Positions 1 to 64,000 of a stretch of DNA of 64,000 nucleotides are shown here, one piece after another. The stretch is from contig JAUIHT010000002.1 in NCBI GenBank assembly GCA_030432235.1, positions 249,136 to 313,135 of the forward strand. The letters run 5' to 3'. A model generated the notes under the pieces. The model made no database searches and was not told the DNA's origin. It saw nothing but the letters and a program-made list of their open reading frames with translations. This DNA is from Verrucomicrobiia bacterium (GTDB lineage Bacteria; Verrucomicrobiota; Verrucomicrobiia; Opitutales; Cerasicoccaceae). The translations under genes were made by a program, and so were the position numbers. Position 1 is the stretch's first letter. Every line of letters starts with the position of its first letter.

Positions 1-343
1 CCCGTGGGGCCAGGGTGTGTCGTTGCGACGGTATTCCTGACCGGTAAACTCGTCGAAGTAATCGTTAACCCACGGATGGACAACGCACTCGCCCGAGGTG
101 TCCGCCGCCAGGTTGCTCTCTGCCACGTAGGTAGCGTGCGCGGCGCCATCCACCAGTACATGATACCATGGCTGCTCGCGGTCGGGTTGGGTCTTATTGG
201 CCTGGTACCACGCTTCGTCAGCCTGGCATTCGCGATCAAGCGCAACGATCACCCCGCGGTAGTCATAGCGGAGATGACGCACCAGTTGCCCCTCCGTGAA
301 CTTCGGCGGGTGGCCCTCGAAGAGCTTGCGTGGTGCGATCATC
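1..343 (-). CDS. HspQ/YccV-like hemimethylated-DNA-binding domain protein (C-terminus lies beyond the window start)
   Basis: Minus-strand translation from ATG at 343..341 reads MIAPRKLFEGHPPKFTEGQLVRHLRYDYRGVIVALD...PWYHVLVDG, matching the YccV/HspQ fold. The listed plus ORF 4..357 is its antisense. Confidence 0.5.
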
Positions 344-599
344 GTGTGAGTCGATAGCGGATTCCCCCGGGCATAAAGCTTAAAACGTTCCGGCTCCGCC
401 GATTACACGGTTTTTTCCAAACACCGCTTTTCCGTTGCCGGAAGCCTCCCTGCACTTATTCTCTATCACAACCCCTGATAGCTATGCCGACTCCGAGTCG
501 ATTAGGGAATTTTTTTGCGCAAAAGCCATAGATAAGTGTTGCTAACATAATAATTTTCTCCCATAAGCGTTTGTAATCTAACAAAAATCCAACCTCATC

Positions 600-2417
600 A
601 TGAAATCAGCCACCCTCGAACTCCGTTCCGAAGCGCCGACCAAGCACAAGGCCCTCCTCAAGTGGGTCGACAAAATGGTCACCATGTGCAAACCGGATCA
701 GATCCACTGGTGCGACGGCTCACAAGAAGAAGCCGACGCCCTCTTCTCCGAAATGATGGAGAGCGGCATGTGCATCAAGCTCAGCGAAGAGAAGCGCCCG
801 AACAGCTACCTCTTCCGCAGTGACCCGCGCGACGTCGCGCGCGTTGAGAGCCGCACCTTTATCTGCTCCGTCAACAAGGACGACGCTGGCCCGACCAACA
901 ATTGGGAAGAGCCCCGCGCCATGCGCCACAAGATGAAGAAGCTCTTCGAAGGCTGCATGAAGGGCCGTACCATGTACGTCATCCCCTTCAGCATGGGCCC
1001 TGTCGGCGGCCCGATCTCCCAGATCGGCGTCGAAGTGACCGACTCGCCCTACGTCGTCGTTAATATGCGCATCATGACGCGTATGGGGCAGGCCGCCCTC
1101 GACGCTCTGGGCACGGACGGCTTCTTCGTCCCCTGCCTGCACTCCGTCGGTTGCCCGCTGGAGCCCGGCCAACAAGACGTGACCTGGCCCTGCAACCCGG
1201 AAAACACCCACATCGTCCACTTCCCCGAGGAGCGCACCATCGTCTCCTTCGGCTCCGGCTACGGCGGTAACGCCCTGCTCGGCAAGAAGTGCTTCGCCCT
1301 CCGCATCGCCTCCACCATGGCGCGCGACGAAGGCTGGCTGGCCGAGCACATGCTCATCCTCGGCGTCACCGACCCGGAAGGCAACAAGACCTACGTCAGC
1401 GCCGCCTTCCCGAGTGCCTGTGGCAAGACCAACTTCGCCATGCTCATCCCGCCGAAGGAAATGGAAGGCTACAAGGTCTCCTGCGTCGGCGACGACATCG
1501 CCTGGATCAAGCCCGGCCCCGACGGCCAGCTCTACGCCATCAACCCCGAAGCGGGCTTCTTTGGCGTGGCCCCCGGCACCTCCTACGACACCAACCCGAA
1601 CGCCATGGAGTCCTGCCGCAAGGACAGCATCTTCACCAACGTGGCTCTGACCGACGACGGTGACGTATGGTGGGAAGGCATGACCGAGGAAACCCCCGAG
1701 CACCTTATCGACTGGAACGGCAACGACTGGACACCCAAGAGCGAAAAGCCCTCCTCGCACCCGAACAGCCGCTTCACCGCGCCGGCAGCCAACTGCCCGG
1801 TCATCGACGAAGACTGGGAAAAGCTCGAAGGCGTGCCGATCAAGGCCATGATCTTCGGTGGTCGTCGCATGAGCGACATCCCGCTGGTCTTCCAGGCCTT
1901 CACCTGGAGCCACGGCGTCTACCTCGGCGCCACCATGGGCTCGGAGCGCACCGCCGCCGCCGAAGGCAAGCAGGGCGAACTCCGCCGCGACCCGATGGCC
2001 ATGCTGCCCTTCTGTGGATACCACATGGGCGACTACTTCCGCCACTGGCTCAAGCTCCAGAAGGACCTCGACCAGACCCCGCGCGTCTTCCACGTCAACT
2101 GGTTCCGCCGCGGGCCCAAGGGCGAATGGCTCTGGCCCGGATTCGGCCAGAACATGCGCGTGCTCAAGTGGGTCGTCGAGCGTGCCAACGGCCGCGGTTT
2201 CGCCAAGGAAACCCCCATCGGCTGGGTGCCTCGCTTCGAAGACCTCGACTGGCGCGGGCTGGACTTCTCCCTGGATCAATGGAAGGAGCTCATGGCCTAC
2301 GACCGCGAAAAGCTGAAGATGCAGACGCTGCAACACGAGGAACTCTTCCTCCAGCTCTTCGAACACCTGCCCAAGGAACTCATCTTCGAGCGCGAACTGC
2401 TCATCTCCCGCCTCTAA
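600..2417 (+). CDS. pckG: phosphoenolpyruvate carboxykinase (GTP)
   Basis: 605 aa. GTP-PEPCK signatures are present: FPSACGKTN kinase-1a loop, [26 protein letters not shown], and [14 protein letters not shown]. Followed by a rho-independent terminator. Confidence 0.95.
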
Positions 2418-2478
2418 GGCGGGGGAGCCGCAGTGGTCGTGAACTCCATTTAGCAGGATTTCCAATCGGTTTCCTATT

Positions 2479-2688
2479 ATGAAGAAACTAGAATCCAGTT
2501 TGTTTGTGCAAATAATCGGACTGATGGTGCTTCCAGTCGTCCTGGACGCCCTCGCCGTAGCCTATTGCGGGTTTGTAGGTAAGATGCTGGCGATCTTTCT
2601 CATCCCCTTGTGCTGGGTTGTCGCGGTCTTTATCCTGACCGCGAGCGCTGAAAAGCGCATGAACCAAATCCTGCAAAAAATACAATAG
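2479..2688 (+). CDS. hypothetical small two-TM membrane protein
   Basis: 69 aa ORF between the pckG stop and its terminator. Two hydrophobic helices, no recognisable motif, weak RBS. Confidence 0.25.
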   Translation: MKKLESSLFVQIIGLMVLPVVLDALAVAYCGFVGKMLAIFLIPLCWVVAVFILTASAEKRMNQILQKIQ

Positions 2689-2772
2689 TCATCTTCAGAA
2701 GCGGTATCCCGGTTCGTCATCACCCCTCCAGAGACGAACAAAGACACCGCCAAGAACATTAAAAACCTCGAA

Positions 2773-2803
2773 GCACGGAGCCGTCAGCGCTCCGTGCTTT
2801 TTT
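2773..2803 (+). terminator. rho-independent terminator downstream of pckG
   Basis: GCACGGAGC / GCTCCGTGC 9-bp stem followed by TTTTTT. Confidence 0.6.
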
Positions 2804-2887
2804 ATACGTAATCGGCACGAGTCGAGGAAACAGTCAACCATCTCGTGCTCGACAGCGGCGCCACAAATAACTCAAAATGATATAAGC

Positions 2888-3853
2888 ATGAAATACCTCG
2901 CTCTGCTGTTTTTACCTCTCTGCGTACTGGCTGGTGAAAACCGCACCTGGACGGACACTGCCGGACGCTCTTTTTCCGGTGGTCTCATCAGCGTACAAGA
3001 CGGTACCGCCTCTATCCGACGGGAAAGTGATCAACGCATTTTCGATGTGCCGCTAGACACTCTTTCCGAAGCCGACCGCACGTACATTCAGGCCAATTAC
3101 AAAGAGCCGAACTATCACTTGCAGGATATCTCCATCGCACTGGATGGGACCGGCAAGGAAGACATCGACCTAAGGATAGAATACAACCACCGAACCGTCT
3201 GGGAGGGTTCCACCCAGGCCCCGGGACCGGTTGACCTGGACATTTACGCCGACACCAACTTCAACGAGGAGCCCAAACGCGGCTATGCAAAAAACGACCG
3301 CATCTACCTCTACTTTCAAACGCCCAATTATGCCGCTCAGTGGCACCAACTCGAACTCAACGGCGACAAGTTAAAGCTCAAGGACAACAGCCGCATCCGG
3401 CTTCACAAAAAGAAATACGCCATCATCGAGTACGCCTTCTACCAAGGTGACAACCCGGACTTCACCAATCGCGAGCCCACCTACAGCGGCGTCGCGGCAG
3501 TCGGCCACTGGGGTACGCTACCGGGCTTCCGGCACGACTGGCAACTCTGGCAGGGCGATGTGGAGCAAAGCGAACTCTGGGGCAAGACACTACTGCTCGA
3601 ACACCACCGAGGCAACAACGAGAACGGCATGACCGAGGCACGTGGTACAGACTTCTCCAGACTTAACCACGCGCCCGAGGAAGGCTATACCCATTTCGGT
3701 TCGTGCGGAGAGCCATCCCTTGAAGCTAAAAACGGAAAAAGCTACTACTGCCGCGTCACAGGCCACACCAACAGCACGCGCGGCTACGGCAAAATACACA
3801 TCAAGGATATCGTTGATCAGCCCCCCGCCGGAATGGAAGTTCTGGAACGCTAG
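2888..3853 (+). CDS. secreted hypothetical protein with N-terminal SHD1-like domain
   Basis: Signal peptide MKYLALLFLPLCVLAG, then RTWTDTAGRSFSGGLISVQDGTASIRRESDQRIFDVPLDTLSEADRTYI, resembling the SLA1-homology (SHD1) module common at the N-terminus of PVC secreted proteins. Confidence 0.5.
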   Translation: MKYLALLFLPLCVLAGENRTWTDTAGRSFSGGLISVQDGTASIRRESDQRIFDVPLDTLSEADRTYIQANYKEPNYHLQDISIALDGTGKEDIDLRIEYNHRTVWEGSTQAPGPVDLDIYADTNFNEEPKRGYAKNDRIYLYFQTPNYAAQWHQLELNGDKLKLKDNSRIRLHKKKYAIIEYAFYQGDNPDFTNREPTYSGVAAVGHWGTLPGFRHDWQLWQGDVEQSELWGKTLLLEHHRGNNENGMTEARGTDFSRLNHAPEEGYTHFGSCGEPSLEAKNGKSYYCRVTGHTNSTRGYGKIHIKDIVDQPPAGMEVLER

Positions 3854-3859
3854 CGAACG

Positions 3860-5851
3860 TTACAGCAACTCCGCCACTTCCGCCGGATCAGACATCGGCT
3901 CCAGGCACTGAGTACCGACGCACAACTGATAGCCGCTTGGGCCATCCACATCGGCGGGGAGGATAAAGAGCGGTCGCCAGGGGCGCTCGCGCAGGGCAGC
4001 GGCCAGCGCGGCAGGGTCCGCGTCCTTGCACTTGATCACCGCGATGCCGACGGCTTCCTGGCAAAAGCCTGCCAGGGCGTGAGCAACAGCGGACGGCGCG
4101 CGTTCGGCCAGACCGGTGTAACACTTGCGCAGCTCACCCAGCTCGGCGGCGTACTCGGACTTGCCGGTCAGCGCATAGCGTTGGGCGAAGCAATGGACCA
4201 GGCTGCTGTTGCCGGCCGGGCGGGCGTTGTCGAGCCAGTCCTTCTTGCGCGCGGCCAGTTCTTCGTGATCATCGGCCACATAGAAAAAGCCGGCCGCGTG
4301 CTCGTCCCGAAATCTTTTGATCACGACATCCAGCAATTCCTGAGCACGCGCGATATAGGTGGCGCTATCTGCACCAAAAACCTCGGCATAGGCCGCCAGG
4401 GCTAGGTTGGCCTGAATGAAGTCCGCGTGGTCGTCGAGGCAGGCACGATGGCGCGGTCCGTCCGGGTACATCACAGCGGACAAGCGGCCTTCGGCGTCGC
4501 GGCAGTTTTCCCAGAGCCAATCGGCGGTCTCGCGGGCACGGGCGAACCAGTCCCCACGGTCCAGGGCGAAGGCCGCCGTGGTCAGCCCTCGCACCATGAG
4601 GGAATTCCAGGACAACAGACGCTTGGGGTCGCGCCCCGGCGACACGCGCTCCTGACGCGCCTCGAGAAGCTTGGCGCGCATCTCGGTAGCGGCGGTGCGC
4701 AGCATAAAATCGTCCGTGGCCAGCACGGGATTGGTGGTAGCATGTTCGAAGTTGCCGGCGGGTGTCACCCCGTAAAGCGCACAGAACATCTCGGCATCTT
4801 CCTTGCCGAGAACCTCTTCGATTTGCTCGGGCCGCCAGACGTAGTACTTGCCCTCCTCACCCTCGCTGTCAGCATCCAGCGAAGCGGCGAAGCCTTTGCC
4901 GTCACCCGCCATCTCGCGCTCCAGCCAGCCGACGGTTTCCTCAAGCACGGCGGCATAGAGGTGACGTCCGGTGCGCAGCCAGGCCTTGGCGTAGGCGTCC
5001 AGCAGCAGGGCGTTGTCGTAAAGCATCTTTTCGAAGTGCGGAATCTGCCACTGCGCATCGACGCTGTAGCGGCAAAAGCCGCCGCCTATCTGGTCGTAGA
5101 TGCCGCCCATGGCCATGCCGTCGAGGGTCTTCTGCAGAACGAAGTCCAGGCGCTGGGCCAACCCTTTGGTGGACTCCACCGCGCGGCTGCCACGCAGGGC
5201 CAGCAGGAAGTCGACGGCCATCGACGGCGGGAACTTGGGCGCGCTGCCGAAGCCGCCTCGGTCGTCGTCGTGCTGGGAGCAGATGCCCTCCCCCGCGCGC
5301 AGGAGAGCCTGCGGCGAAAGCGCCGAACCGTCTGCGCCAAGCGGCAGATTGGCGTGGGCCATGTTTTTCAAAATGTTCTCGGCGTTCTCCTCCAGGTCAC
5401 TCCGGCTGCGCTTGTAGTAGTCGGCGATGCGCATGAGGAGCTGCGGCCACGGCACGATGCCCTGCCCGGTATCCTCCGGCGGGAAGTAGGTGCCGCCAAA
5501 GAAGGGCCGCCCGTCCGGCAGGCAGAAGACGTTGAGCGGCCAGCCGCCATGGCCGTTAAGCATCTGCACGGCCTCCATGTAAATCTGGTCGATGTCAGGA
5601 CGCTCCTCACGGTCTACCTTGATGCAGACGAAATGATCGTTCATCAGGCCGGCGATGTAGGCGTCCTCGAAGCATTCGCGCTCCATCACGTGGCACCAGT
5701 GGCAGGCCGAGTAGCCGATGGACACCACCAGCGGCTTGTTCTGCGCCCGCGCGGCTTCCAGCGCCTCCGGTCCCCACGGATACCAGTCCACGGGGTTGTT
5801 GGCGTGCTGACGCAGGTAAAGGCTCGGTTCGGCGGCGAGTCGGTTGGGCAT
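3860..5851 (-). CDS. thioredoxin-domain protein YyaL (DUF255 plus six-hairpin glycosidase-like domain)
   Basis: [48 protein letters not shown] is the YyaL/spermatogenesis-associated-20 thioredoxin-like N-terminus. The track ORF extends to 5902. Start was moved to the [11 protein letters not shown] at 5851 by analogy with family N-termini. Confidence 0.85.
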
Positions 5852-5946
5852 AAGTAGGCCAAGGAATAGAGGAACGCGGCTCAGGGCAACCCGAGATTCC
5901 AAAAGGAGCTGGAACCATTACCAGCTTGTAATTGTAATATATTTCA

Positions 5947-6597
5947 TTGTATATAATCCTTAAATTACTAATTACGATGGAAATTGAGAAAGAAAAACTC
6001 AAAACAGATATACTCGAATCCAAGGTCAAAATCATTGCCGTGGTGATGGCCGGCCTTTGGGCCCTGTTTACCTTCAATGCATTACGCACGGTCTACAAGT
6101 CGGATGCGAAGATTGCCGCACAAGAGGCAAGCCATGTCTCGCTCGAGTTTGATTTAGCGACGGAAACCATCCGTAGCGACAAGCCAGGCAAAATCGGCCT
6201 CGAAGTGACGGTAACAGTCAAGAATGTCGGTATTTTTGCCGTCGATCTGGACTTGAGCAGTAGCGAGGTCATGACTGTCTCCAAGCTGGATGGCTGCATA
6301 AATCCCAATTTTGTCGGCGTCACGCACTCCTACCCGGCCAAAGCCCACAGTTACATTACCGCACAGTATTTGCGAACCATGAGCTCCGCCCTGGTGACAC
6401 CGGGAGTGGAGCTAAAAATCCCCTTTTACGTCGAAGTCGACGGTCCGGGCCTCTACTACGCTTCGTTTATCTCCTATATTCCCAAGTCAGTACTCGACCG
6501 CATCAATCTGCAGGAGCTTGGCGATTTGGAGGAGGAAAGCGACCTGCCTCCGGTCTGGGGAGCGCAAAAGTATTTCCGCATCGAGGAGCCCACCTAG
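5947..6597 (+). CDS. hypothetical membrane-anchored protein, low-GC ORFan-like
   Basis: 216 aa, one N-terminal TM (IIAVVMAGLWALFTF), no recognisable motifs, GC well below the window mean. An alternative start MEIEKEK lies at 5977. Confidence 0.35.
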   Translation: MYIILKLLITMEIEKEKLKTDILESKVKIIAVVMAGLWALFTFNALRTVYKSDAKIAAQEASHVSLEFDLATETIRSDKPGKIGLEVTVTVKNVGIFAVDLDLSSSEVMTVSKLDGCINPNFVGVTHSYPAKAHSYITAQYLRTMSSALVTPGVELKIPFYVEVDGPGLYYASFISYIPKSVLDRINLQELGDLEEESDLPPVWGAQKYFRIEEPT

Positions 6598-6624
6598 TCG
6601 CGGCTCATCGGGACCTAGGGCCCG

Positions 6625-8859
6625 ATGAAATCGCCTCCCCTCCCCGCTTGCCAAGTACCCGGTGGGTGTTTGGAATGGCCGGCCTTGAAAACCTTCTTCA
6701 AATGGCTCGGGGTCGCCCTGGCGGTGCTGATACTGCTGGTACTCGCGGCGCTGGCCACGCTGGGCTGGTGGTTGCCGCCCCTGGCGGAGTCACAAGCGAG
6801 CGAGATATTGGAGGACCTCGGCTTCGAGGCGGTCGAGATGGAGGTGGAACGTTTCGGCTACAGCGGCGTGACCATCACCGGGCTCGCCCTGGAGCGTGCG
6901 GAGGCGGACGTAGCCCTGCGCTCTGTCCTGCTGGACTATTCGCTGACCGGCCTGCTAGTGCGGCGACAGGCCGAGAGCCTGATCATCGACGGGCTGGACG
7001 TCACCGTGTACGTGCAGGCTGTATTGGAGGACTGGCAGTTCGGCGGCGCATTTATCGAAGAGCAGGATGAAGAGGACGGGCCGACCTCGGAGCCGCTCGC
7101 CCTGCCGGAAGACCTTTCATTGCCAGTCAAAAATCTCCTGCTCGACGACAGCTCCCTGACCCTGGAGGCGGACGGCTGGCGCAAACGGTTGAACGTGAAC
7201 GCCTACCTGGAGGACGGCCGCCCCGCCCGCTACCTGTTGGAGGCCGATGACGCCGCCGACCTGATCGACGTTTCCGGCACCATCGACACCATCAGCCTCG
7301 AAAACGAAACCACCTTCCATCTGCGCATGGCGCGACCCACCGAATGGCAGGGCCTGCTCGACAGCCTGAAATTGAACACACTGCCCGAAGGGCTCGACTG
7401 GGAATCCGGCGCCTTCGAACTGGAGGGCGCACTACGCACTGACGACGCCGAGCTGGGCTCGTGGACCGTCCTCGGCTCGCTCAACAACTTCGCCGCTGAA
7501 ACCGCCGACGGTTCCGCCCGCCTGGGGTTGTTCAACTTCGGAGCCAGCGGTGACGGGATGATGCCTGACAAGCTCTGGGCCGGCCTCTTCAACGGCGAAG
7601 CGCGGCTGGCCAATCCTTTGCCCGCCCGCTTTGAGTGGGAAGCCGCCACCCTGGAAACCCTCGACTCGGAACGCGTTTACCTGAAGCTCGAAGACTGGGA
7701 ACTGAGCGGCGACCTCGCCATGTACAAGCTCGGAGACGTCAGCGCCACCGCCGGGCCGGTGCGTGTCCTACTGGACGGCCCCTGGGCCACCGTGCGCGGC
7801 GCGGAGGATTTGCAGCCGTTCAGTGTACGCCTTATCCTGCAGGAAGGCCCGGTGGAGATTTTCACCGGCAAAGGCAGCATCCTCGGCACGCTGGGCCTGC
7901 GCGCGGACTTCGGTCCGGTGAAGGGCGAGCCCCAATTGGAGGCCGCCGCGACCTTAACAAATGGCACCATCAACGCGGGGCCGGTCGAGATTGCCACGGA
8001 GCGTGTAAAAGTCGCGGTTGGCGGAAAGCCGCCGAATGCACTGGCGTCCACCATTTATATAAAGAACACCGACGTCACCTGGGCAAGCGACTCGGGGCAT
8101 CTCACCGGGATTAATGGCGAAGTCCAGATCGCCAACATCCTGCCCCTGGCCATGCCGGAGAAGCAGACGCTCACCTTCAAACAGCTGGAGCAGGGCAAGA
8201 TAGTCATCTACGACGGCGAAATCAACGTGGCCTACCAAGCGGCCACGGAAAGCGAACAGGCGGAAGTCAGCCTGACCGCGGGCGGCGATTTTGCCAACGG
8301 CGGCATTGCCGGGCGCATCCAGGTGACCCTCGGCGAGCCCTTCACTGCTCAGGCGGACCTGCTCCTGCAACGCGTGAGCCTCACCTATTTGGCCGGGCTC
8401 TTCCCGAAGTTTGACGGAAAGATCCAGGGCTATGTCTCCGGCGAAATCCCGATCAAGAAAGTCGGCAACCGCGTCTTTATTCGGCCCGGTTATCTGGAAA
8501 TGGCCGCGGGCGACACCGGCAAGTTCAGCTATACCAAGCAGGGCTGGCTGACCCAGGACCCCTCACTCAATCCGGTGGAGTTTTCCAAAGACATGGACCT
8601 GGCCACGCTCATGAAGCAGCCCAAAGGCGGTGCTATCCTGACTGAGCTGGCCATGCGCGACCTCAATATGTCCGCCTTCCGCCTCGACATCCTCAAGCCC
8701 GGCGAGGGCAAAGAGCGCATCAGCATCCATCTCGAGGGTGACGGCTCCTTCAAAGGGGTCAAGGTGCCCATCGTGCTGGACGTCCCCATCCGCGGCGATG
8801 TAAAGGAACTCATTAACCTAATGTTACTGATGAACGAGAAGCTGGAGTTCGGCCAATGA
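6625..8859 (+). CDS. large N-terminally anchored protein, YdbH/AsmA-like (intermembrane lipid-transfer family) candidate
   Basis: 744 aa with a single N-terminal TM followed by a long beta-rich region. N-terminal architecture and C-terminal ISIHLEGDGSFKGVKVPIVLDVPIRGD resemble YdbH. Assignment is tentative. Confidence 0.4.
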   Translation: MKSPPLPACQVPGGCLEWPALKTFFKWLGVALAVLILLVLAALATLGWWLPPLAESQASEILEDLGFEAVEMEVERFGYSGVTITGLALERAEADVALRSVLLDYSLTGLLVRRQAESLIIDGLDVTVYVQAVLEDWQFGGAFIEEQDEEDGPTSEPLALPEDLSLPVKNLLLDDSSLTLEADGWRKRLNVNAYLEDGRPARYLLEADDAADLIDVSGTIDTISLENETTFHLRMARPTEWQGLLDSLKLNTLPEGLDWESGAFELEGALRTDDAELGSWTVLGSLNNFAAETADGSARLGLFNFGASGDGMMPDKLWAGLFNGEARLANPLPARFEWEAATLETLDSERVYLKLEDWELSGDLAMYKLGDVSATAGPVRVLLDGPWATVRGAEDLQPFSVRLILQEGPVEIFTGKGSILGTLGLRADFGPVKGEPQLEAAATLTNGTINAGPVEIATERVKVAVGGKPPNALASTIYIKNTDVTWASDSGHLTGINGEVQIANILPLAMPEKQTLTFKQLEQGKIVIYDGEINVAYQAATESEQAEVSLTAGGDFANGGIAGRIQVTLGEPFTAQADLLLQRVSLTYLAGLFPKFDGKIQGYVSGEIPIKKVGNRVFIRPGYLEMAAGDTGKFSYTKQGWLTQDPSLNPVEFSKDMDLATLMKQPKGGAILTELAMRDLNMSAFRLDILKPGEGKERISIHLEGDGSFKGVKVPIVLDVPIRGDVKELINLMLLMNEKLEFGQ

Positions 8860-9740
8860 GCACGGCTGCATCCAACGATCCTTTCACACGCCCCGGGCTC
8901 TCCCTGACGGGGCGGGCCTGGCGACGATTGGCGCGCAACAAGATGGCGCTGGCGGGGCTGTGCTTCCTCGTCGTCATGGCAACGCTGTGCTTTGCCGCGC
9001 CGCTCATCGCCCCCTACCCCTACGAGGAAACCAATCTCGCCCTCGGCCCCACCGCGCCTTCGGCAGAACACTGGCTGGGCACCGACATGCTGGGGCGCGA
9101 CCTGCTCAGCCGTCTGCTCTACGGCGGCCGTATCTCTTTCGCGGTCGGCTTACTCGCCACGGCGGTAGCCCTGAGCATCGGCGTGGTCTACGGCATGATT
9201 TCCGGCTACGCCGGTGGGCTGCTGGACCGCGCCATGATGCGCTTCGTGGAAATCGTCTACTCCCTGCCCTTCGTCATCTTCGTCATCCTGCTGGTCACGC
9301 TGTTCGGGCGCAACCTCTGGCTCATCTTCATCGCCATCGGTGCGGTGGAGTGGCTGACCATGGCGCGTATCGTGCGCGGGGAGGTCGTCAGCCTGCGGCA
9401 ACGCGCCTTCGTGGAGGCCGCCCGTTGCCTGGGTCAGCGCGGAGGCGGCATCATGCGACGTCATCTGCTGCCCAACCTCCTTGGCATCATTGTCGTCTAC
9501 GCCACCCTGACTATACCCGCCGTCATGCTGCTGGAGGCGTTTATCAGTTTCTTAGGACTCGGGGTGCAAGCCCCTATGACAAGTTGGGGTGATCTCATTA
9601 AAGTGGGGGCAGAGAATATGGAAGAATATCCCTGGCAGTTAATTTTTCCCAGTATCGTATTTGCAGTTACGCTTTTTTCGCTTAATTTTTTGGGCGATGG
9701 CCTCCGCGAGGCCTTCGACCCACGCGCTGAAAAAGGCTAA
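8856..9740 (+). CDS. ABC transporter permease, DppC/OppC/NikC family
   Basis: 294 aa with six TMs. The N-terminal OppC-type TM domain and the EAA-like loop AARCLGQRGGGIMRRHLLPN are present. Start overlaps the preceding stop by ATGA. Confidence 0.8.
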   Translation: MSTAASNDPFTRPGLSLTGRAWRRLARNKMALAGLCFLVVMATLCFAAPLIAPYPYEETNLALGPTAPSAEHWLGTDMLGRDLLSRLLYGGRISFAVGLLATAVALSIGVVYGMISGYAGGLLDRAMMRFVEIVYSLPFVIFVILLVTLFGRNLWLIFIAIGAVEWLTMARIVRGEVVSLRQRAFVEAARCLGQRGGGIMRRHLLPNLLGIIVVYATLTIPAVMLLEAFISFLGLGVQAPMTSWGDLIKVGAENMEEYPWQLIFPSIVFAVTLFSLNFLGDGLREAFDPRAEKG

Positions 9741-10696
9741 GCAGTGGCAGCCTCGTGCTGAATCCGTCGACGCGCCAGGGCGAGGGCCAGCAGACCCTTG
9801 CGCGGGCTGAATATCCACGCCACGCCGAAGAGCGCACCGGCCACCACGACCATCGCCCCGGCAATGCTCGTATCCAGCCACAGCGCCAGGTGGAAGCCCA
9901 GCAGCGAATACATAGCGCCCAGCGGCAAAGTCAGGCCTAGAATAAGCGGCAGGCGATCCGTCAGCATGGTGCCGGTGACCGCCGGAAAAATCAGCATGGC
10001 AATCACCAGAATAACGCCTACGGCCTCGAAGGAGCTCACCACGGTGACGGACAGGCAGAACATCAGCCCGTAGTGATAGACACTCGCGCGGATGCCCAAC
10101 GAACGTGCCAACGCGGGGTCGAAGGACGTCACCAGCAATTGCTTGTAGAAAAGAAACAGCAACGCCACCAGAACCAGGAACACTATCCCCATCTGCAGCA
10201 CCGGCCACGGGCCGAGGCTGACCGAGCCGATGCGCGCCTCCTGCATCAGCGGCATGAGCCCAATCTCGCCGTAGAGCACGCAGTCCGGATCGAGGTCCAC
10301 CTTGTCCGCGAAGAGCGCCAACAGGATGACACCGAGGGCAAAGAGAGTCGAAAACACAATGCCGAGGGCTGCGTCCGGCTTGACTCGCGAGCCGCGATGG
10401 ATGGCCTCGATAAGCGCAACGGTGACCAGTCCCGCCGCCACTGCTCCCGCCATCATCGGCAGCACACCGCGCGAACCCGATATCAGAAACGCAATGACGA
10501 TGCCCGGCAGGATGCTGTGGCTGATGGCGTCCCCCACCAGCGCCATGCGCCGGAAGACCAGAAACGTGCCGACCAATCCGCAGGCCGCGCTGACTAGAAA
10601 CCCCATGCCGACTATCCAGGCCGTGCCCACGGGGTCCCACTGCCAGGGCTCGACGAAGACAGTCTGAAAATCGAATGCTGGAATGAAGCCGTTCAT
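9737..10696 (-). CDS. metal (Mn/Zn/Fe) ABC transporter permease, ZnuB/MntB/YtgD-like
   Basis: 319 aa, polytopic, with ABC-3 family motifs (GDAISHSILPG, conserved permease core). Last gene of the minus-strand metal-importer operon. Confidence 0.85.
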   Translation of the reverse strand: MNGFIPAFDFQTVFVEPWQWDPVGTAWIVGMGFLVSAACGLVGTFLVFRRMALVGDAISHSILPGIVIAFLISGSRGVLPMMAGAVAAGLVTVALIEAIHRGSRVKPDAALGIVFSTLFALGVILLALFADKVDLDPDCVLYGEIGLMPLMQEARIGSVSLGPWPVLQMGIVFLVLVALLFLFYKQLLVTSFDPALARSLGIRASVYHYGLMFCLSVTVVSSFEAVGVILVIAMLIFPAVTGTMLTDRLPLILGLTLPLGAMYSLLGFHLALWLDTSIAGAMVVVAGALFGVAWIFSPRKGLLALALARRRIQHEAATA

Positions 10697-12273
10697 GAGC
10701 CGGGTTGACGGTAGCCCGTGGCGGCGGAATCACCGGCGGGTGCAGGTTGCAGGGTTTGCGGGATGGGTTTGCCGTGCGGATCGAGCTGTGGGTAGTTAAG
10801 CCGCTTCTCCAGTTCGCGCACAATCTCCTCGCCCAGGATGTGCTCAACGCGCTCGGCGTCGTCGTGAACATGATCGGCGGCGTACTGCGCGGCATTGGTC
10901 AGGTAAAGCTCCCAAAGACGGTGGTTGCGCACGACCTCGCTGGCCCGACGCCAGCCGCTGGGCGTCAACTGCACGTTGCGATGGGTGCCGGGCAGGCCGT
11001 TCTCCGTAGCCTGTACCACGGTGGCGAAGCCCGCTCGGGCCAAGGCGGCGGCGCGTTCCTCGGTTTCCGGCAGCGACTCGTTACGCTGAGCGGCGAGTTG
11101 GCCAAGGTTAAAACTTTCTTCGGCAAAGTTGCTTTGCTCTGCCAAGTGATAGAGAGCCTTCAAGGTGTTCTCATCGCGCACACGGCGGCGACGGCTCGCC
11201 TGCCGGAACCAGCGCGTAATCAGCCCGTGGCGCGGCCCGGCGAAGTAGGCCACGGTAAAGGCCACGCCTGCGCCCACCACCATAAAGGGGCCCGTCGGCA
11301 GGCTGTGCCCGAGGAAGGACAGAAAGGCGCCCAGCACCGCGCTGCCCACCCCGATGAGCGCGGCCAGCGTTAGCATCACGCCCATGCGGTCGGTCAACAG
11401 ATAGGCCGTGGCCGCCGGGGTGATGAGCATGGCCGAGACCAGCACCACGCCGGTGGCCTGCAGGGAAATCACCACCGCAAAAGCCAGCAGCGACATCAAC
11501 AGACTGTGCAGCATCCCAGTGGCCATACCGGAGCTACGCGCGAATCCGACGTCGAAGCTCGTGGTCAGCAGCTCCTTGTAAAAGAGCGCCACGGCCAGCA
11601 GCGCACAGGCGGTCACGATGCCCATCAACCAGAGGTCCTGAGTTGAGAGCGCGGCGGCCTGACCAAAGAGAAACTTGTCGATGCCGCTTTTGTTGCCCGT
11701 CGGCGAACGTTGGATCATGACGAAGAGGCAAATGCCCACAGCGTAAAATCCCGCCAGCACCATGCCCAGCGCACCGTCCTCCTTTACCGGCGTGGTCTTC
11801 TTGATCGCGCCAACCAGCCAGGTGCCGGCCAGCCCGGCCAGCGTCGCACCGATGAAAATGGCCAACGGATTCTTACTGGCGGCCCAGAGGAAGCCGAGCG
11901 CCACCCCTGGCATGACGGCGTGCGAGAGCGTGTCCCCCATGAGCGAGAGTTTGCGCACCACGATGAAGGCCCCGAGCAGCCCGCAGCAAACACCCATCAG
12001 GACCGACCCGATAAGCGCGTTGACCACCGCAGGATCGCTCAGGCTCCAGAAGCGCGCAGCCTGCTCCAGCCAGTCGGTCTCGCGCAGGTCACCGATTTTT
12101 GCCGCGTGGGCCAGGGATGTCCCAAACAGTAACCATAATATAAATATGGTTTTTTTCAGCCGCAGATGAAACGCAGATGAAACGCAGATTCGGGAGAAAA
12201 TAATCTGCGTAAATCTGCGCAAATCCGCGGCAAAAGAAAATGCCTGCTTGCTGATGGCGTCCTCCTTCATCAT
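10693..12273 (-). CDS. metal ABC permease fused to a complete DtxR-family repressor domain (YtgC-YtgR-like)
   Basis: N-terminal two-thirds is a ZnuB-type permease (LMGDTLSHAVMPGVALG...). The C-terminal 150 aa aligns to the DtxR wHTH plus metal-binding/dimerisation domain (ENTLKALYHLAEQS...RNHRLWELYLTN...ADHVHDDAERVEHILGEEIVRELEKRLNYPQLDPHGKPIP). The ATGATG start overlaps the znuC-like stop (ATGA). The first 40 codons are encoded by a CGCAGAT repeat array, so the true start may lie downstream. Confidence 0.8.
   Translation of the reverse strand: MMKEDAISKQAFSFAADLRRFTQIIFSRICVSSAFHLRLKKTIFILWLLFGTSLAHAAKIGDLRETDWLEQAARFWSLSDPAVVNALIGSVLMGVCCGLLGAFIVVRKLSLMGDTLSHAVMPGVALGFLWAASKNPLAIFIGATLAGLAGTWLVGAIKKTTPVKEDGALGMVLAGFYAVGICLFVMIQRSPTGNKSGIDKFLFGQAAALSTQDLWLMGIVTACALLAVALFYKELLTTSFDVGFARSSGMATGMLHSLLMSLLAFAVVISLQATGVVLVSAMLITPAATAYLLTDRMGVMLTLAALIGVGSAVLGAFLSFLGHSLPTGPFMVVGAGVAFTVAYFAGPRHGLITRWFRQASRRRRVRDENTLKALYHLAEQSNFAEESFNLGQLAAQRNESLPETEERAAALARAGFATVVQATENGLPGTHRNVQLTPSGWRRASEVVRNHRLWELYLTNAAQYAADHVHDDAERVEHILGEEIVRELEKRLNYPQLDPHGKPIPQTLQPAPAGDSAATGYRQPGS
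12160..12230. repeat. self-complementary array: 3 direct CGCAGAT heptamers (11-bp spacing), 13-nt spacer, 3 inverted ATCTGCG heptamers (10-bp spacing)
   Basis: Read directly: CCGCAGATGAAACGCAGATGAAACGCAGATT-cgggagaaaataa-TCTGCGTAAATCTGCGCAAATCCGCGG. The same heptamer arrays recur at 23301..23329 and 23744..23771. Confidence 0.6.
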
Positions 12274-13040
12274 TCCGCGACAGCCTTTTCGCGCTCGGCC
12301 ACTTCCGTGAGGATGTTGAGACGTCCGCCATAGGCCTTTTGCAGATTCTCCATGTTAAAGACTTCTTCCGTCGGCCCGTAGGCGACGAGCCGCATGTTGA
12401 GCATGAGGATGCGGTCGAAGTACTTCTGCGCCGTGGGCAGGTCGTGATGCACCACGAGGATCGTTTTGCCGCGCGCCTTGAGTTCAGTCAGCAGCTCGAT
12501 GATGGCGGCCTCGGTGGCGGCATCGACGCCGGCGAAGGGCTCGTCCATGAAGTACAGGTCACTTTCCTGCGCCAGAGCCCGCGCGAGGAAGACGCGTTGC
12601 TGCTGTCCGCCGGAAAGGTTGGATATCTGCCGCCCGGCGTAGGGCAGCATCTTCACCTTGTCCAGGCAGTCGCGGACGATGTCGCGGTCTGCCTTGCCGG
12701 GGCGCTTGAAGAGTCCGAGCCGTCCGTAGCGGCCCATCATGACCACGTCGAAGACGCTGACAGGGAAGTCCCAGTCGACCGACTCGCGCTGCGGCACATA
12801 GCCGACGCGGTTGACGGCCTGCCGGAAGGGCTTGCCGAAGAGCTTTACCCAGCCGCCGCTGATCGGTACCACGCCCATGATGGCCTTGATGAGGGTGGAC
12901 TTGCCCGCGCCGTTGGGCCCGACCACGCCGATGAGAGCGCCCGCTGGCGCCACCATATCGATACCGTACAGCACCGGGCGCTTGTGGTAGGCTACCGTCA
13001 GGTCGTGCACTTCCAGTGGTGGTGCCGCGTCCGGGCTCAT
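12270..13040 (-). CDS. metal ABC transporter ATP-binding protein, ZnuC/MntA/YtgB-like
   Basis: Walker A GPNGAGKST, signature LSGGQQQRV, Walker B LYFMDEP. 256 aa. Confidence 0.9.
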   Translation of the reverse strand: MSPDAAPPLEVHDLTVAYHKRPVLYGIDMVAPAGALIGVVGPNGAGKSTLIKAIMGVVPISGGWVKLFGKPFRQAVNRVGYVPQRESVDWDFPVSVFDVVMMGRYGRLGLFKRPGKADRDIVRDCLDKVKMLPYAGRQISNLSGGQQQRVFLARALAQESDLYFMDEPFAGVDAATEAAIIELLTELKARGKTILVVHHDLPTAQKYFDRILMLNMRLVAYGPTEEVFNMENLQKAYGGRLNILTEVAEREKAVAE

Positions 13041-13042
13041 GG

Positions 13043-13975
13043 CTACTTCAGCGCCTCCACCACGGTATTGACGTTATGCTGGAACATCCCCGGATACGTG
13101 CCGACATCGTACGAGACTCCGCCAGGACCGCTTTCCATCTGGCCGGGCGTGCCCATGGCGTCCGAGAAAAGTTCGCCGCCGACGCGCGCGCCGGAGTCCT
13201 GGCTGATGCGCTCGATGGTGGTGGGTGGTACGCTGCTCTCCACGAAGATAGCCGGAACCTGATGCTTTTTGATGTAATCCACCGTCCCCGAGACATCGGC
13301 CAGTCCCGCCTCGGAGGCGGTAGAAATGCCCTGCACGCCGACCACGGTAAAACCGAAGGCGCGCCCGAAGTAGTTGAAGGCATCGTGGCTCGTGATGAGG
13401 ATGCGCCGGTCCTCCGGTAAGACGGCAAAACGCTCTTTAGCCCACTCTCCCAAGGCCAGATAGTCGCTTTCCAGCGCTTCCCCGCGCTCTGCGAACTGAG
13501 TCGCATGCGCCGGATCGGCGGCAGACAGGGCCTCGACCACCACCGGGATGCAGGCGGCCCACATCTGCGGGTCAAACCACACGTGCGGGTCCCAGTGGCC
13601 CTCGAACTCCGGCGGTTCCAGGAGCGTCGCTTCATCCAGCTCCTCGGTCACCGCGTAGACCTTGGCGCCGCTGCGAGCCATCTTGGCGAAAACGTCCGCC
13701 ATGCGCCCCTCCAGCATCAGGCCGCTGTAGATGATGACGTCGGCCTTGCGGAGCTGCGCGATATCCCGCGCGGAAGGCTTGTACAAGTGCGGGTCCACCC
13801 CCGGCCCCATCAGCGGAATGACGGTCACGTCGTCTCCGCCAACCTCCTTGACCATGTCCGTAACCATGGTCGTAGTCGTGACCACGACGGGCTTGGCCGC
13901 CAGCAGCGCTCCGGCGGACATCACAGCCAGAAAAGCTACGCGGACCATGCCGGAAAACATCTTTGATATTCGCAT
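13043..13975 (-). CDS. metal ABC transporter substrate-binding protein, ZnuA/TroA/YtgA-like
   Basis: 310 aa with signal peptide and cluster-9 SBP fold motifs (DPHLYKPSARDIAQLRKADVIIYSG, HDAFNYFGRAFG). Confidence 0.9.
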   Translation of the reverse strand: MRISKMFSGMVRVAFLAVMSAGALLAAKPVVVTTTTMVTDMVKEVGGDDVTVIPLMGPGVDPHLYKPSARDIAQLRKADVIIYSGLMLEGRMADVFAKMARSGAKVYAVTEELDEATLLEPPEFEGHWDPHVWFDPQMWAACIPVVVEALSAADPAHATQFAERGEALESDYLALGEWAKERFAVLPEDRRILITSHDAFNYFGRAFGFTVVGVQGISTASEAGLADVSGTVDYIKKHQVPAIFVESSVPPTTIERISQDSGARVGGELFSDAMGTPGQMESGPGGVSYDVGTYPGMFQHNVNTVVEALK

Positions 13976-14002
13976 AATTACTTCTTTTGTTGCTCAAATA
14001 CT

Positions 14003-14020
14003 TGACTTTGACAAGTCAAA
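14003..14020. promoter_or_regulatory. palindromic operator candidate TTGACTT-tgac-AAGTCAA
   Basis: 7-bp inverted repeat with 4-bp spacer in the 134-bp divergent intergenic region between the metal-importer operon and the DtxR-family regulator gene. Confidence 0.35.
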
Positions 14021-14109
14021 ATTGTTTCTTTGATTGATTCCATGCAATCACCAGGTATTTCCATCCTCACCCCGTGGAAAAGCGGAGAAGCCCCTTCCCA
14101 ATATTAAAA

Positions 14110-14769
14110 ATGCCCAGCAGCACGGTCGAAGACTACGCCAAACAAATCTTCCTGGAGAGTCAGCACGGGGACAGTGATGTCGTGCCTATGGGTCGGGTGG
14201 CAGGCGCGCTGGCCGTCTCCCCCGGTACGGCCACCACCATGGCTAAATCCCTGGCCAAGGCCGGTCTGGCCGACTACGAGCCCCGCGCGGGCCTGCGCCT
14301 GACAGAGGAGGGCCGCATTCTGGCCCTGCGCATGTTGCGCCGCCACCGGCTTATTGAATACTTCCTCGTCGAGGTCCTGGAGATGGACTGGGCCGAGATC
14401 CACGTGGAGGCCGAAGCCCTTGAGCACGCCGTGTCCGACCGCATGCTGGAGAAGCTCGACGCCTATCTGGGCCACCCCAAGTACGACCCGCACGGCGACC
14501 CCATTCCAAACGCCGATGGTCTCATAGAGGAGCCCGTCCTGCGACCTCTCAGTGAATGTCCCGCCGGAACCAAAGCGCGCGTGGCACGCATTCAGAACCA
14601 GGACACGGCCTTTCTTAACTTCGCGCAGAGCGCCGGGCTCGTCCCCGGAGCGGCACTCCATATCCTCAAGTGTGACCAGGCCGCCGACTGCATGGAGCTG
14701 CGCGTCGGCAAGGCCGAGCCACGCGTCATCGGCCTCAGCGCCGCTGCCAGAGTGCTCGTGCGAGGGTAA
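14110..14769 (+). CDS. DtxR/MntR-family metal-dependent transcriptional regulator with C-terminal FeoA/SH3-like domain
   Basis: wHTH plus metal-binding core (RRHRLIEYFLVEVLEMDWAEIHVEAEALEHAVSDRMLEKLDAYLGHPKYDPHGDPIP) followed by an FeoA-like beta domain. The track ORF begins at 14074. MPSSTVEDY at 14110 fits family N-termini. Confidence 0.85.
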   Translation: MPSSTVEDYAKQIFLESQHGDSDVVPMGRVAGALAVSPGTATTMAKSLAKAGLADYEPRAGLRLTEEGRILALRMLRRHRLIEYFLVEVLEMDWAEIHVEAEALEHAVSDRMLEKLDAYLGHPKYDPHGDPIPNADGLIEEPVLRPLSECPAGTKARVARIQNQDTAFLNFAQSAGLVPGAALHILKCDQAADCMELRVGKAEPRVIGLSAAARVLVRG

Positions 14770-14773
14770 AGGA

Positions 14774-15406
14774 TCACGGGAGCATCTCGATTCTTTTACT
14801 GAACCGGTATTCGTTTGCACTACCTAACGTGTTGACCGTGAGCAGCTCATCTTTGTAGGGCCCGTTCATGTAGATGATGTAAATGCCTTCAGTGTAATTC
14901 GATACCATACCAATGTACTGCTTCAGAAACCCCGCATCCACAAACCTGTCTCTCCACGGAACGTTGATCCCATAAACAAACAGGTCCTTAAGTTGCTCAA
15001 ATTCTTCCCTGCTGATGCCCTCCAACCGAGTCGGCGAACCACCCCGTCGAAATTCAAAGGTGTAGAAAAAATCACGTATATCGTCTGTTTCTACGGAGAA
15101 GATTTCCCCCTGATACGCATCGTTCTCCAGACGTACGTTCATCTCCCGGCCCCGATAAAAGCCAAGTGAGCTATCCCACCGTAAATTGAACAGAATCTGT
15201 AGGTATTTTCTACTACTGGGAAGGGTTTTTTCTTTGGAAACCCTGTATAACTGATTCTCAGGGAATTTTTCACGCCAATCGACAATGACCCGAATTACCT
15301 CGTTTTCACTAAGATTGCTGATGCTGGAGAGCGGCAAAAACTCACTCTCGGCAGAGGCTGACATGGCAACCACCCAGAAGATACATACAAGAGCAGGTAC
15401 TCTCAT
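14774..15406 (-). CDS. hypothetical secreted protein, low-GC ORFan-like
   Basis: 210 aa with signal peptide MRVPALVCIFWVVAMSASA. GC about 45%, against about 62% for the window. No motifs recognised. Confidence 0.35.
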   Translation of the reverse strand: MRVPALVCIFWVVAMSASAESEFLPLSSISNLSENEVIRVIVDWREKFPENQLYRVSKEKTLPSSRKYLQILFNLRWDSSLGFYRGREMNVRLENDAYQGEIFSVETDDIRDFFYTFEFRRGGSPTRLEGISREEFEQLKDLFVYGINVPWRDRFVDAGFLKQYIGMVSNYTEGIYIIYMNGPYKDELLTVNTLGSANEYRFSKRIEMLP

Positions 15407-15574
15407 GTTAAATTAAGAATATCACAATGAATAGATTTCTTCCGATAAAACAGGCTAAAGATATCCTCAAATCCATTAAAAAACTCGTTGATCTTTATCG
15501 CTTGCGCGGGTCGATGGAGGGGCGTAGGCTATCAGGTTCATTATTGGCCCATTTCGACCTCGGGCCGGTTGACG

Positions 15575-18250
15575 ATGAACACGCGCGCTATTAAACGACT
15601 GTACTCGGGAGCGGCCCTGGAGGCCTGGCTCACCCGTCTGGATAGCGACTGGGAAGAGCATTTCCGCTCGGAGCACCTCGAGGACGGCCGCCGCATGTAC
15701 CGGGAGGGTCTGGTGCGCGAAATCGAACTCAGCGAGGCCGACGCCATCGTTCACGTCAAGGAAGACGGCGAGAGCCGCTACGTGGTCATCGACTGGGAGG
15801 AAGGCCGCCCCCGCGTGCGCTCCTCCACGGGCGAGGATACCTTCGGGCACGCCCTGGCCGCCGCCGGGCTCTACGAAATCGAGGAGCTGGTGGGCGACGA
15901 AGCCGCTGCCCTCCCCCCCGATCCCAAGCCCGGCGCCGAGGAAACCGAGAATGGCAAAAACGGCAGCAACGGCCATCGCACCAATGGCAACGGAGCCGCT
16001 CCCGCCGCCAAGGGCTCCTCCAAGACGTCCTCCAACGGCAACGGCCAAAGCGCTCTGGAAAAACTCCTGGCCGCGCGCAAGACGGCCAAGGGCAAGCCTG
16101 CGGCCAACGGCAAAGCCGCCGCCCATGCCGAGCCGGAACAGGACGCGAAACCCGAACCGGAGAAAAAGCCCTCGCGGCGACTCGTGCTGGTCTTCACCGA
16201 GGACCCGCGCGGCCTGATTTTTTCCACCTTCTGGAAAGGCTTCGACAAAAAGCGCCTCCCCGCCCTCGGCAGTAAGGCCGAAGCCGCCGGTGAGCTCACC
16301 ACGGATGAACGCGAGGATATCATCCGCCTGGCCAGCGCGGCCCGGCGTGCGGGTTTCCGCTACCTCCAGAGCGAGGGCCGCTACCGCCTCGAGTCGCTCG
16401 ACAGCGCCCCCTCCTTCATCCGGAGAGAGCTGCCCAACTGGCGCGCCCATTTCGACATCGAGACCGGGCCGGGCGTCGACCGTCTGGCCGATGGCATCCA
16501 TGAGGCCGAGGTCACCGCGCATGCCTCCCTCGGTGACGGCGGCAGCCTCAAGCTCAACTGGACCGTGCGCCTCGGCGATAGTGTTTTGACCGGCGACGAG
16601 GCCAAGCGACTGGTTTCCCAGGGCGGCGCCACCGTACTGCTGCCCGGGCGCGGCCTGGCCCACCTGCAAAAGCGCGCCGCCGAAGCGGCCGAGTCCTGGC
16701 AGGAGGCCGCCGCCCTCTACGCCGACGGTCAATTCCCGCGCTACCTGGTCTTTTCGCTCTTCGGCGCCGAGGAGGTAAAGCTCGAAATGGACGCACCCGT
16801 GGCCGCCTGGCGCGAACAGCTCCTGCAAAAGCCCGACGACGAGACGCTCAACCTGCCGGAGCTCCTGCGGCCCTACCAACGCCACGGCTCGCGCTGGATG
16901 GCTCACCTGGCCGAGTCCGGCTGCCATGGCATGCTGGCCGACGAAATGGGCCTGGGTAAAACCCTGCAGGTGCTCAGCCTGCTGGCCGGACGCCCCGTAG
17001 ACGGCCTGCCCGCGCTGGTGGTCTGCCCGGCCAGCGTCATCCCGGTCTGGCAGATGGAGGCCCAACGCTTTTTCCCGCAGCTCAAGGTGGCCGTGCTGGG
17101 CCGCGACCAGACCTTTGCCGAGGTCACCGAGGGCGTCGACCTGTGGGTATCCAGCTACACCCAACTGCGCCGCCACAAGCACCTGCTGGGCGACGTGGAG
17201 TTCGGCTACGCCGTGCTGGACGAAGCGCAGTTTATCAAGAACCCCGACGCCAAAGTCACCCAGGCTTGCTGCTCCTTGCGGGCACGGCGGCGGCTGGCCT
17301 TGACCGGTACCCCGCTGGAAAATCGCCTCCTGGACCTGTGGACGCTTTACCGCTTCCTCATGCCCGGCATGCTGGGCTCGCGCCGGCGCTTCGAGGCCGC
17401 CGTGGCGGGCGATCCCTCCGGGCTGCTGGCCCGCCTGCGACGCCAGATCGGGCCCTTCGTCCTGCGCCGCACCAAGGCCGATGTCGCCCCCGAACTGCCG
17501 GACAAGGTGCAGGCCGAGCTGCGCTGCCCGCTGACCCAGCTCCAGCGCACCGAGTACGAACGCCTCAGCAAGGAAGGCCTGCAAAAACTCGGCGACGACA
17601 TCTCAGCGGCCAAGCGTACCCAGAACATGAATTTCCTCAGCCTGCTCACGCGTTTGCGGCAGGCCTGTTGCGACCCGGCGCTGCTGCCGTGGGTCAACCA
17701 GCCCTGGGAAGCCAGCGGCAAACTGCAAATCCTGGTCGACCGCCTCGACGAGGTTCTTTCCAGCGGTCGCCGCGCGGTGGTTTTCAGTCAATTTGTGCGC
17801 CTGCTCGACCGCGCCAGCCAGGCCATCGAGGCAAGCTTCCCCGACGTGCCACGGCTCCTGCTGACCGGCCATACCCGCGACCGCGGCGAGCCCGTCAGGC
17901 AGTTCCAGGAGATGGAAGGCGCCGGCGTCATGCTGGTCAGCCTGCGGGCGGGTGGCTCCGGCATCACCCTGACCAATGCCGACTACGTCTTCCTCCTCGA
18001 CCCGTGGTGGAACCCCGCCGTGGAGGAGCAGGCCATCGACCGCCTCCACCGCATCGGGCGGCGCGGCAACGTCTTTGTCTATCGCCTCGTGGCGGCAGGC
18101 ACCATCGAGGAGCGCATTCAAGCCCTGCAGAAGGAGAAGCGCGCCCTCTTCGGCGAAGCTCTCAGCCAGGCCACCGGCGGCGACAGCTTCGAGGACTCCT
18201 TCGACAGCCTGCGCGATCTCATCGCCCTGCTGCCCGAAAGCAACGACTAG
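15575..18250 (+). CDS. SNF2-family DEAD/DEAH helicase with low-complexity N-terminal linker
   Basis: [12 protein letters not shown]...[10 protein letters not shown] (motifs I/Ia), DEAQFIKN (II), and the C-terminal helicase domain [48 protein letters not shown]. A Gly/Asn/Lys-rich linker precedes the core. Start was set to MNTRAIKRL at 15575. Confidence 0.85.
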   Translation: [891 protein letters not shown]

Positions 18251-18314
18251 GTGCGTGACCGCACAGGACATTAATGGGGCTGTGCCCCATCGCTCGCGTT
18301 GCTCGCTGCCCTTC

Positions 18315-19046
18315 TCAGACGCGGCGGCGCAGGCAGACTAGCACGGCGAGCACGCCCGCGCCCAAAGCAAACCAGGACGGCTCCGGCACAACAACCATGT
18401 CAAGGGAGATGGGATTGCCGCCGGTTTCGTCCCAAAAGCCACCGCTGTTATTGCCGACACCCGGACCGGCATCATAGCCGTAAACGCGGAAAATCACGAT
18501 ACTGGTCGTCGGGTCCATGGTGATAGGCACGCTGATATTCGTGCCCGCGATGTTGTTTCCGTTACCCGTGGCGACATCCGTACTCAGGTCCAGATTGTCA
18601 CCAATCAGCGTTGCCAAGGTGTTGCCCTGGTTGCCGATATCCATGGTGATGTCCAGCTTGCGCGGACCGTCCTGAGTGCTGCCCCAGCGAAAGCTGAGAT
18701 TGTTGATGTCGAGGGTATATCCGCTGGCGGCCTTGACCGCGAAGGCGAAGACCTCGTTTTCATCACGCACATCCGCAGCCGTCCAAACGAGAGCGCCCAG
18801 GGATTCCGCCACCCAACCGACGCTGAAGTCAGGCTTGGCGCCCAGCAGGCCCGTTCCAAAGATGGACGAAAAATTCGACTCCAAATCAGCCGGATCGGCC
18901 ACAATCGTGCCTAGAACGTTCGATGGCAGTGACGGCGACTGCGACTGGGCGTTTTCAGCCAACGAATTGATATCGTACAAAACGGACGACAATCCGAAGC
19001 CGGAAAGCGGCACGAGAAAGAGCAGTGATGTCAGGAGACGACGCAT
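18315..19046 (-). CDS. PEP-CTERM sorting-domain secreted protein
   Basis: Signal peptide. C-terminus VVVPEPSWFALGAGVLAVLVCLRRRV is the PEP motif plus TM plus basic tail. Confidence 0.7.
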   Translation of the reverse strand: MRRLLTSLLFLVPLSGFGLSSVLYDINSLAENAQSQSPSLPSNVLGTIVADPADLESNFSSIFGTGLLGAKPDFSVGWVAESLGALVWTAADVRDENEVFAFAVKAASGYTLDINNLSFRWGSTQDGPRKLDITMDIGNQGNTLATLIGDNLDLSTDVATGNGNNIAGTNISVPITMDPTTSIVIFRVYGYDAGPGVGNNSGGFWDETGGNPISLDMVVVPEPSWFALGAGVLAVLVCLRRRV

Positions 19047-19111
19047 ATCAGTGTAATATAAAAGAGTAGGGATAATAAACCCCTATTAGAAAAACTTCAA
19101 GCCAGAACGAC

Positions 19112-21517
19112 TCAGCTTCTAAGCGAGTAACCCGCCTGAACCATGCTCCGCTGGATTTTCTCGAAGGCGTCGTTAACCTCCTTGTCCTTCAGCGTGCGGT
19201 CGTCGGCGCGGAACTTGAGGCTGAGCGCGAGGCTCTTTTTGCCTTCCTCGAGCCCCTTGCCCTGGTAGACGTCGAAAACGCGCACGGCGTCCACCGAGAA
19301 CGCCTTGCCCACTACTTTGCGGGCGGCCTTGTCCAGGGCGGCACGCACAGCTTCGGCGGGCTCGGTGGCGTCGACAACGAGGGCGAGGTCGCGTTCGGTC
19401 CCTGGAAAGTCGCTGAAAGGCTGGAAGGCGGCGGGCTTCGACGCCCCACCCTTCAGGCGTTCGGGCGCAAAGACGATTTCGCCCGCCAACACGAGGCCAT
19501 CGAGGTCGTTGGCCTTGAGCAGGTCGATGGACAAGAGTCCGGCGGCGAGGCTGGCCTTGCCCGTGGCGGTAGCGGCATGACCGTTTTGCCAGAGCGACAG
19601 ACCGTCGGCCAGTTTCCAGCCCACGGCATTGGCGCCCAACAGGGCGGCAACTTCCTCGACGAGTGCCTTGGCGGCATAGAAGTCAGGCGCTTCGGGGGTC
19701 TTCCAGGCTCGCTCGGGCTCGTCCACGGCCAGAACGAAGGCGACCGAGGCCATCTCCTTGAGCGCCCCCTTCTCGGACTTGAAGACGCGGCCGGTCTCGA
19801 AGAAGCGGCGCGGGGCATTGCCGTGGGAGCGGTTCAGGCGCAGAGCGTTGAGCAGCCCCGGGATGAGCGAGGCGCGCAGGTGACTCATCTCGCTGGTCAG
19901 CGGATTGGCCAGCGACAGCACGCTCTCGGCCTCGGCGGATTCCCACTTCGTCAGCACGTCCCCATCCACCAGGCTGTAGTGGCAACACTCGTGATAACCC
20001 CGTGCGGAAAGCAGGTCCTGCGCACGGTGGTTGAAGGCGGCCAGCGGCGCGTCCTCGCGATGCAGGCCATGCACGGAGACGGCTGCGGCTGGGATGTTAG
20101 CCGTGCCGTTGACGCGTACGAACTCCTCGACCAAGTCGATGGGACGGTCCACCTCCGGTCGGAAGGACGGCACCGTGACGGTATACTCGCCCTCCGAGCC
20201 GCGTACGGTGAAGCCCAGGCGGGTGAAGACTTTGATGATGTCCTCATCGGAGGGACGGTAACCGCAGACCTCGCGCACGTAATCGCCGGTGATGGCGATT
20301 TCGCGATCGCCGCGCGGCGGCTCGCCATGGGTGATGCGCGCGCCGGTCAGTTCTCCCCCGGCCAAACTGAGGATAAGCTCGAGGGCACGGCGGCCCCACA
20401 GGTCCACCCCGGCTGGGTCGACATCGCGGGCAAAGCGGTAGGAGCTGTCCGTGGACAGGTTGAGCTTGCGCGCGGTACCGCGCACGGAGCCGGGCCGGAA
20501 CCACGCGCTCTCCAAAACGATATCCGTGGTGGCGTCGTCCACCTCGGCATCGAGGCTGCCCATGACCCCGGCCACGACCAGCGGGCGCTCGGCATCGGCG
20601 ATGACCATCATGCCGCTGTCCAGCGTACGCGCCTTCTCGTCGAGCGTGGTGATCTTCTCGCCGTCCGCCGCCTGTCGCACAATCAGCTTGCCGCCCTTGA
20701 TCTTCTTCGCGTCAAAAGCATGCAGGGGCTGACCGGTTTCCATCAGCACGTAGTTGGTGACGTCCACGACGTTGTTGATGGGACGCAAGCCGACTGCCTC
20801 GATGCGCTCCTTGAGCCAGGCCGGGCTCGGCGCGATTTTTACCCCGCGAATGCTCCAGGCGGTGTAGTACGGGCAGTCCGGCGTAGTCACCTCGACCGCG
20901 CTGATGAGTTGTTCGCCCTCGGGCGCGTAGCCCTCCACCGGAGGGAGCTTGACCGATAATCCGAAATACGCCGCCAAGTCACGAGCCACGCCGATGTGGC
21001 TGAGACAGTCGCCGCGGTTGGCCGTGAGCTCGATTTCGAAAACTGTATCGCCGCCGGAAAAGACCTCGTTGATGGGCATGCCGATCTCCGGGCGTTGCTC
21101 CAGGATGAGCAGGCCGCTGTGGTCGTCGCCCAGGCCAAGCTCCTTGGCCGAGCACATCATGCCGTGGCTCTCCACGCCGCGCAGCTTGCCGACCTTGATC
21201 TCGAAGTCCCCCGGCAGCACACAGCCCGGCAAAGCCACCAGAATGCGGTCGCCAACCTTGTAGTTGGTCGCCCCACAGACAATCTGACGCGGCTCTTCGT
21301 CTGGCGATGTTTTGACCATGCACACGCCGAGCCGGTCCGCATCCGGGTGCTGCTCGCGCGAGAGTACCTCGCCCACGACGAGATTCTGAAAAGGCGGCAG
21401 GCCGAGCTTTTCGACCTCCTCGACCTCCAGGCCGAGCATCGGCAGCACCTCGGCGACTTCCTCCGGGGTAGCAGTCAGCGGAACGTATTCCTTGAGCCAG
21501 TTGTAAGATATCTTCAT
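19112..21517 (-). CDS. pheT: phenylalanine--tRNA ligase beta subunit
   Basis: 801 aa. The tRNA-binding OB N-terminus, the B3/4 and B5 domains and the FDX-ACB C-terminal domain are recognisable. Confidence 0.95.
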   Translation of the reverse strand: MKISYNWLKEYVPLTATPEEVAEVLPMLGLEVEEVEKLGLPPFQNLVVGEVLSREQHPDADRLGVCMVKTSPDEEPRQIVCGATNYKVGDRILVALPGCVLPGDFEIKVGKLRGVESHGMMCSAKELGLGDDHSGLLILEQRPEIGMPINEVFSGGDTVFEIELTANRGDCLSHIGVARDLAAYFGLSVKLPPVEGYAPEGEQLISAVEVTTPDCPYYTAWSIRGVKIAPSPAWLKERIEAVGLRPINNVVDVTNYVLMETGQPLHAFDAKKIKGGKLIVRQAADGEKITTLDEKARTLDSGMMVIADAERPLVVAGVMGSLDAEVDDATTDIVLESAWFRPGSVRGTARKLNLSTDSSYRFARDVDPAGVDLWGRRALELILSLAGGELTGARITHGEPPRGDREIAITGDYVREVCGYRPSDEDIIKVFTRLGFTVRGSEGEYTVTVPSFRPEVDRPIDLVEEFVRVNGTANIPAAAVSVHGLHREDAPLAAFNHRAQDLLSARGYHECCHYSLVDGDVLTKWESAEAESVLSLANPLTSEMSHLRASLIPGLLNALRLNRSHGNAPRRFFETGRVFKSEKGALKEMASVAFVLAVDEPERAWKTPEAPDFYAAKALVEEVAALLGANAVGWKLADGLSLWQNGHAATATGKASLAAGLLSIDLLKANDLDGLVLAGEIVFAPERLKGGASKPAAFQPFSDFPGTERDLALVVDATEPAEAVRAALDKAARKVVGKAFSVDAVRVFDVYQGKGLEEGKKSLALSLKFRADDRTLKDKEVNDAFEKIQRSMVQAGYSLRS

Positions 21518-21525
21518 GGGAAAAT

Positions 21526-22194
21526 TTAATTTAGTGATTCATGCCATGCGAGTTGAGGAGCAAGTACTCCCGCAAGCGCATATTCGAAATGGATGACCCG
21601 ACGCTGGCCGACAGATACCGAGCGACTTGACGCATGTAAAATCAATGGCGACATCAAAAGCACATCGCCAGCATGACACTCACACACGGTTTCCTGCCCT
21701 GCGCTGTACCGCTGCAAAGCATTGGAAGGTATCTTCCCGAGTCGTGAAGATTGCGGAATGACACGCAACGCACCATTTTGAGCCGGAGTATCGTCCAAGT
21801 GAATACGCACGGTAATCATGGACTCCAGCAACGACTGCGGCGGCTGGACGTGAACCACCTCATCCTTAATCGACCAGGGTCCATAACCATCGACCTCGCA
21901 TTGTGCCTCCACGGCAATGGTCAAATCCTGATGCCAGGCAACAGGCCAGTTTTGCTCCTTCGTCTTGTTAAAAAGAATGCTGCGAACGGGCGCATAACCG
22001 GTAGGCAGCAAATCCAACAATTTTGCCGAGTTCGCGAGCTTATCCAGCATCTCCGACTTACTGCGGAGATGCCGCACACAGGCCTCTCCTGCTTCGTTTG
22101 CGATTCTATCGACCTCTATGCGCAGCGCCTCGATTTCATCTCCGCTAAATACCGCAGAGATGATCTCAAAGCCTTCTGATTGAAGCAGAGTCAT
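21526..22194 (-). CDS. phytanoyl-CoA dioxygenase (PhyH) family 2OG-Fe(II) oxygenase
   Basis: 222 aa. The HxD...H facial triad in the WHQDLTIAV ... HAGDVLLMSPLILHAS context is typical of the PhyH family. It lies between pheS and pheT. Confidence 0.7.
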   Translation of the reverse strand: MTLLQSEGFEIISAVFSGDEIEALRIEVDRIANEAGEACVRHLRSKSEMLDKLANSAKLLDLLPTGYAPVRSILFNKTKEQNWPVAWHQDLTIAVEAQCEVDGYGPWSIKDEVVHVQPPQSLLESMITVRIHLDDTPAQNGALRVIPQSSRLGKIPSNALQRYSAGQETVCECHAGDVLLMSPLILHASSRSVSVGQRRVIHFEYALAGVLAPQLAWHESLN

Positions 22195-22227
22195 CCTTAC
22201 TCCTTATTCCTTATTCCTTACTTCTTC

Positions 22228-23283
22228 CTAAGCGACGAATTGTCGCAAGAAGCGCAGGTCGTTTTGGTAAAAGTGACGGATGTCGTCGATGCCGTGGAGA
22301 ATCATCGCTATGCGCTCGACGCCCATGCCGAAGGCGTAACCCGTCCACTCTTCCGAGTCGTAGCCGACGGATTTAAACACCTCGGGGTCGACCATGCCAC
22401 AGCCCATGATTTCGATCCACTTGTTGGACAGCTTGCCGAGGTTGGCGGAGCGGATATCCATCTCGAAGGACGGCTCGGTGAAGGGGAAGAAGCTGGGGCG
22501 CAGTCGGGTCTCGACGCTGTCGCCGAATATTTCGTGCACGAAGTGATCGAGCACCGCTTTGAGGTCGACGACCGACACGCCCTTGTCCACGCAGAGCCCT
22601 TCGAGCTGGTGGAAGTTGGCGCTGTGGGTGGCATCGACGGTGTCGCGGCGGAAAACGCGGCCCGGGGCGACGATGCGCAGGGGCGGCTGCTCGGCCAGCA
22701 TGGTACGGATTTGCACGCTGCTGGTGTGAGTGCGCAGCAGGTAGGCCTCCGACTCGGCGTCCTTACCATGGCGGGAAACATTGCCGACCTTGGTCTCGGG
22801 CTTGATAAAAAGCGTATCCTGAGCATCACGCGCCGGGTGATCGGCGGGGGTGTTGAGCGCGTCGAAGCAGAACCACTCCGTCTCCACCTCGGGGCCCTCG
22901 GCCACGGTGAAGCCCACGCGGCGGAAGATATCCACGAGCTTGCGGCGGGTCTGCGTGAGCGGATGCAGACCGCCCTGGAGAGTGTCCGGGCTCGGCAAGC
23001 TGGGGTCGATGGGCGGTCCGAGACGACTGGCGACCTCGGCGGCCTCAATGCGGGCCAGGGCATCAGTGTAGTGTGCCTCGATCTGGGTCTTGGTCTCGTT
23101 GACCAGCTTGCCGACGGCGGGCTTGTCCTCCTTGGGCACGTCCTTCATGCCCTTCATGGCAGCGGTCAGCTTGCCGTTGGGCCCGGATATGGTGGCCTTG
23201 AAGGCCTCGAACTCGGGACGCGTCGCGATGCCGCCGATGGCGCTTTCAACTTCGGAAAGAATGGCTTGAAGGGTTTCTTTCAT
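22228..23283 (-). CDS. pheS: phenylalanine--tRNA ligase alpha subunit
   Basis: 351 aa. Class II motifs 2 and 3 (FRRDTVDATHSANFHQLEG, GYAFGMGVERIAM). Confidence 0.95.
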   Translation of the reverse strand: MKETLQAILSEVESAIGGIATRPEFEAFKATISGPNGKLTAAMKGMKDVPKEDKPAVGKLVNETKTQIEAHYTDALARIEAAEVASRLGPPIDPSLPSPDTLQGGLHPLTQTRRKLVDIFRRVGFTVAEGPEVETEWFCFDALNTPADHPARDAQDTLFIKPETKVGNVSRHGKDAESEAYLLRTHTSSVQIRTMLAEQPPLRIVAPGRVFRRDTVDATHSANFHQLEGLCVDKGVSVVDLKAVLDHFVHEIFGDSVETRLRPSFFPFTEPSFEMDIRSANLGKLSNKWIEIMGCGMVDPEVFKSVGYDSEEWTGYAFGMGVERIAMILHGIDDIRHFYQNDLRFLRQFVA

Positions 23284-23300
23284 GGGAGGTTTTTATTTAT

Positions 23301-23329
23301 CCGCAGATTTACGCAGATGAGCGCAGATT
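23301..23329. repeat. three direct CGCAGAT heptamers, 10-bp spacing
   Basis: CCGCAGATTTACGCAGATGAGCGCAGATTG, located between the pheS start and the stop of the 143-aa gene. Confidence 0.6.
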
Positions 23330-23333
23330 GTAT

Positions 23334-23765
23334 TCAAAAGTCAGGTATTATTTTAACAGGATAAGATTCTAATAACTCAACCAAAGTGACTTCATTTTTA
23401 TCTACGATAAGGAAAACAGTCTCTTTATTGGTGTTCGTTAAGAATAGTAGAGTAACCCACTCTCTCTTTTGGGGTTCTGAACTAGAAACAAAAGGATCAT
23501 CAGACTCGACCGTACCCAATGAACAAAAAATTCGAGCGGAATCCAAAGGGTCTCTGGCAATTGGTTCGTCGCTCACCAGCAAGAATACTTCATTGGGCTT
23601 ATCAGTCCAAACAATAGAAATCCCAAGTGAGTTCTTTTCTTTATCTAACTCTAGTTCGATTATTTTAATGCTATCGCCCAAAGGCTTATCAGCACACAGA
23701 TATGCAGGCATGCTACATAGCAGCGATAAAAGCACTGCCTTAAATCTGCGGAAATCTGCGTTCAT
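23334..23765 (-). CDS. hypothetical secreted protein or lipoprotein, low GC, inserted between rplT and pheS
   Basis: 143 aa. N-terminus MNADFRRFKAVLLSLLCSMPAYLCADK is signal-peptide-like. The first 9 codons are encoded by the 23744..23771 heptamer array. The gene is flanked by inverted CGCAGAT arrays. Confidence 0.4.
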   Translation of the reverse strand: MNADFRRFKAVLLSLLCSMPAYLCADKPLGDSIKIIELELDKEKNSLGISIVWTDKPNEVFLLVSDEPIARDPLDSARIFCSLGTVESDDPFVSSSEPQKREWVTLLFLTNTNKETVFLIVDKNEVTLVELLESYPVKIIPDF

Positions 23766-23771
23766 CTGCGG
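23744..23771. repeat. three ATCTGCG heptamers (inverse of CGCAGAT), 10-11 bp spacing
   Basis: AATCTGCGGAAATCTGCGTTCATCTGCGG. Inverted relative to the 23301..23329 array, so the two arrays bracket the 143-aa gene. Confidence 0.6.
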
Positions 23772-23783
23772 CTAAAATTCACC

Positions 23784-23812
23784 AATAAAAAAGGCGGCCA
23801 GATTGGGCCGCC
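23784..23812 (-). terminator. rho-independent terminator after rplT (minus strand)
   Basis: GGCGGCC-agattg-GGCCGCC stem. On the minus strand it is followed by TTTTTTATT. Confidence 0.55.
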
Positions 23813-23844
23813 TTTCGGAGTGGGTCAAATGGATTGTCTCGGCT

Positions 23845-24204
23845 TTAGGCTTCGAGGGCGGCTTTGGCCTGGCCGACGAGCGCGGTAAAGGCGGCTTCGT
23901 CCGCGATGGCGAGCTCGCTGAGCTGCTTGCGGTCCATTTCAATACCGGCCTTCTTGAGGCCAGCCATGAAACGGCTGTAGGCCACGCCGTTGAGACGGCA
24001 GGCGGCGTTGATACGCACAATCCAAAGCTGGCGAAACTCGCCCTTCTTCTTGCGGCGGTCGCGGAAAGCGTAGTGCTCGGCGCGGTCGCGTGCGTCTTTG
24101 GCGTAACGATAGAGGCGGGACTTGTTCCCGAAGTAACCCTTGGTCGTCTTCAGCGTGCGCTTACGACGTGCCTTGGTGGCGGGTCCGTTGGTGGCTCTAG
24201 GCAT
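23845..24204 (-). CDS. rplT: 50S ribosomal protein L20
   Basis: 119 aa. RRKRTLKTTKGYFGNKSRLYRYAKDA...WIVRINAACR is canonical L20. Confidence 0.95.
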   Translation of the reverse strand: MPRATNGPATKARRKRTLKTTKGYFGNKSRLYRYAKDARDRAEHYAFRDRRKKKGEFRQLWIVRINAACRLNGVAYSRFMAGLKKAGIEMDRKQLSELAIADEAAFTALVGQAKAALEA

Positions 24205-24287
24205 GTTTTATGGTCTTTCTGTGTTTTGGGTGGGCGGCGAGGTCGCCTGTGGTTGTCACCAGCCGCCCGGGTTAATTGGATAAACGC

Positions 24288-24491
24288 TTAGAAGTGGTGC
24301 GGCATGGCCTCGCGGACCTGCCTGGAGAAGCCCTCGGAGACCTGCTGGTCCTGACCCGAACGACGCTTCTGCTTCACACTCTTCTTGCGCAACAGGTGAC
24401 GACGGTTTTGACTGCGGCGCATTACTTTGCCGGTACCGGTCACCTTGAAGCGTTTGGTGAATGATTTACGTGTTTTGGCTTTTGCCTTCAT
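24288..24491 (-). CDS. rpmI: 50S ribosomal protein L35
   Basis: 67 aa. [34 protein letters not shown] is canonical L35. No infC lies upstream in this window. Confidence 0.9.
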
Positions 24492-24678
24492 GGAAAAAGG
24501 GAGAAAAAAGCCTTTTTACGCCTGCCTGTCCAGTAAAATTTGGGTGGGGGCCATAAAAAATCTGCTTGCGGGCAGGCGCGGATTTCATTCGTTTTGGAGG
24601 TTTTAAAAGAGGTGAAACCCGCTGCCCCAAACCCGAATCCGCACGGGGGCACCTCCAAGATTAAATCCCTTTTCAGCT

Positions 24679-25419
24679 ATGTCAGGACATTCCAAATGGG
24701 CCACCATCAAACGCCACAAGGGCGCCATCGACGCCAAGCGTGGTAAAATCTTCAGCGTCATCTCCAAGGAGCTGACCATCGCGGCCAAGAACGGCGGCGG
24801 CGACCCGAACTTCAACCCCAGCCTACGCATGGTCATTGCCAAGGCCAAGCAGAACAACATGCCCTCGGACAACGTCGAGAAGGCCATCAAAAAGGGTACG
24901 GGCGAGCTGGAAGGCGTATCCTACGAGGAGCTGGTCTACGAGGGCTACGCCCCTGGCGGCGTGGGCGTCATCGTGGAAGTGACCACGGACAACAAGAACC
25001 GCAGCGCCTCGGAGGTCCGCAGCACCTTCACCAAGTGCAACGGCAACCTCGCCGGGGCCGGGGCCTTGGCCTTCAATTTCCAGCGCAAGGGCCAGTTCAT
25101 CATTTCCGCCGACAAGACCGACGAGGACACCCTCATGGAGGTTGCCATTGAGGCCGGCGCGGAGGACATCAAGAACAACGACGACCACTTCGAAGTGCTC
25201 TGTGAGATGGAAGCCTACAACGACCTCGGCGCCGCCCTGCAGGAAAAGGGCATCGAAACCGAGTCCGCCGAAATCGCCTACATCCCCAACAACCTCGTTC
25301 CCGTGACCGACCCAGACGTGGTCAAGCAGGTGCTCAAGCTGACCGAGACCCTCGACGAACTCGACGACGTCAAGGCGGTCTGGAGCAATTACGATATTGC
25401 TGACGAACTGCTGGGCTAA
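24679..25419 (+). CDS. yebC: YebC/PmpR-family DNA-binding transcriptional regulator
   Basis: 246 aa. MSGHSKWATIKRHKGAIDAKRGKIFSV is the family N-terminus. Confidence 0.9.
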   Translation: MSGHSKWATIKRHKGAIDAKRGKIFSVISKELTIAAKNGGGDPNFNPSLRMVIAKAKQNNMPSDNVEKAIKKGTGELEGVSYEELVYEGYAPGGVGVIVEVTTDNKNRSASEVRSTFTKCNGNLAGAGALAFNFQRKGQFIISADKTDEDTLMEVAIEAGAEDIKNNDDHFEVLCEMEAYNDLGAALQEKGIETESAEIAYIPNNLVPVTDPDVVKQVLKLTETLDELDDVKAVWSNYDIADELLG

Positions 25420-25445
25420 ACCCGCATACATTCTTTCCGAAAAGT

Positions 25446-25475
25446 GCGCCTCGGCTTCCGGGGCGCGCTTTTTTT
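25446..25475 (+). terminator. rho-independent terminator after yebC
   Basis: GCGCCTCGG-ctt-CCGGGGCGC 9-bp stem followed by a run of seven T. Confidence 0.6.
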
Positions 25476-25603
25476 GTGCCCCTATCCACGCTGCTCAACC
25501 GTCCGATGGATTAAAAACCTCAATACCCAGATAGGGAGTTGACCCTCCGCACTACAAGCCTATGAATATAGCTTATAGCTCACTATCAAGTTACTGCTAC
25601 ACT

Positions 25604-26371
25604 ATGGGTTACAAACACGCACTCCTCTTCGCTGGTGCCCTCGCCAGTGCCTCTATCACGCAATCCGCCATCGAAATCGGCTACGATACGGGTATCGGGG
25701 GCATCATCGACCCATTCACCTCAGCCTCCGAAAAGATATTTATCGTCCCTTTTCAATTTAATGGCAGTGGAACCTACACTCTGAACAGCATTGCCTTACT
25801 CCTCGACACTACAGGTGGCGCACAAACCGGCCTATCTGTCGGCGTAACAAATACTCTACCGACTAACAATAGCTTTAGCACAAGCATGACTTTTTCGACG
25901 GCGGATGCCGCAACCGGGATTCATAGCGTTAACTACAGTGCGGATGGAAGCTATGAGATAGACGCCAATACGCCCTACTACCTGGCCTTGTCTGGCTTTA
26001 ATAGTTCCCTCTCCTGGAAATCCGGTGTTGGCGTTCCAAATCTTGTGTCCACCAGTGAACTATCTCCGGTTACCGCACCACTCCTCTACAGTGATAGTAT
26101 GGATTTTAGACTCATAGCGAATGCAAGCAGCAGTGGCTCTACGAGCGGTTCTTCAAGCGGTAGCACGAGTGGTAGCACGAGTGGGGGTAATGGTGATAAA
26201 GTGGGGAATGGCACCTCTGACGGGGATTACAGCGGCGGCGTAGGTGGCTTTTCCATAACCGCAACAGCCATTCCGGAGACTTCCACGATCGTAGCCAGCA
26301 TGGGCGGCATCGCCCTGCTCGTGGGGCTGGTCAGCCGCTCACGCCGCAAGCGTCAGCAGGCCGCGGAATAA
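25604..26371 (+). CDS. secreted protein with Ser/Gly/Thr repeat and PEP-CTERM-like C-terminus
   Basis: Signal peptide from MGYKHALLFAGALASAS. SSSGSTSGSSSGSTSGSTSG linker. C-terminal IPETS motif, then TM, then RSRRKRQQ tail, resembling the PEP-CTERM sorting signal. Confidence 0.55.
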   Translation: MGYKHALLFAGALASASITQSAIEIGYDTGIGGIIDPFTSASEKIFIVPFQFNGSGTYTLNSIALLLDTTGGAQTGLSVGVTNTLPTNNSFSTSMTFSTADAATGIHSVNYSADGSYEIDANTPYYLALSGFNSSLSWKSGVGVPNLVSTSELSPVTAPLLYSDSMDFRLIANASSSGSTSGSSSGSTSGSTSGGNGDKVGNGTSDGDYSGGVGGFSITATAIPETSTIVASMGGIALLVGLVSRSRRKRQQAAE

Positions 26372-26408
26372 GTTGCCTCAAGGGCATCCGCGCCCGAATG
26401 TCATTTGC

Positions 26409-27782
26409 ATGGGTGTGGCCAAATACCTCCGACAGGCCCGGCAGTGGCCGGAGTGGTGGGTCATCCTGGTCACGCTGGGATTTGCCGCCTACTATGGCCT
26501 GACCCACAGCCTGGAGGTGCTCCCGCTGGACGACATGTTCTACTACCAGTTGTCGAGCTACTTCGCCTCGTTTGTCGTCCTGCTGGCCAGCCTGGCTTTT
26601 GCCGCCGATGCCTTGCGCTCCCTTGAGCGTAAGGATCGCACCGTAGCCATTGCCGCATTCGTGCTTCTATGCGGGGCAGGTGTCTCCTGGCTGGTGCAGA
26701 CCTACAATCCGCCCCACTCCTACTGGTTCGGACGTCTGGTGGAAGCAGCTGCCCTTACCTCGGTCATCGCAATAACACTGGTGGTCCTGTACCTACACTC
26801 TTCAGGTGCGCTCAGCTGGCAGCGCTTTTCGGGTGTCACAGCTCGTTTCATCGCACTCTGGGGGCCGCTCGGGCTCTATCTGGTGGCCGGTGGTTTTTGC
26901 CTCACCTGGATGATGCAGAGCCTGAGTACGCTCTGGGATCCGGTCCTGATGCGCATGGACCTCTCCTTCGGCGGCATCCCTGCGCGGAGCGCTTTCCTGT
27001 TCGGCTACGGCAGCGACTGGATGGAATCCATCAATGACTTCGGCTATCCAATGCTCGGCCTGACCATCGCCCTGCCTGCGTTTTGCCTCTACGCATCGGC
27101 AAACTACGCCCAGGCAAGACGCTGCCTGATGGGACTGGTGCTGGTGGCTTGCCTGGGGCTGGCAAGCTACACTCTCGTGCCAGCCGTCGGCCCGCTGTAC
27201 GCTTACAAACCTATACTGGCCGCAAAGGCTATCCCGCAAAACGACATCCCACTGGACAATGCCACGATTGCCATCATGGAGGGGCCGGAGACCATCGAGG
27301 GGTACCACGATCAAACGCGCAACGTATTCCCGTCGCTGCACACCGCCTTCTCTCTCATGGCCCTGACAGCCGCGTGGTTCTGGCGGCGGTGGCTCTTCTG
27401 GCTCTGCCTGCCTCTGGGGATTATCCAAATCCTGACCGCCGTCACGACCGGCTACCACTACGTCGTGGATATCATCGCGGCCTTCCCTTTTACCGCGCTA
27501 TGCTGGTGGCTGGCCAACGTCCTGATGCCAGCAAAAGGGGGCGCCGGCTATGTCTTCGCCATCACGCATCAGAGGGCCAGCTTGGTCAAAAAAGTCTTTG
27601 GCGGGTCGCTCCTTCTGAGTGGACTACTCCTTTGGATATGGGCCGGGCTCGCGCCGATAAGCCCAATCCCCGCCTGGGGGTTTACCTTGATTATCATGGT
27701 GCCGCCCTGCGTTGCCTCCCTGCTGCTGACGCACCACCTGGAACCAGGTTCAGCGGCGAGCGCCCAAGCTCAGGCTTCCTGA
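26409..27782 (+). CDS. polytopic membrane protein with partial PAP2-like motifs
   Basis: About 457 aa with more than 10 TMs. PSLHTA (motif 2, PSGH-like) and HYVVD (motif 3, HxxxD) are present. The first PAP2 motif was not found. Confidence 0.45.
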   Translation: MGVAKYLRQARQWPEWWVILVTLGFAAYYGLTHSLEVLPLDDMFYYQLSSYFASFVVLLASLAFAADALRSLERKDRTVAIAAFVLLCGAGVSWLVQTYNPPHSYWFGRLVEAAALTSVIAITLVVLYLHSSGALSWQRFSGVTARFIALWGPLGLYLVAGGFCLTWMMQSLSTLWDPVLMRMDLSFGGIPARSAFLFGYGSDWMESINDFGYPMLGLTIALPAFCLYASANYAQARRCLMGLVLVACLGLASYTLVPAVGPLYAYKPILAAKAIPQNDIPLDNATIAIMEGPETIEGYHDQTRNVFPSLHTAFSLMALTAAWFWRRWLFWLCLPLGIIQILTAVTTGYHYVVDIIAAFPFTALCWWLANVLMPAKGGAGYVFAITHQRASLVKKVFGGSLLLSGLLLWIWAGLAPISPIPAWGFTLIIMVPPCVASLLLTHHLEPGSAASAQAQAS

Positions 27783-28654
27783 CCCGCCGCTTTGGTCAGG
27801 TAATCGGTCGGCGTGCAGTTGTAGTAGCGCTTGAAGCACGTGGCAAAATACTGCGAGCTGGGGAAGCCGAGCTCAAAGGCGATCTCAGTAATGGAGGCAC
27901 GCCCACGCTTCAAGGCCTCGCAGGCCAACTCCAGGCGGTGGCGGGTGAGATACTCCCGTGGCGGCACCCCAACCTCCTCCTTGAACCGTGCCTTGAAGCG
28001 CGGCTCGGAGAGCCCGGCGAGTTTGGCCATGGCCTCGTTGTTATAAGCCTCACTGGGATTTTCCGCGATAGCCCGCAGCACCTTCGTGATCGGGGAATAG
28101 CGCTGCGCGGAATGGGTTTGATCCGCGGCCCGGCTCACCAGCAGGAAGAAACGCAGCAAGTGGTTCTGCATGGCGGTTGCGCGTAGCGGCGCGGCCTTGT
28201 CGTGATAGATGCGGGTGAAGGCATCCAGCTCGTGCGACATTTCCCGGAGCCCGCGAAACTGCCTGTCGGGCAGGGAGAGCAGACGGTTCCAGAGACGCAC
28301 CGCCTCGGCGTTGGGCAGACCCCAAAAGCCCTGACCACCATGATCCGCTTTTAAGATCAGCCAATACAGCACGCCCTTCTCTTCCGGCTGGCCCGCGGTG
28401 CTGTGCACCTCATCAGGCCGAGTGATAAACACATCACCCCCGCGCAACCGATGGAGGTCACCATGGACCTGGTAAGTCTGATAGCCGCGCACCAGGTAGC
28501 AGATTTCAATCGCGCCCGGATGCTTGTGCAGCGACAGCGGGCGCTGGGCCGAGGCGTAATTGTAGCGCCCCACCATGGTCACCCCCCGCAGTAGCTCTCC
28601 ACGCGGCTGCATCAGGATACGCTGCTGCCGCAGGGGATCGGGGCGATGCGACAT
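27770..28654 (-). CDS. AraC-family transcriptional regulator (cupin sensor plus HTH)
   Basis: N-terminal cupin-like domain. C-terminal AraC HTH (MAKLAGLSEPRFKARFKEEVGVPPREYLTRHRLELACEALK). Divergent from the desaturase gene. Confidence 0.85.
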   Translation of the reverse strand: MSHRPDPLRQQRILMQPRGELLRGVTMVGRYNYASAQRPLSLHKHPGAIEICYLVRGYQTYQVHGDLHRLRGGDVFITRPDEVHSTAGQPEEKGVLYWLILKADHGGQGFWGLPNAEAVRLWNRLLSLPDRQFRGLREMSHELDAFTRIYHDKAAPLRATAMQNHLLRFFLLVSRAADQTHSAQRYSPITKVLRAIAENPSEAYNNEAMAKLAGLSEPRFKARFKEEVGVPPREYLTRHRLELACEALKRGRASITEIAFELGFPSSQYFATCFKRYYNCTPTDYLTKAAGQEA

Positions 28655-28701
28655 GTTTGAAAATGTATTGAAGGCTTTTCGCGGAAGTCAAACCCATAGA
28701 A

Positions 28702-29790
28702 ATGCTTATAATGGCTATCATGAAAACGATCTCCGAACTCGGCCCCGAGAAAGAAAGCCTGGCGGAATATACCGTAAAGGAACGCAAGGCGCCCGCCATT
28801 CGCTGGTACCGCACCCCTCTGCCCAAGGAGGAAATCAAAAGCCTGTACGAGCGTAGCGACTGGAAGGGAAGCGTCCAGACCCTCGGCTATCTGGGCATCC
28901 TGCTGCTTACCTTTGCCCTGGCGCTCTACTCTTTTTTGTACTGGCCATGGTACGTCACTGCCGGCCTCGTATTCCTCCACGGCATGACGCGCGCCTTCGG
29001 CATCAACGGCGTCCATGAGCTCGGCCATGGCACTGTCCTTAAAACCGCTTTCTGGAACCGCTTCTTCTGCAAAATCCTGGCCGTGCTCAGTTGGGTCAAC
29101 GACGAGAACTTCAACGCCAGCCACACCCGCCATCATCGCTATACCCTGCATCCGCCGGACGACCTCGAGGTCGTGCTGCCGGTACGCCTGATGGTCCGAC
29201 ATTTTTTCCTGACCGGCTTTATCGATGTAAAGGGCTTCTGGAATGCCCTCGTCAACTACGTGCGGTTTTCCCGCGGGCGCTTCCAGGGGGAATGGGAGCT
29301 GACCCTCTTCCCGCCGGATGCGCCCGAAAAGCGCAGACCCTCGCTCGGGTGGGCCCGCCTGACCCTGACGATTCACCTCGCTGTCGCAGTGGTGTCGCTG
29401 TTCTACGGCCTCTGGATTATTCCTATCCTCTTCAGCCTCTGTCCGTTCATCGGGGGCTGGCTATTCTTTCTCTGTAACAACACTCAGCATATCGGCCTGC
29501 AGGACAACGTGCCGGACTTCCGCCTGTGCTGCCGCACCTTTACGCTCAATCCCCTCGTGCGTTTTCTCTACTGGCAGATGAACTACCACACGGAACACCA
29601 TATGTACGCGGCCGTGCCCTGCTACCACCTCGGGCAACTCCACCGGCTCATCCGGCACGATCTACCACCCTGCCCCGCGGGCCTTATCCAGACCTGGCGT
29701 GAGATTGTCGCCATACAGAAGCGACAGGAGGAAGACCCGGACTATCAGCATCAGGCTCTATTGCCAGGCCAGGCTGCTCCACCCGCTTAG
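28702..29790 (+). CDS. membrane fatty-acid desaturase family protein
   Basis: Three His boxes: HELGH, HTRHH, HTEHH. Four TMs. Confidence 0.85.
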   Translation: MLIMAIMKTISELGPEKESLAEYTVKERKAPAIRWYRTPLPKEEIKSLYERSDWKGSVQTLGYLGILLLTFALALYSFLYWPWYVTAGLVFLHGMTRAFGINGVHELGHGTVLKTAFWNRFFCKILAVLSWVNDENFNASHTRHHRYTLHPPDDLEVVLPVRLMVRHFFLTGFIDVKGFWNALVNYVRFSRGRFQGEWELTLFPPDAPEKRRPSLGWARLTLTIHLAVAVVSLFYGLWIIPILFSLCPFIGGWLFFLCNNTQHIGLQDNVPDFRLCCRTFTLNPLVRFLYWQMNYHTEHHMYAAVPCYHLGQLHRLIRHDLPPCPAGLIQTWREIVAIQKRQEEDPDYQHQALLPGQAAPPA

Positions 29791-30248
29791 TGGTGGTCAG
29801 CCGGAGCGCCCGGACGACCTGGCAGCATCAGCATGCCCAGGCCGATTACGCCAAGGATAACGACGACCAGCCAGGGGCCGCTAAAGATAACTGCCGGCGG
29901 GTAAAACCAGAAGATGGGCACACAAAAGGCCGGGAAAACCGAGAAGATGGCCAGTATGCCGGCCCGGCCCATATCGTTGACGCGCTTGACCGCCTGCGTG
30001 AGGAGTATCGACAGGCAAACGATGCCGGTCAGGATGCCGAGAAAAACAATGATGCCCGAAAGGTGATGGTTGGCATGCAGCGCAATGTAAATGAGCTTCA
30101 CCACGGCACAGCCGAGCACCGCCAGCACGATAAAGGAAAGAATAAAGCCCAGCGGCCCGAGCCGACCGCGCATATCGAGGTAGTTCGCAATCATGCCTAA
30201 TACGGTTAAGTAGCGCGGCTGGCCTTGTCCACTCCATTCGGACTCCAT
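29787..30248 (-). CDS. small inner-membrane protein, DUF805-like
   Basis: Start was set to MESEWSGQG at 30248 (the track ORF extends to 30500). Three to four TMs, with an RVNDMGR-type loop resembling the YhaH/DUF805 family. Confidence 0.4.
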   Translation of the reverse strand: MESEWSGQGQPRYLTVLGMIANYLDMRGRLGPLGFILSFIVLAVLGCAVVKLIYIALHANHHLSGIIVFLGILTGIVCLSILLTQAVKRVNDMGRAGILAIFSVFPAFCVPIFWFYPPAVIFSGPWLVVVILGVIGLGMLMLPGRPGAPADHH

Positions 30249-30324
30249 CCGCTGGAGCAAAATTCGAAAAATAAAAAGCGCCCGGACGACCGTAAGCCCT
30301 CCGGGCGCTCGTGAGCCTTGCAGC

Positions 30325-31314
30325 CTATTCAAGGCGTGAAAGTATGGTGCGCCACCAGTGATAGCTCCCCCGCGAACGCTGGCGCTGACGCGAGCGGCGA
30401 TCCGTCGGCAACTGCTCCTCGATGAAGCGCGGCCCCTCGGGCACACGGTGGAATCCAAAGCGACTGGGCAGCTTCGTGTACAACGAACGAGGCGGCCCAT
30501 ACCGTGAATTGAGCTGCTTGAACCACAGTCCGGACTCCCAAGTATGGAAGTAAACCATGCTGACCTCGAGCTCCTCGTAAAGGAACCAGAGCGCAGCCGA
30601 CAGCATGGCCTCGTCCCAAAGGCTCTGCATGGGCTGGATGTGCTCTTTAAAGTACATCAACGCTTTTCTAACAGGCACATCAGACCAACTTCCGCTCAGG
30701 GAGACCTTACCACCCTTCAGGCTTTTCAGTAGCGCCTGCTGTTCGAACAATGCGTCTCGCAACCAGTCATTCTGGATTTCCTCAATGACCGCGATGCCAC
30801 GCAACATGTCCAGGTCGATACGAGTCCAGGCCATGGTGGTGTAGCGTGGGCCCATGAGCACAGGGTGGCACATCGCTCCGAGCAAGAAGGGATTGGCACT
30901 ATCCTCGCACAGACTCCCGTAACAGCGGTCGTGCTCCGCGGAGAAGTTCAGTTGTAGCACCAGATTCCAGCCGGGGCGAGACGTCTGGTACCAGGAGTCG
31001 TGGCGTTTGCCACTGTCACCCCAGCGACCGACGGTCAACCGGAAGCGGTGAAGCTTGTGGGTTTCAAACCCGTACTCCATCAGACGCTCGGCCGTGATGA
31101 CGCCGTCCGGCAGAGTCATTAAAAACTGCTTGAAGCGCGGAAGCTGCAGGAAGCGCCTCAGGTGCGCATGCTTTTTTAATTCGTGCACCTTGATGCTTCG
31201 CTTGCCCAACTTCCAGGCCAGCATTTGAAAAGCGTAACGGTCCTTGAAGTAGTAGTATTTGGTGCGGCCCTTGGGAAGGTAGCCGCGAATCAGATTCAAT
31301 TCTTTGAGTTCCAT
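30325..31314 (-). CDS. hypothetical protein (329 aa, basic C-terminal tail), immediately downstream of the SPFH gene
   Basis: No recognisable catalytic motifs. Reading frame is supported by length and codon usage. Arg-rich C-terminus RRSRQRQRSRG. Confidence 0.45.
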   Translation of the reverse strand: MELKELNLIRGYLPKGRTKYYYFKDRYAFQMLAWKLGKRSIKVHELKKHAHLRRFLQLPRFKQFLMTLPDGVITAERLMEYGFETHKLHRFRLTVGRWGDSGKRHDSWYQTSRPGWNLVLQLNFSAEHDRCYGSLCEDSANPFLLGAMCHPVLMGPRYTTMAWTRIDLDMLRGIAVIEEIQNDWLRDALFEQQALLKSLKGGKVSLSGSWSDVPVRKALMYFKEHIQPMQSLWDEAMLSAALWFLYEELEVSMVYFHTWESGLWFKQLNSRYGPPRSLYTKLPSRFGFHRVPEGPRFIEEQLPTDRRSRQRQRSRGSYHWWRTILSRLE

Positions 31315-31441
31315 AGTGGATGCCCTCCCGGCGGGTTGTGAGTTAATGTTGTTGGTTCAGAAAAAGAAAAAGCCCCGGAGTCGTCGGTCTCCGGGGTGGT
31401 TAGGGTTCCGGGCTCGATCTAAGGTCGTCCATAGGATTGGC

Positions 31442-32578
31442 CTAGATGAGCTTGACGATGCGCTTGCTCAGCTCCTGCCCGTCTCCGACGAAGATTTGCA
31501 GGTTGGCCTTTTCGGTGATCTTTTCGACCGCCTCGAGCTCGCGCAGGCGCATAAGGGCCGGGTTCTGCTCAATCAGCTTGGCGGTGTTCAGCTGAGAGCG
31601 CATAGCCGCGGTTTCCTCACGACGCTTGATGTTGTTGGCCTGGGCCGCCTTTTCGGCTTCGATGACCTGGTTGAGCAGTTCCTTCATATCACCCGGCAGG
31701 ATGATGTCACGGATACCCAGCCCCAGGACTTCGAGCCCGTAGGTGGTGGCCTTTTCCTTCATGGCCGCGAAGGCTTCGCGGGCCACGGCAGTCTTGTCCC
31801 CGAGCAGCGCGTCGAGGGTGCGGCCCCCGACTTCCGCGCGGATGACAAGCTGGACTTCGCGGTAGAGCGCCTGCGCGGCGTCTTCCGCAGTTTCGGCGAC
31901 CTTGCGGACGTCCGCGATGCGGTAGGTCAGTACCGCATTCAGACGTAGGGTCACCTTGTCGGCGGTCATGATTTCCTGACCGCTAACGTCGAGGACCTTC
32001 TCACGCAGGTCGTACTGGTAGAGCTTGACCTTGCCGGCGTTCTTCCAGAAGGCGTAACGGCCCGGGCGGAGAATCTCCGCAAACTGACCGTTCAGGTAAA
32101 GCACCCCCAGCTTTCCGTCCTCGATGTCGTGGACGTCCAGGTAGAGGTTGCTCACGCTGTTCTTCAGGATGACTTCGGCTTCGGCGTGCTCGAAGCGAAC
32201 GCCCTCACGGACGTTGACGACTTCGATGCGCACCTTGACCAACCCCTTCCAGTAGGCGTAAAGCCCCGGAGTCAGGATGCCGTGGAAACGGCCGTCCAGC
32301 CACACCAGCGCACGCTGGTTGTCGTTCAGGTCGACGAACTCGGCTCGTTCAGCCACCGCTTCCGCCTCGCGGAGCTGCTTGAGCTGGTTATTCTGAAGCA
32401 TCAGCCACGGCTCATTCAGGTCGGAAACTTCCACCTGAGTGCGCCACAGCGGGTCGAAGCGCCAAAAGCGCCCCGCCTCCAGGAGTTCGACGAAACGACC
32501 TTCACGAAAGACCAGACCGACGCTTTCGTACGGCACATGGATTCGCTTGATAATGAACATTGTCGTTTTGTTTTGCAT
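31442..32578 (-). CDS. SPFH/band-7 domain protein with triplicated N-terminal strand motif
   Basis: C-terminal half is an SPFH core with a coiled-coil tail. The N-terminal half carries three copies of VxLxxRxGxFxxxLxPGxYxxWK. Start was set to MQNKTTMFIIK at 32578. Confidence 0.7.
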   Translation of the reverse strand: MQNKTTMFIIKRIHVPYESVGLVFREGRFVELLEAGRFWRFDPLWRTQVEVSDLNEPWLMLQNNQLKQLREAEAVAERAEFVDLNDNQRALVWLDGRFHGILTPGLYAYWKGLVKVRIEVVNVREGVRFEHAEAEVILKNSVSNLYLDVHDIEDGKLGVLYLNGQFAEILRPGRYAFWKNAGKVKLYQYDLREKVLDVSGQEIMTADKVTLRLNAVLTYRIADVRKVAETAEDAAQALYREVQLVIRAEVGGRTLDALLGDKTAVAREAFAAMKEKATTYGLEVLGLGIRDIILPGDMKELLNQVIEAEKAAQANNIKRREETAAMRSQLNTAKLIEQNPALMRLRELEAVEKITEKANLQIFVGDGQELSKRIVKLI

Positions 32579-32965
32579 TGTTAATGCAGGACTGACGGCC
32601 TGCGTTCGTTTTGGCCATAGGACCAAAGTGTCTAAAAAATGAGCCCGGGAGAGCGGACGACGAGGACGCGCCGCCACAGGCAAGCTCCACGGGGCTCGGC
32701 TTGAGCCGGGGTCAAACCGGAGCGCAGCCATGACTCCGCTTCCAACACCACTGTATCAGTCTCCTAATACAGATGCGTTTTCCACTTCGTGCATGCTTTG
32801 CTCCGGTTGTCTCCGGGCGGTATCCGCCGGGCCGCTGGTGGGCTGCCTGCTGGAGCCAGGGAAGAACGCCCCACACGGACGCATGACGCCCCTGCCCTGC
32901 TCCGGGCTTTGCGTGTCGCCGCCGCTCTCCGCGGGCGGTTTTCGAAGCCGGTGATTAGCCGGCGG

Positions 32966-33038
32966 GTGACGAGGAGGATTCGAACCTCCGACATCCGGCT
33001 CCCTAAGCCAGTGTGCTATCCACTGCACTACCGTCGCA
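32966..33038 (-). tRNA. tRNA-Pro-like, anticodon AGG (A34)
   Basis: Hand-folded cloverleaf: acceptor GCGACGG/TCGTCAC (one C-A mismatch), D arm GTGC-AGTGGATA-GCAC, anticodon stem CTGGC/GCCGG with loop TTAGGGA, T arm GGAGG-TTCGAAT-CCTCC. The Pro-type loop (U33, G37, A38) has A at position 34. Its 5' G at 33038 is shared with the neighbouring tRNA. Confidence 0.5.
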
Positions 33039-33110
33039 TACTGTCCGGGAATCGAACCCGAGACCGATGGTTTATGAGACCACTGCTCTACCAACTGAGC
33101 TACCAGTATC
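33038..33110 (-). tRNA. tRNA-Met (CAU), elongator-like (an Ile2/lysidine type cannot be excluded)
   Basis: Acceptor ATACTGG/ACAGTAT (A1-U72, G7.A66 mismatch), D arm GCTC-AGTTGGTA-GAGC, anticodon loop CTCATAA, T arm TCGGG-TTCGATT-CCCGG. The discriminator position coincides with G1 of the next tRNA. Confidence 0.6.
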
Positions 33111-33112
33111 GT

Positions 33113-33188
33113 GGTGCGGCCCGCTGGAGTCGAACCAGCGACCTACCCCTTCGTACAGGGCTGCTCTACCAACTGAGCTAGGGCCGCA
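33113..33188 (-). tRNA. tRNA-Arg (ACG)
   Basis: Perfect acceptor GCGGCCC/GGGCCGC, D arm GCTC-AGTTGGTA-GAGC, anticodon loop GTACGAA, T arm GCTGG-TTCGACT-CCAGC, discriminator A, CCA encoded. Confidence 0.85.
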
Positions 33189-33289
33189 TTTTCCTGAGAC
33201 CGTCCAGAACGTCAAGCGGGACACCGCACTCCAACAGGCTGGGCCAGGGAATACCGTGCCGCCGACCGGCGATCAGAAAGTGATATATG

Positions 33290-33360
33290 CTGCGGGGGAA
33301 GGATTCGAACCTTCGATGGCGGAATCAAAATCCGCTGTGTTACCGCTACACCACCCCGCA
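33290..33360 (-). tRNA. tRNA-Gln (UUG)
   Basis: Acceptor TGCGGGG/CCCCGCA (U1-A72, as in bacterial Gln), D arm GTGT-AGCGGTA-ACAC, anticodon loop TTTTGAT, T arm GAAGG-TTCGAAT-CCTTC, discriminator G. Confidence 0.8.
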
Positions 33361-33370
33361 AGGTAAAAAG

Positions 33371-33442
33371 TATCCGCAGCCGGAATCGAACCGGCGTTCT
33401 CACAGTGAAAGCGTGATGTCCTGACCACTAGACGATGCGGAC
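33371..33442 (-). tRNA. tRNA-Glu (UUC)
   Basis: Acceptor GTCCGCA/TGCGGAT (G1.U72 wobble), D arm GTCT-AGTGGTCA-GGAC, anticodon loop CTTTCAC, T arm GCCGG-TTCGATT-CCGGC. Confidence 0.75.
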
Positions 33443-33448
33443 AAAAAG

Positions 33449-33524
33449 TGGAGGCGCCGCCAGGATTCGAACCTGGTGAAACGGATTTTGCAGACCCGTG
33501 CCCTGGCCATTCGGGATCGGCGCC
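33449..33524 (-). tRNA. tRNA-Cys (GCA)
   Basis: Acceptor GGCGCCG/CGGCGCC, 3-bp D stem, anticodon loop CTGCAAA, T arm CCAGG-TTCGAAT-CCTGG, U73 discriminator (Cys identity element), CCA encoded. Confidence 0.8.
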
Positions 33525-33664
33525 GTATCAGATAAAAAACTTCGGGAGGCCGCCGCCCGGTCACCCCCGCAACACCTGTCAGGGTGCCATTGCCTGGCGC
33601 TATGTGACCGGGTGGGCTGCCTTCATCCCGAAATGTGTTTTGGGGATACTGTTAGAACCCCAAG

Positions 33665-33737
33665 TGGGAGCACATGGTTTCGAGCCATGACCTCCCGGTC
33701 TTCAACCGGACGTGCAGACCATCTACACCATACTCCC
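33665..33737 (-). tRNA. tRNA-Phe (GAA) with non-canonical T loop
   Basis: Acceptor GGGAGTA/TGCTCCC, D arm GTGT-(9-nt loop)-GCAC with G18G19, anticodon loop TTGAAGA (G37 rather than A37), T arm CATGG-CTCGAAA-CCATG (C at position 54). Confidence 0.6.
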
Positions 33738-33745
33738 TGAAATGG

Positions 33746-33818
33746 CTCGAAGGGCAGGCTACGATCCTGCAACTGCGTCCTTAACAGGGACGTGTTCTGC
33801 CAATTGAACTACCTTCGA
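33746..33818 (-). tRNA. tRNA-Asn (GUU) with non-canonical T loop
   Basis: Perfect acceptor TCGAAGG/CCTTCGA (U1-A72, as in E. coli Asn), D arm GTTC-AATTGGCA-GAAC, anticodon loop CTGTTAA, T arm GCAGG-ATCGTAG-CCTGC (A54/U58 swapped relative to the usual T54/A58), discriminator G. Confidence 0.65.
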
Positions 33819-34123
33819 AAAAGGCTCTTTTGTTTTCCACCTAGGCCACTTCTTCATCATCAAGCACAAGCACACGTCGTGAAATTTTGAGGTAAAAATG
33901 TGGCTTTCGAGCCGAGGCAAATGCGGATTTGTCGAGGCGAGGAAATGCATTTTTAGCCAAAATGATACAGTGTGCGAAGCCGATGAATTATGAAGAAGCG
34001 GCCAAGCTGCAGCCGTTTCGCCCCTCTCACTTCACCGAATTCGGTTCCATGGTTTGGACGCCATTTATGTGACGTTTCACCCGCCGGAGATGGTGGACGG
34101 GACACCGCATGACTGTCGTAGGT

Positions 34124-34167
34124 GGAAAACAAAAAAGCCCAAGCGCGATAGGACAGGCGGCTTGGGC
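34124..34167 (-). terminator. rho-independent terminator on the minus strand, upstream of the tRNA operon
   Basis: GCCCAAGC / GCTTGGGC 8-bp stem with a 15-nt loop. On the minus strand it is followed by TTTTTTGTTTTCC. Confidence 0.55.
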
Positions 34168-34529
34168 GTCAGGGAAGGTCTCTCGTTTCATCAGCATCCG
34201 GGTGGTTGTGCGCCACCCAGGGGACGCGGATGAAAGGTCGGCTTCCTCAAGGCCTCAAGCACGGCGATTTCCAGTGTATCATTACCGCCCTGATCGGGAC
34301 GGTAACACCGGCGCTCGCCTGCGCCCTCGGGTTGGAAGTGGTCTATGGAATAATTCATGATTCAAAAAAGAGTGTGTGAGGAAATTGGCCGCCCCATGGA
34401 ACAAAGTCAATAAATTATTTTCATAAATATTTGCATACCAATATCTTATGAAATTAGATAAAGCACCGCCCCGACGCAGACTTACCTGTTTTCAGGTTCG
34501 GTCAATGCCTTGCAGTGCAGAAACAAAAA

Positions 34530-34562
34530 GCCCGGACGGCGCGAGGGCGGTCCGGGCTTTTT
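34530..34562. terminator. bidirectional rho-independent terminator (efp on minus, unknown short transcript on plus)
   Basis: GCCCGGAC / GTCCGGGC 8-bp stem flanked by AAACAAAAA upstream and TTTTTGAAA downstream. Confidence 0.6.
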
Positions 34563-34786
34563 GAAAGTCGCTAGAGTCTGTATCTATCGGTTACTCGTAG
34601 GTTCAAACTTGAGTTGCTTTCGTCTCATCCCGGACGTGTGCGCATAGCCGGAGCCACGCGGATGGTCACAATAGAACATCTGCGTCTCTTCGGGTTGTAT
34701 CCAGTTGATGAGCTTCAGGATCATGGGAAGACGAAAAGCTATGGCAGCGACAGCCTGTCGCGACAAGGCTTAAGTGGCTGAAATGT

Positions 34787-35344
34787 TTACGCGCGGCTCA
34801 GGTAGGAGCCGTCGGTGGTGCTGACGCGGATAACCTCGTCCTGCTTAATGAAAAGCGGCACCTGCACGGACAGCCCGGTCTCGGTGGTGACGGGCTTCTG
34901 CACGTTGGACGCGGTGTCACCCTTGATGCCCTCGGGGGCATCGATCACCTTCATCTCGACGGCAGCGGGGAGGTTGATGTCCACCGGCTTGTCGTCGACC
35001 ATAAGAATGTCGTAGGTGTTGTTCTCGATCAGGTAGTCCTTGTACTCCTCGCAGATATCGGTCGGCAGGACGCTGTCCTCAAAGGACTCGGGGTCCATGA
35101 AGTGGTAGCCCATGTCGTCAATGTAGGAGAACTCCAGCTTCTGCGTACCGGTGTGGAGGAAGTCCACGCTGTCGGTGGAGCGGAACTTCGCCGTGGTCGA
35201 AGCGCCGGTGTTGAGGTTGCGCATAGTCACCTGCACGAAGCCGGCCTGACGGCCCTGCGTGCGGTGCTGCATCAAGAGAACGAGGTGCGGTGCGCTCTGA
35301 TAATCAAGGACGCGACCTTTACGGATTTCGGTGGGGGATGCCAT
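34787..35344 (-). CDS. efp: elongation factor P
   Basis: 185 aa. Three EF-P OB-like domains. Modification loop reads TQGRQAGF, with Arg at the position equivalent to E. coli Lys34. Confidence 0.95.
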   Translation of the reverse strand: MASPTEIRKGRVLDYQSAPHLVLLMQHRTQGRQAGFVQVTMRNLNTGASTTAKFRSTDSVDFLHTGTQKLEFSYIDDMGYHFMDPESFEDSVLPTDICEEYKDYLIENNTYDILMVDDKPVDINLPAAVEMKVIDAPEGIKGDTASNVQKPVTTETGLSVQVPLFIKQDEVIRVSTTDGSYLSRA

Positions 35345-35508
35345 GGTTGGAATGCTGGTTGGAAAAACGTGGCAGCAAGGGGGATTTCCCGGCGACTGTC
35401 AATCGCGCAGAATGCGTGGATAAGCCCCCATTATGTGAAAAAGACGGCACAAAAGCGTTTTTTCGTTTCAGGACGGAACAGAAACGGCTTACAAAGAACG
35501 TCCCGACT

Positions 35509-38500
35509 ATGAGTATCGACCTGCAAAAAGCTATTGGAATCACCCCCGGCAAGCGGGAAACGCCCTCGCGCGACCCCTTTCTGCTGGAATACGCCAACCT
35601 CAAGCTCGCTTCGCTGGGCCAGCCCATCTTCGGCACCCGCAAGGACTACCCGGTCATGCGGCTGGCACACCCGCTCCTGCGCGACTATCAGGAGAAAAAC
35701 CGCCTGCTCGCCGGCTACCTCTGCCCGGTCGACGCCCGCATCCAGTCCTTCATCGACCGCTACCTGGGCTCACTCGATGAGTCCGAGCCGCGCCCCCGCC
35801 TGCCCTCCTCCACCTTTACCGCGGACCGCCACGGGCTGGCCCGCATGCTTTCCCTGCCGCCGGACAAGGACCATTTCGCCTCGGACATCATCGACAGCTA
35901 CCGCCTCCATCAGGGCGTGTTGCACAATCCCAAGAGCGACCGCCGCACCACCCAGGGCGTCTTCCACGTGGCCGAAGGCGGCCTGCCCATCCCGGCGGAC
36001 AAACTGGCTGTGCCCAAGGTGACCTTCGCCCGCATGCTGGAGCGCGCCTTGCAGCCCCCCAGCGAGCTCATGCAGTTACCCTTTACCGCCAGCCAGGAGG
36101 AGAAGGCCGAGCTCTGGGTCTCGCTGCTACTACGCCCGGTGGTCTGCCCGGCCGTGCCCGGCGCCATCTCGGAAAAGCGCTACGAAGTGCGCTTCTTCGC
36201 TCCCGGCAACCTGGTCAGCAATCTCGACTTCGTCGAAAGCATCTTCGGCAACGCCGGAGACCCTTATCTGGGCGAGAACGACGCCGCCCTCGATGTCGAC
36301 GGCTGGACCGGCCACAGCGGCTGCGTCATCCTGGCCCCGCACCTCATCCGCTGCACCAAAAAGGAGCTGGGCCTGCCCAACATCGCCGACGCCACCGAGC
36401 GCCAGAAACGCGACAAGATGTGCTGGGAAAAGGAAGACGAGCTCTACAACGGCGGCGGCGCCTTCAAGCTCACCACCCGCGACGCCAGCGGGGTTGTCGT
36501 TACCATCATCGCGGACAACTATTTCGGCTACTGCAAGAAGGAGGTCAAAACCCAGATCAGCTTTAGCGCCAACCTCTACGGCCTGACCGAGGAGGAGCAC
36601 TCCGGCGGCGCCATCGCCTTCCCCAGCTACGACCTCGGCGAGGACTTCATCCTGCCCCAAAGCCTGCCCGACGCCGATTACACCTTTGACGACTTCCTCA
36701 AGCGCTATGGCGACTCGGTCAACGTCACCGAAGAAGGCTACGCCGTCGACAAAACCCACCCGGACATCCTTTTCGTGCCAGAGGACGCCGCCTTCTCCCT
36801 GCAGGAGCAAAGCGTCAAGTGGGAGCGCGGCGGCAAGCAGTGCGAACTGCGCCTGCGCCCAGGCGTCACTTATGTGCTGCCCAGCGGCTATAAGGTCGAG
36901 ATGGTGCGCCGCCACAGCGGACAGCGCTGGCGCCTCATCGGCATCACCGCCGAAGGCACCTTCTGCCACAAGCCCTGCACCGTCTCCGGCGGTGGCAAGA
37001 GCGAGATTTCAAAGTCCATCGGCGATGCCATGATCTTCGGTCCGGCCATCGTGGCGGACTACCAGAAGGACTTCGATTTCGTCGAGGAAATCATCGATAA
37101 GGAGTACGGCGAACGCTTCAAGGACGAGTCCAAGAACCGCAAGGCGGGCCGACCGTTGCTCAGCCCGGCGCGCTCCCTCGGCTCCGTGGTCAAGCTCCTG
37201 ACGCCCTCGCCGGAGTACAAGCCCGACTACAACACCTGGCTCAAGACCATCCCCTTCTACATCAAGGAGCTCGTCTTCATCGTCAAACGCTTCTACAAGG
37301 AGGACTGGGGCAAGGACTGGCGTTCGCGTTTCAACGTCGACCTGGTCAACGGCACTTCCGGCAACGAACTGAAGTACCGTAACGGCAAACTCGTCTCCCA
37401 GTACCTGCGCGTCGGTTACACCGCCGAGGGCGCGTGGCGCACGTTCGGCCTGCGCAAGGACTTCTCGCCCGCCTTCAAGCTCCAGCTCGAGGACGACATC
37501 ACCGCCTCCGCCGTCTTCCCCGTGGATCAGGTGGATGGGCTGCCCGCCGAGTCGCTGCACCCCTCGGTCAAGCTCGCGCTCAACTGCGAATACCGGCTCT
37601 TCCAGCGCCCCGACGATGCCATCCATCGCGGCTACGACAAACGCACCGAGTCGGACATGTCGCTGCCCGGCAACTTCTTTTCCAACTACGCGCCGCTGAC
37701 CCGCGAGCAGGCCCAGGCTATCGTCGACGACACCATCCGCTTCGACCAATACACCGACCCGATCAAGGAGCTTATCCGGGACTTCCTGGCCAAGCCCAAC
37801 GGCGAGTACCTGAGCCTGCCCTCGCATCCGCGCATCGTCGACGGCAAGCCCACCAAGAACCCCCGCTACCTGCAGGACCGCGATGACCTCGTCGACCCGC
37901 GCAGCTTCTATCTGGGTCAACTCGGTCTGCAGCTTAATCGCAAGCTTCCACTCGGCGCCCCCGCACCGATGCCGGTCAACGCCGTGCTGCCGGGCCGTCG
38001 CAACAACCCGCCCGAAGACGGCATCCGCCCGCTGGCGGTCTTCAACCCGCTGCACTACCTGCCGCTGCCGGAGTTTTTCATGGAGGTCGTCTCCAGCATG
38101 ACCGGCAAGAGCCCGTCCACCACTGGCGCCGGAAGCGAAGGGGCTTTGACCAAGGGTCCCTTCAACGCCCTGCCGCCCGTGGTCGATCTCAACAACGCGC
38201 TCGTGTCCTTCCTCCTGACCGGTTACCCGCCCTTCATCTCGGCCGCCGGTTACGTCGGGCCGAAGTGCCGCGTCGATCACGACATCAGCCTGCTCGTGCC
38301 CGAGCTGTGGTGCCGCATGCGCGGCCGGGAACAGGAACCGGCATGGCTTATCGAGGAAGAGATGCTGGAAAAGTGCGAGGACATCGAGCACAAGGGCAAG
38401 ACCATCCCCGGCAGCATGCTGGGCTACCGCATCACGGAGAAATTCGTCATCCGCATCTTCGGGCGTATGTTCGCCAATCCCGCCGCGGTCTTCACCCCCG

Positions 38501-38970
38501 AGATGCTCCGGCCCGAAACCCAGGACCTGGATATCTTTGCCGACGGCATGGACAACATCATGGCCACCCACCATCGTGTCGCCGGGCTGTACTTTGAGGA
38601 CGGCTCCATCGAGGGCGCCATCCCGCCACTCAAGGCCCTCCTCCATATCATGAAAGACGGCAACTACGAGGGCAAGGGACTTGAGCACCCGGACATCCGC
38701 GCGCTCTTCACCCGCGAGTCGGTCATCGAAAGCGACTGGTATCAGGAACGCCTGGCCTGCCGCCAGAAGCTCCAGGTCGCCCGCTGGGAAAACGCCCTGC
38801 AGTGCCTGAATTCCTTCAACAACGAGCCTTCACGCGCCGCCGAGGCCAAAATGATGGATATCCCAGCCCGCATCGACCTGGCCAAGCACGCCATCGCCGC
38901 CGTTCAGGCCAAGGCATATCTCGGCAAGCTCAGCGGCACCCTCGGCACCGACCCGTATTTGCACGGCTGA
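35509..38970 (+). CDS. very large conserved hypothetical protein (1153 aa)
   Basis: Uninterrupted 3.46 kb frame with strong codon bias. The track ORF from 35290 overlaps efp, so the start was set to MSIDLQKAIG at 35509. No Walker, HTH, TM or signal motifs recognised. Confidence 0.6.
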   Translation: MSIDLQKAIGITPGKRETPSRDPFLLEYANLKLASLGQPIFGTRKDYPVMRLAHPLLRDYQEKNRLLAGYLCPVDARIQSFIDRYLGSLDESEPRPRLPSSTFTADRHGLARMLSLPPDKDHFASDIIDSYRLHQGVLHNPKSDRRTTQGVFHVAEGGLPIPADKLAVPKVTFARMLERALQPPSELMQLPFTASQEEKAELWVSLLLRPVVCPAVPGAISEKRYEVRFFAPGNLVSNLDFVESIFGNAGDPYLGENDAALDVDGWTGHSGCVILAPHLIRCTKKELGLPNIADATERQKRDKMCWEKEDELYNGGGAFKLTTRDASGVVVTIIADNYFGYCKKEVKTQISFSANLYGLTEEEHSGGAIAFPSYDLGEDFILPQSLPDADYTFDDFLKRYGDSVNVTEEGYAVDKTHPDILFVPEDAAFSLQEQSVKWERGGKQCELRLRPGVTYVLPSGYKVEMVRRHSGQRWRLIGITAEGTFCHKPCTVSGGGKSEISKSIGDAMIFGPAIVADYQKDFDFVEEIIDKEYGERFKDESKNRKAGRPLLSPARSLGSVVKLLTPSPEYKPDYNTWLKTIPFYIKELVFIVKRFYKEDWGKDWRSRFNVDLVNGTSGNELKYRNGKLVSQYLRVGYTAEGAWRTFGLRKDFSPAFKLQLEDDITASAVFPVDQVDGLPAESLHPSVKLALNCEYRLFQRPDDAIHRGYDKRTESDMSLPGNFFSNYAPLTREQAQAIVDDTIRFDQYTDPIKELIRDFLAKPNGEYLSLPSHPRIVDGKPTKNPRYLQDRDDLVDPRSFYLGQLGLQLNRKLPLGAPAPMPVNAVLPGRRNNPPEDGIRPLAVFNPLHYLPLPEFFMEVVSSMTGKSPSTTGAGSEGALTKGPFNALPPVVDLNNALVSFLLTGYPPFISAAGYVGPKCRVDHDISLLVPELWCRMRGREQEPAWLIEEEMLEKCEDIEHKGKTIPGSMLGYRITEKFVIRIFGRMFANPAAVFTPEMLRPETQDLDIFADGMDNIMATHHRVAGLYFEDGSIEGAIPPLKALLHIMKDGNYEGKGLEHPDIRALFTRESVIESDWYQERLACRQKLQVARWENALQCLNSFNNEPSRAAEAKMMDIPARIDLAKHAIAAVQAKAYLGKLSGTLGTDPYLHG

Positions 38971-38990
38971 CGCACGACCTGTGGCTACGC

Positions 38991-40427
38991 CTACGCGCAG
39001 CGCACGGTCATGAGGGTGAGGTCGTCGGCGAAGACACTACTGCCGGTGAAGCGCTCGACACTGGAGACGATGCCATCGTTGAGCTCGGTCGCGCTACGCT
39101 CGCGCAGGGTCTTGATGGTCTCGCGTAAACGCAGGTCGGAGAACTCGACGCCGTCGCGATTGGCTGCCTCGGTGATGCCGTCGGTAAAAAAGACCACGAT
39201 GTCGCGCGAGTTGAAGGGCACGGTCTTGACCTCAATGATCATGTCGAAAAGCTCCGGCGGCACCATGCCGATAGCCATGCCCTCGGAGCCGACGGGGTTG
39301 ACCACCACTTCGCCATTTTTGTTGTGATGCAGCAGCAGCGGCAGCTCGTGACCGGCGCGCGCCAGTGTAAGGGTCTTGGCCACCGGGTCGATGATGCCGT
39401 AGACGAAGGTCACGAACATATCCTGCCGCATCTCCGGCCCGACCTCACGATTGAGGGCCTTGAGCACTTCACCGGGGCACTCGAATTCCTTGGCGAAACG
39501 GCGCAGGTTGGTCTGGCAAATGGCCATCAGCAATGAGGCCGGAATGCCTTTGCCCGAGACGTCTGCCACGGCGATGCCCAGCTTGCCGCTCTCCAGTTCA
39601 AAAACATCGTAGAGGTCGCCGCCGATTTTCTGAGCGGGCCTGTACAGGGCGGCGATATCCAGCCCTTCGATTTCCGGAAACTTCTTTGGCAGGATCATGC
39701 CCTGGATGGAGCTGGCCATGGAGATGTCGAAATCGAGCTTGTTCTTCTCGATCTGGATTTTCATCAGGTCGGCATTGTGAATGGCCATACCAGCCTGCTC
39801 GGCGATGGACTCGACCAGTGAAAAATCCGTCTCGGTGAAGGCCATGCCGTCGCTGGGGTTGGCCACGGCCAGGACTCCGATGAGCTCCTTGCGGAAGGTG
39901 ATGGGCGCGACAATGAGCGAGCGCACCATGAGCGAACTGTCCGTATGCTGCACCACGCGCGGGTCCTGCGTGGCGTCTTCGATGAGTACGGGTTTACCGC
40001 TTTTCGCCACCGAGCCAATGATGCCTTCGCCCATTTCGTACACCTCGGACTTAAGCACCTGCTCGATAAACTTCGCCCGCGTGGAGAGCTTGTCGGTCGA
40101 GGTTTTAGGTAGCTCTTTCTGAGGCGGGAAAAGACCCTCGACGGCCACGCCCTGCAGTTTGTCGTCCGACGTCCGGTTGAAAACGCAGGCGCTGAGGGCA
40201 TTGGTACTGAGAATGGCCGCATGCACCATGCTTTTAAAGAGCTGCTCGCGGCTCATGCCCTCACCGATGTCCTCGACGAGGTTGTGCATGAACTCGACCA
40301 CAATCTGCTTTTCCTGCTGCAGCATCTGCTTCTCTTCGCGCAGCCGCACGATCTGCCGGCGCGAAGCCAGAAACAGCAGCCAGAGCGAGCCAGCGCCAAG
40401 GGCCAGTCCTAAGAGGAAAGGAAACAT
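38991..40427 (-). CDS. membrane-anchored GAF-domain PP2C (SpoIIE/RsbU-like) serine phosphatase
   Basis: N-terminal TM and coiled coil, central GAF-like region, C-terminal PP2C/SpoIIE motifs (GDLYDVFEL, VADVSGKGIPASLLM, TDGITEA). Confidence 0.8.
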   Translation of the reverse strand: MFPFLLGLALGAGSLWLLFLASRRQIVRLREEKQMLQQEKQIVVEFMHNLVEDIGEGMSREQLFKSMVHAAILSTNALSACVFNRTSDDKLQGVAVEGLFPPQKELPKTSTDKLSTRAKFIEQVLKSEVYEMGEGIIGSVAKSGKPVLIEDATQDPRVVQHTDSSLMVRSLIVAPITFRKELIGVLAVANPSDGMAFTETDFSLVESIAEQAGMAIHNADLMKIQIEKNKLDFDISMASSIQGMILPKKFPEIEGLDIAALYRPAQKIGGDLYDVFELESGKLGIAVADVSGKGIPASLLMAICQTNLRRFAKEFECPGEVLKALNREVGPEMRQDMFVTFVYGIIDPVAKTLTLARAGHELPLLLHHNKNGEVVVNPVGSEGMAIGMVPPELFDMIIEVKTVPFNSRDIVVFFTDGITEAANRDGVEFSDLRLRETIKTLRERSATELNDGIVSSVERFTGSSVFADDLTLMTVRCA

Positions 40428-40494
40428 AAGAAAGACTTCTTAATTCCTTACGCCTTTCCCGCCGTCGGGCAACAACGCTCTCGATATTTTTTTA

Positions 40495-40869
40495 TCAATC
40501 ATGACAGGTCGGACAGCGCCCGAAGAAAACCACGTCCTCCCCATCGATGGTGAAACCCTCTGGCGGCGTGTAGCCATGCATGACCTCCGGCGTCTCACCG
40601 GGCAGTTGGAAGACCTGGCCGCACTGCCGGCAGATGAAGTGCGGGCAGTGCTCACCCGTCGGCAGCTCATAGCGGGTCGGTTGCCCCGGCAAATAAACGC
40701 GCACCAGCAGCATTTCGTCCATCATCTCGCGCAGATTGCGGAAGACCGTGCGCTCCCCCACGCGCGGGCAGCGAACACGCGCGCCGGCCAGCACCTCCTC
40801 CCAGCTTAAAGGGCGCGCGGCCTCCTGCAAAGTGGCCAGGATGGCTTCGCGCTGCTTCGTCTGCCGCAT
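40495..40869 (-). CDS. Fur-family metal-responsive transcriptional regulator
   Basis: 125 aa. HTH region plus HCPHFICRQCGQ and the C-terminal CPTCH metal sites. The track ORF has a 28-aa N-terminal extension, so the start was set to MRQTKQREAIL. Confidence 0.8.
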   Translation of the reverse strand: MRQTKQREAILATLQEAARPLSWEEVLAGARVRCPRVGERTVFRNLREMMDEMLLVRVYLPGQPTRYELPTGEHCPHFICRQCGQVFQLPGETPEVMHGYTPPEGFTIDGEDVVFFGRCPTCHD

Positions 40870-41021
40870 ACCATGGGTTTTCACAAGGCGCAGATAAACC
40901 CACGATCGCTTCAGGCGCAAAGCGTTTTTATCTATCGCGCTTGCTATTGACATTTAACTGCCAATTAATGCTTGCAGAGCCCGAGCTTTCCTCTTTGCAT
41001 CGCTTCAAACCTGACAACCCA

Positions 41022-42167
41022 ATGCATAAGACAACCACCCTCTTCATCGCTCTCAGCCTGCTCGGCGCCGCCTCCGCGCCAGCCTTAACCCAGGGTTTCG
41101 AGGCCTTCGGCATCGCCGCCGACACCTTCGAGGAAGGCCCCACGCCCAATGCCGTGGTTACGGAGACGACAGATCCCTTCGGGCCGGACAGCGGCCTGCA
41201 AATCACCGCCAACGGCATCTGGCATACCGGCGACGCGATAGGCTTCCGTAATATCTTCAACGAAGTCGAGAACCCCGTCGGCACCCTCTCCTACACCTTC
41301 TGGAACGGCGTCGGGCTCTCCACCCTCGTCGACACGACCACGGAGGGCTTTGCCAACGAAGGGGCGGCCTATACCGGAGGCGGCGCCAATTTCTCCGGCG
41401 AAATAGTCCCCGGCGGCGCCTATGGTATTGTCTTTCCCTTTTTTGAAAACACCAGCGAGATCGCCCTCAGTGCCTATTACTCCCTGCAAGGCATGTACAT
41501 CACCAACACCACCTACGCTGCCCTGGCCATGCTCAACGGCAACGGCGTCTCCCGGCAGTTCGAGCAGGGTGACTGGTTCCAGATGACCATCACCGGCCTG
41601 GATAGCGACGAAAACGTGACAGGCCAGTTGTTCGTCTTCCTGGCCGATTACCGCTCCAGCAATCCCGACGATCATTACATCCTCGATGAGTGGGAATGGA
41701 TCGACATGAGCGGCTTCGGAGAGAGCACCGCCAATTTGCGCTTCTCCTTCTACTCCTCGGATGTCGGCGAGTATGGCATCAACACCCCCACCTATGTGGC
41801 CATCGACAACGTGGTCCTTACGGCTAAAGCCCTGGCCGGCGCAGTGCCGGTTGCCGATGGCTGGAGCTATTCGCCGTGGTTCGGAGATTACTACGACGCC
41901 AACCTGCCCTGGGTCTACCAAAACGACCTCGGCTGGCTCTACCTGGACCCACAGAGCACCCCCGACGACATCACCTTATACAGCAACCTGCTAAGGTGGG
42001 CTTACACCACCGCCGAAGCGTATCCCTGGCTCTACGTCATGGACGAAGGCGCCTGGCTCTATTACATCAAGGGAACAGAAAACCCGTGGCTCTTTTACGA
42101 CGCCGATACCAAGGAAATCGTCGAATATCCACATGACATCGACCTTGAAATCGGTGTAGCGGATTAA
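41022..42167 (+). CDS. secreted hypothetical protein with C-terminal Trp/Tyr-rich module, upstream of the TonB receptor
   Basis: Signal peptide MHKTTTLFIALSLLGAASAPA. C-terminal DLGWLYLD...PWLYVMDEGAWLYY, shared with the 57427..59994 protein. Confidence 0.5.
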   Translation: MHKTTTLFIALSLLGAASAPALTQGFEAFGIAADTFEEGPTPNAVVTETTDPFGPDSGLQITANGIWHTGDAIGFRNIFNEVENPVGTLSYTFWNGVGLSTLVDTTTEGFANEGAAYTGGGANFSGEIVPGGAYGIVFPFFENTSEIALSAYYSLQGMYITNTTYAALAMLNGNGVSRQFEQGDWFQMTITGLDSDENVTGQLFVFLADYRSSNPDDHYILDEWEWIDMSGFGESTANLRFSFYSSDVGEYGINTPTYVAIDNVVLTAKALAGAVPVADGWSYSPWFGDYYDANLPWVYQNDLGWLYLDPQSTPDDITLYSNLLRWAYTTAEAYPWLYVMDEGAWLYYIKGTENPWLFYDADTKEIVEYPHDIDLEIGVAD

Positions 42168-44137
42168 TGTGCCCTGCCAGGGCATTCATGATGGTAGCGG
42201 CGGCGTTCCTCGGGGTGTCGCCGCTTGGTGCGCAAGAGGTCGACGACGTCATCGAAATGGAGCCCTTCGTGGTCACCGCCAGTCGCTTCGATGAGTCCGC
42301 CGAAAACATCCCGGTCAACCTCGACCTCATCACGGCGGACGCCATCGCCGAGTCCGGCGCCAGCGATGTCGTCGAGGTTCTGGAAAAAGAAGCCGGGGTC
42401 TACTTCCGCAACACCACCGGCAACGCCTCCACCGCCGAGGCCGACCTGCGCGGCTTCGGCGAGAACAGCGGCGTACGCGTCCTCGTGCTGGTCGACGGCG
42501 TCAAGCTGAACCGGCCCGACATCGGCGCCCTCAACTGGCTGCAGCTCCCGTTGGAGCAAATCGAGTCCATCGAGGTCCTGCGCGGCACGCAAACCGCCCT
42601 CTACGGCAACAACGCCGCCGGGGGCGTCATCAAAATCACGACTAAACAAGGGCTCGGGGAGCCCGGCGGCAGCCTCTCCACCCAAGTGGGCAACTACGGC
42701 CTGGTCGACGTCCGCGGCGGCTACAGCGGCAGCACTGGCAAACTCTCCGTGGCGGCCAACGGCGACTACAACCAGCTCGACGGCTACCGCGCCAACTCCC
42801 GCGTAGAATCCAAAAGCGGCAGCGCCAGCCTCGGCTACGCTTTTTCCGAAAAACTCAGCCTGCGCGGCTCCTTTGCCTATACCGAGACCGACAGCCTCTT
42901 CCCCGGTGGCCTGACACTCACGCAGGCACAGGACGACCCGCGGCAGTCGTTTAACGACGCGGCCACCTCCTACTCCGACGAAACCATCTGGCGCGGCGAC
43001 CTCCAGGCCACCTACGCCATCGAGAGCGATAACCGCCTCGAGTTCACCGCCGGCTACCTCAACCGCAGCCTCGCCTGGTCACTGGCCGGACCGGGGGCGG
43101 ACAATACCATCCAGACCCTGACCGTCTCCCCGCGCCAAGTGCTCGAATGGACGGACTGGAAGCTGGTCTACGGGCTGGACTACATCCGCGACGACCTGGA
43201 CTTCACCATCTTTCAGAACAACAACCGAGCCACGTCCACCGGCTACGGTCGCCTGACCCGCGACTCCGTCGGCGGCTACGCCCATGTGCAATATCAGCCG
43301 GACGAACGCTGGGTGCTCTCCGCCGGGCTGCGCCTCGAAGGCACCTGGCTCGACGGCTCCAACGTGGACAGGCAACCGCCCATCCAGAACTTCGACGCCC
43401 GCAAGAGCGACTTCGGCGTGGCCGTCGACGCCGGCGCGGTCTACAAAGTGAACGAAGACCTGCGCCTGTGGACGCGCTTTGACCGCCTTTACCGCTACCC
43501 CGCCACCGACGAAATCGCCGCCTATCAGGGCTACCCGCTGACCCAGCCCTTCAACTTCAGTCTCGACCCCGAGACCGGCTACAACGTCGAGGTCGGTCTC
43601 GACTGGGCACGGGACGGCTTTTTCGCCGGGGCCAATCTCTTCGGCATGTGGCTCGACGGCGAAATCGGTTACGACTACCTGCAAAGCCTCAACATCAATA
43701 TCGGCGACAGCCGCCGCCTAGGGGCCGAGCTTGCTCTCGGCTACGGCAACGAGCACTGGAGCCTGCGCGCCGACTACAGCTTCATCGACGCCAACTATAC
43801 CAGCGGCTTTTACGACGGTTACGCCGTCTGGCTCGTCCCCCGGCAACGCCTCGGCCTACGCGGGCAAATCAACTTCACCCGGGAGCTCGCACTCATCGCC
43901 CGCTACAGCTACACCGCCGAGCAGGACCAGGGCAACAACATCACCGGCACACTGCCCAAGCTGCCCAGCTACCAGCTCGTCGACCTGCTCCTGCGCTATA
44001 ACATCCGCCCGTGGTGGAGCGTCTTCGGCGGCATCGACAACCTGACCGACGCGCGCTACTTCACCGTCGCCTACGCCGGGGTTTACTATCCCGCCAACGG
44101 CCGAACCTTCAAAGTCGGCACGCGGGTGAGCTTCTGA
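42167..44137 (+). CDS. TonB-dependent outer-membrane receptor
   Basis: Signal peptide, plug domain (FVVTASRF TonB box region, IEVLRGTQTALYGNNAAGGVIKITTK), 22-strand barrel length, terminal aromatic residue F. Start overlaps the preceding stop (TAATG). Confidence 0.9.
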   Translation: MCPARAFMMVAAAFLGVSPLGAQEVDDVIEMEPFVVTASRFDESAENIPVNLDLITADAIAESGASDVVEVLEKEAGVYFRNTTGNASTAEADLRGFGENSGVRVLVLVDGVKLNRPDIGALNWLQLPLEQIESIEVLRGTQTALYGNNAAGGVIKITTKQGLGEPGGSLSTQVGNYGLVDVRGGYSGSTGKLSVAANGDYNQLDGYRANSRVESKSGSASLGYAFSEKLSLRGSFAYTETDSLFPGGLTLTQAQDDPRQSFNDAATSYSDETIWRGDLQATYAIESDNRLEFTAGYLNRSLAWSLAGPGADNTIQTLTVSPRQVLEWTDWKLVYGLDYIRDDLDFTIFQNNNRATSTGYGRLTRDSVGGYAHVQYQPDERWVLSAGLRLEGTWLDGSNVDRQPPIQNFDARKSDFGVAVDAGAVYKVNEDLRLWTRFDRLYRYPATDEIAAYQGYPLTQPFNFSLDPETGYNVEVGLDWARDGFFAGANLFGMWLDGEIGYDYLQSLNINIGDSRRLGAELALGYGNEHWSLRADYSFIDANYTSGFYDGYAVWLVPRQRLGLRGQINFTRELALIARYSYTAEQDQGNNITGTLPKLPSYQLVDLLLRYNIRPWWSVFGGIDNLTDARYFTVAYAGVYYPANGRTFKVGTRVSF

Positions 44138-44161
44138 AACCGGCCTTTTCCGCACGCACGC

Positions 44162-44908
44162 TTATTCAGAGCGGCGGCGCCATACCACGAAACCAATCAC
44201 GGCAATACCGCACAGGACAGCGTACAGGGAAGGCTCCGGAACCACAGTGATGTCATCCACGTAACTGGTGTAGGCACCGTAATCGCTGCCGGTTTCGCCA
44301 GCGCCTACGCGCACCTCCAGCACACCCAGATCGCCCCAGAGACCACTGCCCGTCGAGAAGCCACTAAGACTAGAGAGCGTATCAACGGTACTGGCTGTAG
44401 AGTAGGACGAACCCAGTCCGGGACGAGCGCCTACCACATGCACATCCGTGCCTCCATCGATGCCACTGATCTGCCAGGTATCAAACTGAACTGCCGGGCC
44501 ATCCGTGATAAAGGCAATAACAAACGAATCGTCCCCGAAGTTAAAGGTCTGGTCGCCATTGGTATCCACTCCGAAATACATGTAAGGCAGGTATGCCGGG
44601 TTCCCCGAAGAAATGTAGGAATAGAATGTGCCTGCGGCCTCTTTGAGGGATAAGGAACCAGGCGCAAAGTCGATGATTACCTTCGCGAAGTCTGTTACCG
44701 TGTTGGCGAGCGAGAGTTGCGCCGAGTGCGTAGGGCTCAATGCCTGATCTTCGCTTAGTACCGCCGTTCCAGCGCCGTCTCCGTCGAGACTGTATCCACC
44801 GGATTCAAAATCGACGTAGCGGTAAGCAGCAGTCAACAGGCTATTACCAAAAATCAAAGAGGCGGCAATGATCGCCAACTTGTAGTAGTTTTTAGTGAGT
44901 GGTTTCAT
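44162..44908 (-). CDS. PEP-CTERM sorting-domain secreted protein
   Basis: Start at MKPLTKN (44908), preceded by AAGGAGATATAAAG. C-terminus VVPEPSLYAVLCGIAVIGFVVWRRRSE. Confidence 0.75.
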   Translation of the reverse strand: MKPLTKNYYKLAIIAASLIFGNSLLTAAYRYVDFESGGYSLDGDGAGTAVLSEDQALSPTHSAQLSLANTVTDFAKVIIDFAPGSLSLKEAAGTFYSYISSGNPAYLPYMYFGVDTNGDQTFNFGDDSFVIAFITDGPAVQFDTWQISGIDGGTDVHVVGARPGLGSSYSTASTVDTLSSLSGFSTGSGLWGDLGVLEVRVGAGETGSDYGAYTSYVDDITVVPEPSLYAVLCGIAVIGFVVWRRRSE

Positions 44909-45253
44909 CTTTATATCTCCTTTATTAGCGTTTTTCAGATATACTTCAACGATTACGAGGATATTCTCGATGTCCACAACCAAACAGTACTTGTAATAGA
45001 TCTCAGTTAAAAAAGCATTAATAGAGTCATTTATCATAATAAAATAGGGCATATGCCCTATCTCCTGATTGCCCTAGTCCCACTGGACAGACATCGGCAC
45101 CTATTTGTAGCCTTACTCCCCCGCCAACGGCCGCACCTTGAAGGTCGGTATGCGGTTAAGCTTCTAAGCGTCAGTCTCAATATTAGAATCCCTAACCCAC
45201 TTGGACTGAACAACTTGCTTGAAAAAGGGGCTGATTCTGCTTTGCTACTAATC

Positions 45254-47353
45254 ATGAGGCCTTTCATCTACTGCGTGTGCCTGTTATTCGCCTGCACGTT
45301 GACTGCCCAGGACAAGCCGCTGGATATGTCCAAGCCGGTCACCGTGGAGGATAATCCCGGCACCCACGAGGAAGTAACGCGCGTGGCAAAATCCAAAGGC
45401 GCGCTCTCAGAAGGGTTCCGTAATGCACCGCCCCTCTACATTCCCAGTGCCGATAGCCCGCAAACCAGCATCCGCAACTTCCAGGAGCTGACACGCGGCA
45501 TCGAAGAGGTATTCGAAAAGGGCAGCTACTATGGCGATGTCAACTGGGAGCAGGAAGAGGAGCTCATCGACCTGTACGACAAGCTCGTTTTCCTCTTGGA
45601 CACGAGCGAGCTCCCCAAGGACGACGCCTACGCCCGCGATAATATCATCGCCTCCCAGATTTCTGAAATCCTGGACCGCATCTACCTGCCGCCCCTGGAA
45701 AAAATCCCCAACGCGGATGCGGTAGAAGCAGACGAAATGAAATACTGGCGTATCCCCGAAACGGAAATATCCCTAAGCGTCATCGAAGAGGGGCCGCGCA
45801 AAGGTGACTGGGTCTTTTCCGCCGATACCGTAGAAAAAGCGGACAAGTTCTACGAGCGTGCCCAGCTCGCGCCTTACCGCAAAGATGCCAATGTCGGCGA
45901 GATTGGTTCCGGCGGCGGCATTCTGGATCACTATATCAACTATACCGGGCCGCTCCTACCCGTAAACTTCACTGACCATATTCCGAAATGGATGCGCGCA
46001 AAGCTGTTCGGCGACCCATTATGGAAATACTTCGGCAGCTTCCTCATCTTAGCCGCTCTCCTGCTCATCTTCATTATCGTCAAGATCCTGACCCGCTATC
46101 GCTCTGACAAGGAAGACAGCCCCAATCACATAGGCTTGCAGATTCGAAGGCTCGTTTTGCCCGTCGTCATGGCATTCCTGCTGCCCCTCACCATTCATCT
46201 GATTACAGTGGATGTGCGCCTGCGGCTGATCCCTCTGGATGTTACCGATGATATCCTCTGGGGCCTCTTCTACATCACTTCATTCTGGATTTGCGTCTGC
46301 GTGGGCAACCTGATTTCGGCCATCATCATATCGTCGCCGGAAATCAGTCCCTTTGGGCTCGATGCCAGCCTGGTGCGGCTGTGTACCCGGATTATCGCCT
46401 ACCTCATCGGTTTCTACATCATCTTCGAAGGCTTCAAGGATCTTGGGCTTTCCCTCGTGCCACTCCTCGCCGGGGTCAGTATAAGCGGCTTGGCCTTCGC
46501 CCTGGCCGCACGGCCGACTCTGGGCAACTTTCTGGGGGGCGCGCTCATCTTCGCGGACAAGCCCTTCGTCATCGGAGAGCGAGTGGTGATTGGCAAGTAC
46601 GACGGCATCATCGAGGAAATCGGCCTGCGCTCCACCCGCATCCGCACTCTCGACGGCCATCTGCTGACCGTGCCCAACGAAGAAGTCTCCAGCTCCTTCA
46701 TCGAGAATATCGGCAAGCGTCCCTACATCAAACGCATGCTCAACGTCACCCTCACCTACGATACGCCCCCGGAAAAGATCAAGCAGGCCATCGAAATCGT
46801 CCGCGGGCTGCTTTCCGTGGAGGAAGACGGCGGCAAGGACGACGAGGAGCTGGGCCGCCCGCCCAACACCCGCATCAATACCGAGGATTTCCCGCCCCGC
46901 GTCTTTTTCAACGACCTCAACGCCGATTCGCTGAACCTCCTGGTCATTTACTGGTACCATCCCCCGGATTACATGGAATACCTCGACTACTGCACCTGGT
47001 TCAACATCCAGCTCATCGAACGCTTCAACCGGGCCGGCATCGACTTCGCCTTCCCCACCCAGACCATCGACCTCAAACAACACAGCGACCAAGCGCCCGA
47101 TGCTCAAACCGGGGAAATCGTCGACGACCTCATCGCCCACCCCGGTCTTTACCGGACCGCCGTGAAGCCGGAAGACGACGAACAAAAGGACGAGCAGGAC
47201 AAGAGCGCTGCGGAAGACACTGACAAGGAGGAAACGCCGGATGAAACCATCGAAAGGCTCGCCGGTTCCCGCGACGACGAATCCAAGGAAGAGAAAGAAC
47301 TCAAGGAAGCCGTAGAGAAAAAGGCCGCGGAAGAGGGCTCCAAGGCTCCTTGA
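45254..47353 (+). CDS. large mechanosensitive channel, MscS family, with periplasmic N-domain and acidic C-tail
   Basis: Start was set to MRPFIYCV at 45254 (signal peptide). Five to six TMs, then the MscS pore and beta domain (LAGVSISGLAFALAARPTLGNFLGGALIFADKPFVIGERVVI), then an Asp/Glu/Lys-rich C-terminal extension. Confidence 0.85.
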   Translation: MRPFIYCVCLLFACTLTAQDKPLDMSKPVTVEDNPGTHEEVTRVAKSKGALSEGFRNAPPLYIPSADSPQTSIRNFQELTRGIEEVFEKGSYYGDVNWEQEEELIDLYDKLVFLLDTSELPKDDAYARDNIIASQISEILDRIYLPPLEKIPNADAVEADEMKYWRIPETEISLSVIEEGPRKGDWVFSADTVEKADKFYERAQLAPYRKDANVGEIGSGGGILDHYINYTGPLLPVNFTDHIPKWMRAKLFGDPLWKYFGSFLILAALLLIFIIVKILTRYRSDKEDSPNHIGLQIRRLVLPVVMAFLLPLTIHLITVDVRLRLIPLDVTDDILWGLFYITSFWICVCVGNLISAIIISSPEISPFGLDASLVRLCTRIIAYLIGFYIIFEGFKDLGLSLVPLLAGVSISGLAFALAARPTLGNFLGGALIFADKPFVIGERVVIGKYDGIIEEIGLRSTRIRTLDGHLLTVPNEEVSSSFIENIGKRPYIKRMLNVTLTYDTPPEKIKQAIEIVRGLLSVEEDGGKDDEELGRPPNTRINTEDFPPRVFFNDLNADSLNLLVIYWYHPPDYMEYLDYCTWFNIQLIERFNRAGIDFAFPTQTIDLKQHSDQAPDAQTGEIVDDLIAHPGLYRTAVKPEDDEQKDEQDKSAAEDTDKEETPDETIERLAGSRDDESKEEKELKEAVEKKAAEEGSKAP

Positions 47354-47520
47354 CGCTTCAAAATGTGAGCTTATTTACTGATTTCTTAAAATCAGCTTGA
47401 CTAATGAACCGGGCTGCCTTGCTTATTTTCACCTTCCTCGTTCTGTTTTGAGCGTTCTTTTCTTAAAACGCTTGCCAGCCATCGGGAACACGTTTTCTTT
47501 CGACAGGCTTGCGCCCGTAG

Positions 47521-48594
<1,074 letters not shown>

Positions 48595-48633
48595 GGAAAC
48601 GCTGAAATTCTGAAAAAGCTGAAAAACTTTCAA

Positions 48634-48664
48634 GCCGTCGGGTCACCCCCGGCGGCTTTTTTTT
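48634..48664 (+). terminator. rho-independent terminator after gap
   Basis: GCCGTCGGG-tcacc-CCCGGCGGC stem followed by a run of eight T. Confidence 0.6.
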
Positions 48665-48764
48665 ATTCAAGAGTCAAAAGTCGAAAGCCTAAAGACGAAA
48701 GCAATGAGAATTCCCCATCGTCCAATATGAATCCGGCTTTTGACTTTCGTCTTTCGACTTCCAA

Positions 48765-49331
48765 TTACAGCCTCTGCCGGACGGCTTCGAACAAGCACAC
48801 GCCGGTGGCGACGGAGAGGTTTAGACAATCCATAGGCCCCATCATGGGGATGCGCACGAGGAAGTCGCACTTCTCGGCGATTTTCTCGCGCAGGCCGCGG
48901 GCTTCGGAGCCCATGACGATGCCGAGCGGGCCTTTAAGGTCGACCTCGTAGAGCAGCTTGGACTCCTCGTCGCCGGTGCCAACGAGCCAGAGACCGGCGT
49001 CCTTCAGCCGGGTGAGGAGCTGGTTGAGGTTGCCCACCTGGATATAAGGCACGTGGTCAGAGCCACCGGTGGAGATTTTGCGCACGGTCTCGGTCACGCC
49101 CACAGTGTGCTTGAGCGGCGCGAAGACAAAATCCACGCCCGCGGCGGCGGCGGAACGCAGGCAGGCCCCGAGATTGTGCGGGTCCTCCACGCGGTCGAGA
49201 ATGAGCACGAGCGGATTCTCCAACGCCTCGATGCGCGCGAGGGCCTCGCTCTCGTCCATGGGCTCGACGAGTTGCTTCTTGGAGACGTGGCGGTTTTCGC
49301 GTCCGCCGAGATTTCTACGTGAATTAGCCAT
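48765..49331 (-). CDS. TrmH/SpoU-family RNA 2'-O-methyltransferase (RlmB-like)
   Basis: SpoU motifs: LILDRVEDPHNLGACLRSA, GIVMGSEARGLRE and the C-terminal trefoil-knot region. Confidence 0.8.
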   Translation of the reverse strand: MANSRRNLGGRENRHVSKKQLVEPMDESEALARIEALENPLVLILDRVEDPHNLGACLRSAAAAGVDFVFAPLKHTVGVTETVRKISTGGSDHVPYIQVGNLNQLLTRLKDAGLWLVGTGDEESKLLYEVDLKGPLGIVMGSEARGLREKIAEKCDFLVRIPMMGPMDCLNLSVATGVCLFEAVRQRL

Positions 49332-49414
49332 GGAAAACGTTCAAACCACGGAAGACACGGAAAACACAGAAGAAAAGACTAAACGTAGATAATGCCGTGT
49401 CTTGGCAGTTTCCT

Positions 49415-50686
49415 CTAAAAACTAACGGCCAGGCGCTCGGTGGGTGCGGCAGGCGGCTCGGGGCGGGCGCGTCCGGGGCCGGGATAGTCAACATAGCCGA
49501 CGGCCTGGCGCAAGGCCTCGGCCAGGAGCATGGCGTTGCGGTGGCTGTCGAAATGCGTCTCCACCCAGTGGCGGGCAGCCTTGCGAATCTGCTCCGTCGC
49601 AGCGGGGTTCTCCTGTATTTCCCGGATGGCCGCGACCCAGGCCTGCGGTTTGGCCGTCGAAATCACCCAACCGGTGCGCCCGTGCGAGATAGCTTCGATG
49701 GTACCGGAGACCGGCGAAGTCAGGACCAGCAAACCGCTGGCCATGGCCTCGGGGATAACGTTGGGCAGGCCGTCGCGGTCACCATTGGCCGCCACGCGAC
49801 CAGTGAAGGCCATAATGTCGGCCCAGGCATACTCCTCCTGCACGGCCTCGTAGTCCAGCCAGCCGACGAAAGTCACCTCACGGCGCAGGCCGAGCTTTTC
49901 CCGGAGAGCAAGCAGTTCGTCCCGGAGCCTGCCGTCACCGATAATCCGCGCCTCGAAGGGCACACCGGCTTCCTTGAGAGCTTGGTAGATGTAGAGTTGG
50001 TCGTCGAAGCCCTTCTTTTCCACCATGCGCCCGACGGAAAGCAGGCGGATGGGCTTCATGGCCTGACGCAGGGGCTTAAACGCGGGAAAGTGATCCAAGC
50101 CACGGCGAATCAGCACCACCCGCTCGGGGTTCGCCTCCAGAGCAATCAGGCGGCGGCGGGTAGCCTCCGTGGTGGTATGGATGAGTCGGGCGCTGGCTAC
50201 CTTGGCAGGCAACAGGCAATCACCCCCATGCAGGAAGACGTCGTAGGCGTGCGCCCCCATGCTGTAAGGGATGCCGGTGAGCTTATGCAGCAGCCAGGCG
50301 GCCGTGGCGGGCATGGTGGCCCAGACGCCATGCAGCAGGTCGGGCTTATCTTTCTCGAAGCGCCGGGCCATCACCACCGCAAAGCCCAGCCCCATGAGCA
50401 ACTCGCCGAGGTTTTGCATGCAGCGGATGTCCTGCTGGTAGAGGCGTTGTAAAGTGCCGCGAACGACGTCCGGGCGGCGACATATCCAGTAAGGCAAGGC
50501 CCAGAGCAACCGCAGCAGGTAACGATGTCGAAAATGGTTTACCGTGTGGCCCTCCCAGGACTTCTTACCCTTCCACAGCGAGTGTATCTGAATATCGACG
50601 CCCTGCCGCGCCATCAGCCGCAGCTCGCGCTGGAGAAAGGTTTCCGACGCAACGGGAAACGTGGTAAACAGGTAAGTAATGCGCAT
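49415..50686 (-). CDS. glycosyltransferase family 1 (GT4-type)
   Basis: 423 aa. GT-B fold with the EAMASGLLVLTSPVSG (E-x7-E-like) donor-binding region. Confidence 0.85.
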   Translation of the reverse strand: MRITYLFTTFPVASETFLQRELRLMARQGVDIQIHSLWKGKKSWEGHTVNHFRHRYLLRLLWALPYWICRRPDVVRGTLQRLYQQDIRCMQNLGELLMGLGFAVVMARRFEKDKPDLLHGVWATMPATAAWLLHKLTGIPYSMGAHAYDVFLHGGDCLLPAKVASARLIHTTTEATRRRLIALEANPERVVLIRRGLDHFPAFKPLRQAMKPIRLLSVGRMVEKKGFDDQLYIYQALKEAGVPFEARIIGDGRLRDELLALREKLGLRREVTFVGWLDYEAVQEEYAWADIMAFTGRVAANGDRDGLPNVIPEAMASGLLVLTSPVSGTIEAISHGRTGWVISTAKPQAWVAAIREIQENPAATEQIRKAARHWVETHFDSHRNAMLLAEALRQAVGYVDYPGPGRARPEPPAAPTERLAVSF

Positions 50687-50713
50687 GGCGCGATCTTCCC
50701 TTTCTGGGATGCA

Positions 50714-51967
50714 CTAAATGTGCTGGAAGATCAATGATACATTTGCGCCGCCAAAGCCACTGCTGTTGGACATGGCGAGCGCAGGGCCCTTGTCTTCGGT
50801 TTCCTTGATAATGCGCAGGCCGGTCGCCTCGGGGTCGAGGGACATGATGTGCGCGGAACCGGGCATGAAATTGTGACGCAGGCCGAGGACAGTGAAGGCT
50901 GCCTCCATGATGCTGGCCAGGGAAAGGCCGTGGCCGGTCAGCGCTTTGGTGCTGCTGATGGCGGGACGGTCGCCGTTAAAGGTCTGCTTGAGCGCGCGGA
51001 TTTCCGACAGGTCGCCGATGGGTGTGGAAGGCGCGTGGGCGTTGATGTAGTTGATGTCCTTGAGGGAAACCTTGGCGCAGGCGGCGGCGCGGCGCATGGC
51101 ATTGGCCAGGCCGTCCCCGTCCGGGTGTGAAATGGCGACGTTGTAGCCGTCCGAGGCCTGTCCCCAGCCCACCATACGGGCGTAAATGGTCGCGCCGCGC
51201 TTGCGGGCCAGCTCCTCATCCTCCAGCACCATGACGACGGAACCGCCGGTGCCGACGAAACCGTCGCGGTCCTTGTCGAAGGGGCGCGAAGCGATTTCCG
51301 GATCCTTGCACTGGCTGAGGGCGCGCATCCCGGCGAAAGGCAGGATGCTCTCACGGTTGCCGTCTTCGCCACCAACGACGAACATGCGCTTCTGGCGGCC
51401 CAGGGTGATTTCGTCCCAGGCGTATCCCAAGGCGTGCCCGGAGGAAGCACAGGCGGAGACGAAGCCCGCCGAGGCGCCTTTGATGTGGTAGGCCGATGCG
51501 AGGTTGAAGGTCAGCGTGCCGACAATCGAATTAACGATGCCGAGGGGCGAGCATCGGTTGACCCCGTGGCGATTCATACGCTCCAAATGCGAATGCAGCA
51601 TCTTGGCCGAGCCCGCCGAAGCGGTGAAAATGCCAGTGTCTAGATTGGACACCTCCTCTTCGCTCAATCCGGCGTCCTCGATGGCCTGCTGCATGGCACA
51701 GTAGGCGAACAAACCGTGCGGAGCCAGCCCGCGCAATACTTCACGGCGAACGCGATACGCATCCGGATAGGTCCAGTCTTCCGGATCGCAACTGTTGACG
51801 GAAAAGTCCTTGACCGTGCCGGCCAGCTTGACGGGAGAGTCCGCCCCGGCAAAATCCGGAAAATAATCAATCCCGTGGCGCAACTCCCGCAGATTGTCGA
51901 GCACGGTCACCTGCTCGTTGCCGATACTGGTGACGAAACCGAGTCCCGTGATAGCTACTTGAGGCAT
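50714..51967 (-). CDS. beta-ketoacyl-ACP synthase (KAS I/II-type, Cys-His-His)
   Basis: Start at MPQVAITGLG (51967), preceded by AAGGAGACT. Active-site ACASSGHA (Cys), NAHAPST (His), TGHGLS (His). Confidence 0.85.
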   Translation of the reverse strand: MPQVAITGLGFVTSIGNEQVTVLDNLRELRHGIDYFPDFAGADSPVKLAGTVKDFSVNSCDPEDWTYPDAYRVRREVLRGLAPHGLFAYCAMQQAIEDAGLSEEEVSNLDTGIFTASAGSAKMLHSHLERMNRHGVNRCSPLGIVNSIVGTLTFNLASAYHIKGASAGFVSACASSGHALGYAWDEITLGRQKRMFVVGGEDGNRESILPFAGMRALSQCKDPEIASRPFDKDRDGFVGTGGSVVMVLEDEELARKRGATIYARMVGWGQASDGYNVAISHPDGDGLANAMRRAAACAKVSLKDINYINAHAPSTPIGDLSEIRALKQTFNGDRPAISSTKALTGHGLSLASIMEAAFTVLGLRHNFMPGSAHIMSLDPEATGLRIIKETEDKGPALAMSNSSGFGGANVSLIFQHI

Positions 51968-51996
51968 AGTCTCCTTGAATGAAAACGTGGCAACGA

Positions 51997-52878
51997 TCAG
52001 CCAGCGGAACCAGGACCCTCCTGAGCTACGCTTTCCGCCTCGCCACAAAAATCAAATATCAAGGAGATTTCTTCAGCAAAAGCAACCTTTTCCGTACCTG
52101 CCATGATGTGTCCTTCGAAGCTGGCAAGCGGATGACGAATCCGTTTGGGCTTGATGCTCAGCGTCAATTTGTCCCCCGGTTTGCAGAAGCGGGTACAGCG
52201 GATGCCGTCACAGGAACTGAAAAAGACCTTATCCTTATCCACCTGCTTGGGTAGACTTTCAGATTTTGTTTTAACCAGGTAAAGCACGGCAAGCTGTCCT
52301 AATGCCTCTAGCATGATAGATGCCGGAAAAACCGGATTACCTTTAAAATGCCCTTCGAGGAAAAATTCATCCCCCGCGATGCGATAGGTGCCTCGGGCTT
52401 CGCTCTGGCGCAGGGTGGCATCCTGCAGAAACAGGAAAGGCGGGCCATGGGGAAGATCCTGATAGATTTCTTCTATAGGGATGTGGAGGGCCTTTTCGGG
52501 CAGTGGCAGGCCCTTCAGCTTGCAATCAATGAATATTTTGACGTCCCCAACGGTGCGGAGGTCGCGCAACTCGTTGTTGTCAATGGAGATGTCCAAGGTT
52601 TCCTCCACCAGCATGATAACCTCGACCAGAGTCAGGGAATCGACCCCAAGGTCCTCAAAGATGCGCAATTCGTCAGCGCCGTTTTTCAGACGCGGGCGGA
52701 TATCCGGCTCCAGGAAGCGCTCGATAATACCGAGGATAACGACCGGAATCAGGTCTGTGTTTCCCGTACGTCGGTAGGACAAGGCTGCCTCAATCGACTC
52801 TGGAGAGCAGCGCTTGAGGGAATCTTTGATAAGTTCCTCTTCCTCGGGAGTGAGGTTTTTCACTGTAGAATCAGCCAT
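51997..52878 (-). CDS. acyl-carrier-protein domain fused to FabA/FabZ-type hotdog dehydratase
   Basis: N-terminal ACP with phosphopantetheine site LGVDSLTLVEV. C-terminal hotdog with FFLEGHFKGNPVFPASIMLEALGQ (FabZ catalytic His motif). Start was set to MADSTVKNL at 52878. Confidence 0.7.
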   Translation of the reverse strand: MADSTVKNLTPEEEELIKDSLKRCSPESIEAALSYRRTGNTDLIPVVILGIIERFLEPDIRPRLKNGADELRIFEDLGVDSLTLVEVIMLVEETLDISIDNNELRDLRTVGDVKIFIDCKLKGLPLPEKALHIPIEEIYQDLPHGPPFLFLQDATLRQSEARGTYRIAGDEFFLEGHFKGNPVFPASIMLEALGQLAVLYLVKTKSESLPKQVDKDKVFFSSCDGIRCTRFCKPGDKLTLSIKPKRIRHPLASFEGHIMAGTEKVAFAEEISLIFDFCGEAESVAQEGPGSAG

Positions 52879-53048
52879 GCGTAATCTCTCATAAAGGGCA
52901 TCGTATCTGGGAATGTAAACCTCTTTTTTAAGGGGCAATTCGAATAGTCTGCCAGCAAACAGGATGGTAAATTGCAGTGGAAGCCCTGTCTACCAACGGG
53001 TGAGAATAGGATTAAATCGGCACCGGTTAGCATTTTCGATGCCGGGTC

Positions 53049-53846
53049 CTATTTTCGTTGAGCCGCATCACGCCAGGCAGCTGGATTACAGCCTAAGTTG
53101 CGGCGAAAAGCGCGGGAAAAGCTATCCGGATCCGCATAACCGCAATGGCTGGCCACCACCGCTACCGGGGCGGTGGTCGAAACGAGCAACTGGCAGGCAG
53201 CCTCCAGACGCAGCTCCTGCAGGCGCTTGCCGGGCGAGGTGCCGTAACGTTGGCGGTAGTTACGCGTGAAGTGCTCGCGGCTCATGCCACTGGCACTGGC
53301 AACCTCACTGACGGTAATAGGGAGCCGGAAGCGCGTCTGCATGTAGTCTTCGGCAAAAGCAATGGAATCGCGCTCAAGGGGGACCATAAGCGCATCACGG
53401 GACAGCGCCATAAAAAAACCGTAAGCCAGCGAGGACTCATGATAGACGTCCTGGAACTTGCGGCTGCGCATTCGCTCAAAGCATTCTTTGAAGAGCCGAT
53501 CGCTTTCCGTTCCACGCGCCAGGCTCACGACCGGCCCAACGCGTTCCTTGATTGCCTGCATCGCCGAAACCGCCAACTCACCCTCGAAACTGAGAAACTC
53601 GTGCCGGTAGAGCTCCGTTGCATCCGCTGGATAACCGTAGCTGGAGTTTTCGCCATGGATAAAAAGCATCGCTTTGCCAACTCCGGCGCGGTATTCGATA
53701 CCTTCTACTTCGATGAAGCCCTCCCCTTTCAGTGTCCGTTGCACCACCGCCAAACACGGCCCAGGACGATCACGATTCTGATGGAAGTAGCGTTCCGATT
53801 GTCGCTCCTCCATCTGTCCCCAGCTGCACCTGATCAAAGCATCCAT
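53049..53846 (-). CDS. AraC-family transcriptional regulator
   Basis: C-terminal dual HTH (VSEVASASGMSREHFTRNYRQRYGTSPGKRLQELRLEAACQLL), N-terminal cupin-like sensor domain. Divergent from the GH4 gene. Confidence 0.85.
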   Translation of the reverse strand: MDALIRCSWGQMEERQSERYFHQNRDRPGPCLAVVQRTLKGEGFIEVEGIEYRAGVGKAMLFIHGENSSYGYPADATELYRHEFLSFEGELAVSAMQAIKERVGPVVSLARGTESDRLFKECFERMRSRKFQDVYHESSLAYGFFMALSRDALMVPLERDSIAFAEDYMQTRFRLPITVSEVASASGMSREHFTRNYRQRYGTSPGKRLQELRLEAACQLLVSTTAPVAVVASHCGYADPDSFSRAFRRNLGCNPAAWRDAAQRK

Positions 53847-53973
53847 ATTTGGCCCTAATCACAAATATCCGGTTAATTATCATAAATATCAATTGGTAAA
53901 TCGATAAATTTATCAGAATAATAGGCAATAATTCCAATCTCCGGATTCACCAAAATCACAAATAGTCACATTC

Positions 53974-56127
53974 ATGCCTTGTAAAATTACCCTCATCGGC
54001 GCCGGCTCAGTCGTCTTTGCCAAGACTCTAATCGGCGACATCCTGCAATTCCCCGAACTCTCGGATGCCCACATCTGCCTGATGGACATCAGCCCGGCGC
54101 GATTGAAGGTTGCCGACATCATGATGAAAAAGATCGTGGCGAAGCTGGGCGTGAAGGCGCGTGTCGAATCCACCAGCGATCAGCGCAAGGCCATCAAAGG
54201 AGCCAAATACGTCATCTGCACCGTCCAGGTGGGCGGCTACCAGCCCTCCACCCGGCGCGACTTCGACATCCCGAAGAAGTACGGGCTGGAGCAAACCATC
54301 GCCGACACCCTCGGCGTCGGCGGCGTCTTCCGCGGCCTGCGGACCATCCCCGTCATCAACAGCATCGCGCAGGACATCGCCGATCATGCGCACCCCGACT
54401 GTCTTTTCCTGAACTATTCCAACCCCATGGCCATGAACTGCTGGGCGGTGGACGAAGGCGTGGGCATCCCGCACGTAGGCCTGTGCCACTCGGTCTTCGG
54501 TACTGCCATGATGCTGGCCAGCCATGCCGGCCTGCCCTACGAGGACGTCAGCTACCTGGTGGCCGGCGTCAACCACATGGCCTTCTTCCTCAAGTTCCAG
54601 TACCGGGGTCAGGACGCCTATCCGCTGCTCTTCAAGGTGCTCGAGGATCCCGAACGCAATTACGAACTGGTCCGCTACGAAATGATGCGCCGCACCGGCT
54701 ACTTCGTCACCGAGTCCAGCGAGCACCAGAGCGAGTACCTGCCCTACTTCATCCACCACGGCAAAAAGGTCATCGATAAATTCTGCATCCCCATCGACGA
54801 GTACCTGCGCCGCTGCGAAGCCATCATTTCCACCTGGCAGCAAACCGAAGACACCCTTCTGGGCAAGGACCGCGACATCGACGTGTCTCCACAGTCCCAC
54901 GAATACGGCTCCTACATCATTCACTCACGGGAAACCGACACCCTGCGCACCGTCTATGGCAACGTCCCCAATGACGGCCTCATCGACAACCTCACCCAGG
55001 GCTGCTGCGTGGAAGTGCCCTGCCAGGTGGATGCCACCGGCCTGAATCCTCTGAAGATCGGCGCCCTCCCCGAGCAGCTAGCGGCCCTCTGCATGACCAA
55101 CGTCAACGTCCAGCGCCTGACCGTCGAGGCCGCCCTGACAAAGAAGCGCGAGCACATCTACCACGCCGTCATGGCAGATCCCCACGCCTCTTCGACCCTC
55201 ACCCTCGACCAGATCTGGTCCATGTGCGACGAGCTCATCGAGGCCCACCAGAAGGACGGTTATCTGGGCGAGTTCGCCCCCACCATTAAGGATACCGGAC
55301 GCAGTTATGCCGGTGTCGGCGACCGGGTCATTGCCAAGGTCAAAACCAAAGGCGAGCAACTCCACAAAGCGGGCAACAAGTTCACGGTCATCGTCGAGGT
55401 CGAGAATCCGGGCGAAAAAGATATCAGCGTGCCGCTGCTGCTCAGCTCAAGCAACCCGCAGCTCAAGCTCGAAAAGAGCAAGCTCAAGATCGCCGTCAAG
55501 CGCCGCGCTACGGCCAAAGTACAAATTCAGGCCAAGGTGCTGGAAGTCATAGAAGAGCCGGTGAAACTGCAATTGGATACGGACGACTCCAACGTTCTGG
55601 CCATCGGCAACAAGCTGCTGCCACGACGCCTTCTGGAGAAGGCCGACGACGGCCTCTCCCACTTCAAGCTCCAACTGGCCGGATTCGACGCGGCCGTCGG
55701 CTCGCTCAAGCGCACGGACAAGCATCTGGAAGTCCGCATGCGCATAACCGACTCGGACATCAAGCCCAACGAAGCCGCGCCGCACAAGGGCTCGGTCGTC
55801 GAGCTGTTCTTTGCCAGCGAGGATAAGCCCGTCATCAAGCAGGTCTTTGCCATCCCCGGCAAGAAGTCCGGCGTGCAACTGGTCTACCGTGGCCACAACA
55901 AGATTCCGGGCGCAAGCGTCACGGCGAAGAGAAGCAAAATCGACTACAGCTTCACCGCCAAGATTCCGCTCTCCGAAATCGGCGTGGCGAAGAAGGGGCC
56001 GTTCCTCTTCGATGTGCTCTGCACCCTGTCAGCCCTGGGCGACGCCCACTCGGGCGGCCGTTGCTCCCTCGGCAACAACTTCGGCAGCTTCCTCAAGACG
56101 GAGCACTACCACCAGGTTAATCCCTGA
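53974..56127 (+). CDS. glycoside hydrolase family 4 (alpha-galactosidase/MelA-like) with about 270-aa C-terminal extension
   Basis: N-terminal NAD Rossmann motif (KITLIGAGSVVF), GH4 catalytic region (Cys in NYSNPMAMNCWA, His in GLCHSVF). Residues after about 450 have no recognisable motif. Confidence 0.8.
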   Translation: MPCKITLIGAGSVVFAKTLIGDILQFPELSDAHICLMDISPARLKVADIMMKKIVAKLGVKARVESTSDQRKAIKGAKYVICTVQVGGYQPSTRRDFDIPKKYGLEQTIADTLGVGGVFRGLRTIPVINSIAQDIADHAHPDCLFLNYSNPMAMNCWAVDEGVGIPHVGLCHSVFGTAMMLASHAGLPYEDVSYLVAGVNHMAFFLKFQYRGQDAYPLLFKVLEDPERNYELVRYEMMRRTGYFVTESSEHQSEYLPYFIHHGKKVIDKFCIPIDEYLRRCEAIISTWQQTEDTLLGKDRDIDVSPQSHEYGSYIIHSRETDTLRTVYGNVPNDGLIDNLTQGCCVEVPCQVDATGLNPLKIGALPEQLAALCMTNVNVQRLTVEAALTKKREHIYHAVMADPHASSTLTLDQIWSMCDELIEAHQKDGYLGEFAPTIKDTGRSYAGVGDRVIAKVKTKGEQLHKAGNKFTVIVEVENPGEKDISVPLLLSSSNPQLKLEKSKLKIAVKRRATAKVQIQAKVLEVIEEPVKLQLDTDDSNVLAIGNKLLPRRLLEKADDGLSHFKLQLAGFDAAVGSLKRTDKHLEVRMRITDSDIKPNEAAPHKGSVVELFFASEDKPVIKQVFAIPGKKSGVQLVYRGHNKIPGASVTAKRSKIDYSFTAKIPLSEIGVAKKGPFLFDVLCTLSALGDAHSGGRCSLGNNFGSFLKTEHYHQVNP

Positions 56128-56154
56128 GCGCCCCCAACACTCTCTCACAAAAAA

Positions 56155-56181
56155 GCACCGGCGAAATCCGGTGCTTTTTTT
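56155..56181. terminator. bidirectional rho-independent terminator
   Basis: GCACCGG-cgaaat-CCGGTGC stem flanked by AAAAAA and TTTTTTT. Confidence 0.6.
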
Positions 56182-56198
56182 GGAAAGTCGACACTTAC

Positions 56199-56492
56199 TC
56201 AGCTCTTGGCGCCCTCACGGCGACGGTGGAGTTGGTCAGCCAGCGTCACGTGGAACAGGCAGGCACCCATGAAGAAGAAGCCCCCCATTACCAGCGAAGC
56301 ATAGGCCGTCCAGAACAGCTTCCACGCCGGGTCGTAGACCGGCACGTGCGGCGGAATGACCACAAAGAAGAAGAACAGGAACATCACCCCGGCAAAGGCC
56401 AGGTCGAACAAAAAGGCGACGGGTGAAATCAGCTTGCGGTTTTCAGGCTCCATAATCGGGGAGAAGCTTTTGCCGATCAGGCCCGCCGTCAA
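56199..56492 (-). CDS. hypothetical small membrane protein
   Basis: 97 aa with two hydrophobic helices, downstream of the pseudopilin gene. No known motif. Confidence 0.3.
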   Translation of the reverse strand: MTAGLIGKSFSPIMEPENRKLISPVAFLFDLAFAGVMFLFFFFVVIPPHVPVYDPAWKLFWTAYASLVMGGFFFMGACLFHVTLADQLHRRREGAKS

Positions 56493-56500
56493 AGCAAAAA

Positions 56501-56995
56501 TTACGGCTCCAGGATATAGGTGTAGGCGGAGCCACTGTTGCTTTGAAAGGATCCCGAGGTCAGGCTTCCGTCGTCGAGCATCTGGTCCAGGCGCGCCATG
56601 AACTCATCGTCAGCCACGGAATCGCGCAACGATATGCCCGCCGTAAAGGAAAAGGCGCCCGGTCCCTCCCAGTCCCAGGTGCCCTCCATGACGGAGGCTT
56701 GCTCAAAAGTGCCTTCGGTGATGTAGCCATCCATGACACTGGGGAGGACGCCCGGACTCTCGTCATCCGGCCATTGCCCGTTCTCCATGGCGTAGGTTTC
56801 AAAGCCGGAGCGGAACTGCCGGTAATCGTTGGCCAGGCGGCTCTTGTAGGTGCCTTCCTTGGCCGTGCGTACCGCCGGGACGGCCAGCAGGGCCAGCAGC
56901 CCGATGACCACGACGACTACCATGATTTCAACCAGGGTAAACCCAGGCGAACGTGCTGCTCTCTTCGCGAGTATCTGATGGATGATCGGTTTCAT
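56501..56995 (-). CDS. prepilin-type N-terminal cleavage/methylation domain protein (type II secretion/type IV pilin-like pseudopilin)
   Basis: N-terminal GFTLVEIMVVVVVIGLLALLA prepilin motif after a basic leader. Confidence 0.8.
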   Translation of the reverse strand: MKPIIHQILAKRAARSPGFTLVEIMVVVVVIGLLALLAVPAVRTAKEGTYKSRLANDYRQFRSGFETYAMENGQWPDDESPGVLPSVMDGYITEGTFEQASVMEGTWDWEGPGAFSFTAGISLRDSVADDEFMARLDQMLDDGSLTSGSFQSNSGSAYTYILEP

Positions 56996-57426
56996 GGGAA
57001 TATGTCTCGAGATTTATGATATACGGGCGGGTGAAAATCCTCACTTACCCGAGCTATGAGTTAATGAATGAACAGCCCTAGATTACGACCGAACCACCCT
57101 ATGCGCAATTACGAAGGAATAAGCCCAACCTCAAACTTCGTAAAATATTCTTAAACAGATTCATTATTTGCTTATATTCATGAATTTACATAACAGTAAA
57201 GAAGCCGTAAACATAGACCCGGTAAAAGCCTGTATACATAACCCGGATTTTAAAGTAGTGGCCTTAATTATGGCCCTGTAGGCAGTCTCCATGCCGCTTA
57301 AACACTGGGCATAATAGCGTTGTCCATAAGCGGACATTGCATCACAATTCAGGGAATTTAATAGCCGTCCGGTACTCCCAACCCTAAAAGCGGCCTGCTC
57401 TCCACGTCCGTCAACACTGCGATACC

Positions 57427-59994
57427 ATGAAAACAAGCATACTCTCCTACCTAAGCCAGGGACTGCTTTCCCTGTCCCTGATGAGCCTTACCCTCGGTGG
57501 TAGCCTTCACGCCAAAATCGACGACTACACCCAGAACAATCACTGGGAATTCTCGAAAAATCACGAAGCCAATGTTTCACGCATGGAAACCATCGGCTGG
57601 GCTGATCGGCTCTTTTATTTCTGGGCCAAAAATGATGGCCACCTGGCGTACCGTGCCGCGAAAATCGAACTGAGCGCCAGCGACAAACCTGTGATTAAAA
57701 ACGAAGGCCAGGAAAAGAATTTCGCCAAAGGCTGGGATCACAAAAAGGTTGGCTTTGCCCCCACTCTGTACGGAGACGACCTGTACTTGTTCATCTACGT
57801 GGATGGCGGCAAGTCCATGGCCTACAGCGTTTTTCGCAAGGAAGCCGACAATACCGCGGTCAAGAATATCTCCACCACGGAGACCATTAAGCTCAAGCTT
57901 GAGGGGCAGCCGAAGGGTTTCACCATCGGCACCATGACCGCCTTCACCATCGAGGGGGAAATCTACCTGCTCATCGGCGACGCCAGCGGGACTTCGCTGG
58001 AGCCCTACATCTTCCACTTCGACAAGGTCACGAAAGCAACGTACCTCGGCTCGCTCTCCAAGCTGGGTGCGCCCAGCGGCACGACTCCCCTGACTCCGGA
58101 AAGCACGCAGCGTTACCGCGCCGCCAACCTCATCGTGGACGATGAAAACGGCGATCCCCTCGAGGTGGCCGTTATCAGTTACATGCGAGATACCGACATC
58201 GTCGGCGTCGTCGCCTTTGACGGCGAAGGGATTATCAGCGGCAAGACCTTTACTAAAAAGCTACTGGGCCTGGGCAGTAAAAGGGCCCTGGAAACCGTCA
58301 GTCTCGCCCTGGGTGGCCTGCGGGGCGGCCCGAAGATCGAGGATGCCGCGTTGCAGCTTGTCCTGACATCGGACGACAAGGCTATCAACGCCCACGGCCT
58401 GCATTATACCCATAAAGGCGGGTTCTTTCTCTACGGCTCCTCACTGTCCTATGAGGGCAAGGACTGGTTCGACAATTTTCCCGGCGCCAGCATCCTCAGT
58501 GTGCGCGGCAACACCGTCATCGTCCCCTCAAAGGCGCATAAAGGCTCCCTGCGGCGCGTGGTGGTGATAACCGGCGGCGGCGCCAATTCCTCCCAGTCCC
58601 AAATCGACGTCAACGCGACCCAGTCGGACGTCCTGCGACCCGTCCAACAAGTGGCTATCGACACTCAGAACGCCACCTTGCGTGAGCTCCCCAAGGGAAC
58701 CGCGCAGCCCATACTCGACGACACGATCGCCAACAATCTCTCCCGTCTCTGGAATCTGCTCGGGGTCATCACCGGTGTGCCTCCCTACACCAGCACCACC
58801 CCGCCCGACAAGGTCACCAGCAGCATCAGTTGGAACAAGACCGATACGCTGACCAGCCAGGTCGACCATTCCAGCTCCGCCTCCACCTCGGCCGGCTTCC
58901 TCGGCAAGGCGCACACGGGTGTCGGCGGCTTCAACTTCGGCGCGGCCAGGACCTGGACGACCGTCAACTCCACCAAGCGCACCATCAGCTTCGGCTTCGA
59001 CATCAAGCTCACCGCGCCCGTGACGAAGAAGGGCGAGATCACCGGCTGGATGGTCGTCTACCAGCCCATCATCCTGGCAACCCTCTTCCACGAGTATGCT
59101 CCCAACAACAAGGACGACTACGGTCGTTACTACATCGTCTACACTCAGGACGCCACGCTGAATGCCGACCGCAACGTCAACCTGATATCCTTCCCCCTGA
59201 CCGCTCCCAACGACCTGCTCTCGCCGCTTTCCAACGGCATGTTCGGTGGCGACCCTCTGGAAGGCTGGCCCAGCAGCAACGATCCGGTGGGCTGGCACAA
59301 ACAGGTCTTCGACGGTTATCGCGACGGCATCGGTCTGCCTGCCATGACCACCACGGTGAACGCCTCGGAGTCCGCCAGCACGTTCGTCGATGAAAACAAC
59401 GCCAAGCAGAAAGCCCAGAAAATCGACTGGAGCATGAAGCTGGAACTGCCCTTCGACCTGGGTGCGTTTCTGGGAGCCGGCCTCGGTGGTGGCCAGACCT
59501 GGACGACCACCAACACCCAAAGTACCGCGTTCTCGCAGGCCCTCACCCTTGAGCTTTCCCAAATCGAATCGACTGGAGCCATCGGCGAAATTGACCGCTA
59601 CAACCTGCTCCCCTATCTGCTTTATCCGAACAGTGATGCCAACTGGATCCCCTGGGACGGCTTCCCCCAGTCCGCTCCCTGGTGCCTGAGCTACATCGTG
59701 ACCGGCCTGCACAAGCGCGGCGACGAATTACTCGGCACCTTTGCCTTCGGTGACGTCTATCAGGATAGCAACAACGCGAACAATCTTTACTCCGATTGGC
59801 TCGGCTGGCTGTACGAAACTGACACGCCCTGGTTCTTCGACTACCGCCGCCACCGCTGGCTCTACAGCTACATCTCCTCCATGCCGGACAACTTCTGGTA
59901 CTACAGCGAAGACAAGAGCTGGGCCTGGACTCAAGACGTTCTCTACCCCTGGTCGTACGTGGTTGAGGACGAAGCCTGGTCCTACGACCCATAA
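57427..59994 (+). CDS. large secreted hypothetical protein (855 aa) with C-terminal Trp/Tyr-rich module
   Basis: Signal peptide MKTSILSYLSQGLLSLSLMSLTLGGSLHA. Beta-rich body. C-terminal WLGWLYETD...PWSYVVEDEAWSYDP, matching the module in the 41022..42167 protein. Preceded by a 430-bp AT-rich leader. Confidence 0.55.
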   Translation: MKTSILSYLSQGLLSLSLMSLTLGGSLHAKIDDYTQNNHWEFSKNHEANVSRMETIGWADRLFYFWAKNDGHLAYRAAKIELSASDKPVIKNEGQEKNFAKGWDHKKVGFAPTLYGDDLYLFIYVDGGKSMAYSVFRKEADNTAVKNISTTETIKLKLEGQPKGFTIGTMTAFTIEGEIYLLIGDASGTSLEPYIFHFDKVTKATYLGSLSKLGAPSGTTPLTPESTQRYRAANLIVDDENGDPLEVAVISYMRDTDIVGVVAFDGEGIISGKTFTKKLLGLGSKRALETVSLALGGLRGGPKIEDAALQLVLTSDDKAINAHGLHYTHKGGFFLYGSSLSYEGKDWFDNFPGASILSVRGNTVIVPSKAHKGSLRRVVVITGGGANSSQSQIDVNATQSDVLRPVQQVAIDTQNATLRELPKGTAQPILDDTIANNLSRLWNLLGVITGVPPYTSTTPPDKVTSSISWNKTDTLTSQVDHSSSASTSAGFLGKAHTGVGGFNFGAARTWTTVNSTKRTISFGFDIKLTAPVTKKGEITGWMVVYQPIILATLFHEYAPNNKDDYGRYYIVYTQDATLNADRNVNLISFPLTAPNDLLSPLSNGMFGGDPLEGWPSSNDPVGWHKQVFDGYRDGIGLPAMTTTVNASESASTFVDENNAKQKAQKIDWSMKLELPFDLGAFLGAGLGGGQTWTTTNTQSTAFSQALTLELSQIESTGAIGEIDRYNLLPYLLYPNSDANWIPWDGFPQSAPWCLSYIVTGLHKRGDELLGTFAFGDVYQDSNNANNLYSDWLGWLYETDTPWFFDYRRHRWLYSYISSMPDNFWYYSEDKSWAWTQDVLYPWSYVVEDEAWSYDP

Positions 59995-60081
59995 GCCAAA
60001 CGCCTACTGTTCCTCGGCCAGACTATTAAACGTTCACCCGGCGACCCGTTATACCTTCACACCAGAAGCGGAACAGGTACA

Positions 60082-63000
60082 CTACTGCTCCTCGGCTAGG
60101 TTTTTAAAGTACTCCTCGACCAGGCGGCGGTATTGCTCCGGCGGAGGAGCGGAGTCGCGGTTCATGCGCAGACGCTCACCGATGAGCTCCCCGCGCAGAT
60201 ACTGGTGGATGATACGCGCGGCCTGATCCAGCGAGGGAGCCAGACGCGCGCGGGTCAGGCCGCCGCCGTCGCCTTCCTTGCTCGCTTCCAGGTTCTGCCC
60301 CAGCTCGACCAACTGCTCATCGCTCAAAGCCTTGCCCGCACGGCTAAGCTCCTGACCGAGCCGGCGCAAGGAAGGCGCAAGCTCGCCTTCGGTCTCACTG
60401 GATTGCTCTCCGCCGGGCTGCTGTCCTGCGGACTGCTCACCCGACTGCTGCCCTTCCGGCTTTGACTGTGCCAGCGCCTGCTGCGCCTGCGAAATCTGCT
60501 CGGACAGGTTGCGCAGTTGTGACGGCGACATGGCGGAGAGCTGCTCCATGGCGGCATCGAGGGAAGCCTGCAATTCCTCGAGCTGGCGCGCGGCTTCGCC
60601 CTGATGCCTTTCGGCGCGAGCGTAACGCTCATAAAGCAAAGAGTTGGTGGCGCGCTGCATCTCACCGGTGGTATTGGCGCGTCGCGCATTACGGGCGGCC
60701 TGCCCGAGCGCCTCGCCCGCCTCGGTGTAGGTCTGTTCCAGGTTGACCGCCTCGCGTTGCATTTCAGCGATCAGTTGCTCCAGCTCCTCGCGCATGGCAT
60801 CCTGCTGCTGACGCATTTCGCGGGCAGCATCCTCGCCGGGTGAATTTCCACTGGCAGCCTCACTGGCCTGGCGTGCCGCTTCCTGTCGGGATGCCAGGTC
60901 ACCCGCCTGTTGCGAGAGCCCGGCCAACGCACCGGTGGCGGTCTCACGGATGAGTTCACCCAGCATGCCCTGAGCGGCACTGAGTTCACTCTGGGCACGA
61001 AGGCCGCTTCGTTCCGCGGAACCGTATTCGCCCTGTTGGGTGGCCCCGGACGCCTTGCGCATAAAGTTCTGCGATTCCTTGAGTGCATTGCGCAGCTCGT
61101 AGGTTTGCTCCTGCATGCCCGACCGCAGTTGCTTGGACAAAATCCCAACCTCGTTGTCGATTTCGACCTGCTTACCCAGAAGCTCCGATTGCTCGGCCTC
61201 GCTGAGGTTTTGCCCGTCGGCCCGATTATAGTCACCGTTCAGGGCCGCCTGTTCGCCCAAGAGGCGGTTCAGGTTTTCGAGAGACTCCTGCAGGTCGGAC
61301 ATACTCATCTCCTGCGACTCCTTACTCTGGCCTTGCTGCTGTTGTTCACCGGAGGACTTTGCCTGGCCTTCCGAAGGCTGCCCCTGTCCCCCGCTGCTGG
61401 CCTGCATCTGCGGCTGGCTATTGGCAAAACTTTCCACGATGAGCAAATTGCTCAAGGCCTCGGCCAAGGTCGGGTTGACCTTGTCAGGCTCGTCCTGATT
61501 AGCCAGCAACTCGGCCTCGACCATATTCTCCATAGCGACGACAAGCAGGTCGGCCATGGCACGGCCGTCCTCGTTGCCCATCATGGCCATCTGCATGAAC
61601 ATCATGGTGAGCTTTTCGAGGGCAACACTGGTCTCCTTGCGCGCCTCGGCGATGCCGGTGGCGAGCTCCTGCATGGCTTCTTCACGCCGCTCGCCTGTCT
61701 GCGGGATGGCGGCGTGGGCCATGCGCATGAGACGCTTGAGCTCCACGATGATGCCGCGCAGGTTGATCTCCTCGCGCTCACCCTCGCCCTGGCCTTCACT
61801 CTCACCGCCTTCCTGGTCCGGGATATCGGTCAGCACTTCGATGAAAAATACATCCGAGCGCGCGGACTGCGGCTCGGGCTCACGGTTGTCCCAGGCCACG
61901 GCGTAGTAGGTGATGATGTCGCCGTGCTCGGCGTTCTGGCTGGCTATCTCAATGGCTCCGTAGAGCTCGGCTTCCGGAGTGGGCTCTTCACCGGCTTCGA
62001 AAAGCACCAGCGGATTGCGCGGCAGACCGGAGACGGACACATGCAACTCCACCTTGCTCAGGCCGTAATCGTCTCCGGCAAACACGCTGAACGGCACGGC
62101 GCCCTCGGGTTTGGCCTTTTTGTCTTCACCCGGCTCGGTGATTTCCACCGTGGGCGCTTCATCCGGGATGACGTCCAGGTCGAAACTCGGTGTGACCAGC
62201 AGACGCCCCTCGGTGTTCTTCAACACCACCTGATAGTCGCCATCGCTTTGCATAACAAAGCTACCGGCGAGGTTGCCCTTCATTTTTTCCATTGGCAGGC
62301 GCTCGCCGGAAACGCGCAGGGAACCGGTGACGTCGATCTGCGTGGTTAACATCAACGAGACTTCGCTGTCCTCGGGCGCGTGCAGATCGACCAGACGGCT
62401 GAACTCCGTGGGCTCCTCCCGCGTGTAGGCAGGCGGCGTCACGGACAGCTCGAGCGTGTCGATGCGCGGCGGGTCGTAGACCGTCACCGCGTACCATGGC
62501 GTACTCAGCGAGGACGTTTCCACGCGATAGCGCAGCGGCTCGGTAACGCCAAACAGGGTAAACGATGCCGGGCCAGCGGCCTGCACCGTCATGGGGAAAC
62601 GCTCGGTGACGCCGTTCTGCTCATAGACGATGACCGGATCGTTCTCCCAGCGCGTCACCTCGGCGGTGATGGTCAGGTCGTCGGCACGGGGCACGTCAGC
62701 ATCGCCGGGCTGAACGAGCAACCCGGTGGCCTCGCCCTGCATGCGGTCGATCTGATAAAAGCGCGCCTTGGCCACGAAGTCGGTCTTGCCCGCGAAGTCG
62801 GACAGCACCATGGCCACGGCGATAAGCAGCAGCACGGAAGCCGGATGCACCAGGCGCGGCAGCGAGTCACGCTTGAGGTTTATCTCGGCGCACTTGGCAT
62901 CCACATCGCGAAAGAGAGCTTCCTCGAGCGCGTTGGCGGGCCCGCCGCGCTCCTGGATTTCCATGGCGGTGCTCAGCGTCTCTTGCAGCTCCGGGTGACG

Positions 63001-63270
63001 CGTCTCCACCAGCCTGGCCAGATCGATGGGGCGCGGCCGCTTCAGGGCCAGCCAAAGCAACCCGCCCAAGGCCAGCACCAGAGAACCCAGGCCAAGCCCA
63101 AACAGCGTACGCCAGGCGGTCCCCTCCTGCACCGGTGCGATGCCGTTAATGCCCTGGCATATCAACACCGCCAGACTAAAGGTACCCAGCACGGCAAAGC
63201 CCAGCATCAGCGCCAGCAGCAGGATGAGCAGGCTCTGTTGAAAGCGAAGCTTGGAGTAAAAATCAGGCAT
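60082..63270 (-). CDS. large membrane protein with N-terminal double-TM domain and long Gln/Glu-rich coiled coil (BatD/DUF4175-like candidate)
   Basis: 1062 aa. Two N-terminal TMs and a third at about residue 150. The C-terminal 500 aa are low-complexity, Q/E/A-rich and predicted coiled coil. Start overlaps the upstream gene by 8 nt. Confidence 0.5.
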   Translation of the reverse strand: MPDFYSKLRFQQSLLILLLALMLGFAVLGTFSLAVLICQGINGIAPVQEGTAWRTLFGLGLGSLVLALGGLLWLALKRPRPIDLARLVETRHPELQETLSTAMEIQERGGPANALEEALFRDVDAKCAEINLKRDSLPRLVHPASVLLLIAVAMVLSDFAGKTDFVAKARFYQIDRMQGEATGLLVQPGDADVPRADDLTITAEVTRWENDPVIVYEQNGVTERFPMTVQAAGPASFTLFGVTEPLRYRVETSSLSTPWYAVTVYDPPRIDTLELSVTPPAYTREEPTEFSRLVDLHAPEDSEVSLMLTTQIDVTGSLRVSGERLPMEKMKGNLAGSFVMQSDGDYQVVLKNTEGRLLVTPSFDLDVIPDEAPTVEITEPGEDKKAKPEGAVPFSVFAGDDYGLSKVELHVSVSGLPRNPLVLFEAGEEPTPEAELYGAIEIASQNAEHGDIITYYAVAWDNREPEPQSARSDVFFIEVLTDIPDQEGGESEGQGEGEREEINLRGIIVELKRLMRMAHAAIPQTGERREEAMQELATGIAEARKETSVALEKLTMMFMQMAMMGNEDGRAMADLLVVAMENMVEAELLANQDEPDKVNPTLAEALSNLLIVESFANSQPQMQASSGGQGQPSEGQAKSSGEQQQQGQSKESQEMSMSDLQESLENLNRLLGEQAALNGDYNRADGQNLSEAEQSELLGKQVEIDNEVGILSKQLRSGMQEQTYELRNALKESQNFMRKASGATQQGEYGSAERSGLRAQSELSAAQGMLGELIRETATGALAGLSQQAGDLASRQEAARQASEAASGNSPGEDAAREMRQQQDAMREELEQLIAEMQREAVNLEQTYTEAGEALGQAARNARRANTTGEMQRATNSLLYERYARAERHQGEAARQLEELQASLDAAMEQLSAMSPSQLRNLSEQISQAQQALAQSKPEGQQSGEQSAGQQPGGEQSSETEGELAPSLRRLGQELSRAGKALSDEQLVELGQNLEASKEGDGGGLTRARLAPSLDQAARIIHQYLRGELIGERLRMNRDSAPPPEQYRRLVEEYFKNLAEEQ

Positions 63271-64000
63271 GACGCAACTTGGGCGCGGCGGGACGTACGC
63301 CCGCCAGGGTACTTTCCAAAATAAATATCACCAGGGCCGCCAACGCAAACCAGGGCCACAGGGATTTGCCGGATTCAGAATCGGGCGCTACGGATTCCGT
63401 TTCCGCCTGGCTCCCACGCCCACCCGTCAGGGCCGCACGTAGCGAAGACAGCGACACCGGCGTGAAATCCGACTCCGCCCGGCTAACATTCACCTCGACC
63501 GGATGGCCTTCGGCATCGAGGAAGGCGCGCGGCGCGGTCTCACCCGGGAGTTCGCCGGGGCTCAGGCGCAGCACCGGGTCGCTGCCACTGGCGGAGTCCG
63601 CCAGGGCCTCGCGCAGGAGCGGCAGGAAGCTGTTGCGCAGCGGCAGGTCCGACCACTCGGTGTCGAGCCCGATGGCGCTGGTCAGCACAAGACCCTTGCC
63701 CAGCCTTTCTTCAATCAAAACCGGGTCACCCTCCTCCGTGGCGATGAGCACGGTGGCCTCGTCGCTGGGGCGCAGTTTGACGTACTCGAAAATCTCGGCC
63801 AGGTAGAGGTCGCGCGAGGTCTCCTCATCGAAAAGCCGCCCGAGGAAGCTGCGCTCGTTCAGGCTGCCGATGCGGTAGGTGCGCGCGCGGTCGCCATGCC
63901 GCCCCGGCTGACCCAGGTAAGCAACATCCGTCAGGCCGCTCTCGCGCAAGCGCGCCTGCTGCCGCGAACCTGCCTGCGAGGGCGTCACCAGCAAGGTGCC
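63263..64000 (-). CDS. hypothetical protein with C-terminal TM anchor, 5' end beyond window (Bat/vWA-like operon partner candidate)
   Basis: The frame runs to the window edge. Terminal TM LWPWFALAALVIFILESTLA. Translationally coupled to the downstream large protein. Confidence 0.35.
   Translation of the reverse strand, partial: GTLLVTPSQAGSRQQARLRESGLTDVAYLGQPGRHGDRARTYRIGSLNERSFLGRLFDEETSRDLYLAEIFEYVKLRPSDEATVLIATEEGDPVLIEERLGKGLVLTSAIGLDTEWSDLPLRNSFLPLLREALADSASGSDPVLRLSPGELPGETAPRAFLDAEGHPVEVNVSRAESDFTPVSLSSLRAALTGGRGSQAETESVAPDSESGKSLWPWFALAALVIFILESTLAGVRPAAPKLRHA

Follow-up and report, generated by a model that had tools for sequence, protein, structure and literature searches.

A tryptophan- and tyrosine-rich terminal domain family of exported proteins, found mainly in marine Verrucomicrobia

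Two genes in a 64,000 nt stretch of a Verrucomicrobiia contig (hereafter the window) encode proteins with signal peptide-like N-termini and similar C-terminal ends rich in Trp and Tyr. Are these ends homologous and, if so, what do they do for the proteins that carry them? The first-pass annotation had taken the ends to be related in two otherwise unrelated secreted proteins, and had compared them with the PEP-CTERM signal, the C-terminal domain of type IX secretion and choline-binding repeats. Opitutales and Puniceicoccaceae are major marine polysaccharide degraders and, to our knowledge, the display of enzymes, adhesins and nutrient-binding proteins on their cells is poorly understood. The features of the window that bear on these questions are as follows.

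40495..40953, minus strand: Fur-family regulator (PF01475), divergent from gene A
41022..42167, plus strand: gene A, ORF of 381 aa with signal peptide, DUF4465 domain (Pfam) and W/Y module
41022..41084, plus strand: probable Sec signal peptide of A, MHKTTTLFIALSLLGAASAPA (from sequence; hydropathy KD10 2.49)
41292..41813, plus strand: DUF4465 domain of A, residues 91–264 (Pfam PF14717, E 1.8e-45)
41829..42131, plus strand: W/Y-rich module of A, residues 270–370 (independent profile; AF2; alignment with orthologues and B)
42167..44137, plus strand: TonB-dependent receptor (Plug and TonB_dep_Rec domains)
44162..45052, minus strand: PEP-CTERM protein, …VVPEPSLYAVLCGIAVIGFVVWRRRSE (NCBIfam PEP_CTERM_FxDxF, residues 251–293)
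57427..59994, plus strand: gene B, ORF of 855 aa with a signal peptide-like N-terminus, about 750 residues, and W/Y module
59755..59988, plus strand: W/Y-rich module of B, residues 777–854 (independent profile, positions 10–77 of 100)

Homology of the two tails

Residues 283–347 of A align with residues 788–853 of B at 39% identity over 66 aa (BLASTP, pairwise E 4e-10), and no further alignment between the two proteins was found outside the tails. The tail strings quoted in the first-pass annotation are present in both translations at the coordinates of the two genes. The aromatic content of both tails is 25–31%, as would be expected if their likeness were a compositional coincidence between low-complexity ends rich in W and Y. 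Against this, the Smith-Waterman score of the two tails was 138, compared with 40.6 ± 8.0 (maximum 85) for composition-preserving shuffles, a difference of 12 SD, and none of 5000 shuffles reached the observed value, so that the similarity is not an effect of W/Y-richness. Two findings described below also speak against coincidence: the family has thousands of significant members in which non-aromatic positions (G, P, H, T) are conserved too, and the predicted fold is confident (AF2). The probability of a coincidence is practically negligible.

When a profile was made from 157 other members of the family, with both B and the orthologue of A (P0009) left out, it recovered A with 102.6 bits (E 1e-24) and B with 44.7 bits (E 1e-6), both at a database size of 1.8e9. 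BLASTP, shuffles and independent profile thus confirm that the tails of A and B are homologous and the remainders of the two proteins unrelated. The earlier length estimate of 60–70 residues was too short, the module spanning residues 270–370 of A and 777–854 of B. A and B are the only carriers in the window by six-frame motif scan and profile search.

Sequence, fold and distribution of the module family

A word-indexed search with the tail of A alone gave no matches. The family was revealed only by exhaustive HMMER searching of 1.84 billion cluster representatives with a profile made from the tails of the nine closest homologues of A plus that of B. This profile search for further carriers, which had been proposed as a check, retrieved 3104 cluster representatives at E ≤ 1e-3, of which 642 reached E ≤ 1e-10. 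The consensus reads LG.GW..S.WFG.F.....PWIYH..HGWLY.......W.....LGWLWT....YP.LY.....WLYY..G...PR.FYN.....W, and its W, G, P, H and T positions are 94–98% conserved.

No Pfam-A or NCBIfam model covers the module in A, in B or in the isolated tails at E ≤ 10; the sole Pfam match of the isolated tails at this level was to OCRE, sub-threshold at E 0.81. Among 121 scanned members, no Pfam or NCBIfam model covers the module and any one family occurs in at most seven of them. Comparison with PDB sequences gave nothing significant, and the retinoschisin discoidin domain, which came up in a PDB profile search, was rejected (E 0.22). Literature searches with the motif strings and for a Verrucomicrobia C-terminal domain found no relevant description. 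On the points that the first-pass annotation had named as decisive, the outcome was many occurrences, an alignment far above shuffles and no described Pfam or NCBIfam repeat family.

An AlphaFold model had also been suggested as a check, and it gave a confident fold. Predicted from a 73-sequence alignment, the tail of A has a pLDDT of 93.4 and a pTM of 0.82, with ten short strands forming five hairpins (AF2), and the same module strands appear at pLDDT 70–80 in a model of full-length A from a shallow alignment. Foldseek comparison with the PDB and with viral BFVD models returned no match at E ≤ 1e-3, and TM-scores did not exceed 0.28. Taken together, the confident strands and the lack of a fold match point to a compact, globular domain whose relatives, if any, are not recognisable among solved structures. 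The module is predicted to be an independently folding, all-beta, aromatic-rich domain of about 95 residues (range about 80–100). Trp makes up 10.4% of its residues and W/Y/F together about 26%, Lys and Cys are scarce, and the median pI of 5.0 marks it as acidic. A composition of aromatic plus Ser/Thr/Asn/Gly residues is typical of lectins and carbohydrate-binding modules.

The only internal repeat detected was a single hairpin-level match of W-x-Y-H…G-W to W…G-W-L-W-T (hhalign probability 88%), and the module may be derived from hairpin repeats that now act as one unit. A second, off-register BLASTP alignment between A and B (E 0.006) likewise hints at internal repetition in the sequence. Short hits of 92–145 aa were considered as possible stand-alone module proteins and rejected, as they look like fragments or mis-called starts.

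The two copies in the window differ in extent. That of A is full-length, its 10 predicted beta-strands pairing into 5 hairpins, and 11 more residues separate it from the C-terminus. The copy in B is short and divergent, without the last beta-hairpin and the conserved His of the family consensus, and the downstream frames encode no continuation that would supply the missing hairpin. Other genomes also have this short form, namely in Thermodesulfobacteriota MAG loci.

Carrier loci were located with a degenerate DNA pattern (WFG…PW[ILV][YF]H…GW), which found at least 119, and taxa were tallied from record titles. Among the matches listed, about 83 loci belong to Opitutia (Opitutales, Puniceicoccaceae, Oceanipulchritudo, Ca. 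Moanabacter), 15 to other or unspecified Verrucomicrobiota, 5 to Victivallales and 16 to Syntrophobacteraceae, "Deltaproteobacteria" and Thermodesulfobacteriota MAGs. In this last group the module scored 67–122 bits and always ended within two residues of the stop. The family is thus found mainly in marine Verrucomicrobia, chiefly Opitutales/Puniceicoccaceae. In one Opitutales MAG, the 112 kb sampled contain at least 22 carriers; since the pattern recovers about 26% of known modules, the true number in this genome is probably several-fold higher.

The module lies within 15 residues of the C-terminus in 130 of the 150 best database matches (median 4) and in 108 of 130 genome-derived carriers. 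It is more than 50 residues from the C-terminus in about 18 of the former, mostly right after the signal peptide, and in 16 of the latter. Two copies, some in tandem, occur in 9 of the 150 best matches. Overall, about 85% of copies are C-terminal and about 12% N-terminal or internal. The partner domains are highly diverse (92 Pfam families across 121 proteins) and include Ig-like, cadherin, PKD and FN3 domains, S8 and M36 peptidases, CAP, cupredoxins, PPIases, sulfatases, beta-propellers and DUF4465. Glycoside hydrolases and polysaccharide lyases are missing from the partner families that at least two of the 121 members have in common. Sec-like N-termini are present on most full-length carriers and twin-arginine-like ones on a few, with a lipobox-like motif in at most 7 of 90. 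Consistent secretion of carriers, raised as a point to check, therefore holds for most of them and fails for three sulfotransferase representatives without a signal peptide (see below).

The module can be regarded as a new domain family of the promiscuous terminal tethering or targeting type, outside Pfam and NCBIfam. More than 3000 protein clusters carry it without a model in either database, and defining it would improve the annotation of thousands of hypothetical proteins, flag the probable surface proteome in the carrier phyla and provide a testable handle on surface display in these bacteria.

The passenger proteins and their loci

In the public gene call (P0001), A is 399 aa long, with the start placed 54 nt further upstream, at 40968. 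Signal peptides of both proteins, as claimed in the first-pass annotation, were judged Sec-like from sequence and crude hydropathy, and the cleavage site of A was inferred; AF2 models residues 1–21 of A as a low-confidence N-terminal helix. The match of A to PF14717 (155.9 bits, cut-off 25) places it in the DUF4465 family. Residues 18–265 align with the B12-bound DUF4465 structures 9HMU, 9FCT and 9I2L in a PDB sequence search, with E values of 2.7e-20 for 9HMU (Coraliomargarita akajimensis D5EK51 in complex with B12) and 3.6e-13 for 9FCT; 9FCT and 9I2L are BtuJ1/2. All of the solved DUF4465 chains end where the tail of A starts. The DUF4465 domain is a beta-jellyroll with which characterised homologues bind vitamin B12, and B12 binding is conserved across the family according to a 2026 paper (PMC13398666). 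By similarity, A carries a putative B12-binding DUF4465 domain. D5EK51 is a DUF4465 protein without the module and is monomeric (PMC13398666), which says nothing about oligomerisation by the module.

Domain matches bear out the placement of A between a Fur gene and a TonB-dependent receptor. The start codon of the receptor overlaps the TAA stop of A by one base (TAATG at 42165–42169), so that the receptor is probably co-translated with A. Its NCBIfam matches, to models of siderophore, heme and B12 receptors, are partial and fall short of the curated cut-offs, and the divergent Fur-family gene has PerR/Fur/Irr-like NCBIfam matches, also below cut-off. The order of Fur gene, DUF4465-plus-tail gene and downstream gene recurs in an orthologous contig (L121). 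The nine closest homologues of A (the identical P0001, and P0002–P0009 at 46–65% identity) all carry the tail.

The coupling of A to a TonB-dependent receptor resembles that of btuJ/H to btuB. The Bacteroides proteins are lipid-anchored and riboswitch-regulated, whereas A has no lipobox and no cobalamin riboswitch upstream, the Rfam matches in the window being tRNAs only. A differs further in adjoining a Fur-family regulator and in having the new module as its putative attachment device.

B begins with a Sec signal peptide-like N-terminus (MKTSILSYLSQGLLSLSLMSLTLGGSLHA; sequence and crude hydropathy). Its part of about 750 residues has no detectable domain or homologue in Pfam or NCBIfam, and the full-length protein matched only itself among 5.8 billion proteins. 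Without homologues, B gives no independent clue to function.

Attachment, sorting and glycan binding

What the module does may be approached through the proteins in which it takes the place of something else. In other phyla, the C-terminus of DUF4465 homologues is formed by a type IX tail (PF18962) or by PEP-CTERM (PF07589), and M36 peptidases related to the myxosortase- or rhombosortase-dependent ones carry the module instead. A choice-of-anchor Q domain, so named because such domains precede alternative anchors, is present in five family members, and in P0122 (coordinates shown) it lies directly upstream of the module. These observations support the conclusion that the module occupies the position where relatives carry PEP-CTERM or type IX tails.

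Similarity of position does not extend to build. PEP-CTERM and the other tripartite signals (GlyGly-CTERM, MYXO-CTERM, LPXTG type) are likewise C-terminal appendages on diverse exported proteins, present in multiple copies per genome, interchangeable with the module in homologues and found, like it, after choice-of-anchor domains. They consist of a motif, a transmembrane helix and an Arg cluster within about 20–35 residues (Haft preprint), whereas the module is a soluble beta domain of about 95 residues. None of 150 carriers has a C-terminal hydrophobic stretch (15 residues with KD ≥ 2.0 within the last 35; median −0.01, maximum 1.98) and none has a C-terminal Arg cluster; tripartite signals always lie at the C-terminus or very close to it, which the module does not. 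The suggested analogy with PEP-CTERM therefore fails at the level of construction. The protein encoded at 44162..45052, with a C-terminal hydropathy of 2.68 and a match to PEP_CTERM_FxDxF at E 9e-6 (below cut-off), indicates that the organism also uses a classical tripartite sorting signal.

The C-terminal domain of type IX secretion (PF18962/TIGR04183) is closer in general character, being all-beta, of about 80–100 residues, C-terminal on many unrelated secreted proteins, present in dozens per genome and found at the same place on DUF4465 homologues. Neither A, B nor the isolated tails match PF18962 or TIGR04183, which are also absent from the families listed for the 121 members, and the module does not show the Ig-like beta-sandwich of solved type IX domains. 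Choline-binding repeats (CW_binding_1, PF01473), the GW module and WxL, non-covalent wall anchors of Gram-positive bacteria, are aromatic beta-hairpins with GW/YY motifs, usually C-terminal. They share with the module the proposed non-covalent hold on an envelope polymer. The module does not conform to the choline-binding repeat, with its model of about 20 residues and its beta-beta-solenoid, and no choline-binding structure was among the fold matches listed. With no sequence-model or fold match in either case, the earlier comparisons with type IX domains and choline-binding repeats were not borne out.

Further evidence comes from carriers that are not exported. Three independent cluster representatives (P0132, P0164 and P0242) are PAPS-type sulfotransferases of the Stf0 family with a C-terminal module, and their catalytic domain begins at residue 10–17, leaving no room for a signal peptide. 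The genes for P0242 and P0132 sit amid GT2 glycosyltransferase and Methyltransf_24 genes, that for P0242 being 27 nt from its upstream gene, and locus L122 also has epimerase/RmlD and dTDP-sugar isomerase (Rml-type sugar-nucleotide) genes. Two of the three Stf0 carriers thus lie in polysaccharide-synthesis loci. Glycosyltransferases are also found in 13 Opitutales loci, where two GT4 genes come after a giant Ig-like carrier on the same strand. All of these glycosyltransferase neighbourhoods may reflect lineage-specific synteny instead of a functional link. GT4, thioredoxin and HisF were rejected as carrier-linked neighbours, all of them coming from one conserved locus, and no general conserved partner gene was found near carriers among the 119 loci listed (8-kb loci).

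The absence of a helix and Arg cluster, the N-terminal and tandem copies, and the carriers without signal peptides favour binding or anchoring over a processed signal. Of the two roles envisaged in the first-pass annotation, sorting and binding, the picture of a mobile, usually C-terminal module stands, and the processed sorting signal gives way to attachment. The reading that we prefer, at a probability of roughly 0.45, is a non-covalent binding module, probably for an envelope glycan, that holds exported proteins on the cell. Here we infer binding over cleavage, a glycan as the ligand and retention on the cell surface. Sec-exported carriers would stay attached to the producing cell, the module replacing a PEP-CTERM, type IX or lipid anchor. 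One envelope glycan, common to the cytoplasmic sulfotransferase and the exported carriers, would be recognised in both settings, so that the module would guide the Stf0 enzyme to its glycan acceptor and hold exported proteins on the finished polymer. The acidity of the module (median pI as given above) argues against anchoring of the anionic-polymer type, for which the known modules are basic. PPIase and cupredoxin partners are typically periplasmic, and the site of action could therefore be the periplasm rather than the surface.

A secretion signal, too, would fit the strong C-terminal bias: about 85% of copies sit at the very end of the protein, many of them finishing at the stop codon. By analogy with type IX, the module might be a folded C-terminal domain that serves an undescribed outer-membrane pathway dedicated to export or attachment, whose machinery would recognise the domain and afterwards cleave it off or link it covalently. 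Dozens of copies per genome, the exchange of position with type IX and PEP-CTERM tails, the placement after choice-of-anchor Q, and a size and all-beta nature like those of the type IX domain would all suit such a tag. It is nevertheless improbable, given that N-terminal and tandem copies exist, that carriers include PAPS-dependent sulfotransferases without signal peptides in cytoplasmic biosynthesis clusters, that no neighbour gene is conserved among the 119 loci listed, and that the module has no sequence or fold likeness to known sorting domains. The glycan might alternatively be environmental, for example an algal sulfated polysaccharide, and not part of the cell's own envelope. Small autonomous modules placed at either end, sometimes duplicated, on varied domains are common to carbohydrate-binding modules and dockerins, and the N- or C-terminal placement and tandem copies, the small aromatic-rich beta domain, the mainly marine Opitutales and Puniceicoccaceae hosts, and the presence on sulfatases and sulfotransferases would agree with a carbohydrate-binding module of this kind. 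We consider it unlikely. Most partners are Ig-like, cadherin, protease, CAP, cupredoxin or B12-binding domains, without enrichment for glycoside hydrolases or lyases, which are missing from the families found with at least two of the 121 members. What the module replaces in DUF4465 and M36 homologues is a cell anchor and not a carbohydrate-binding module. The module also differs from all solved carbohydrate-binding modules and dockerins in having no homology or fold match to them.

A dockerin-like role in protein–protein docking or oligomerisation, with passengers gathering on one shared envelope receptor or forming multimers, would account for the diverse passengers and many copies per genome, for the cyclophilin/FKBP-type PPIase P0157, in which the module stands in place of an N-terminal region, and for the cytoplasmic enzymes, where docking is possible. 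No candidate partner family lies near carriers and there is no resemblance to dockerins or known oligomerisation domains, which makes this distinctly improbable. A bolder proposal, fairly unlikely as it stands, is that the module is the recognition or attachment domain of an undescribed surface-display system in Opitutales, Victivallales and some Desulfobacterota. Its receptor would be either a machine of its own in the outer membrane or a specific envelope polysaccharide that may be sulfated or methylated. If this holds, surface display would have a fourth route in addition to exosortase, type IX and lipoprotein anchoring, one resting on a fold unmatched in the PDB and viral BFVD models searched.

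On the preferred reading of an envelope-binding module, the copy in B would tether the orphan 750-residue passenger. In A, it would keep the putative B12-binding DUF4465 domain at the surface beside the TonB-dependent receptor, which suggests how a putative B12-scavenging domain could stay near its transporter without a lipid anchor. An A-type orthologue is present in the cultured species Rubellicoccus peritrichatus, where it is named merely "DUF4465 domain-containing protein".

The DUF4465 gene, its TonB-dependent receptor and a Fur-family regulator

Protein A, one of the two secreted proteins of the window with the Trp/Tyr-rich C-terminal module, is encoded between a divergent Fur-family regulator and a TonB-dependent receptor:

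40495-40953 (-), Fur-family regulator
41022-42167 (+), gene A, DUF4465 protein
42167-44137 (+), TonB-dependent receptor

Gene A and the receptor gene are joined by a TAATG overlap at 42165-42169, and A (of the B12-binding DUF4465 family) and the receptor are predicted to be translationally coupled. No cobalamin riboswitch was detected across the whole window, and the ligand or the regulation of this locus may differ from that of the Bacteroides btu loci. The pairing of Fur with a DUF4465 gene recurs in L121, a public DNA locus carrying an A orthologue.

The public protein record for A (P0001, 399 aa) begins 54 nt 5′ of the signal-peptide ATG at 41022. The extra stretch (40968-41021) places the public start just 15 nt from the start codon of the Fur gene, and position 41022, chosen in the first-pass annotation, looks the more plausible of the two.

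The N-terminal region of protein B

The passenger preceding the module in B (57427-59754, about 750 residues) matches no Pfam or NCBIfam domain, and a search of 5.8 billion proteins gave no homologue for it; judged from its sequence, it is a predicted orphan exported protein. A gene with a prepilin-type N-terminal methylation motif lies a short way 5′ of B and is encoded on the other strand:

56501-56995 (-), pseudopilin, GspG-like

The A orthologue in L121 is likewise flanked by pseudopilin genes.

Carriers of the module in other genomes

In Opitutales MAGs, 13 loci encode a giant Ig-like protein with a terminal module, followed on the same strand by GT4 glycosyltransferases, for example:

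L029 7-5508, giant Ig-like carrier, then GT4 genes

This gene order is conserved in the Opitutales MAGs (the other loci are L009, L022, L034, L041, L051, L082, L086, L090, L097, L107, L108 and L117). The carriers reach about 2,400 aa, with ORFs clipped at locus ends, and are followed by two GT4 genes per locus, except in L022 and L107, which have a single one. In L029 the gene after the GT4 pair is thioredoxin-like.

Three Stf0-family sulfotransferases carry the module at the C-terminus and lack a signal peptide:

L122 6001-7533
L125 1602-3239
L124 432-1958

Those of L122 and L125 are surrounded by GT2 glycosyltransferase and Methyltransf_24 genes, with RmlD/epimerase and dTDP-sugar isomerase genes additionally present in L122, a setting that looks like a locus for synthesis of a sulfated or methylated polysaccharide.

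The module was also found, with high scores of 67-122 bits, in 16 loci of MAGs named Syntrophobacteraceae, Deltaproteobacteria or Thermodesulfobacteriota (L002, L003, L010, L013, L028, L031, L036, L044, L045, L054, L055, L058, L059, L110, L118 and L119). It ends no more than 2 residues from the stop codon in every case, and three copies (L028, L045, L119) are of the short form seen in B, without the last hairpin. As these MAGs lie outside the PVC group, the copies suggest horizontal spread or else binning errors.

Other genes in the window

The 64-kb window carries two different phosphoenolpyruvate carboxykinases, and a permease fused to a repressor domain:

600-2417 (+), GTP-type PEPCK
35290-38970 (+), PPi-type PEPCK lobe (PF26300) on a 1226-residue ORF, versus 1153 aa as called in L001
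10693-12273 (-), ABC-3 family metal-transporter permease fused to a repressor domain

The permease is joined to the metal-binding/dimerisation domain that forms the C-terminus of iron-dependent (DtxR-type) repressors, an unusual combination. Eight tRNA genes are clustered within about 850 bases at 32965-33818 (-).

Follow-up and report, generated by a model that had tools for sequence, protein, structure and literature searches.

A conserved gene trio of an ACP-FabZ fusion, a FabB-like ketosynthase and a glycosyltransferase in Opitutales, with a possible role in envelope glycolipid synthesis

Four neighbouring genes of the window (the whole 64-kb stretch of DNA analysed) encode an AraC-family regulator, an acyl carrier protein (ACP) fused to a hotdog-fold dehydratase, a beta-ketoacyl-ACP synthase (KAS) and a glycosyltransferase. 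The question that they raise is whether they form a single unit and what such a unit would make. A preliminary description saw in them a self-contained cassette, headed by the AraC gene, for a specialised and possibly polyene glycosylated lipid. That interpretation is partly supported: the conserved unit and the specialised role stand, whereas the AraC heading, the self-containment, the polyene product and the label GT1 do not.

Layout of the locus and the place of the AraC gene

Open reading frame coordinates and Pfam matches confirmed that all four genes are present and co-directional on the minus strand, and the domain calls stand. Close packing is restricted to three of them. The fusion and KAS genes are separated by 29 nt and the KAS and glycosyltransferase genes by 27 nt, but the AraC gene lies 170 nt from the fusion gene and the short gaps originally described do not extend to it. 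A fifth minus-strand gene, starting 83 nt beyond the glycosyltransferase (48765..49331), encodes a SpoU/RlmB-family RNA 2'-O-methyltransferase of 188 aa (SpoU_methylase 4e-39) that scores 182.7 against the NCBIfam RlmB family TIGR00186, over the cut-off of 160.15. An rlmB-like gene also comes next after the glycosyltransferase in the related loci L083, L084 and L086, with a 4-nt overlap in two of them, and is missing from 80 of 80 more distant loci. Within this lineage it probably closes the transcript and has no functional tie to the other genes.

The AraC-family regulator (265 aa; 53049..53846, minus strand; HTH_18 4.6e-22, AraC_binding 1.4e-5) was found in none of 80 distant GTDB loci and is missing in two of three close lineages (L083 and L086). 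The third, L084, keeps it together with a GH4 gene, the AraC proteins being 50% identical as against 66-82% for the cassette proteins. In the window the AraC gene is divergent from a gene for a MelA-like GH4 alpha-galactosidase with a C-terminal extension of about 290 aa (53974..56127, plus strand; Glyco_hydro_4 and 4C), which scores 602.5 against NF011657, over the cut-off of 486, and is 45% identical to E. coli MelA. The 127-nt region between them contains three exact ATCAYAAATA repeats (at 53858, 53879 and 53955, spanning 53858..53964, plus strand), two of which are 21 nt apart. These are the only exact copies in the 64-kb window, none being found upstream of the fusion gene, and one similar copy is present in the corresponding region of L084. 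The repeats are candidate AraC operator sites, which the regulator may bind. This arrangement recalls, for the AraC gene only, the E. coli melR-melA pair, in which an AraC-family regulator is likewise divergent from a GH4 alpha-galactosidase gene, although the regulator here is not a MelR orthologue, since apart from the family fold the two are not significantly similar, and no melB-type transporter gene adjoins. We judge the AraC gene to lie outside the lipid cassette, as the partner of the divergent, sugar-degrading alpha-galactosidase gene in a separate MelR/MelA-like unit.

The cassette itself appears to have a promoter region of its own. A conserved non-coding motif, AAAAAGAGGTTTACA (52914..52928, minus strand), is situated 36 nt upstream of the fusion ATG and occurs once in the 64-kb window, where 0.01 occurrences would be expected. 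L083, L084 and L086, with differing upstream genes, all keep it ahead of the fusion gene. Of 90 loci, 19 have an A-tract with TTTACA ahead of the fusion gene, a count that includes two matches inside the coding start and in which L084/L085 and L086/L087 are near-duplicate pairs. The motif is a candidate promoter (A-tract and -35-like TTTACA), of which the -10 element is poorly conserved, or a candidate regulator site. With candidate operators only beside the alpha-galactosidase gene, and a cassette motif retained whatever gene precedes it, the proposed heading by AraC is not borne out.

The fusion protein and its ketosynthase

The fusion gene (51997..52878, minus strand) encodes 293 aa from its ATG, with Pfam matches to PP-binding (2.1e-7, residues 74-113) and FabA-like (1.9e-16, residues 144-267), and its AF2 model has a pLDDT of 85.6. 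An in-frame TTG at 52938, upstream of the ATG, is unused in relatives, the alignment showing an in-frame stop there in L083. A total of 1,865 homologues of like architecture were found. All of the best 120 are between 279 and 385 aa long; in the precomputed Pfam column most of these 120 carry both domains and about a dozen list hotdog families only. The fusion was confirmed at 507 genomic loci and occurs in the genomes of at least 507 species, nearly all from Opitutales, and the single polypeptide reported earlier is genuine. A sequencing frameshift artefact is ruled out by the 1,865 homologues, by the lengths and domains of the best 120 and by the 507 loci.

Three parts can be distinguished, all on the minus strand. 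Residues 1-58 (52705..52878) form an N-terminal extension of three extra helices (11-20, 26-38 and 41-54 in the AF2 model) with the motif LKRCSPET..EAA..FR.TG, in which E14, R23, C24, A31, R36, G50 and R54 are invariant in an alignment of 22 homologues; the same extension also precedes the ACP in stand-alone proteins of 120-150 aa. The acyl carrier domain follows (residues ~59-124, 52507..52704; PP-binding 31.5 bits against a cut-off of 20.8). Its predicted phosphopantetheine serine, Ser81 (codon 52636-52638), lies within LGVDSLTL at the start of the modelled helix 81-95. D80-S81-L82 is invariant in the homologue alignments, with Ser81 present in 22 of 22, upholding the DSL site first noted. 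The domain falls below every AcpP equivalog cut-off in NCBIfam. The third part (residues 131-274, 52057..52488) is a hotdog dehydratase domain of FabZ type by Foldseek, NCBIfam and alignment. It superposes on FabZ structures, including anammox amxFabZ, with TM scores of 0.87-0.92, and all 22 aligned homologues share its predicted catalytic residues, His177 and Glu191. In NCBIfam it scores 67.9 bits against FabZ (NF000582, cut-off 113) and 24.7 against FabA (cut-off 124); by sequence, the domain is FabZ-like and short of the curated housekeeping cut-off.

The KAS gene (50714..51967, minus strand; 417 aa) has a ribosome-binding site, AAGGAG, 8 nt upstream and both the N and C ketoacyl-synt domains of Pfam. 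Cys173 (codon 51449-51451), His311, Lys341 and His346 align with the residues of P. aeruginosa FabB, in agreement with the elongating Cys-His-His ketosynthase originally proposed. The top 17 PDB matches are all KAS I/FabB (272-242 bits), with FabF at 208 bits or less, and the NCBIfam scores are 335.8 for KAS I (cut-off 630) and 321.6 for FabF (cut-off 493.75). By these comparisons the enzyme is nearer FabB than FabF. As the ACP, dehydratase and KAS all fall under the housekeeping cut-offs (AcpP, FabZ, FabA, FabB and FabF), a specialised rather than a bulk role in fatty-acid synthesis fits, as had been suggested. The module is not self-contained, however: no ketoreductase, enoyl reductase, malonyl transferase, second ketosynthase (KS) or second ACP was found within the 64-kb window.

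A FabB-like KAS following a hotdog gene, in the manner of a fabA-fabB operon, also fits unsaturated fatty-acid synthesis. The FabZ-type domain would then isomerise trans-2 to cis-3 intermediates, as FabN does in Enterococcus, the KAS would elongate the cis intermediate and the glycosyltransferase would be a mere neighbour. The gene order, and a unit without ketoreductase and enoyl reductase, match the Pseudomonas fabAB operon (PMC3462791). The KAS is nearest FabB among solved structures, by some 50-60 bits over FabF, and FabZ-type isomerases are known from fabN/fabO (PMC9671860). An occurrence in at least 507 species would be expected of a core function. However, the dehydratase here is FabZ-type rather than FabA-type, as its two scores show, and is fused to a carrier domain, and both proteins are well under the FabA/FabB cut-offs, the KAS by far. 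A private fused carrier would also withhold intermediates from AcpP-dependent phospholipid acyltransferases, and the steady linkage to glycosyltransferase, thioesterase, SDR and alpha-oxoamine synthase (AOS) genes would be left unexplained. A membrane fatty-acid desaturase-family protein is encoded at 28702-29790 of the window and could provide unsaturated chains aerobically. We consider this explanation unlikely, if plausible.

Aryl-polyene, flexirubin and ladderane clusters are marked by a KS-CLF (chain-length factor) pair, a second dehydratase, a ketoreductase, an adenylating enzyme, an acyltransferase and an exporter. Here there is one KS without a chain-length-factor partner, and none of the others is present in the 64 kb. 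The KS is far nearer FabB/FabF than other beta-ketoacyl-ACP synthase families in NCBIfam, some of which we take to be aryl-polyene-type. The hotdog has weak precomputed Pfam matches to the ApeI-like PF22818 and counts amxFabZ among its structural neighbours, but its best match in both structure and sequence is FabZ itself. The ladderane cluster is likewise marked by a dedicated ACP with a FabZ variant of similar fold (amxACP/amxFabZ; PMC10139942), as is the case for ApeI-type aryl-polyene systems, although the other genes of these systems are missing here and the sequence is nearer ordinary FabZ. A pigment or specialised polyene lipid, already disfavoured by the lack of these hallmarks, is scarcely credible as the product.

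The glycosyltransferase and the neighbourhood in relatives

The third gene of the trio (49415..50686, minus strand) encodes a GT-B glycosyltransferase of 423 aa (Glycos_transf_1 1.9e-29, Glyco_transf_4 1.2e-7). Its best NCBIfam match is the GT4 enzyme EpsE, at 130.7 bits over the full length and under the cut-off of 400. As the best NCBIfam names are GT4-family, we take the Pfam 'glycosyl transferases group 1' assignment, abbreviated GT1 in the preliminary description, to denote CAZy GT4 and not CAZy GT1. Other top names are WcaL and PEP-CTERM/exosortase-associated transferases, and the best PDB match is the lipid mannosyltransferase PimB'. Given EpsE and WcaL as nearest names, the substrate may be a polysaccharide instead of a lipid.

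These names would suit a GT4 that works in the synthesis of exopolysaccharide or of LPS glycan and does no more than share a transcript with a functionally unrelated fusion-KAS pair, in the way that the rRNA methyltransferase gene shares the same gene string. Cerasicoccus, in which the gene following KAS is not GT4 and an exosortase gene lies upstream, is also consistent with this. On the other hand, the KAS gene is directly 3' of the fusion gene in 68 of 75 loci, and a GT4 orthologue is found 3' of KAS in 30 of the 55 loci with enough flank, immediately adjoining it in all close relatives. The orthologue is retained between lineages at only 44-50% identity despite rearrangements, and the GT28 and diglucosyl-DAG-synthase-like genes inserted between KAS and GT4 in relatives intervene without replacing the association. 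In L088 and L090 the stop codon of one gene overlaps the start codon of the next, which indicates co-translation. We therefore find it quite improbable that GT4 is unrelated, and the fusion, KAS and glycosyltransferase genes are upheld as a conserved, tightly linked unit, which we read with moderate confidence as an operon whose three genes would be transcribed together.

Downstream of KAS, GT28 is present in 41 and an SDR in 31 of 55 loci, and a thioesterase is upstream in 52 of 73. An AOS, in relatives most like serine palmitoyltransferase, lies within 8 kb of the trio in 14 of 52 GTDB loci and likewise in L084, L088 and L089. In relatives, the clusters that contain the trio include GT4 and GT9 transferases and Kdo genes besides the GT28, thioesterase, SDR and AOS genes just named. 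No SDR, GT28, thioesterase, AOS or acyltransferase gene was found in the 64-kb window.

A possible envelope glycolipid branch

From the gene structure, domain identities, catalytic residues, conservation and synteny established here, we infer transcription, substrates and product. Because of the trio's neighbours in relatives, the product would most likely be an outer-envelope glycolipid, LPS-associated or glycosphingolipid-like. The glycosylated lipid first suggested is reasonable in view of lipid/LPS-type glycosyltransferase synteny, a link that comes from other genomes and not from the window's genes.

A close parallel is the rhizobial acpXL-fabZXL-fabF1XL-fabF2XL-lpxXL cluster, for the very-long-chain fatty acid of lipid A (PMC5613085). 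It too clusters a dedicated carrier with a FabZ paralogue and elongating KAS paralogue(s), needs housekeeping reductases and feeds an outer-membrane glycolipid, as is proposed here. An equivalent system would load an unusual acyl chain, for example very long or hydroxylated, on the dedicated carrier for lipid A, with GT4 as an LPS core transferase. GT9 heptosyltransferase-like genes adjoin the trio in L027/L036, L084 and L088, and in L084 KdsB and KpsF/KdsD genes, both over their cut-offs, lie 5-9 kb away. Against this, carrier and FabZ here share one chain, which has an added helical extension at its N-terminus, a single FabB-like KAS replaces two FabF-like enzymes, the conserved third gene is GT4, and the phylum is another. 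An LpxL/LpxXL-type acyltransferase was found neither in the window nor in Pfam-annotated relatives, and lipid A enzymes were unmatched in NCBIfam. Such a system is quite improbable.

The AcpR/AasR/Spt sphingolipid module of proteobacteria (PMC9386255) also links a specialised ACP to a serine-palmitoyltransferase-like gene, here in relatives only. The SDR adjacent to the trio in L088 has KdsR as its best match, recalling the Spt and KdsR steps of Bacteroidetes, and an AMP-binding enzyme is encoded close by in L084. The window differs in having no Spt-like gene, a ceramide synthase homologue was not seen, and the AOS and SDR are under their family cut-offs. The ACP, moreover, shares its polypeptide with a dehydratase and has a KAS as its partner, which implies de novo extension and not free fatty acid loading.

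In the glycolipid branch that we propose, the carrier domain would be phosphopantetheinylated at Ser81 and loaded with malonate by housekeeping FabD, and the dedicated KAS would join an acyl primer to the malonyl-carrier. The 3-keto group would be reduced by housekeeping FabG or, in other Opitutales, by the cluster SDR, the fused FabZ domain would dehydrate the 3-hydroxyacyl chain borne by the carrier of the same subunit or of an adjacent one, and an enoyl reductase would close the cycle. GT4 would attach a sugar, either to the lipid or to the glycan that it bears. Dedicated carriers that supply envelope lipids have precedents in AcpXL, which serves lipid A (PMC5613085), and in AcpR, which serves bacterial SPT (PMC9386255), and a private carrier here would keep the chain apart from phospholipid synthesis for delivery to the envelope pathway. 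The three-gene operon of ACP-FabZ fusion, FabB-like KAS and GT4 glycosyltransferase is real, uncharacterised and spread across the order Opitutales; that it forms a fatty-acid side branch devoted to an envelope glycolipid, which may be sphingolipid-like, is a proposal that we regard as about evenly poised.

Layout of the cassette and the adjacent genes

The four co-directional minus-strand ORFs of the preliminary description were all found in place: an AraC-family regulator (53846..53049, 265 aa), a fusion of a phosphopantetheine-binding domain to a FabA/FabZ-like hotdog domain (52878..51997, 293 aa), a beta-ketoacyl-ACP synthase (KAS; 51967..50714, 417 aa) and a Pfam 'group 1' glycosyltransferase (50686..49415, 423 aa), assigned with Pfam and NCBIfam. 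In this order the genes are separated by 170, 29 and 27 nt. The glycosyltransferase gene is followed after 83 nt by a fifth gene in the same direction, for a SpoU/RlmB RNA methyltransferase scoring above the NCBIfam RlmB cut-off (49331..48765, minus strand). No intrinsic terminator was found between the AraC and fusion genes or within the cassette, in a scan whose number of sites was not above that of shuffled sequence. An Rfam scan of 48.5-54.2 kb for riboswitches and RNA leaders returned only two sub-threshold matches, to Burkholderia sRNAs, both on a strong 11-bp GC-rich hairpin with a T-run (48632-48658) between the rlmB-like gene and the convergent GAPDH gene (47569-48594). This hairpin is probably the terminator closing the GAPDH transcript and possibly also ends that of the cassette.

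The cassette had been described as AraC-headed, a reading that comparison with other genomes overturns. The regulator itself is an AraC/XylS-family protein, with a C-terminal double helix-turn-helix (HTH_18, 78.5 bits) and an N-terminal cupin-like ligand domain (AraC_binding, 25.3 bits). Divergent from it is a gene for a GH4 alpha-galactosidase, an enzyme that scores above the cut-off of NF011657 and shares 45% identity with MelA of E. coli. The same divergent layout is seen for melA and the AraC-family gene melR of E. coli, although the window regulator and MelR are not orthologues. Three exact copies of ATCAYAAATA, two of which are spaced by 21 nt, lie in the 127-nt region between regulator and alpha-galactosidase. 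Nowhere else in the 64 kb, including upstream of the fusion gene, does the exact sequence occur. One similar copy occurs at the equivalent place in L084, a locus closely related to the window cassette, where the AraC protein is 50% identical to that of the window compared with 66-82% for the cassette proteins. Among 80 genome loci carrying the fusion, an AraC gene was present at none and an alpha-galactosidase gene at one. Synteny and the location of the repeats thus rule out the AraC protein as the cassette regulator, and its membership of a different unit is well supported. This corrects an annotation trap, in which an adjacent sugar-catabolism regulator could pass for that of the cassette. 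At its C-terminus the alpha-galactosidase (53974-56127) is extended by about 290 aa that match no Pfam family, and the length of this extension is conserved in L084 (717 aa).

A candidate control element of the cassette's own was found closer to the fusion gene. The motif AAAAAGAGGTTTACA lies at 52914-52928, 36 nt upstream of the fusion ATG; it is unique in the window, where 0.01 copies are expected, and it is kept in the closely related loci L083, L084 and L086 although their upstream genes differ (a prepilin-type ORF in L083, the AraC gene with its divergent alpha-galactosidase in L084, and a UDP-sugar pyrophosphorylase in L086). It is non-coding, since L083 has an in-frame stop between motif and ATG. 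An A-tract followed by TTTACA was seen upstream of the fusion at 19 of 90 loci, a count that includes two matches inside the coding start and the near-duplicate pairs L084/L085 and L086/L087. The motif may be a promoter or regulator site belonging to the cassette; because the -10 region is poorly conserved, we put this forward as an inference.

Several other features of the window were recorded. Another regulator of the AraC family is encoded at 27770-28654 (minus). Its gene is transcribed divergently from one of the membrane fatty-acid desaturase family (28702-29790, plus) and adjoins a gene for a PAP2-family membrane protein (26373-27782). The three may form a regulated lipid-modification unit (26373-29790), for which NCBIfam gave no specific family. 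Eight tRNA genes are clustered on the minus strand at 32964-33818, among them a predicted tRNA-Pro with anticodon AGG, believed to be unusual in bacteria, which overlaps the adjacent tRNA-Met by 2 nt. One gene (10693-12273) joins an ABC-3 metal-transporter permease to the metal-binding/dimerisation domain found at the C-terminus of a DtxR-type repressor (Fe_dep_repr_C), and a ZnuA-type binding-protein gene lies nearby (13043-13975). Envelope-type genes associated with Verrucomicrobia are represented by a weak PEP-CTERM (FxDxF) match (44162-45052), a protein with a prepilin-type N-methylation motif (56501-56995) and a DUF4465 protein (40941-42167) adjoining a TonB-dependent receptor. Two large ORFs, 35290-38970 (1226 aa) and 57427-59994 (855 aa), gave no family match.

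The carrier-dehydratase fusion and its partner enzymes

[quoted passage not shown] Among 5.8 billion proteins searched there are 1,865 homologues, of which the best 120 are all 279-385 aa long and 55-81% identical to the query; both domains appear in the precomputed Pfam column for most of these 120, with hotdog families alone in about a dozen. When one genome per GTDB species was scanned, at least 507 fusion loci were confirmed, and among those listed nearly all belong to Opitutales, Opitutaceae or unclassified Verrucomicrobiota, with one short Kiritimatiellia contig. The homologue lengths, the alignment and the genome loci together rule out a frameshift artefact of two genes. Existing annotation names the family only as 'phosphopantetheine-binding protein' or 'acyl carrier protein', and nothing specific to it, or to it in Opitutaceae or Opitutus, was found in the literature searched.

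An AlphaFold model of the protein (pLDDT 85.6) comprises three extra helices, a normal four-helix ACP, a linker and the hotdog domain. The N-terminal extension preceding the ACP domain is about 58 aa long, and its residues E14, R23, C24, A31, R36, G50 and R54 are invariant in a 22-sequence alignment, as are D80-S81-L82 in the carrier domain and the hotdog residues His177 and Glu191. The carrier domain matches PP-binding PF00550 at 31.5 bits (cut-off 20.8), and its conserved DSL serine, Ser81 in LGVDSLTL, opens modelled helix 81-95 (helix II), as expected of an ACP with a putative phosphopantetheine site. Another 'DSL', at residue 19, is not this site. The hotdog fold, with the catalytic His and Glu on its central helix within GHFK..P..PAS..(L/I/M)EA(L/V)GQL, is that of FabZ: Foldseek gave TM values of 0.87-0.92 against FabZ structures, and PDB sequence searches with the fusion returned FabZ and ACPs as the top matches. 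The extension and ACP domain are also shared by stand-alone proteins of 120-156 aa in Opitutaceae (10001-10471 in locus L091 and 10001-10429 in L092), 15 of which were aligned and have an invariant DSL serine. At both loci examined the gene directly follows those for an ECF sigma factor, a FecR anti-sigma factor and a TonB-dependent receptor, an unrelated context and an odd location for a carrier protein. One Opitutales MAG (L004) encodes a further hotdog paralogue (4980-5462, minus strand), on the strand opposite the fusion gene and some 1.2 kb upstream of it; over 161 aa this paralogue shares 43% identity with the dehydratase domain.

The KAS has both domains of the thiolase-superfamily elongating ketosynthases (PF00109, 102.8 bits; PF02801, 100.7 bits), and the Cys-His-His assignment holds, as Cys173, His311 and His346, together with Lys341, line up with the active site of P. 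aeruginosa FabB. By sequence the enzyme resembles FabB more than FabF: all of its 17 best PDB matches are FabB (242-272 bits), with FabF at 208 bits or below. None of the three lipid-synthesis domains reaches a housekeeping-family cut-off. The KAS scores 335.8 bits against 630 for FabB (NF005935) and 321.6 against 493.75 for FabF (TIGR03150), and the carrier 39.3 against 70.45 for AcpP (TIGR00517). The dehydratase scores 67.9 against 113 (NF000582) and 58.4 against 155 (TIGR01750) for FabZ, and for FabA, in partial alignments only, 24.7 against 124 (NF003509) and 24.3 against 238 (TIGR01749). The view that the cassette serves a specialised role, not bulk fatty-acid synthesis, is consistent with these scores; the product and mechanism proposed for it are a matter of inference.

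The glycosyltransferase had been called GT1. Its Pfam domains are a Glycos_transf_1 C-domain (102.8 bits, cut-off 26.4) and a Glyco_transf_4 N-domain (32.4 bits, cut-off 28.5), and no UDPGT-type family (PF00201, which we take to mark CAZy GT1) was among its Pfam matches at E <= 0.01. Because its best named relatives are GT4 enzymes, it is treated here as GT4-family.

Conservation of the neighbourhood

Gene neighbourhoods were counted at the same 80 genome loci, with denominators restricted to loci having enough flank. The KAS gene lies directly downstream of the fusion at 68 of 75 loci. Further downstream are a GT28 (diglucosyl-diacylglycerol-synthase-like) transferase at 41 of 55 loci, a short-chain dehydrogenase/reductase (SDR) at 31 of 55 and an orthologue of the window GT4 at 30 of 55, while a YbgC-type thioesterase is found upstream at 52 of 73 and an alpha-oxoamine synthase (AOS) within 8 kb at 14 of 52. 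ORF clusters c1, c3, c6, c7, c20 and c22 were set aside because, in GC-rich DNA, they are probably shadows of real genes or readings of them in another frame; a family scan of c20 and c22 gave nothing. The 64-kb window itself has no SDR, GT28, thioesterase, AOS or GT9 gene and no second ketosynthase (KS), ACP, hotdog or AcpP-like gene, and within the locus regions of 92 Opitutales loci no housekeeping acpP or fabF was found.

All close relatives (72-81% identity to the window) keep the row fusion-KAS-GT4-SpoU. Beyond the cassette, L084 has on the other strand GT9, AOS, GT4, GT2, KdsD/KpsF, KdsB and AMP-binding enzyme genes, of which KdsD/KpsF and KdsB both exceed their family cut-offs. Loci with precomputed Pfam annotation agree with the counts above. 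L088 has GT9, fusion, KAS, GT28 and GT4, followed on the other strand by AOS, GT4 and SDR; in L089 a thioesterase and a GT4 are divergent from fusion, KAS, GT28, GT4 and GT4, followed by AOS and nucleotide-sugar genes; and in L090 the stop and start codons of fusion, KAS, GT4 and GT4 overlap. In Cerasicoccus arenae the fusion and KAS genes adjoin an exosortase and a GT5/GT1-type gene. Its loci L001/L002 have an EpsH-family exosortase gene (8782-9936) divergent from the fusion and, after the KAS and in the place of GT4, a gene for a 524-aa protein (12299-13873) with no Pfam or NCBIfam match. It is possible that the GT4 is a coincidental neighbour of the fusion-KAS pair, given that the unrelated rlmB-like gene, present at none of the 80 loci, sits in the same gene string; against this, the linkage of GT4 to the pair outlasts rearrangements at 44-50% identity. 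The anatomy and conservation of the cassette are well supported.

Possible products and significance

The unit is not 'self-contained' as had been supposed. It is without a ketoreductase, an enoyl reductase and a malonyl transferase, and therefore must borrow them, while its private carrier would keep the growing chain apart from phospholipid synthesis. Since lipid- or LPS-type glycosyltransferases, Kdo genes and a thioesterase persistently accompany the fusion, KAS and GT4 genes, the neighbourhood points to an envelope glycolipid as the product.

Polyene-type products, suggested in the preliminary description, are not supported. Aryl-polyene and flexirubin clusters typically combine a KS with its chain-length factor, a ketoreductase, two dehydratases, an adenylating starter enzyme, an acyltransferase and an exporter. 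Comparison with aryl-polyene, flexirubin and ladderane clusters revealed no hallmark genes: the 64 kb contain a single KS, which has neither a paralogue nor a chain-length-factor partner, and no further ACP or hotdog; the neighbouring genes are unrelated, and FabZ is the best match of the hotdog domain. A FabA/FabB-like module for unsaturated fatty acids would accord with the FabB-like KAS, the gene order and the wide distribution. We judge it unlikely in view of the fused carrier, the affinity of the hotdog domain to FabZ and not FabA, the synteny with glycosyltransferases and the desaturase-family gene elsewhere in the window. A role like that of AcpXL seems improbable. In the acpXL-type cluster for very-long-chain fatty acids of lipid A, the ACP, FabZ and KAS genes are clustered with an LpxXL-type lipid A acyltransferase (PMC5613085), and this defining enzyme was found neither in the window nor in the Pfam-annotated relatives.

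A sphingolipid-like product is a live possibility, raised by two suggestive observations in relatives and by published work. The AOS of L084, L088 and L089, carried near the fusion, KAS and GT4 genes, has serine palmitoyltransferase (SPT) as its top NCBIfam family (349-389 bits, cut-off 640), and its best solved homologue is the Sphingobacterium SPT (286 bits versus 244 for the next family). For the SDR of L088, which shares an operon with the AOS, the highest-scoring of 180 family matches is 3-ketodihydrosphingosine reductase (KdsR; 134.6 bits, cut-off 400). Proteobacterial SPTs are known to employ a specialised ACP (PMC9386255), and Spt-like genes have been tallied for 22 Black Sea bins of Verrucomicrobiota (PMC11334938), a gene count that establishes no pathway. 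No ceramide synthase candidate was identified.

On this basis a fuller proposal can be made, which we regard as doubtful: that a glycosphingolipid-like lipid of the outer membrane is produced, via an undescribed route, in Opitutales and perhaps in other Verrucomicrobiota. The acyl donor for the SPT-like enzyme would be built de novo on the private carrier, which has its own FabZ attached, and extended by the dedicated FabB-like KAS; the KdsR-like SDR would next reduce the keto group, and sugars would be added by the GT28 and GT4 enzymes. If this were true, the core genes for acyl building and for the first glycosylation in that pathway would lie in the window.

To our knowledge there are few systems in which dedicated carrier proteins divert fatty-acid synthesis to special envelope lipids. 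Examples are AcpR for proteobacterial sphingolipids (PMC9386255) and AcpXL for lipid A (PMC5613085). The cassette appears to belong with these side branches of dedicated ACP, dehydratase and KAS, to which it adds an order-wide, unstudied variant outside Proteobacteria, with the carrier fused to the dehydratase and paired with a FabB-like synthase. Soil, freshwater and host-associated communities are rich in Opitutales, and nothing on the envelope lipids of this order was found in the literature searched. The operon offers a concrete, testable gene set, and the weight of the finding would grow if the sphingolipid-like link were shown.
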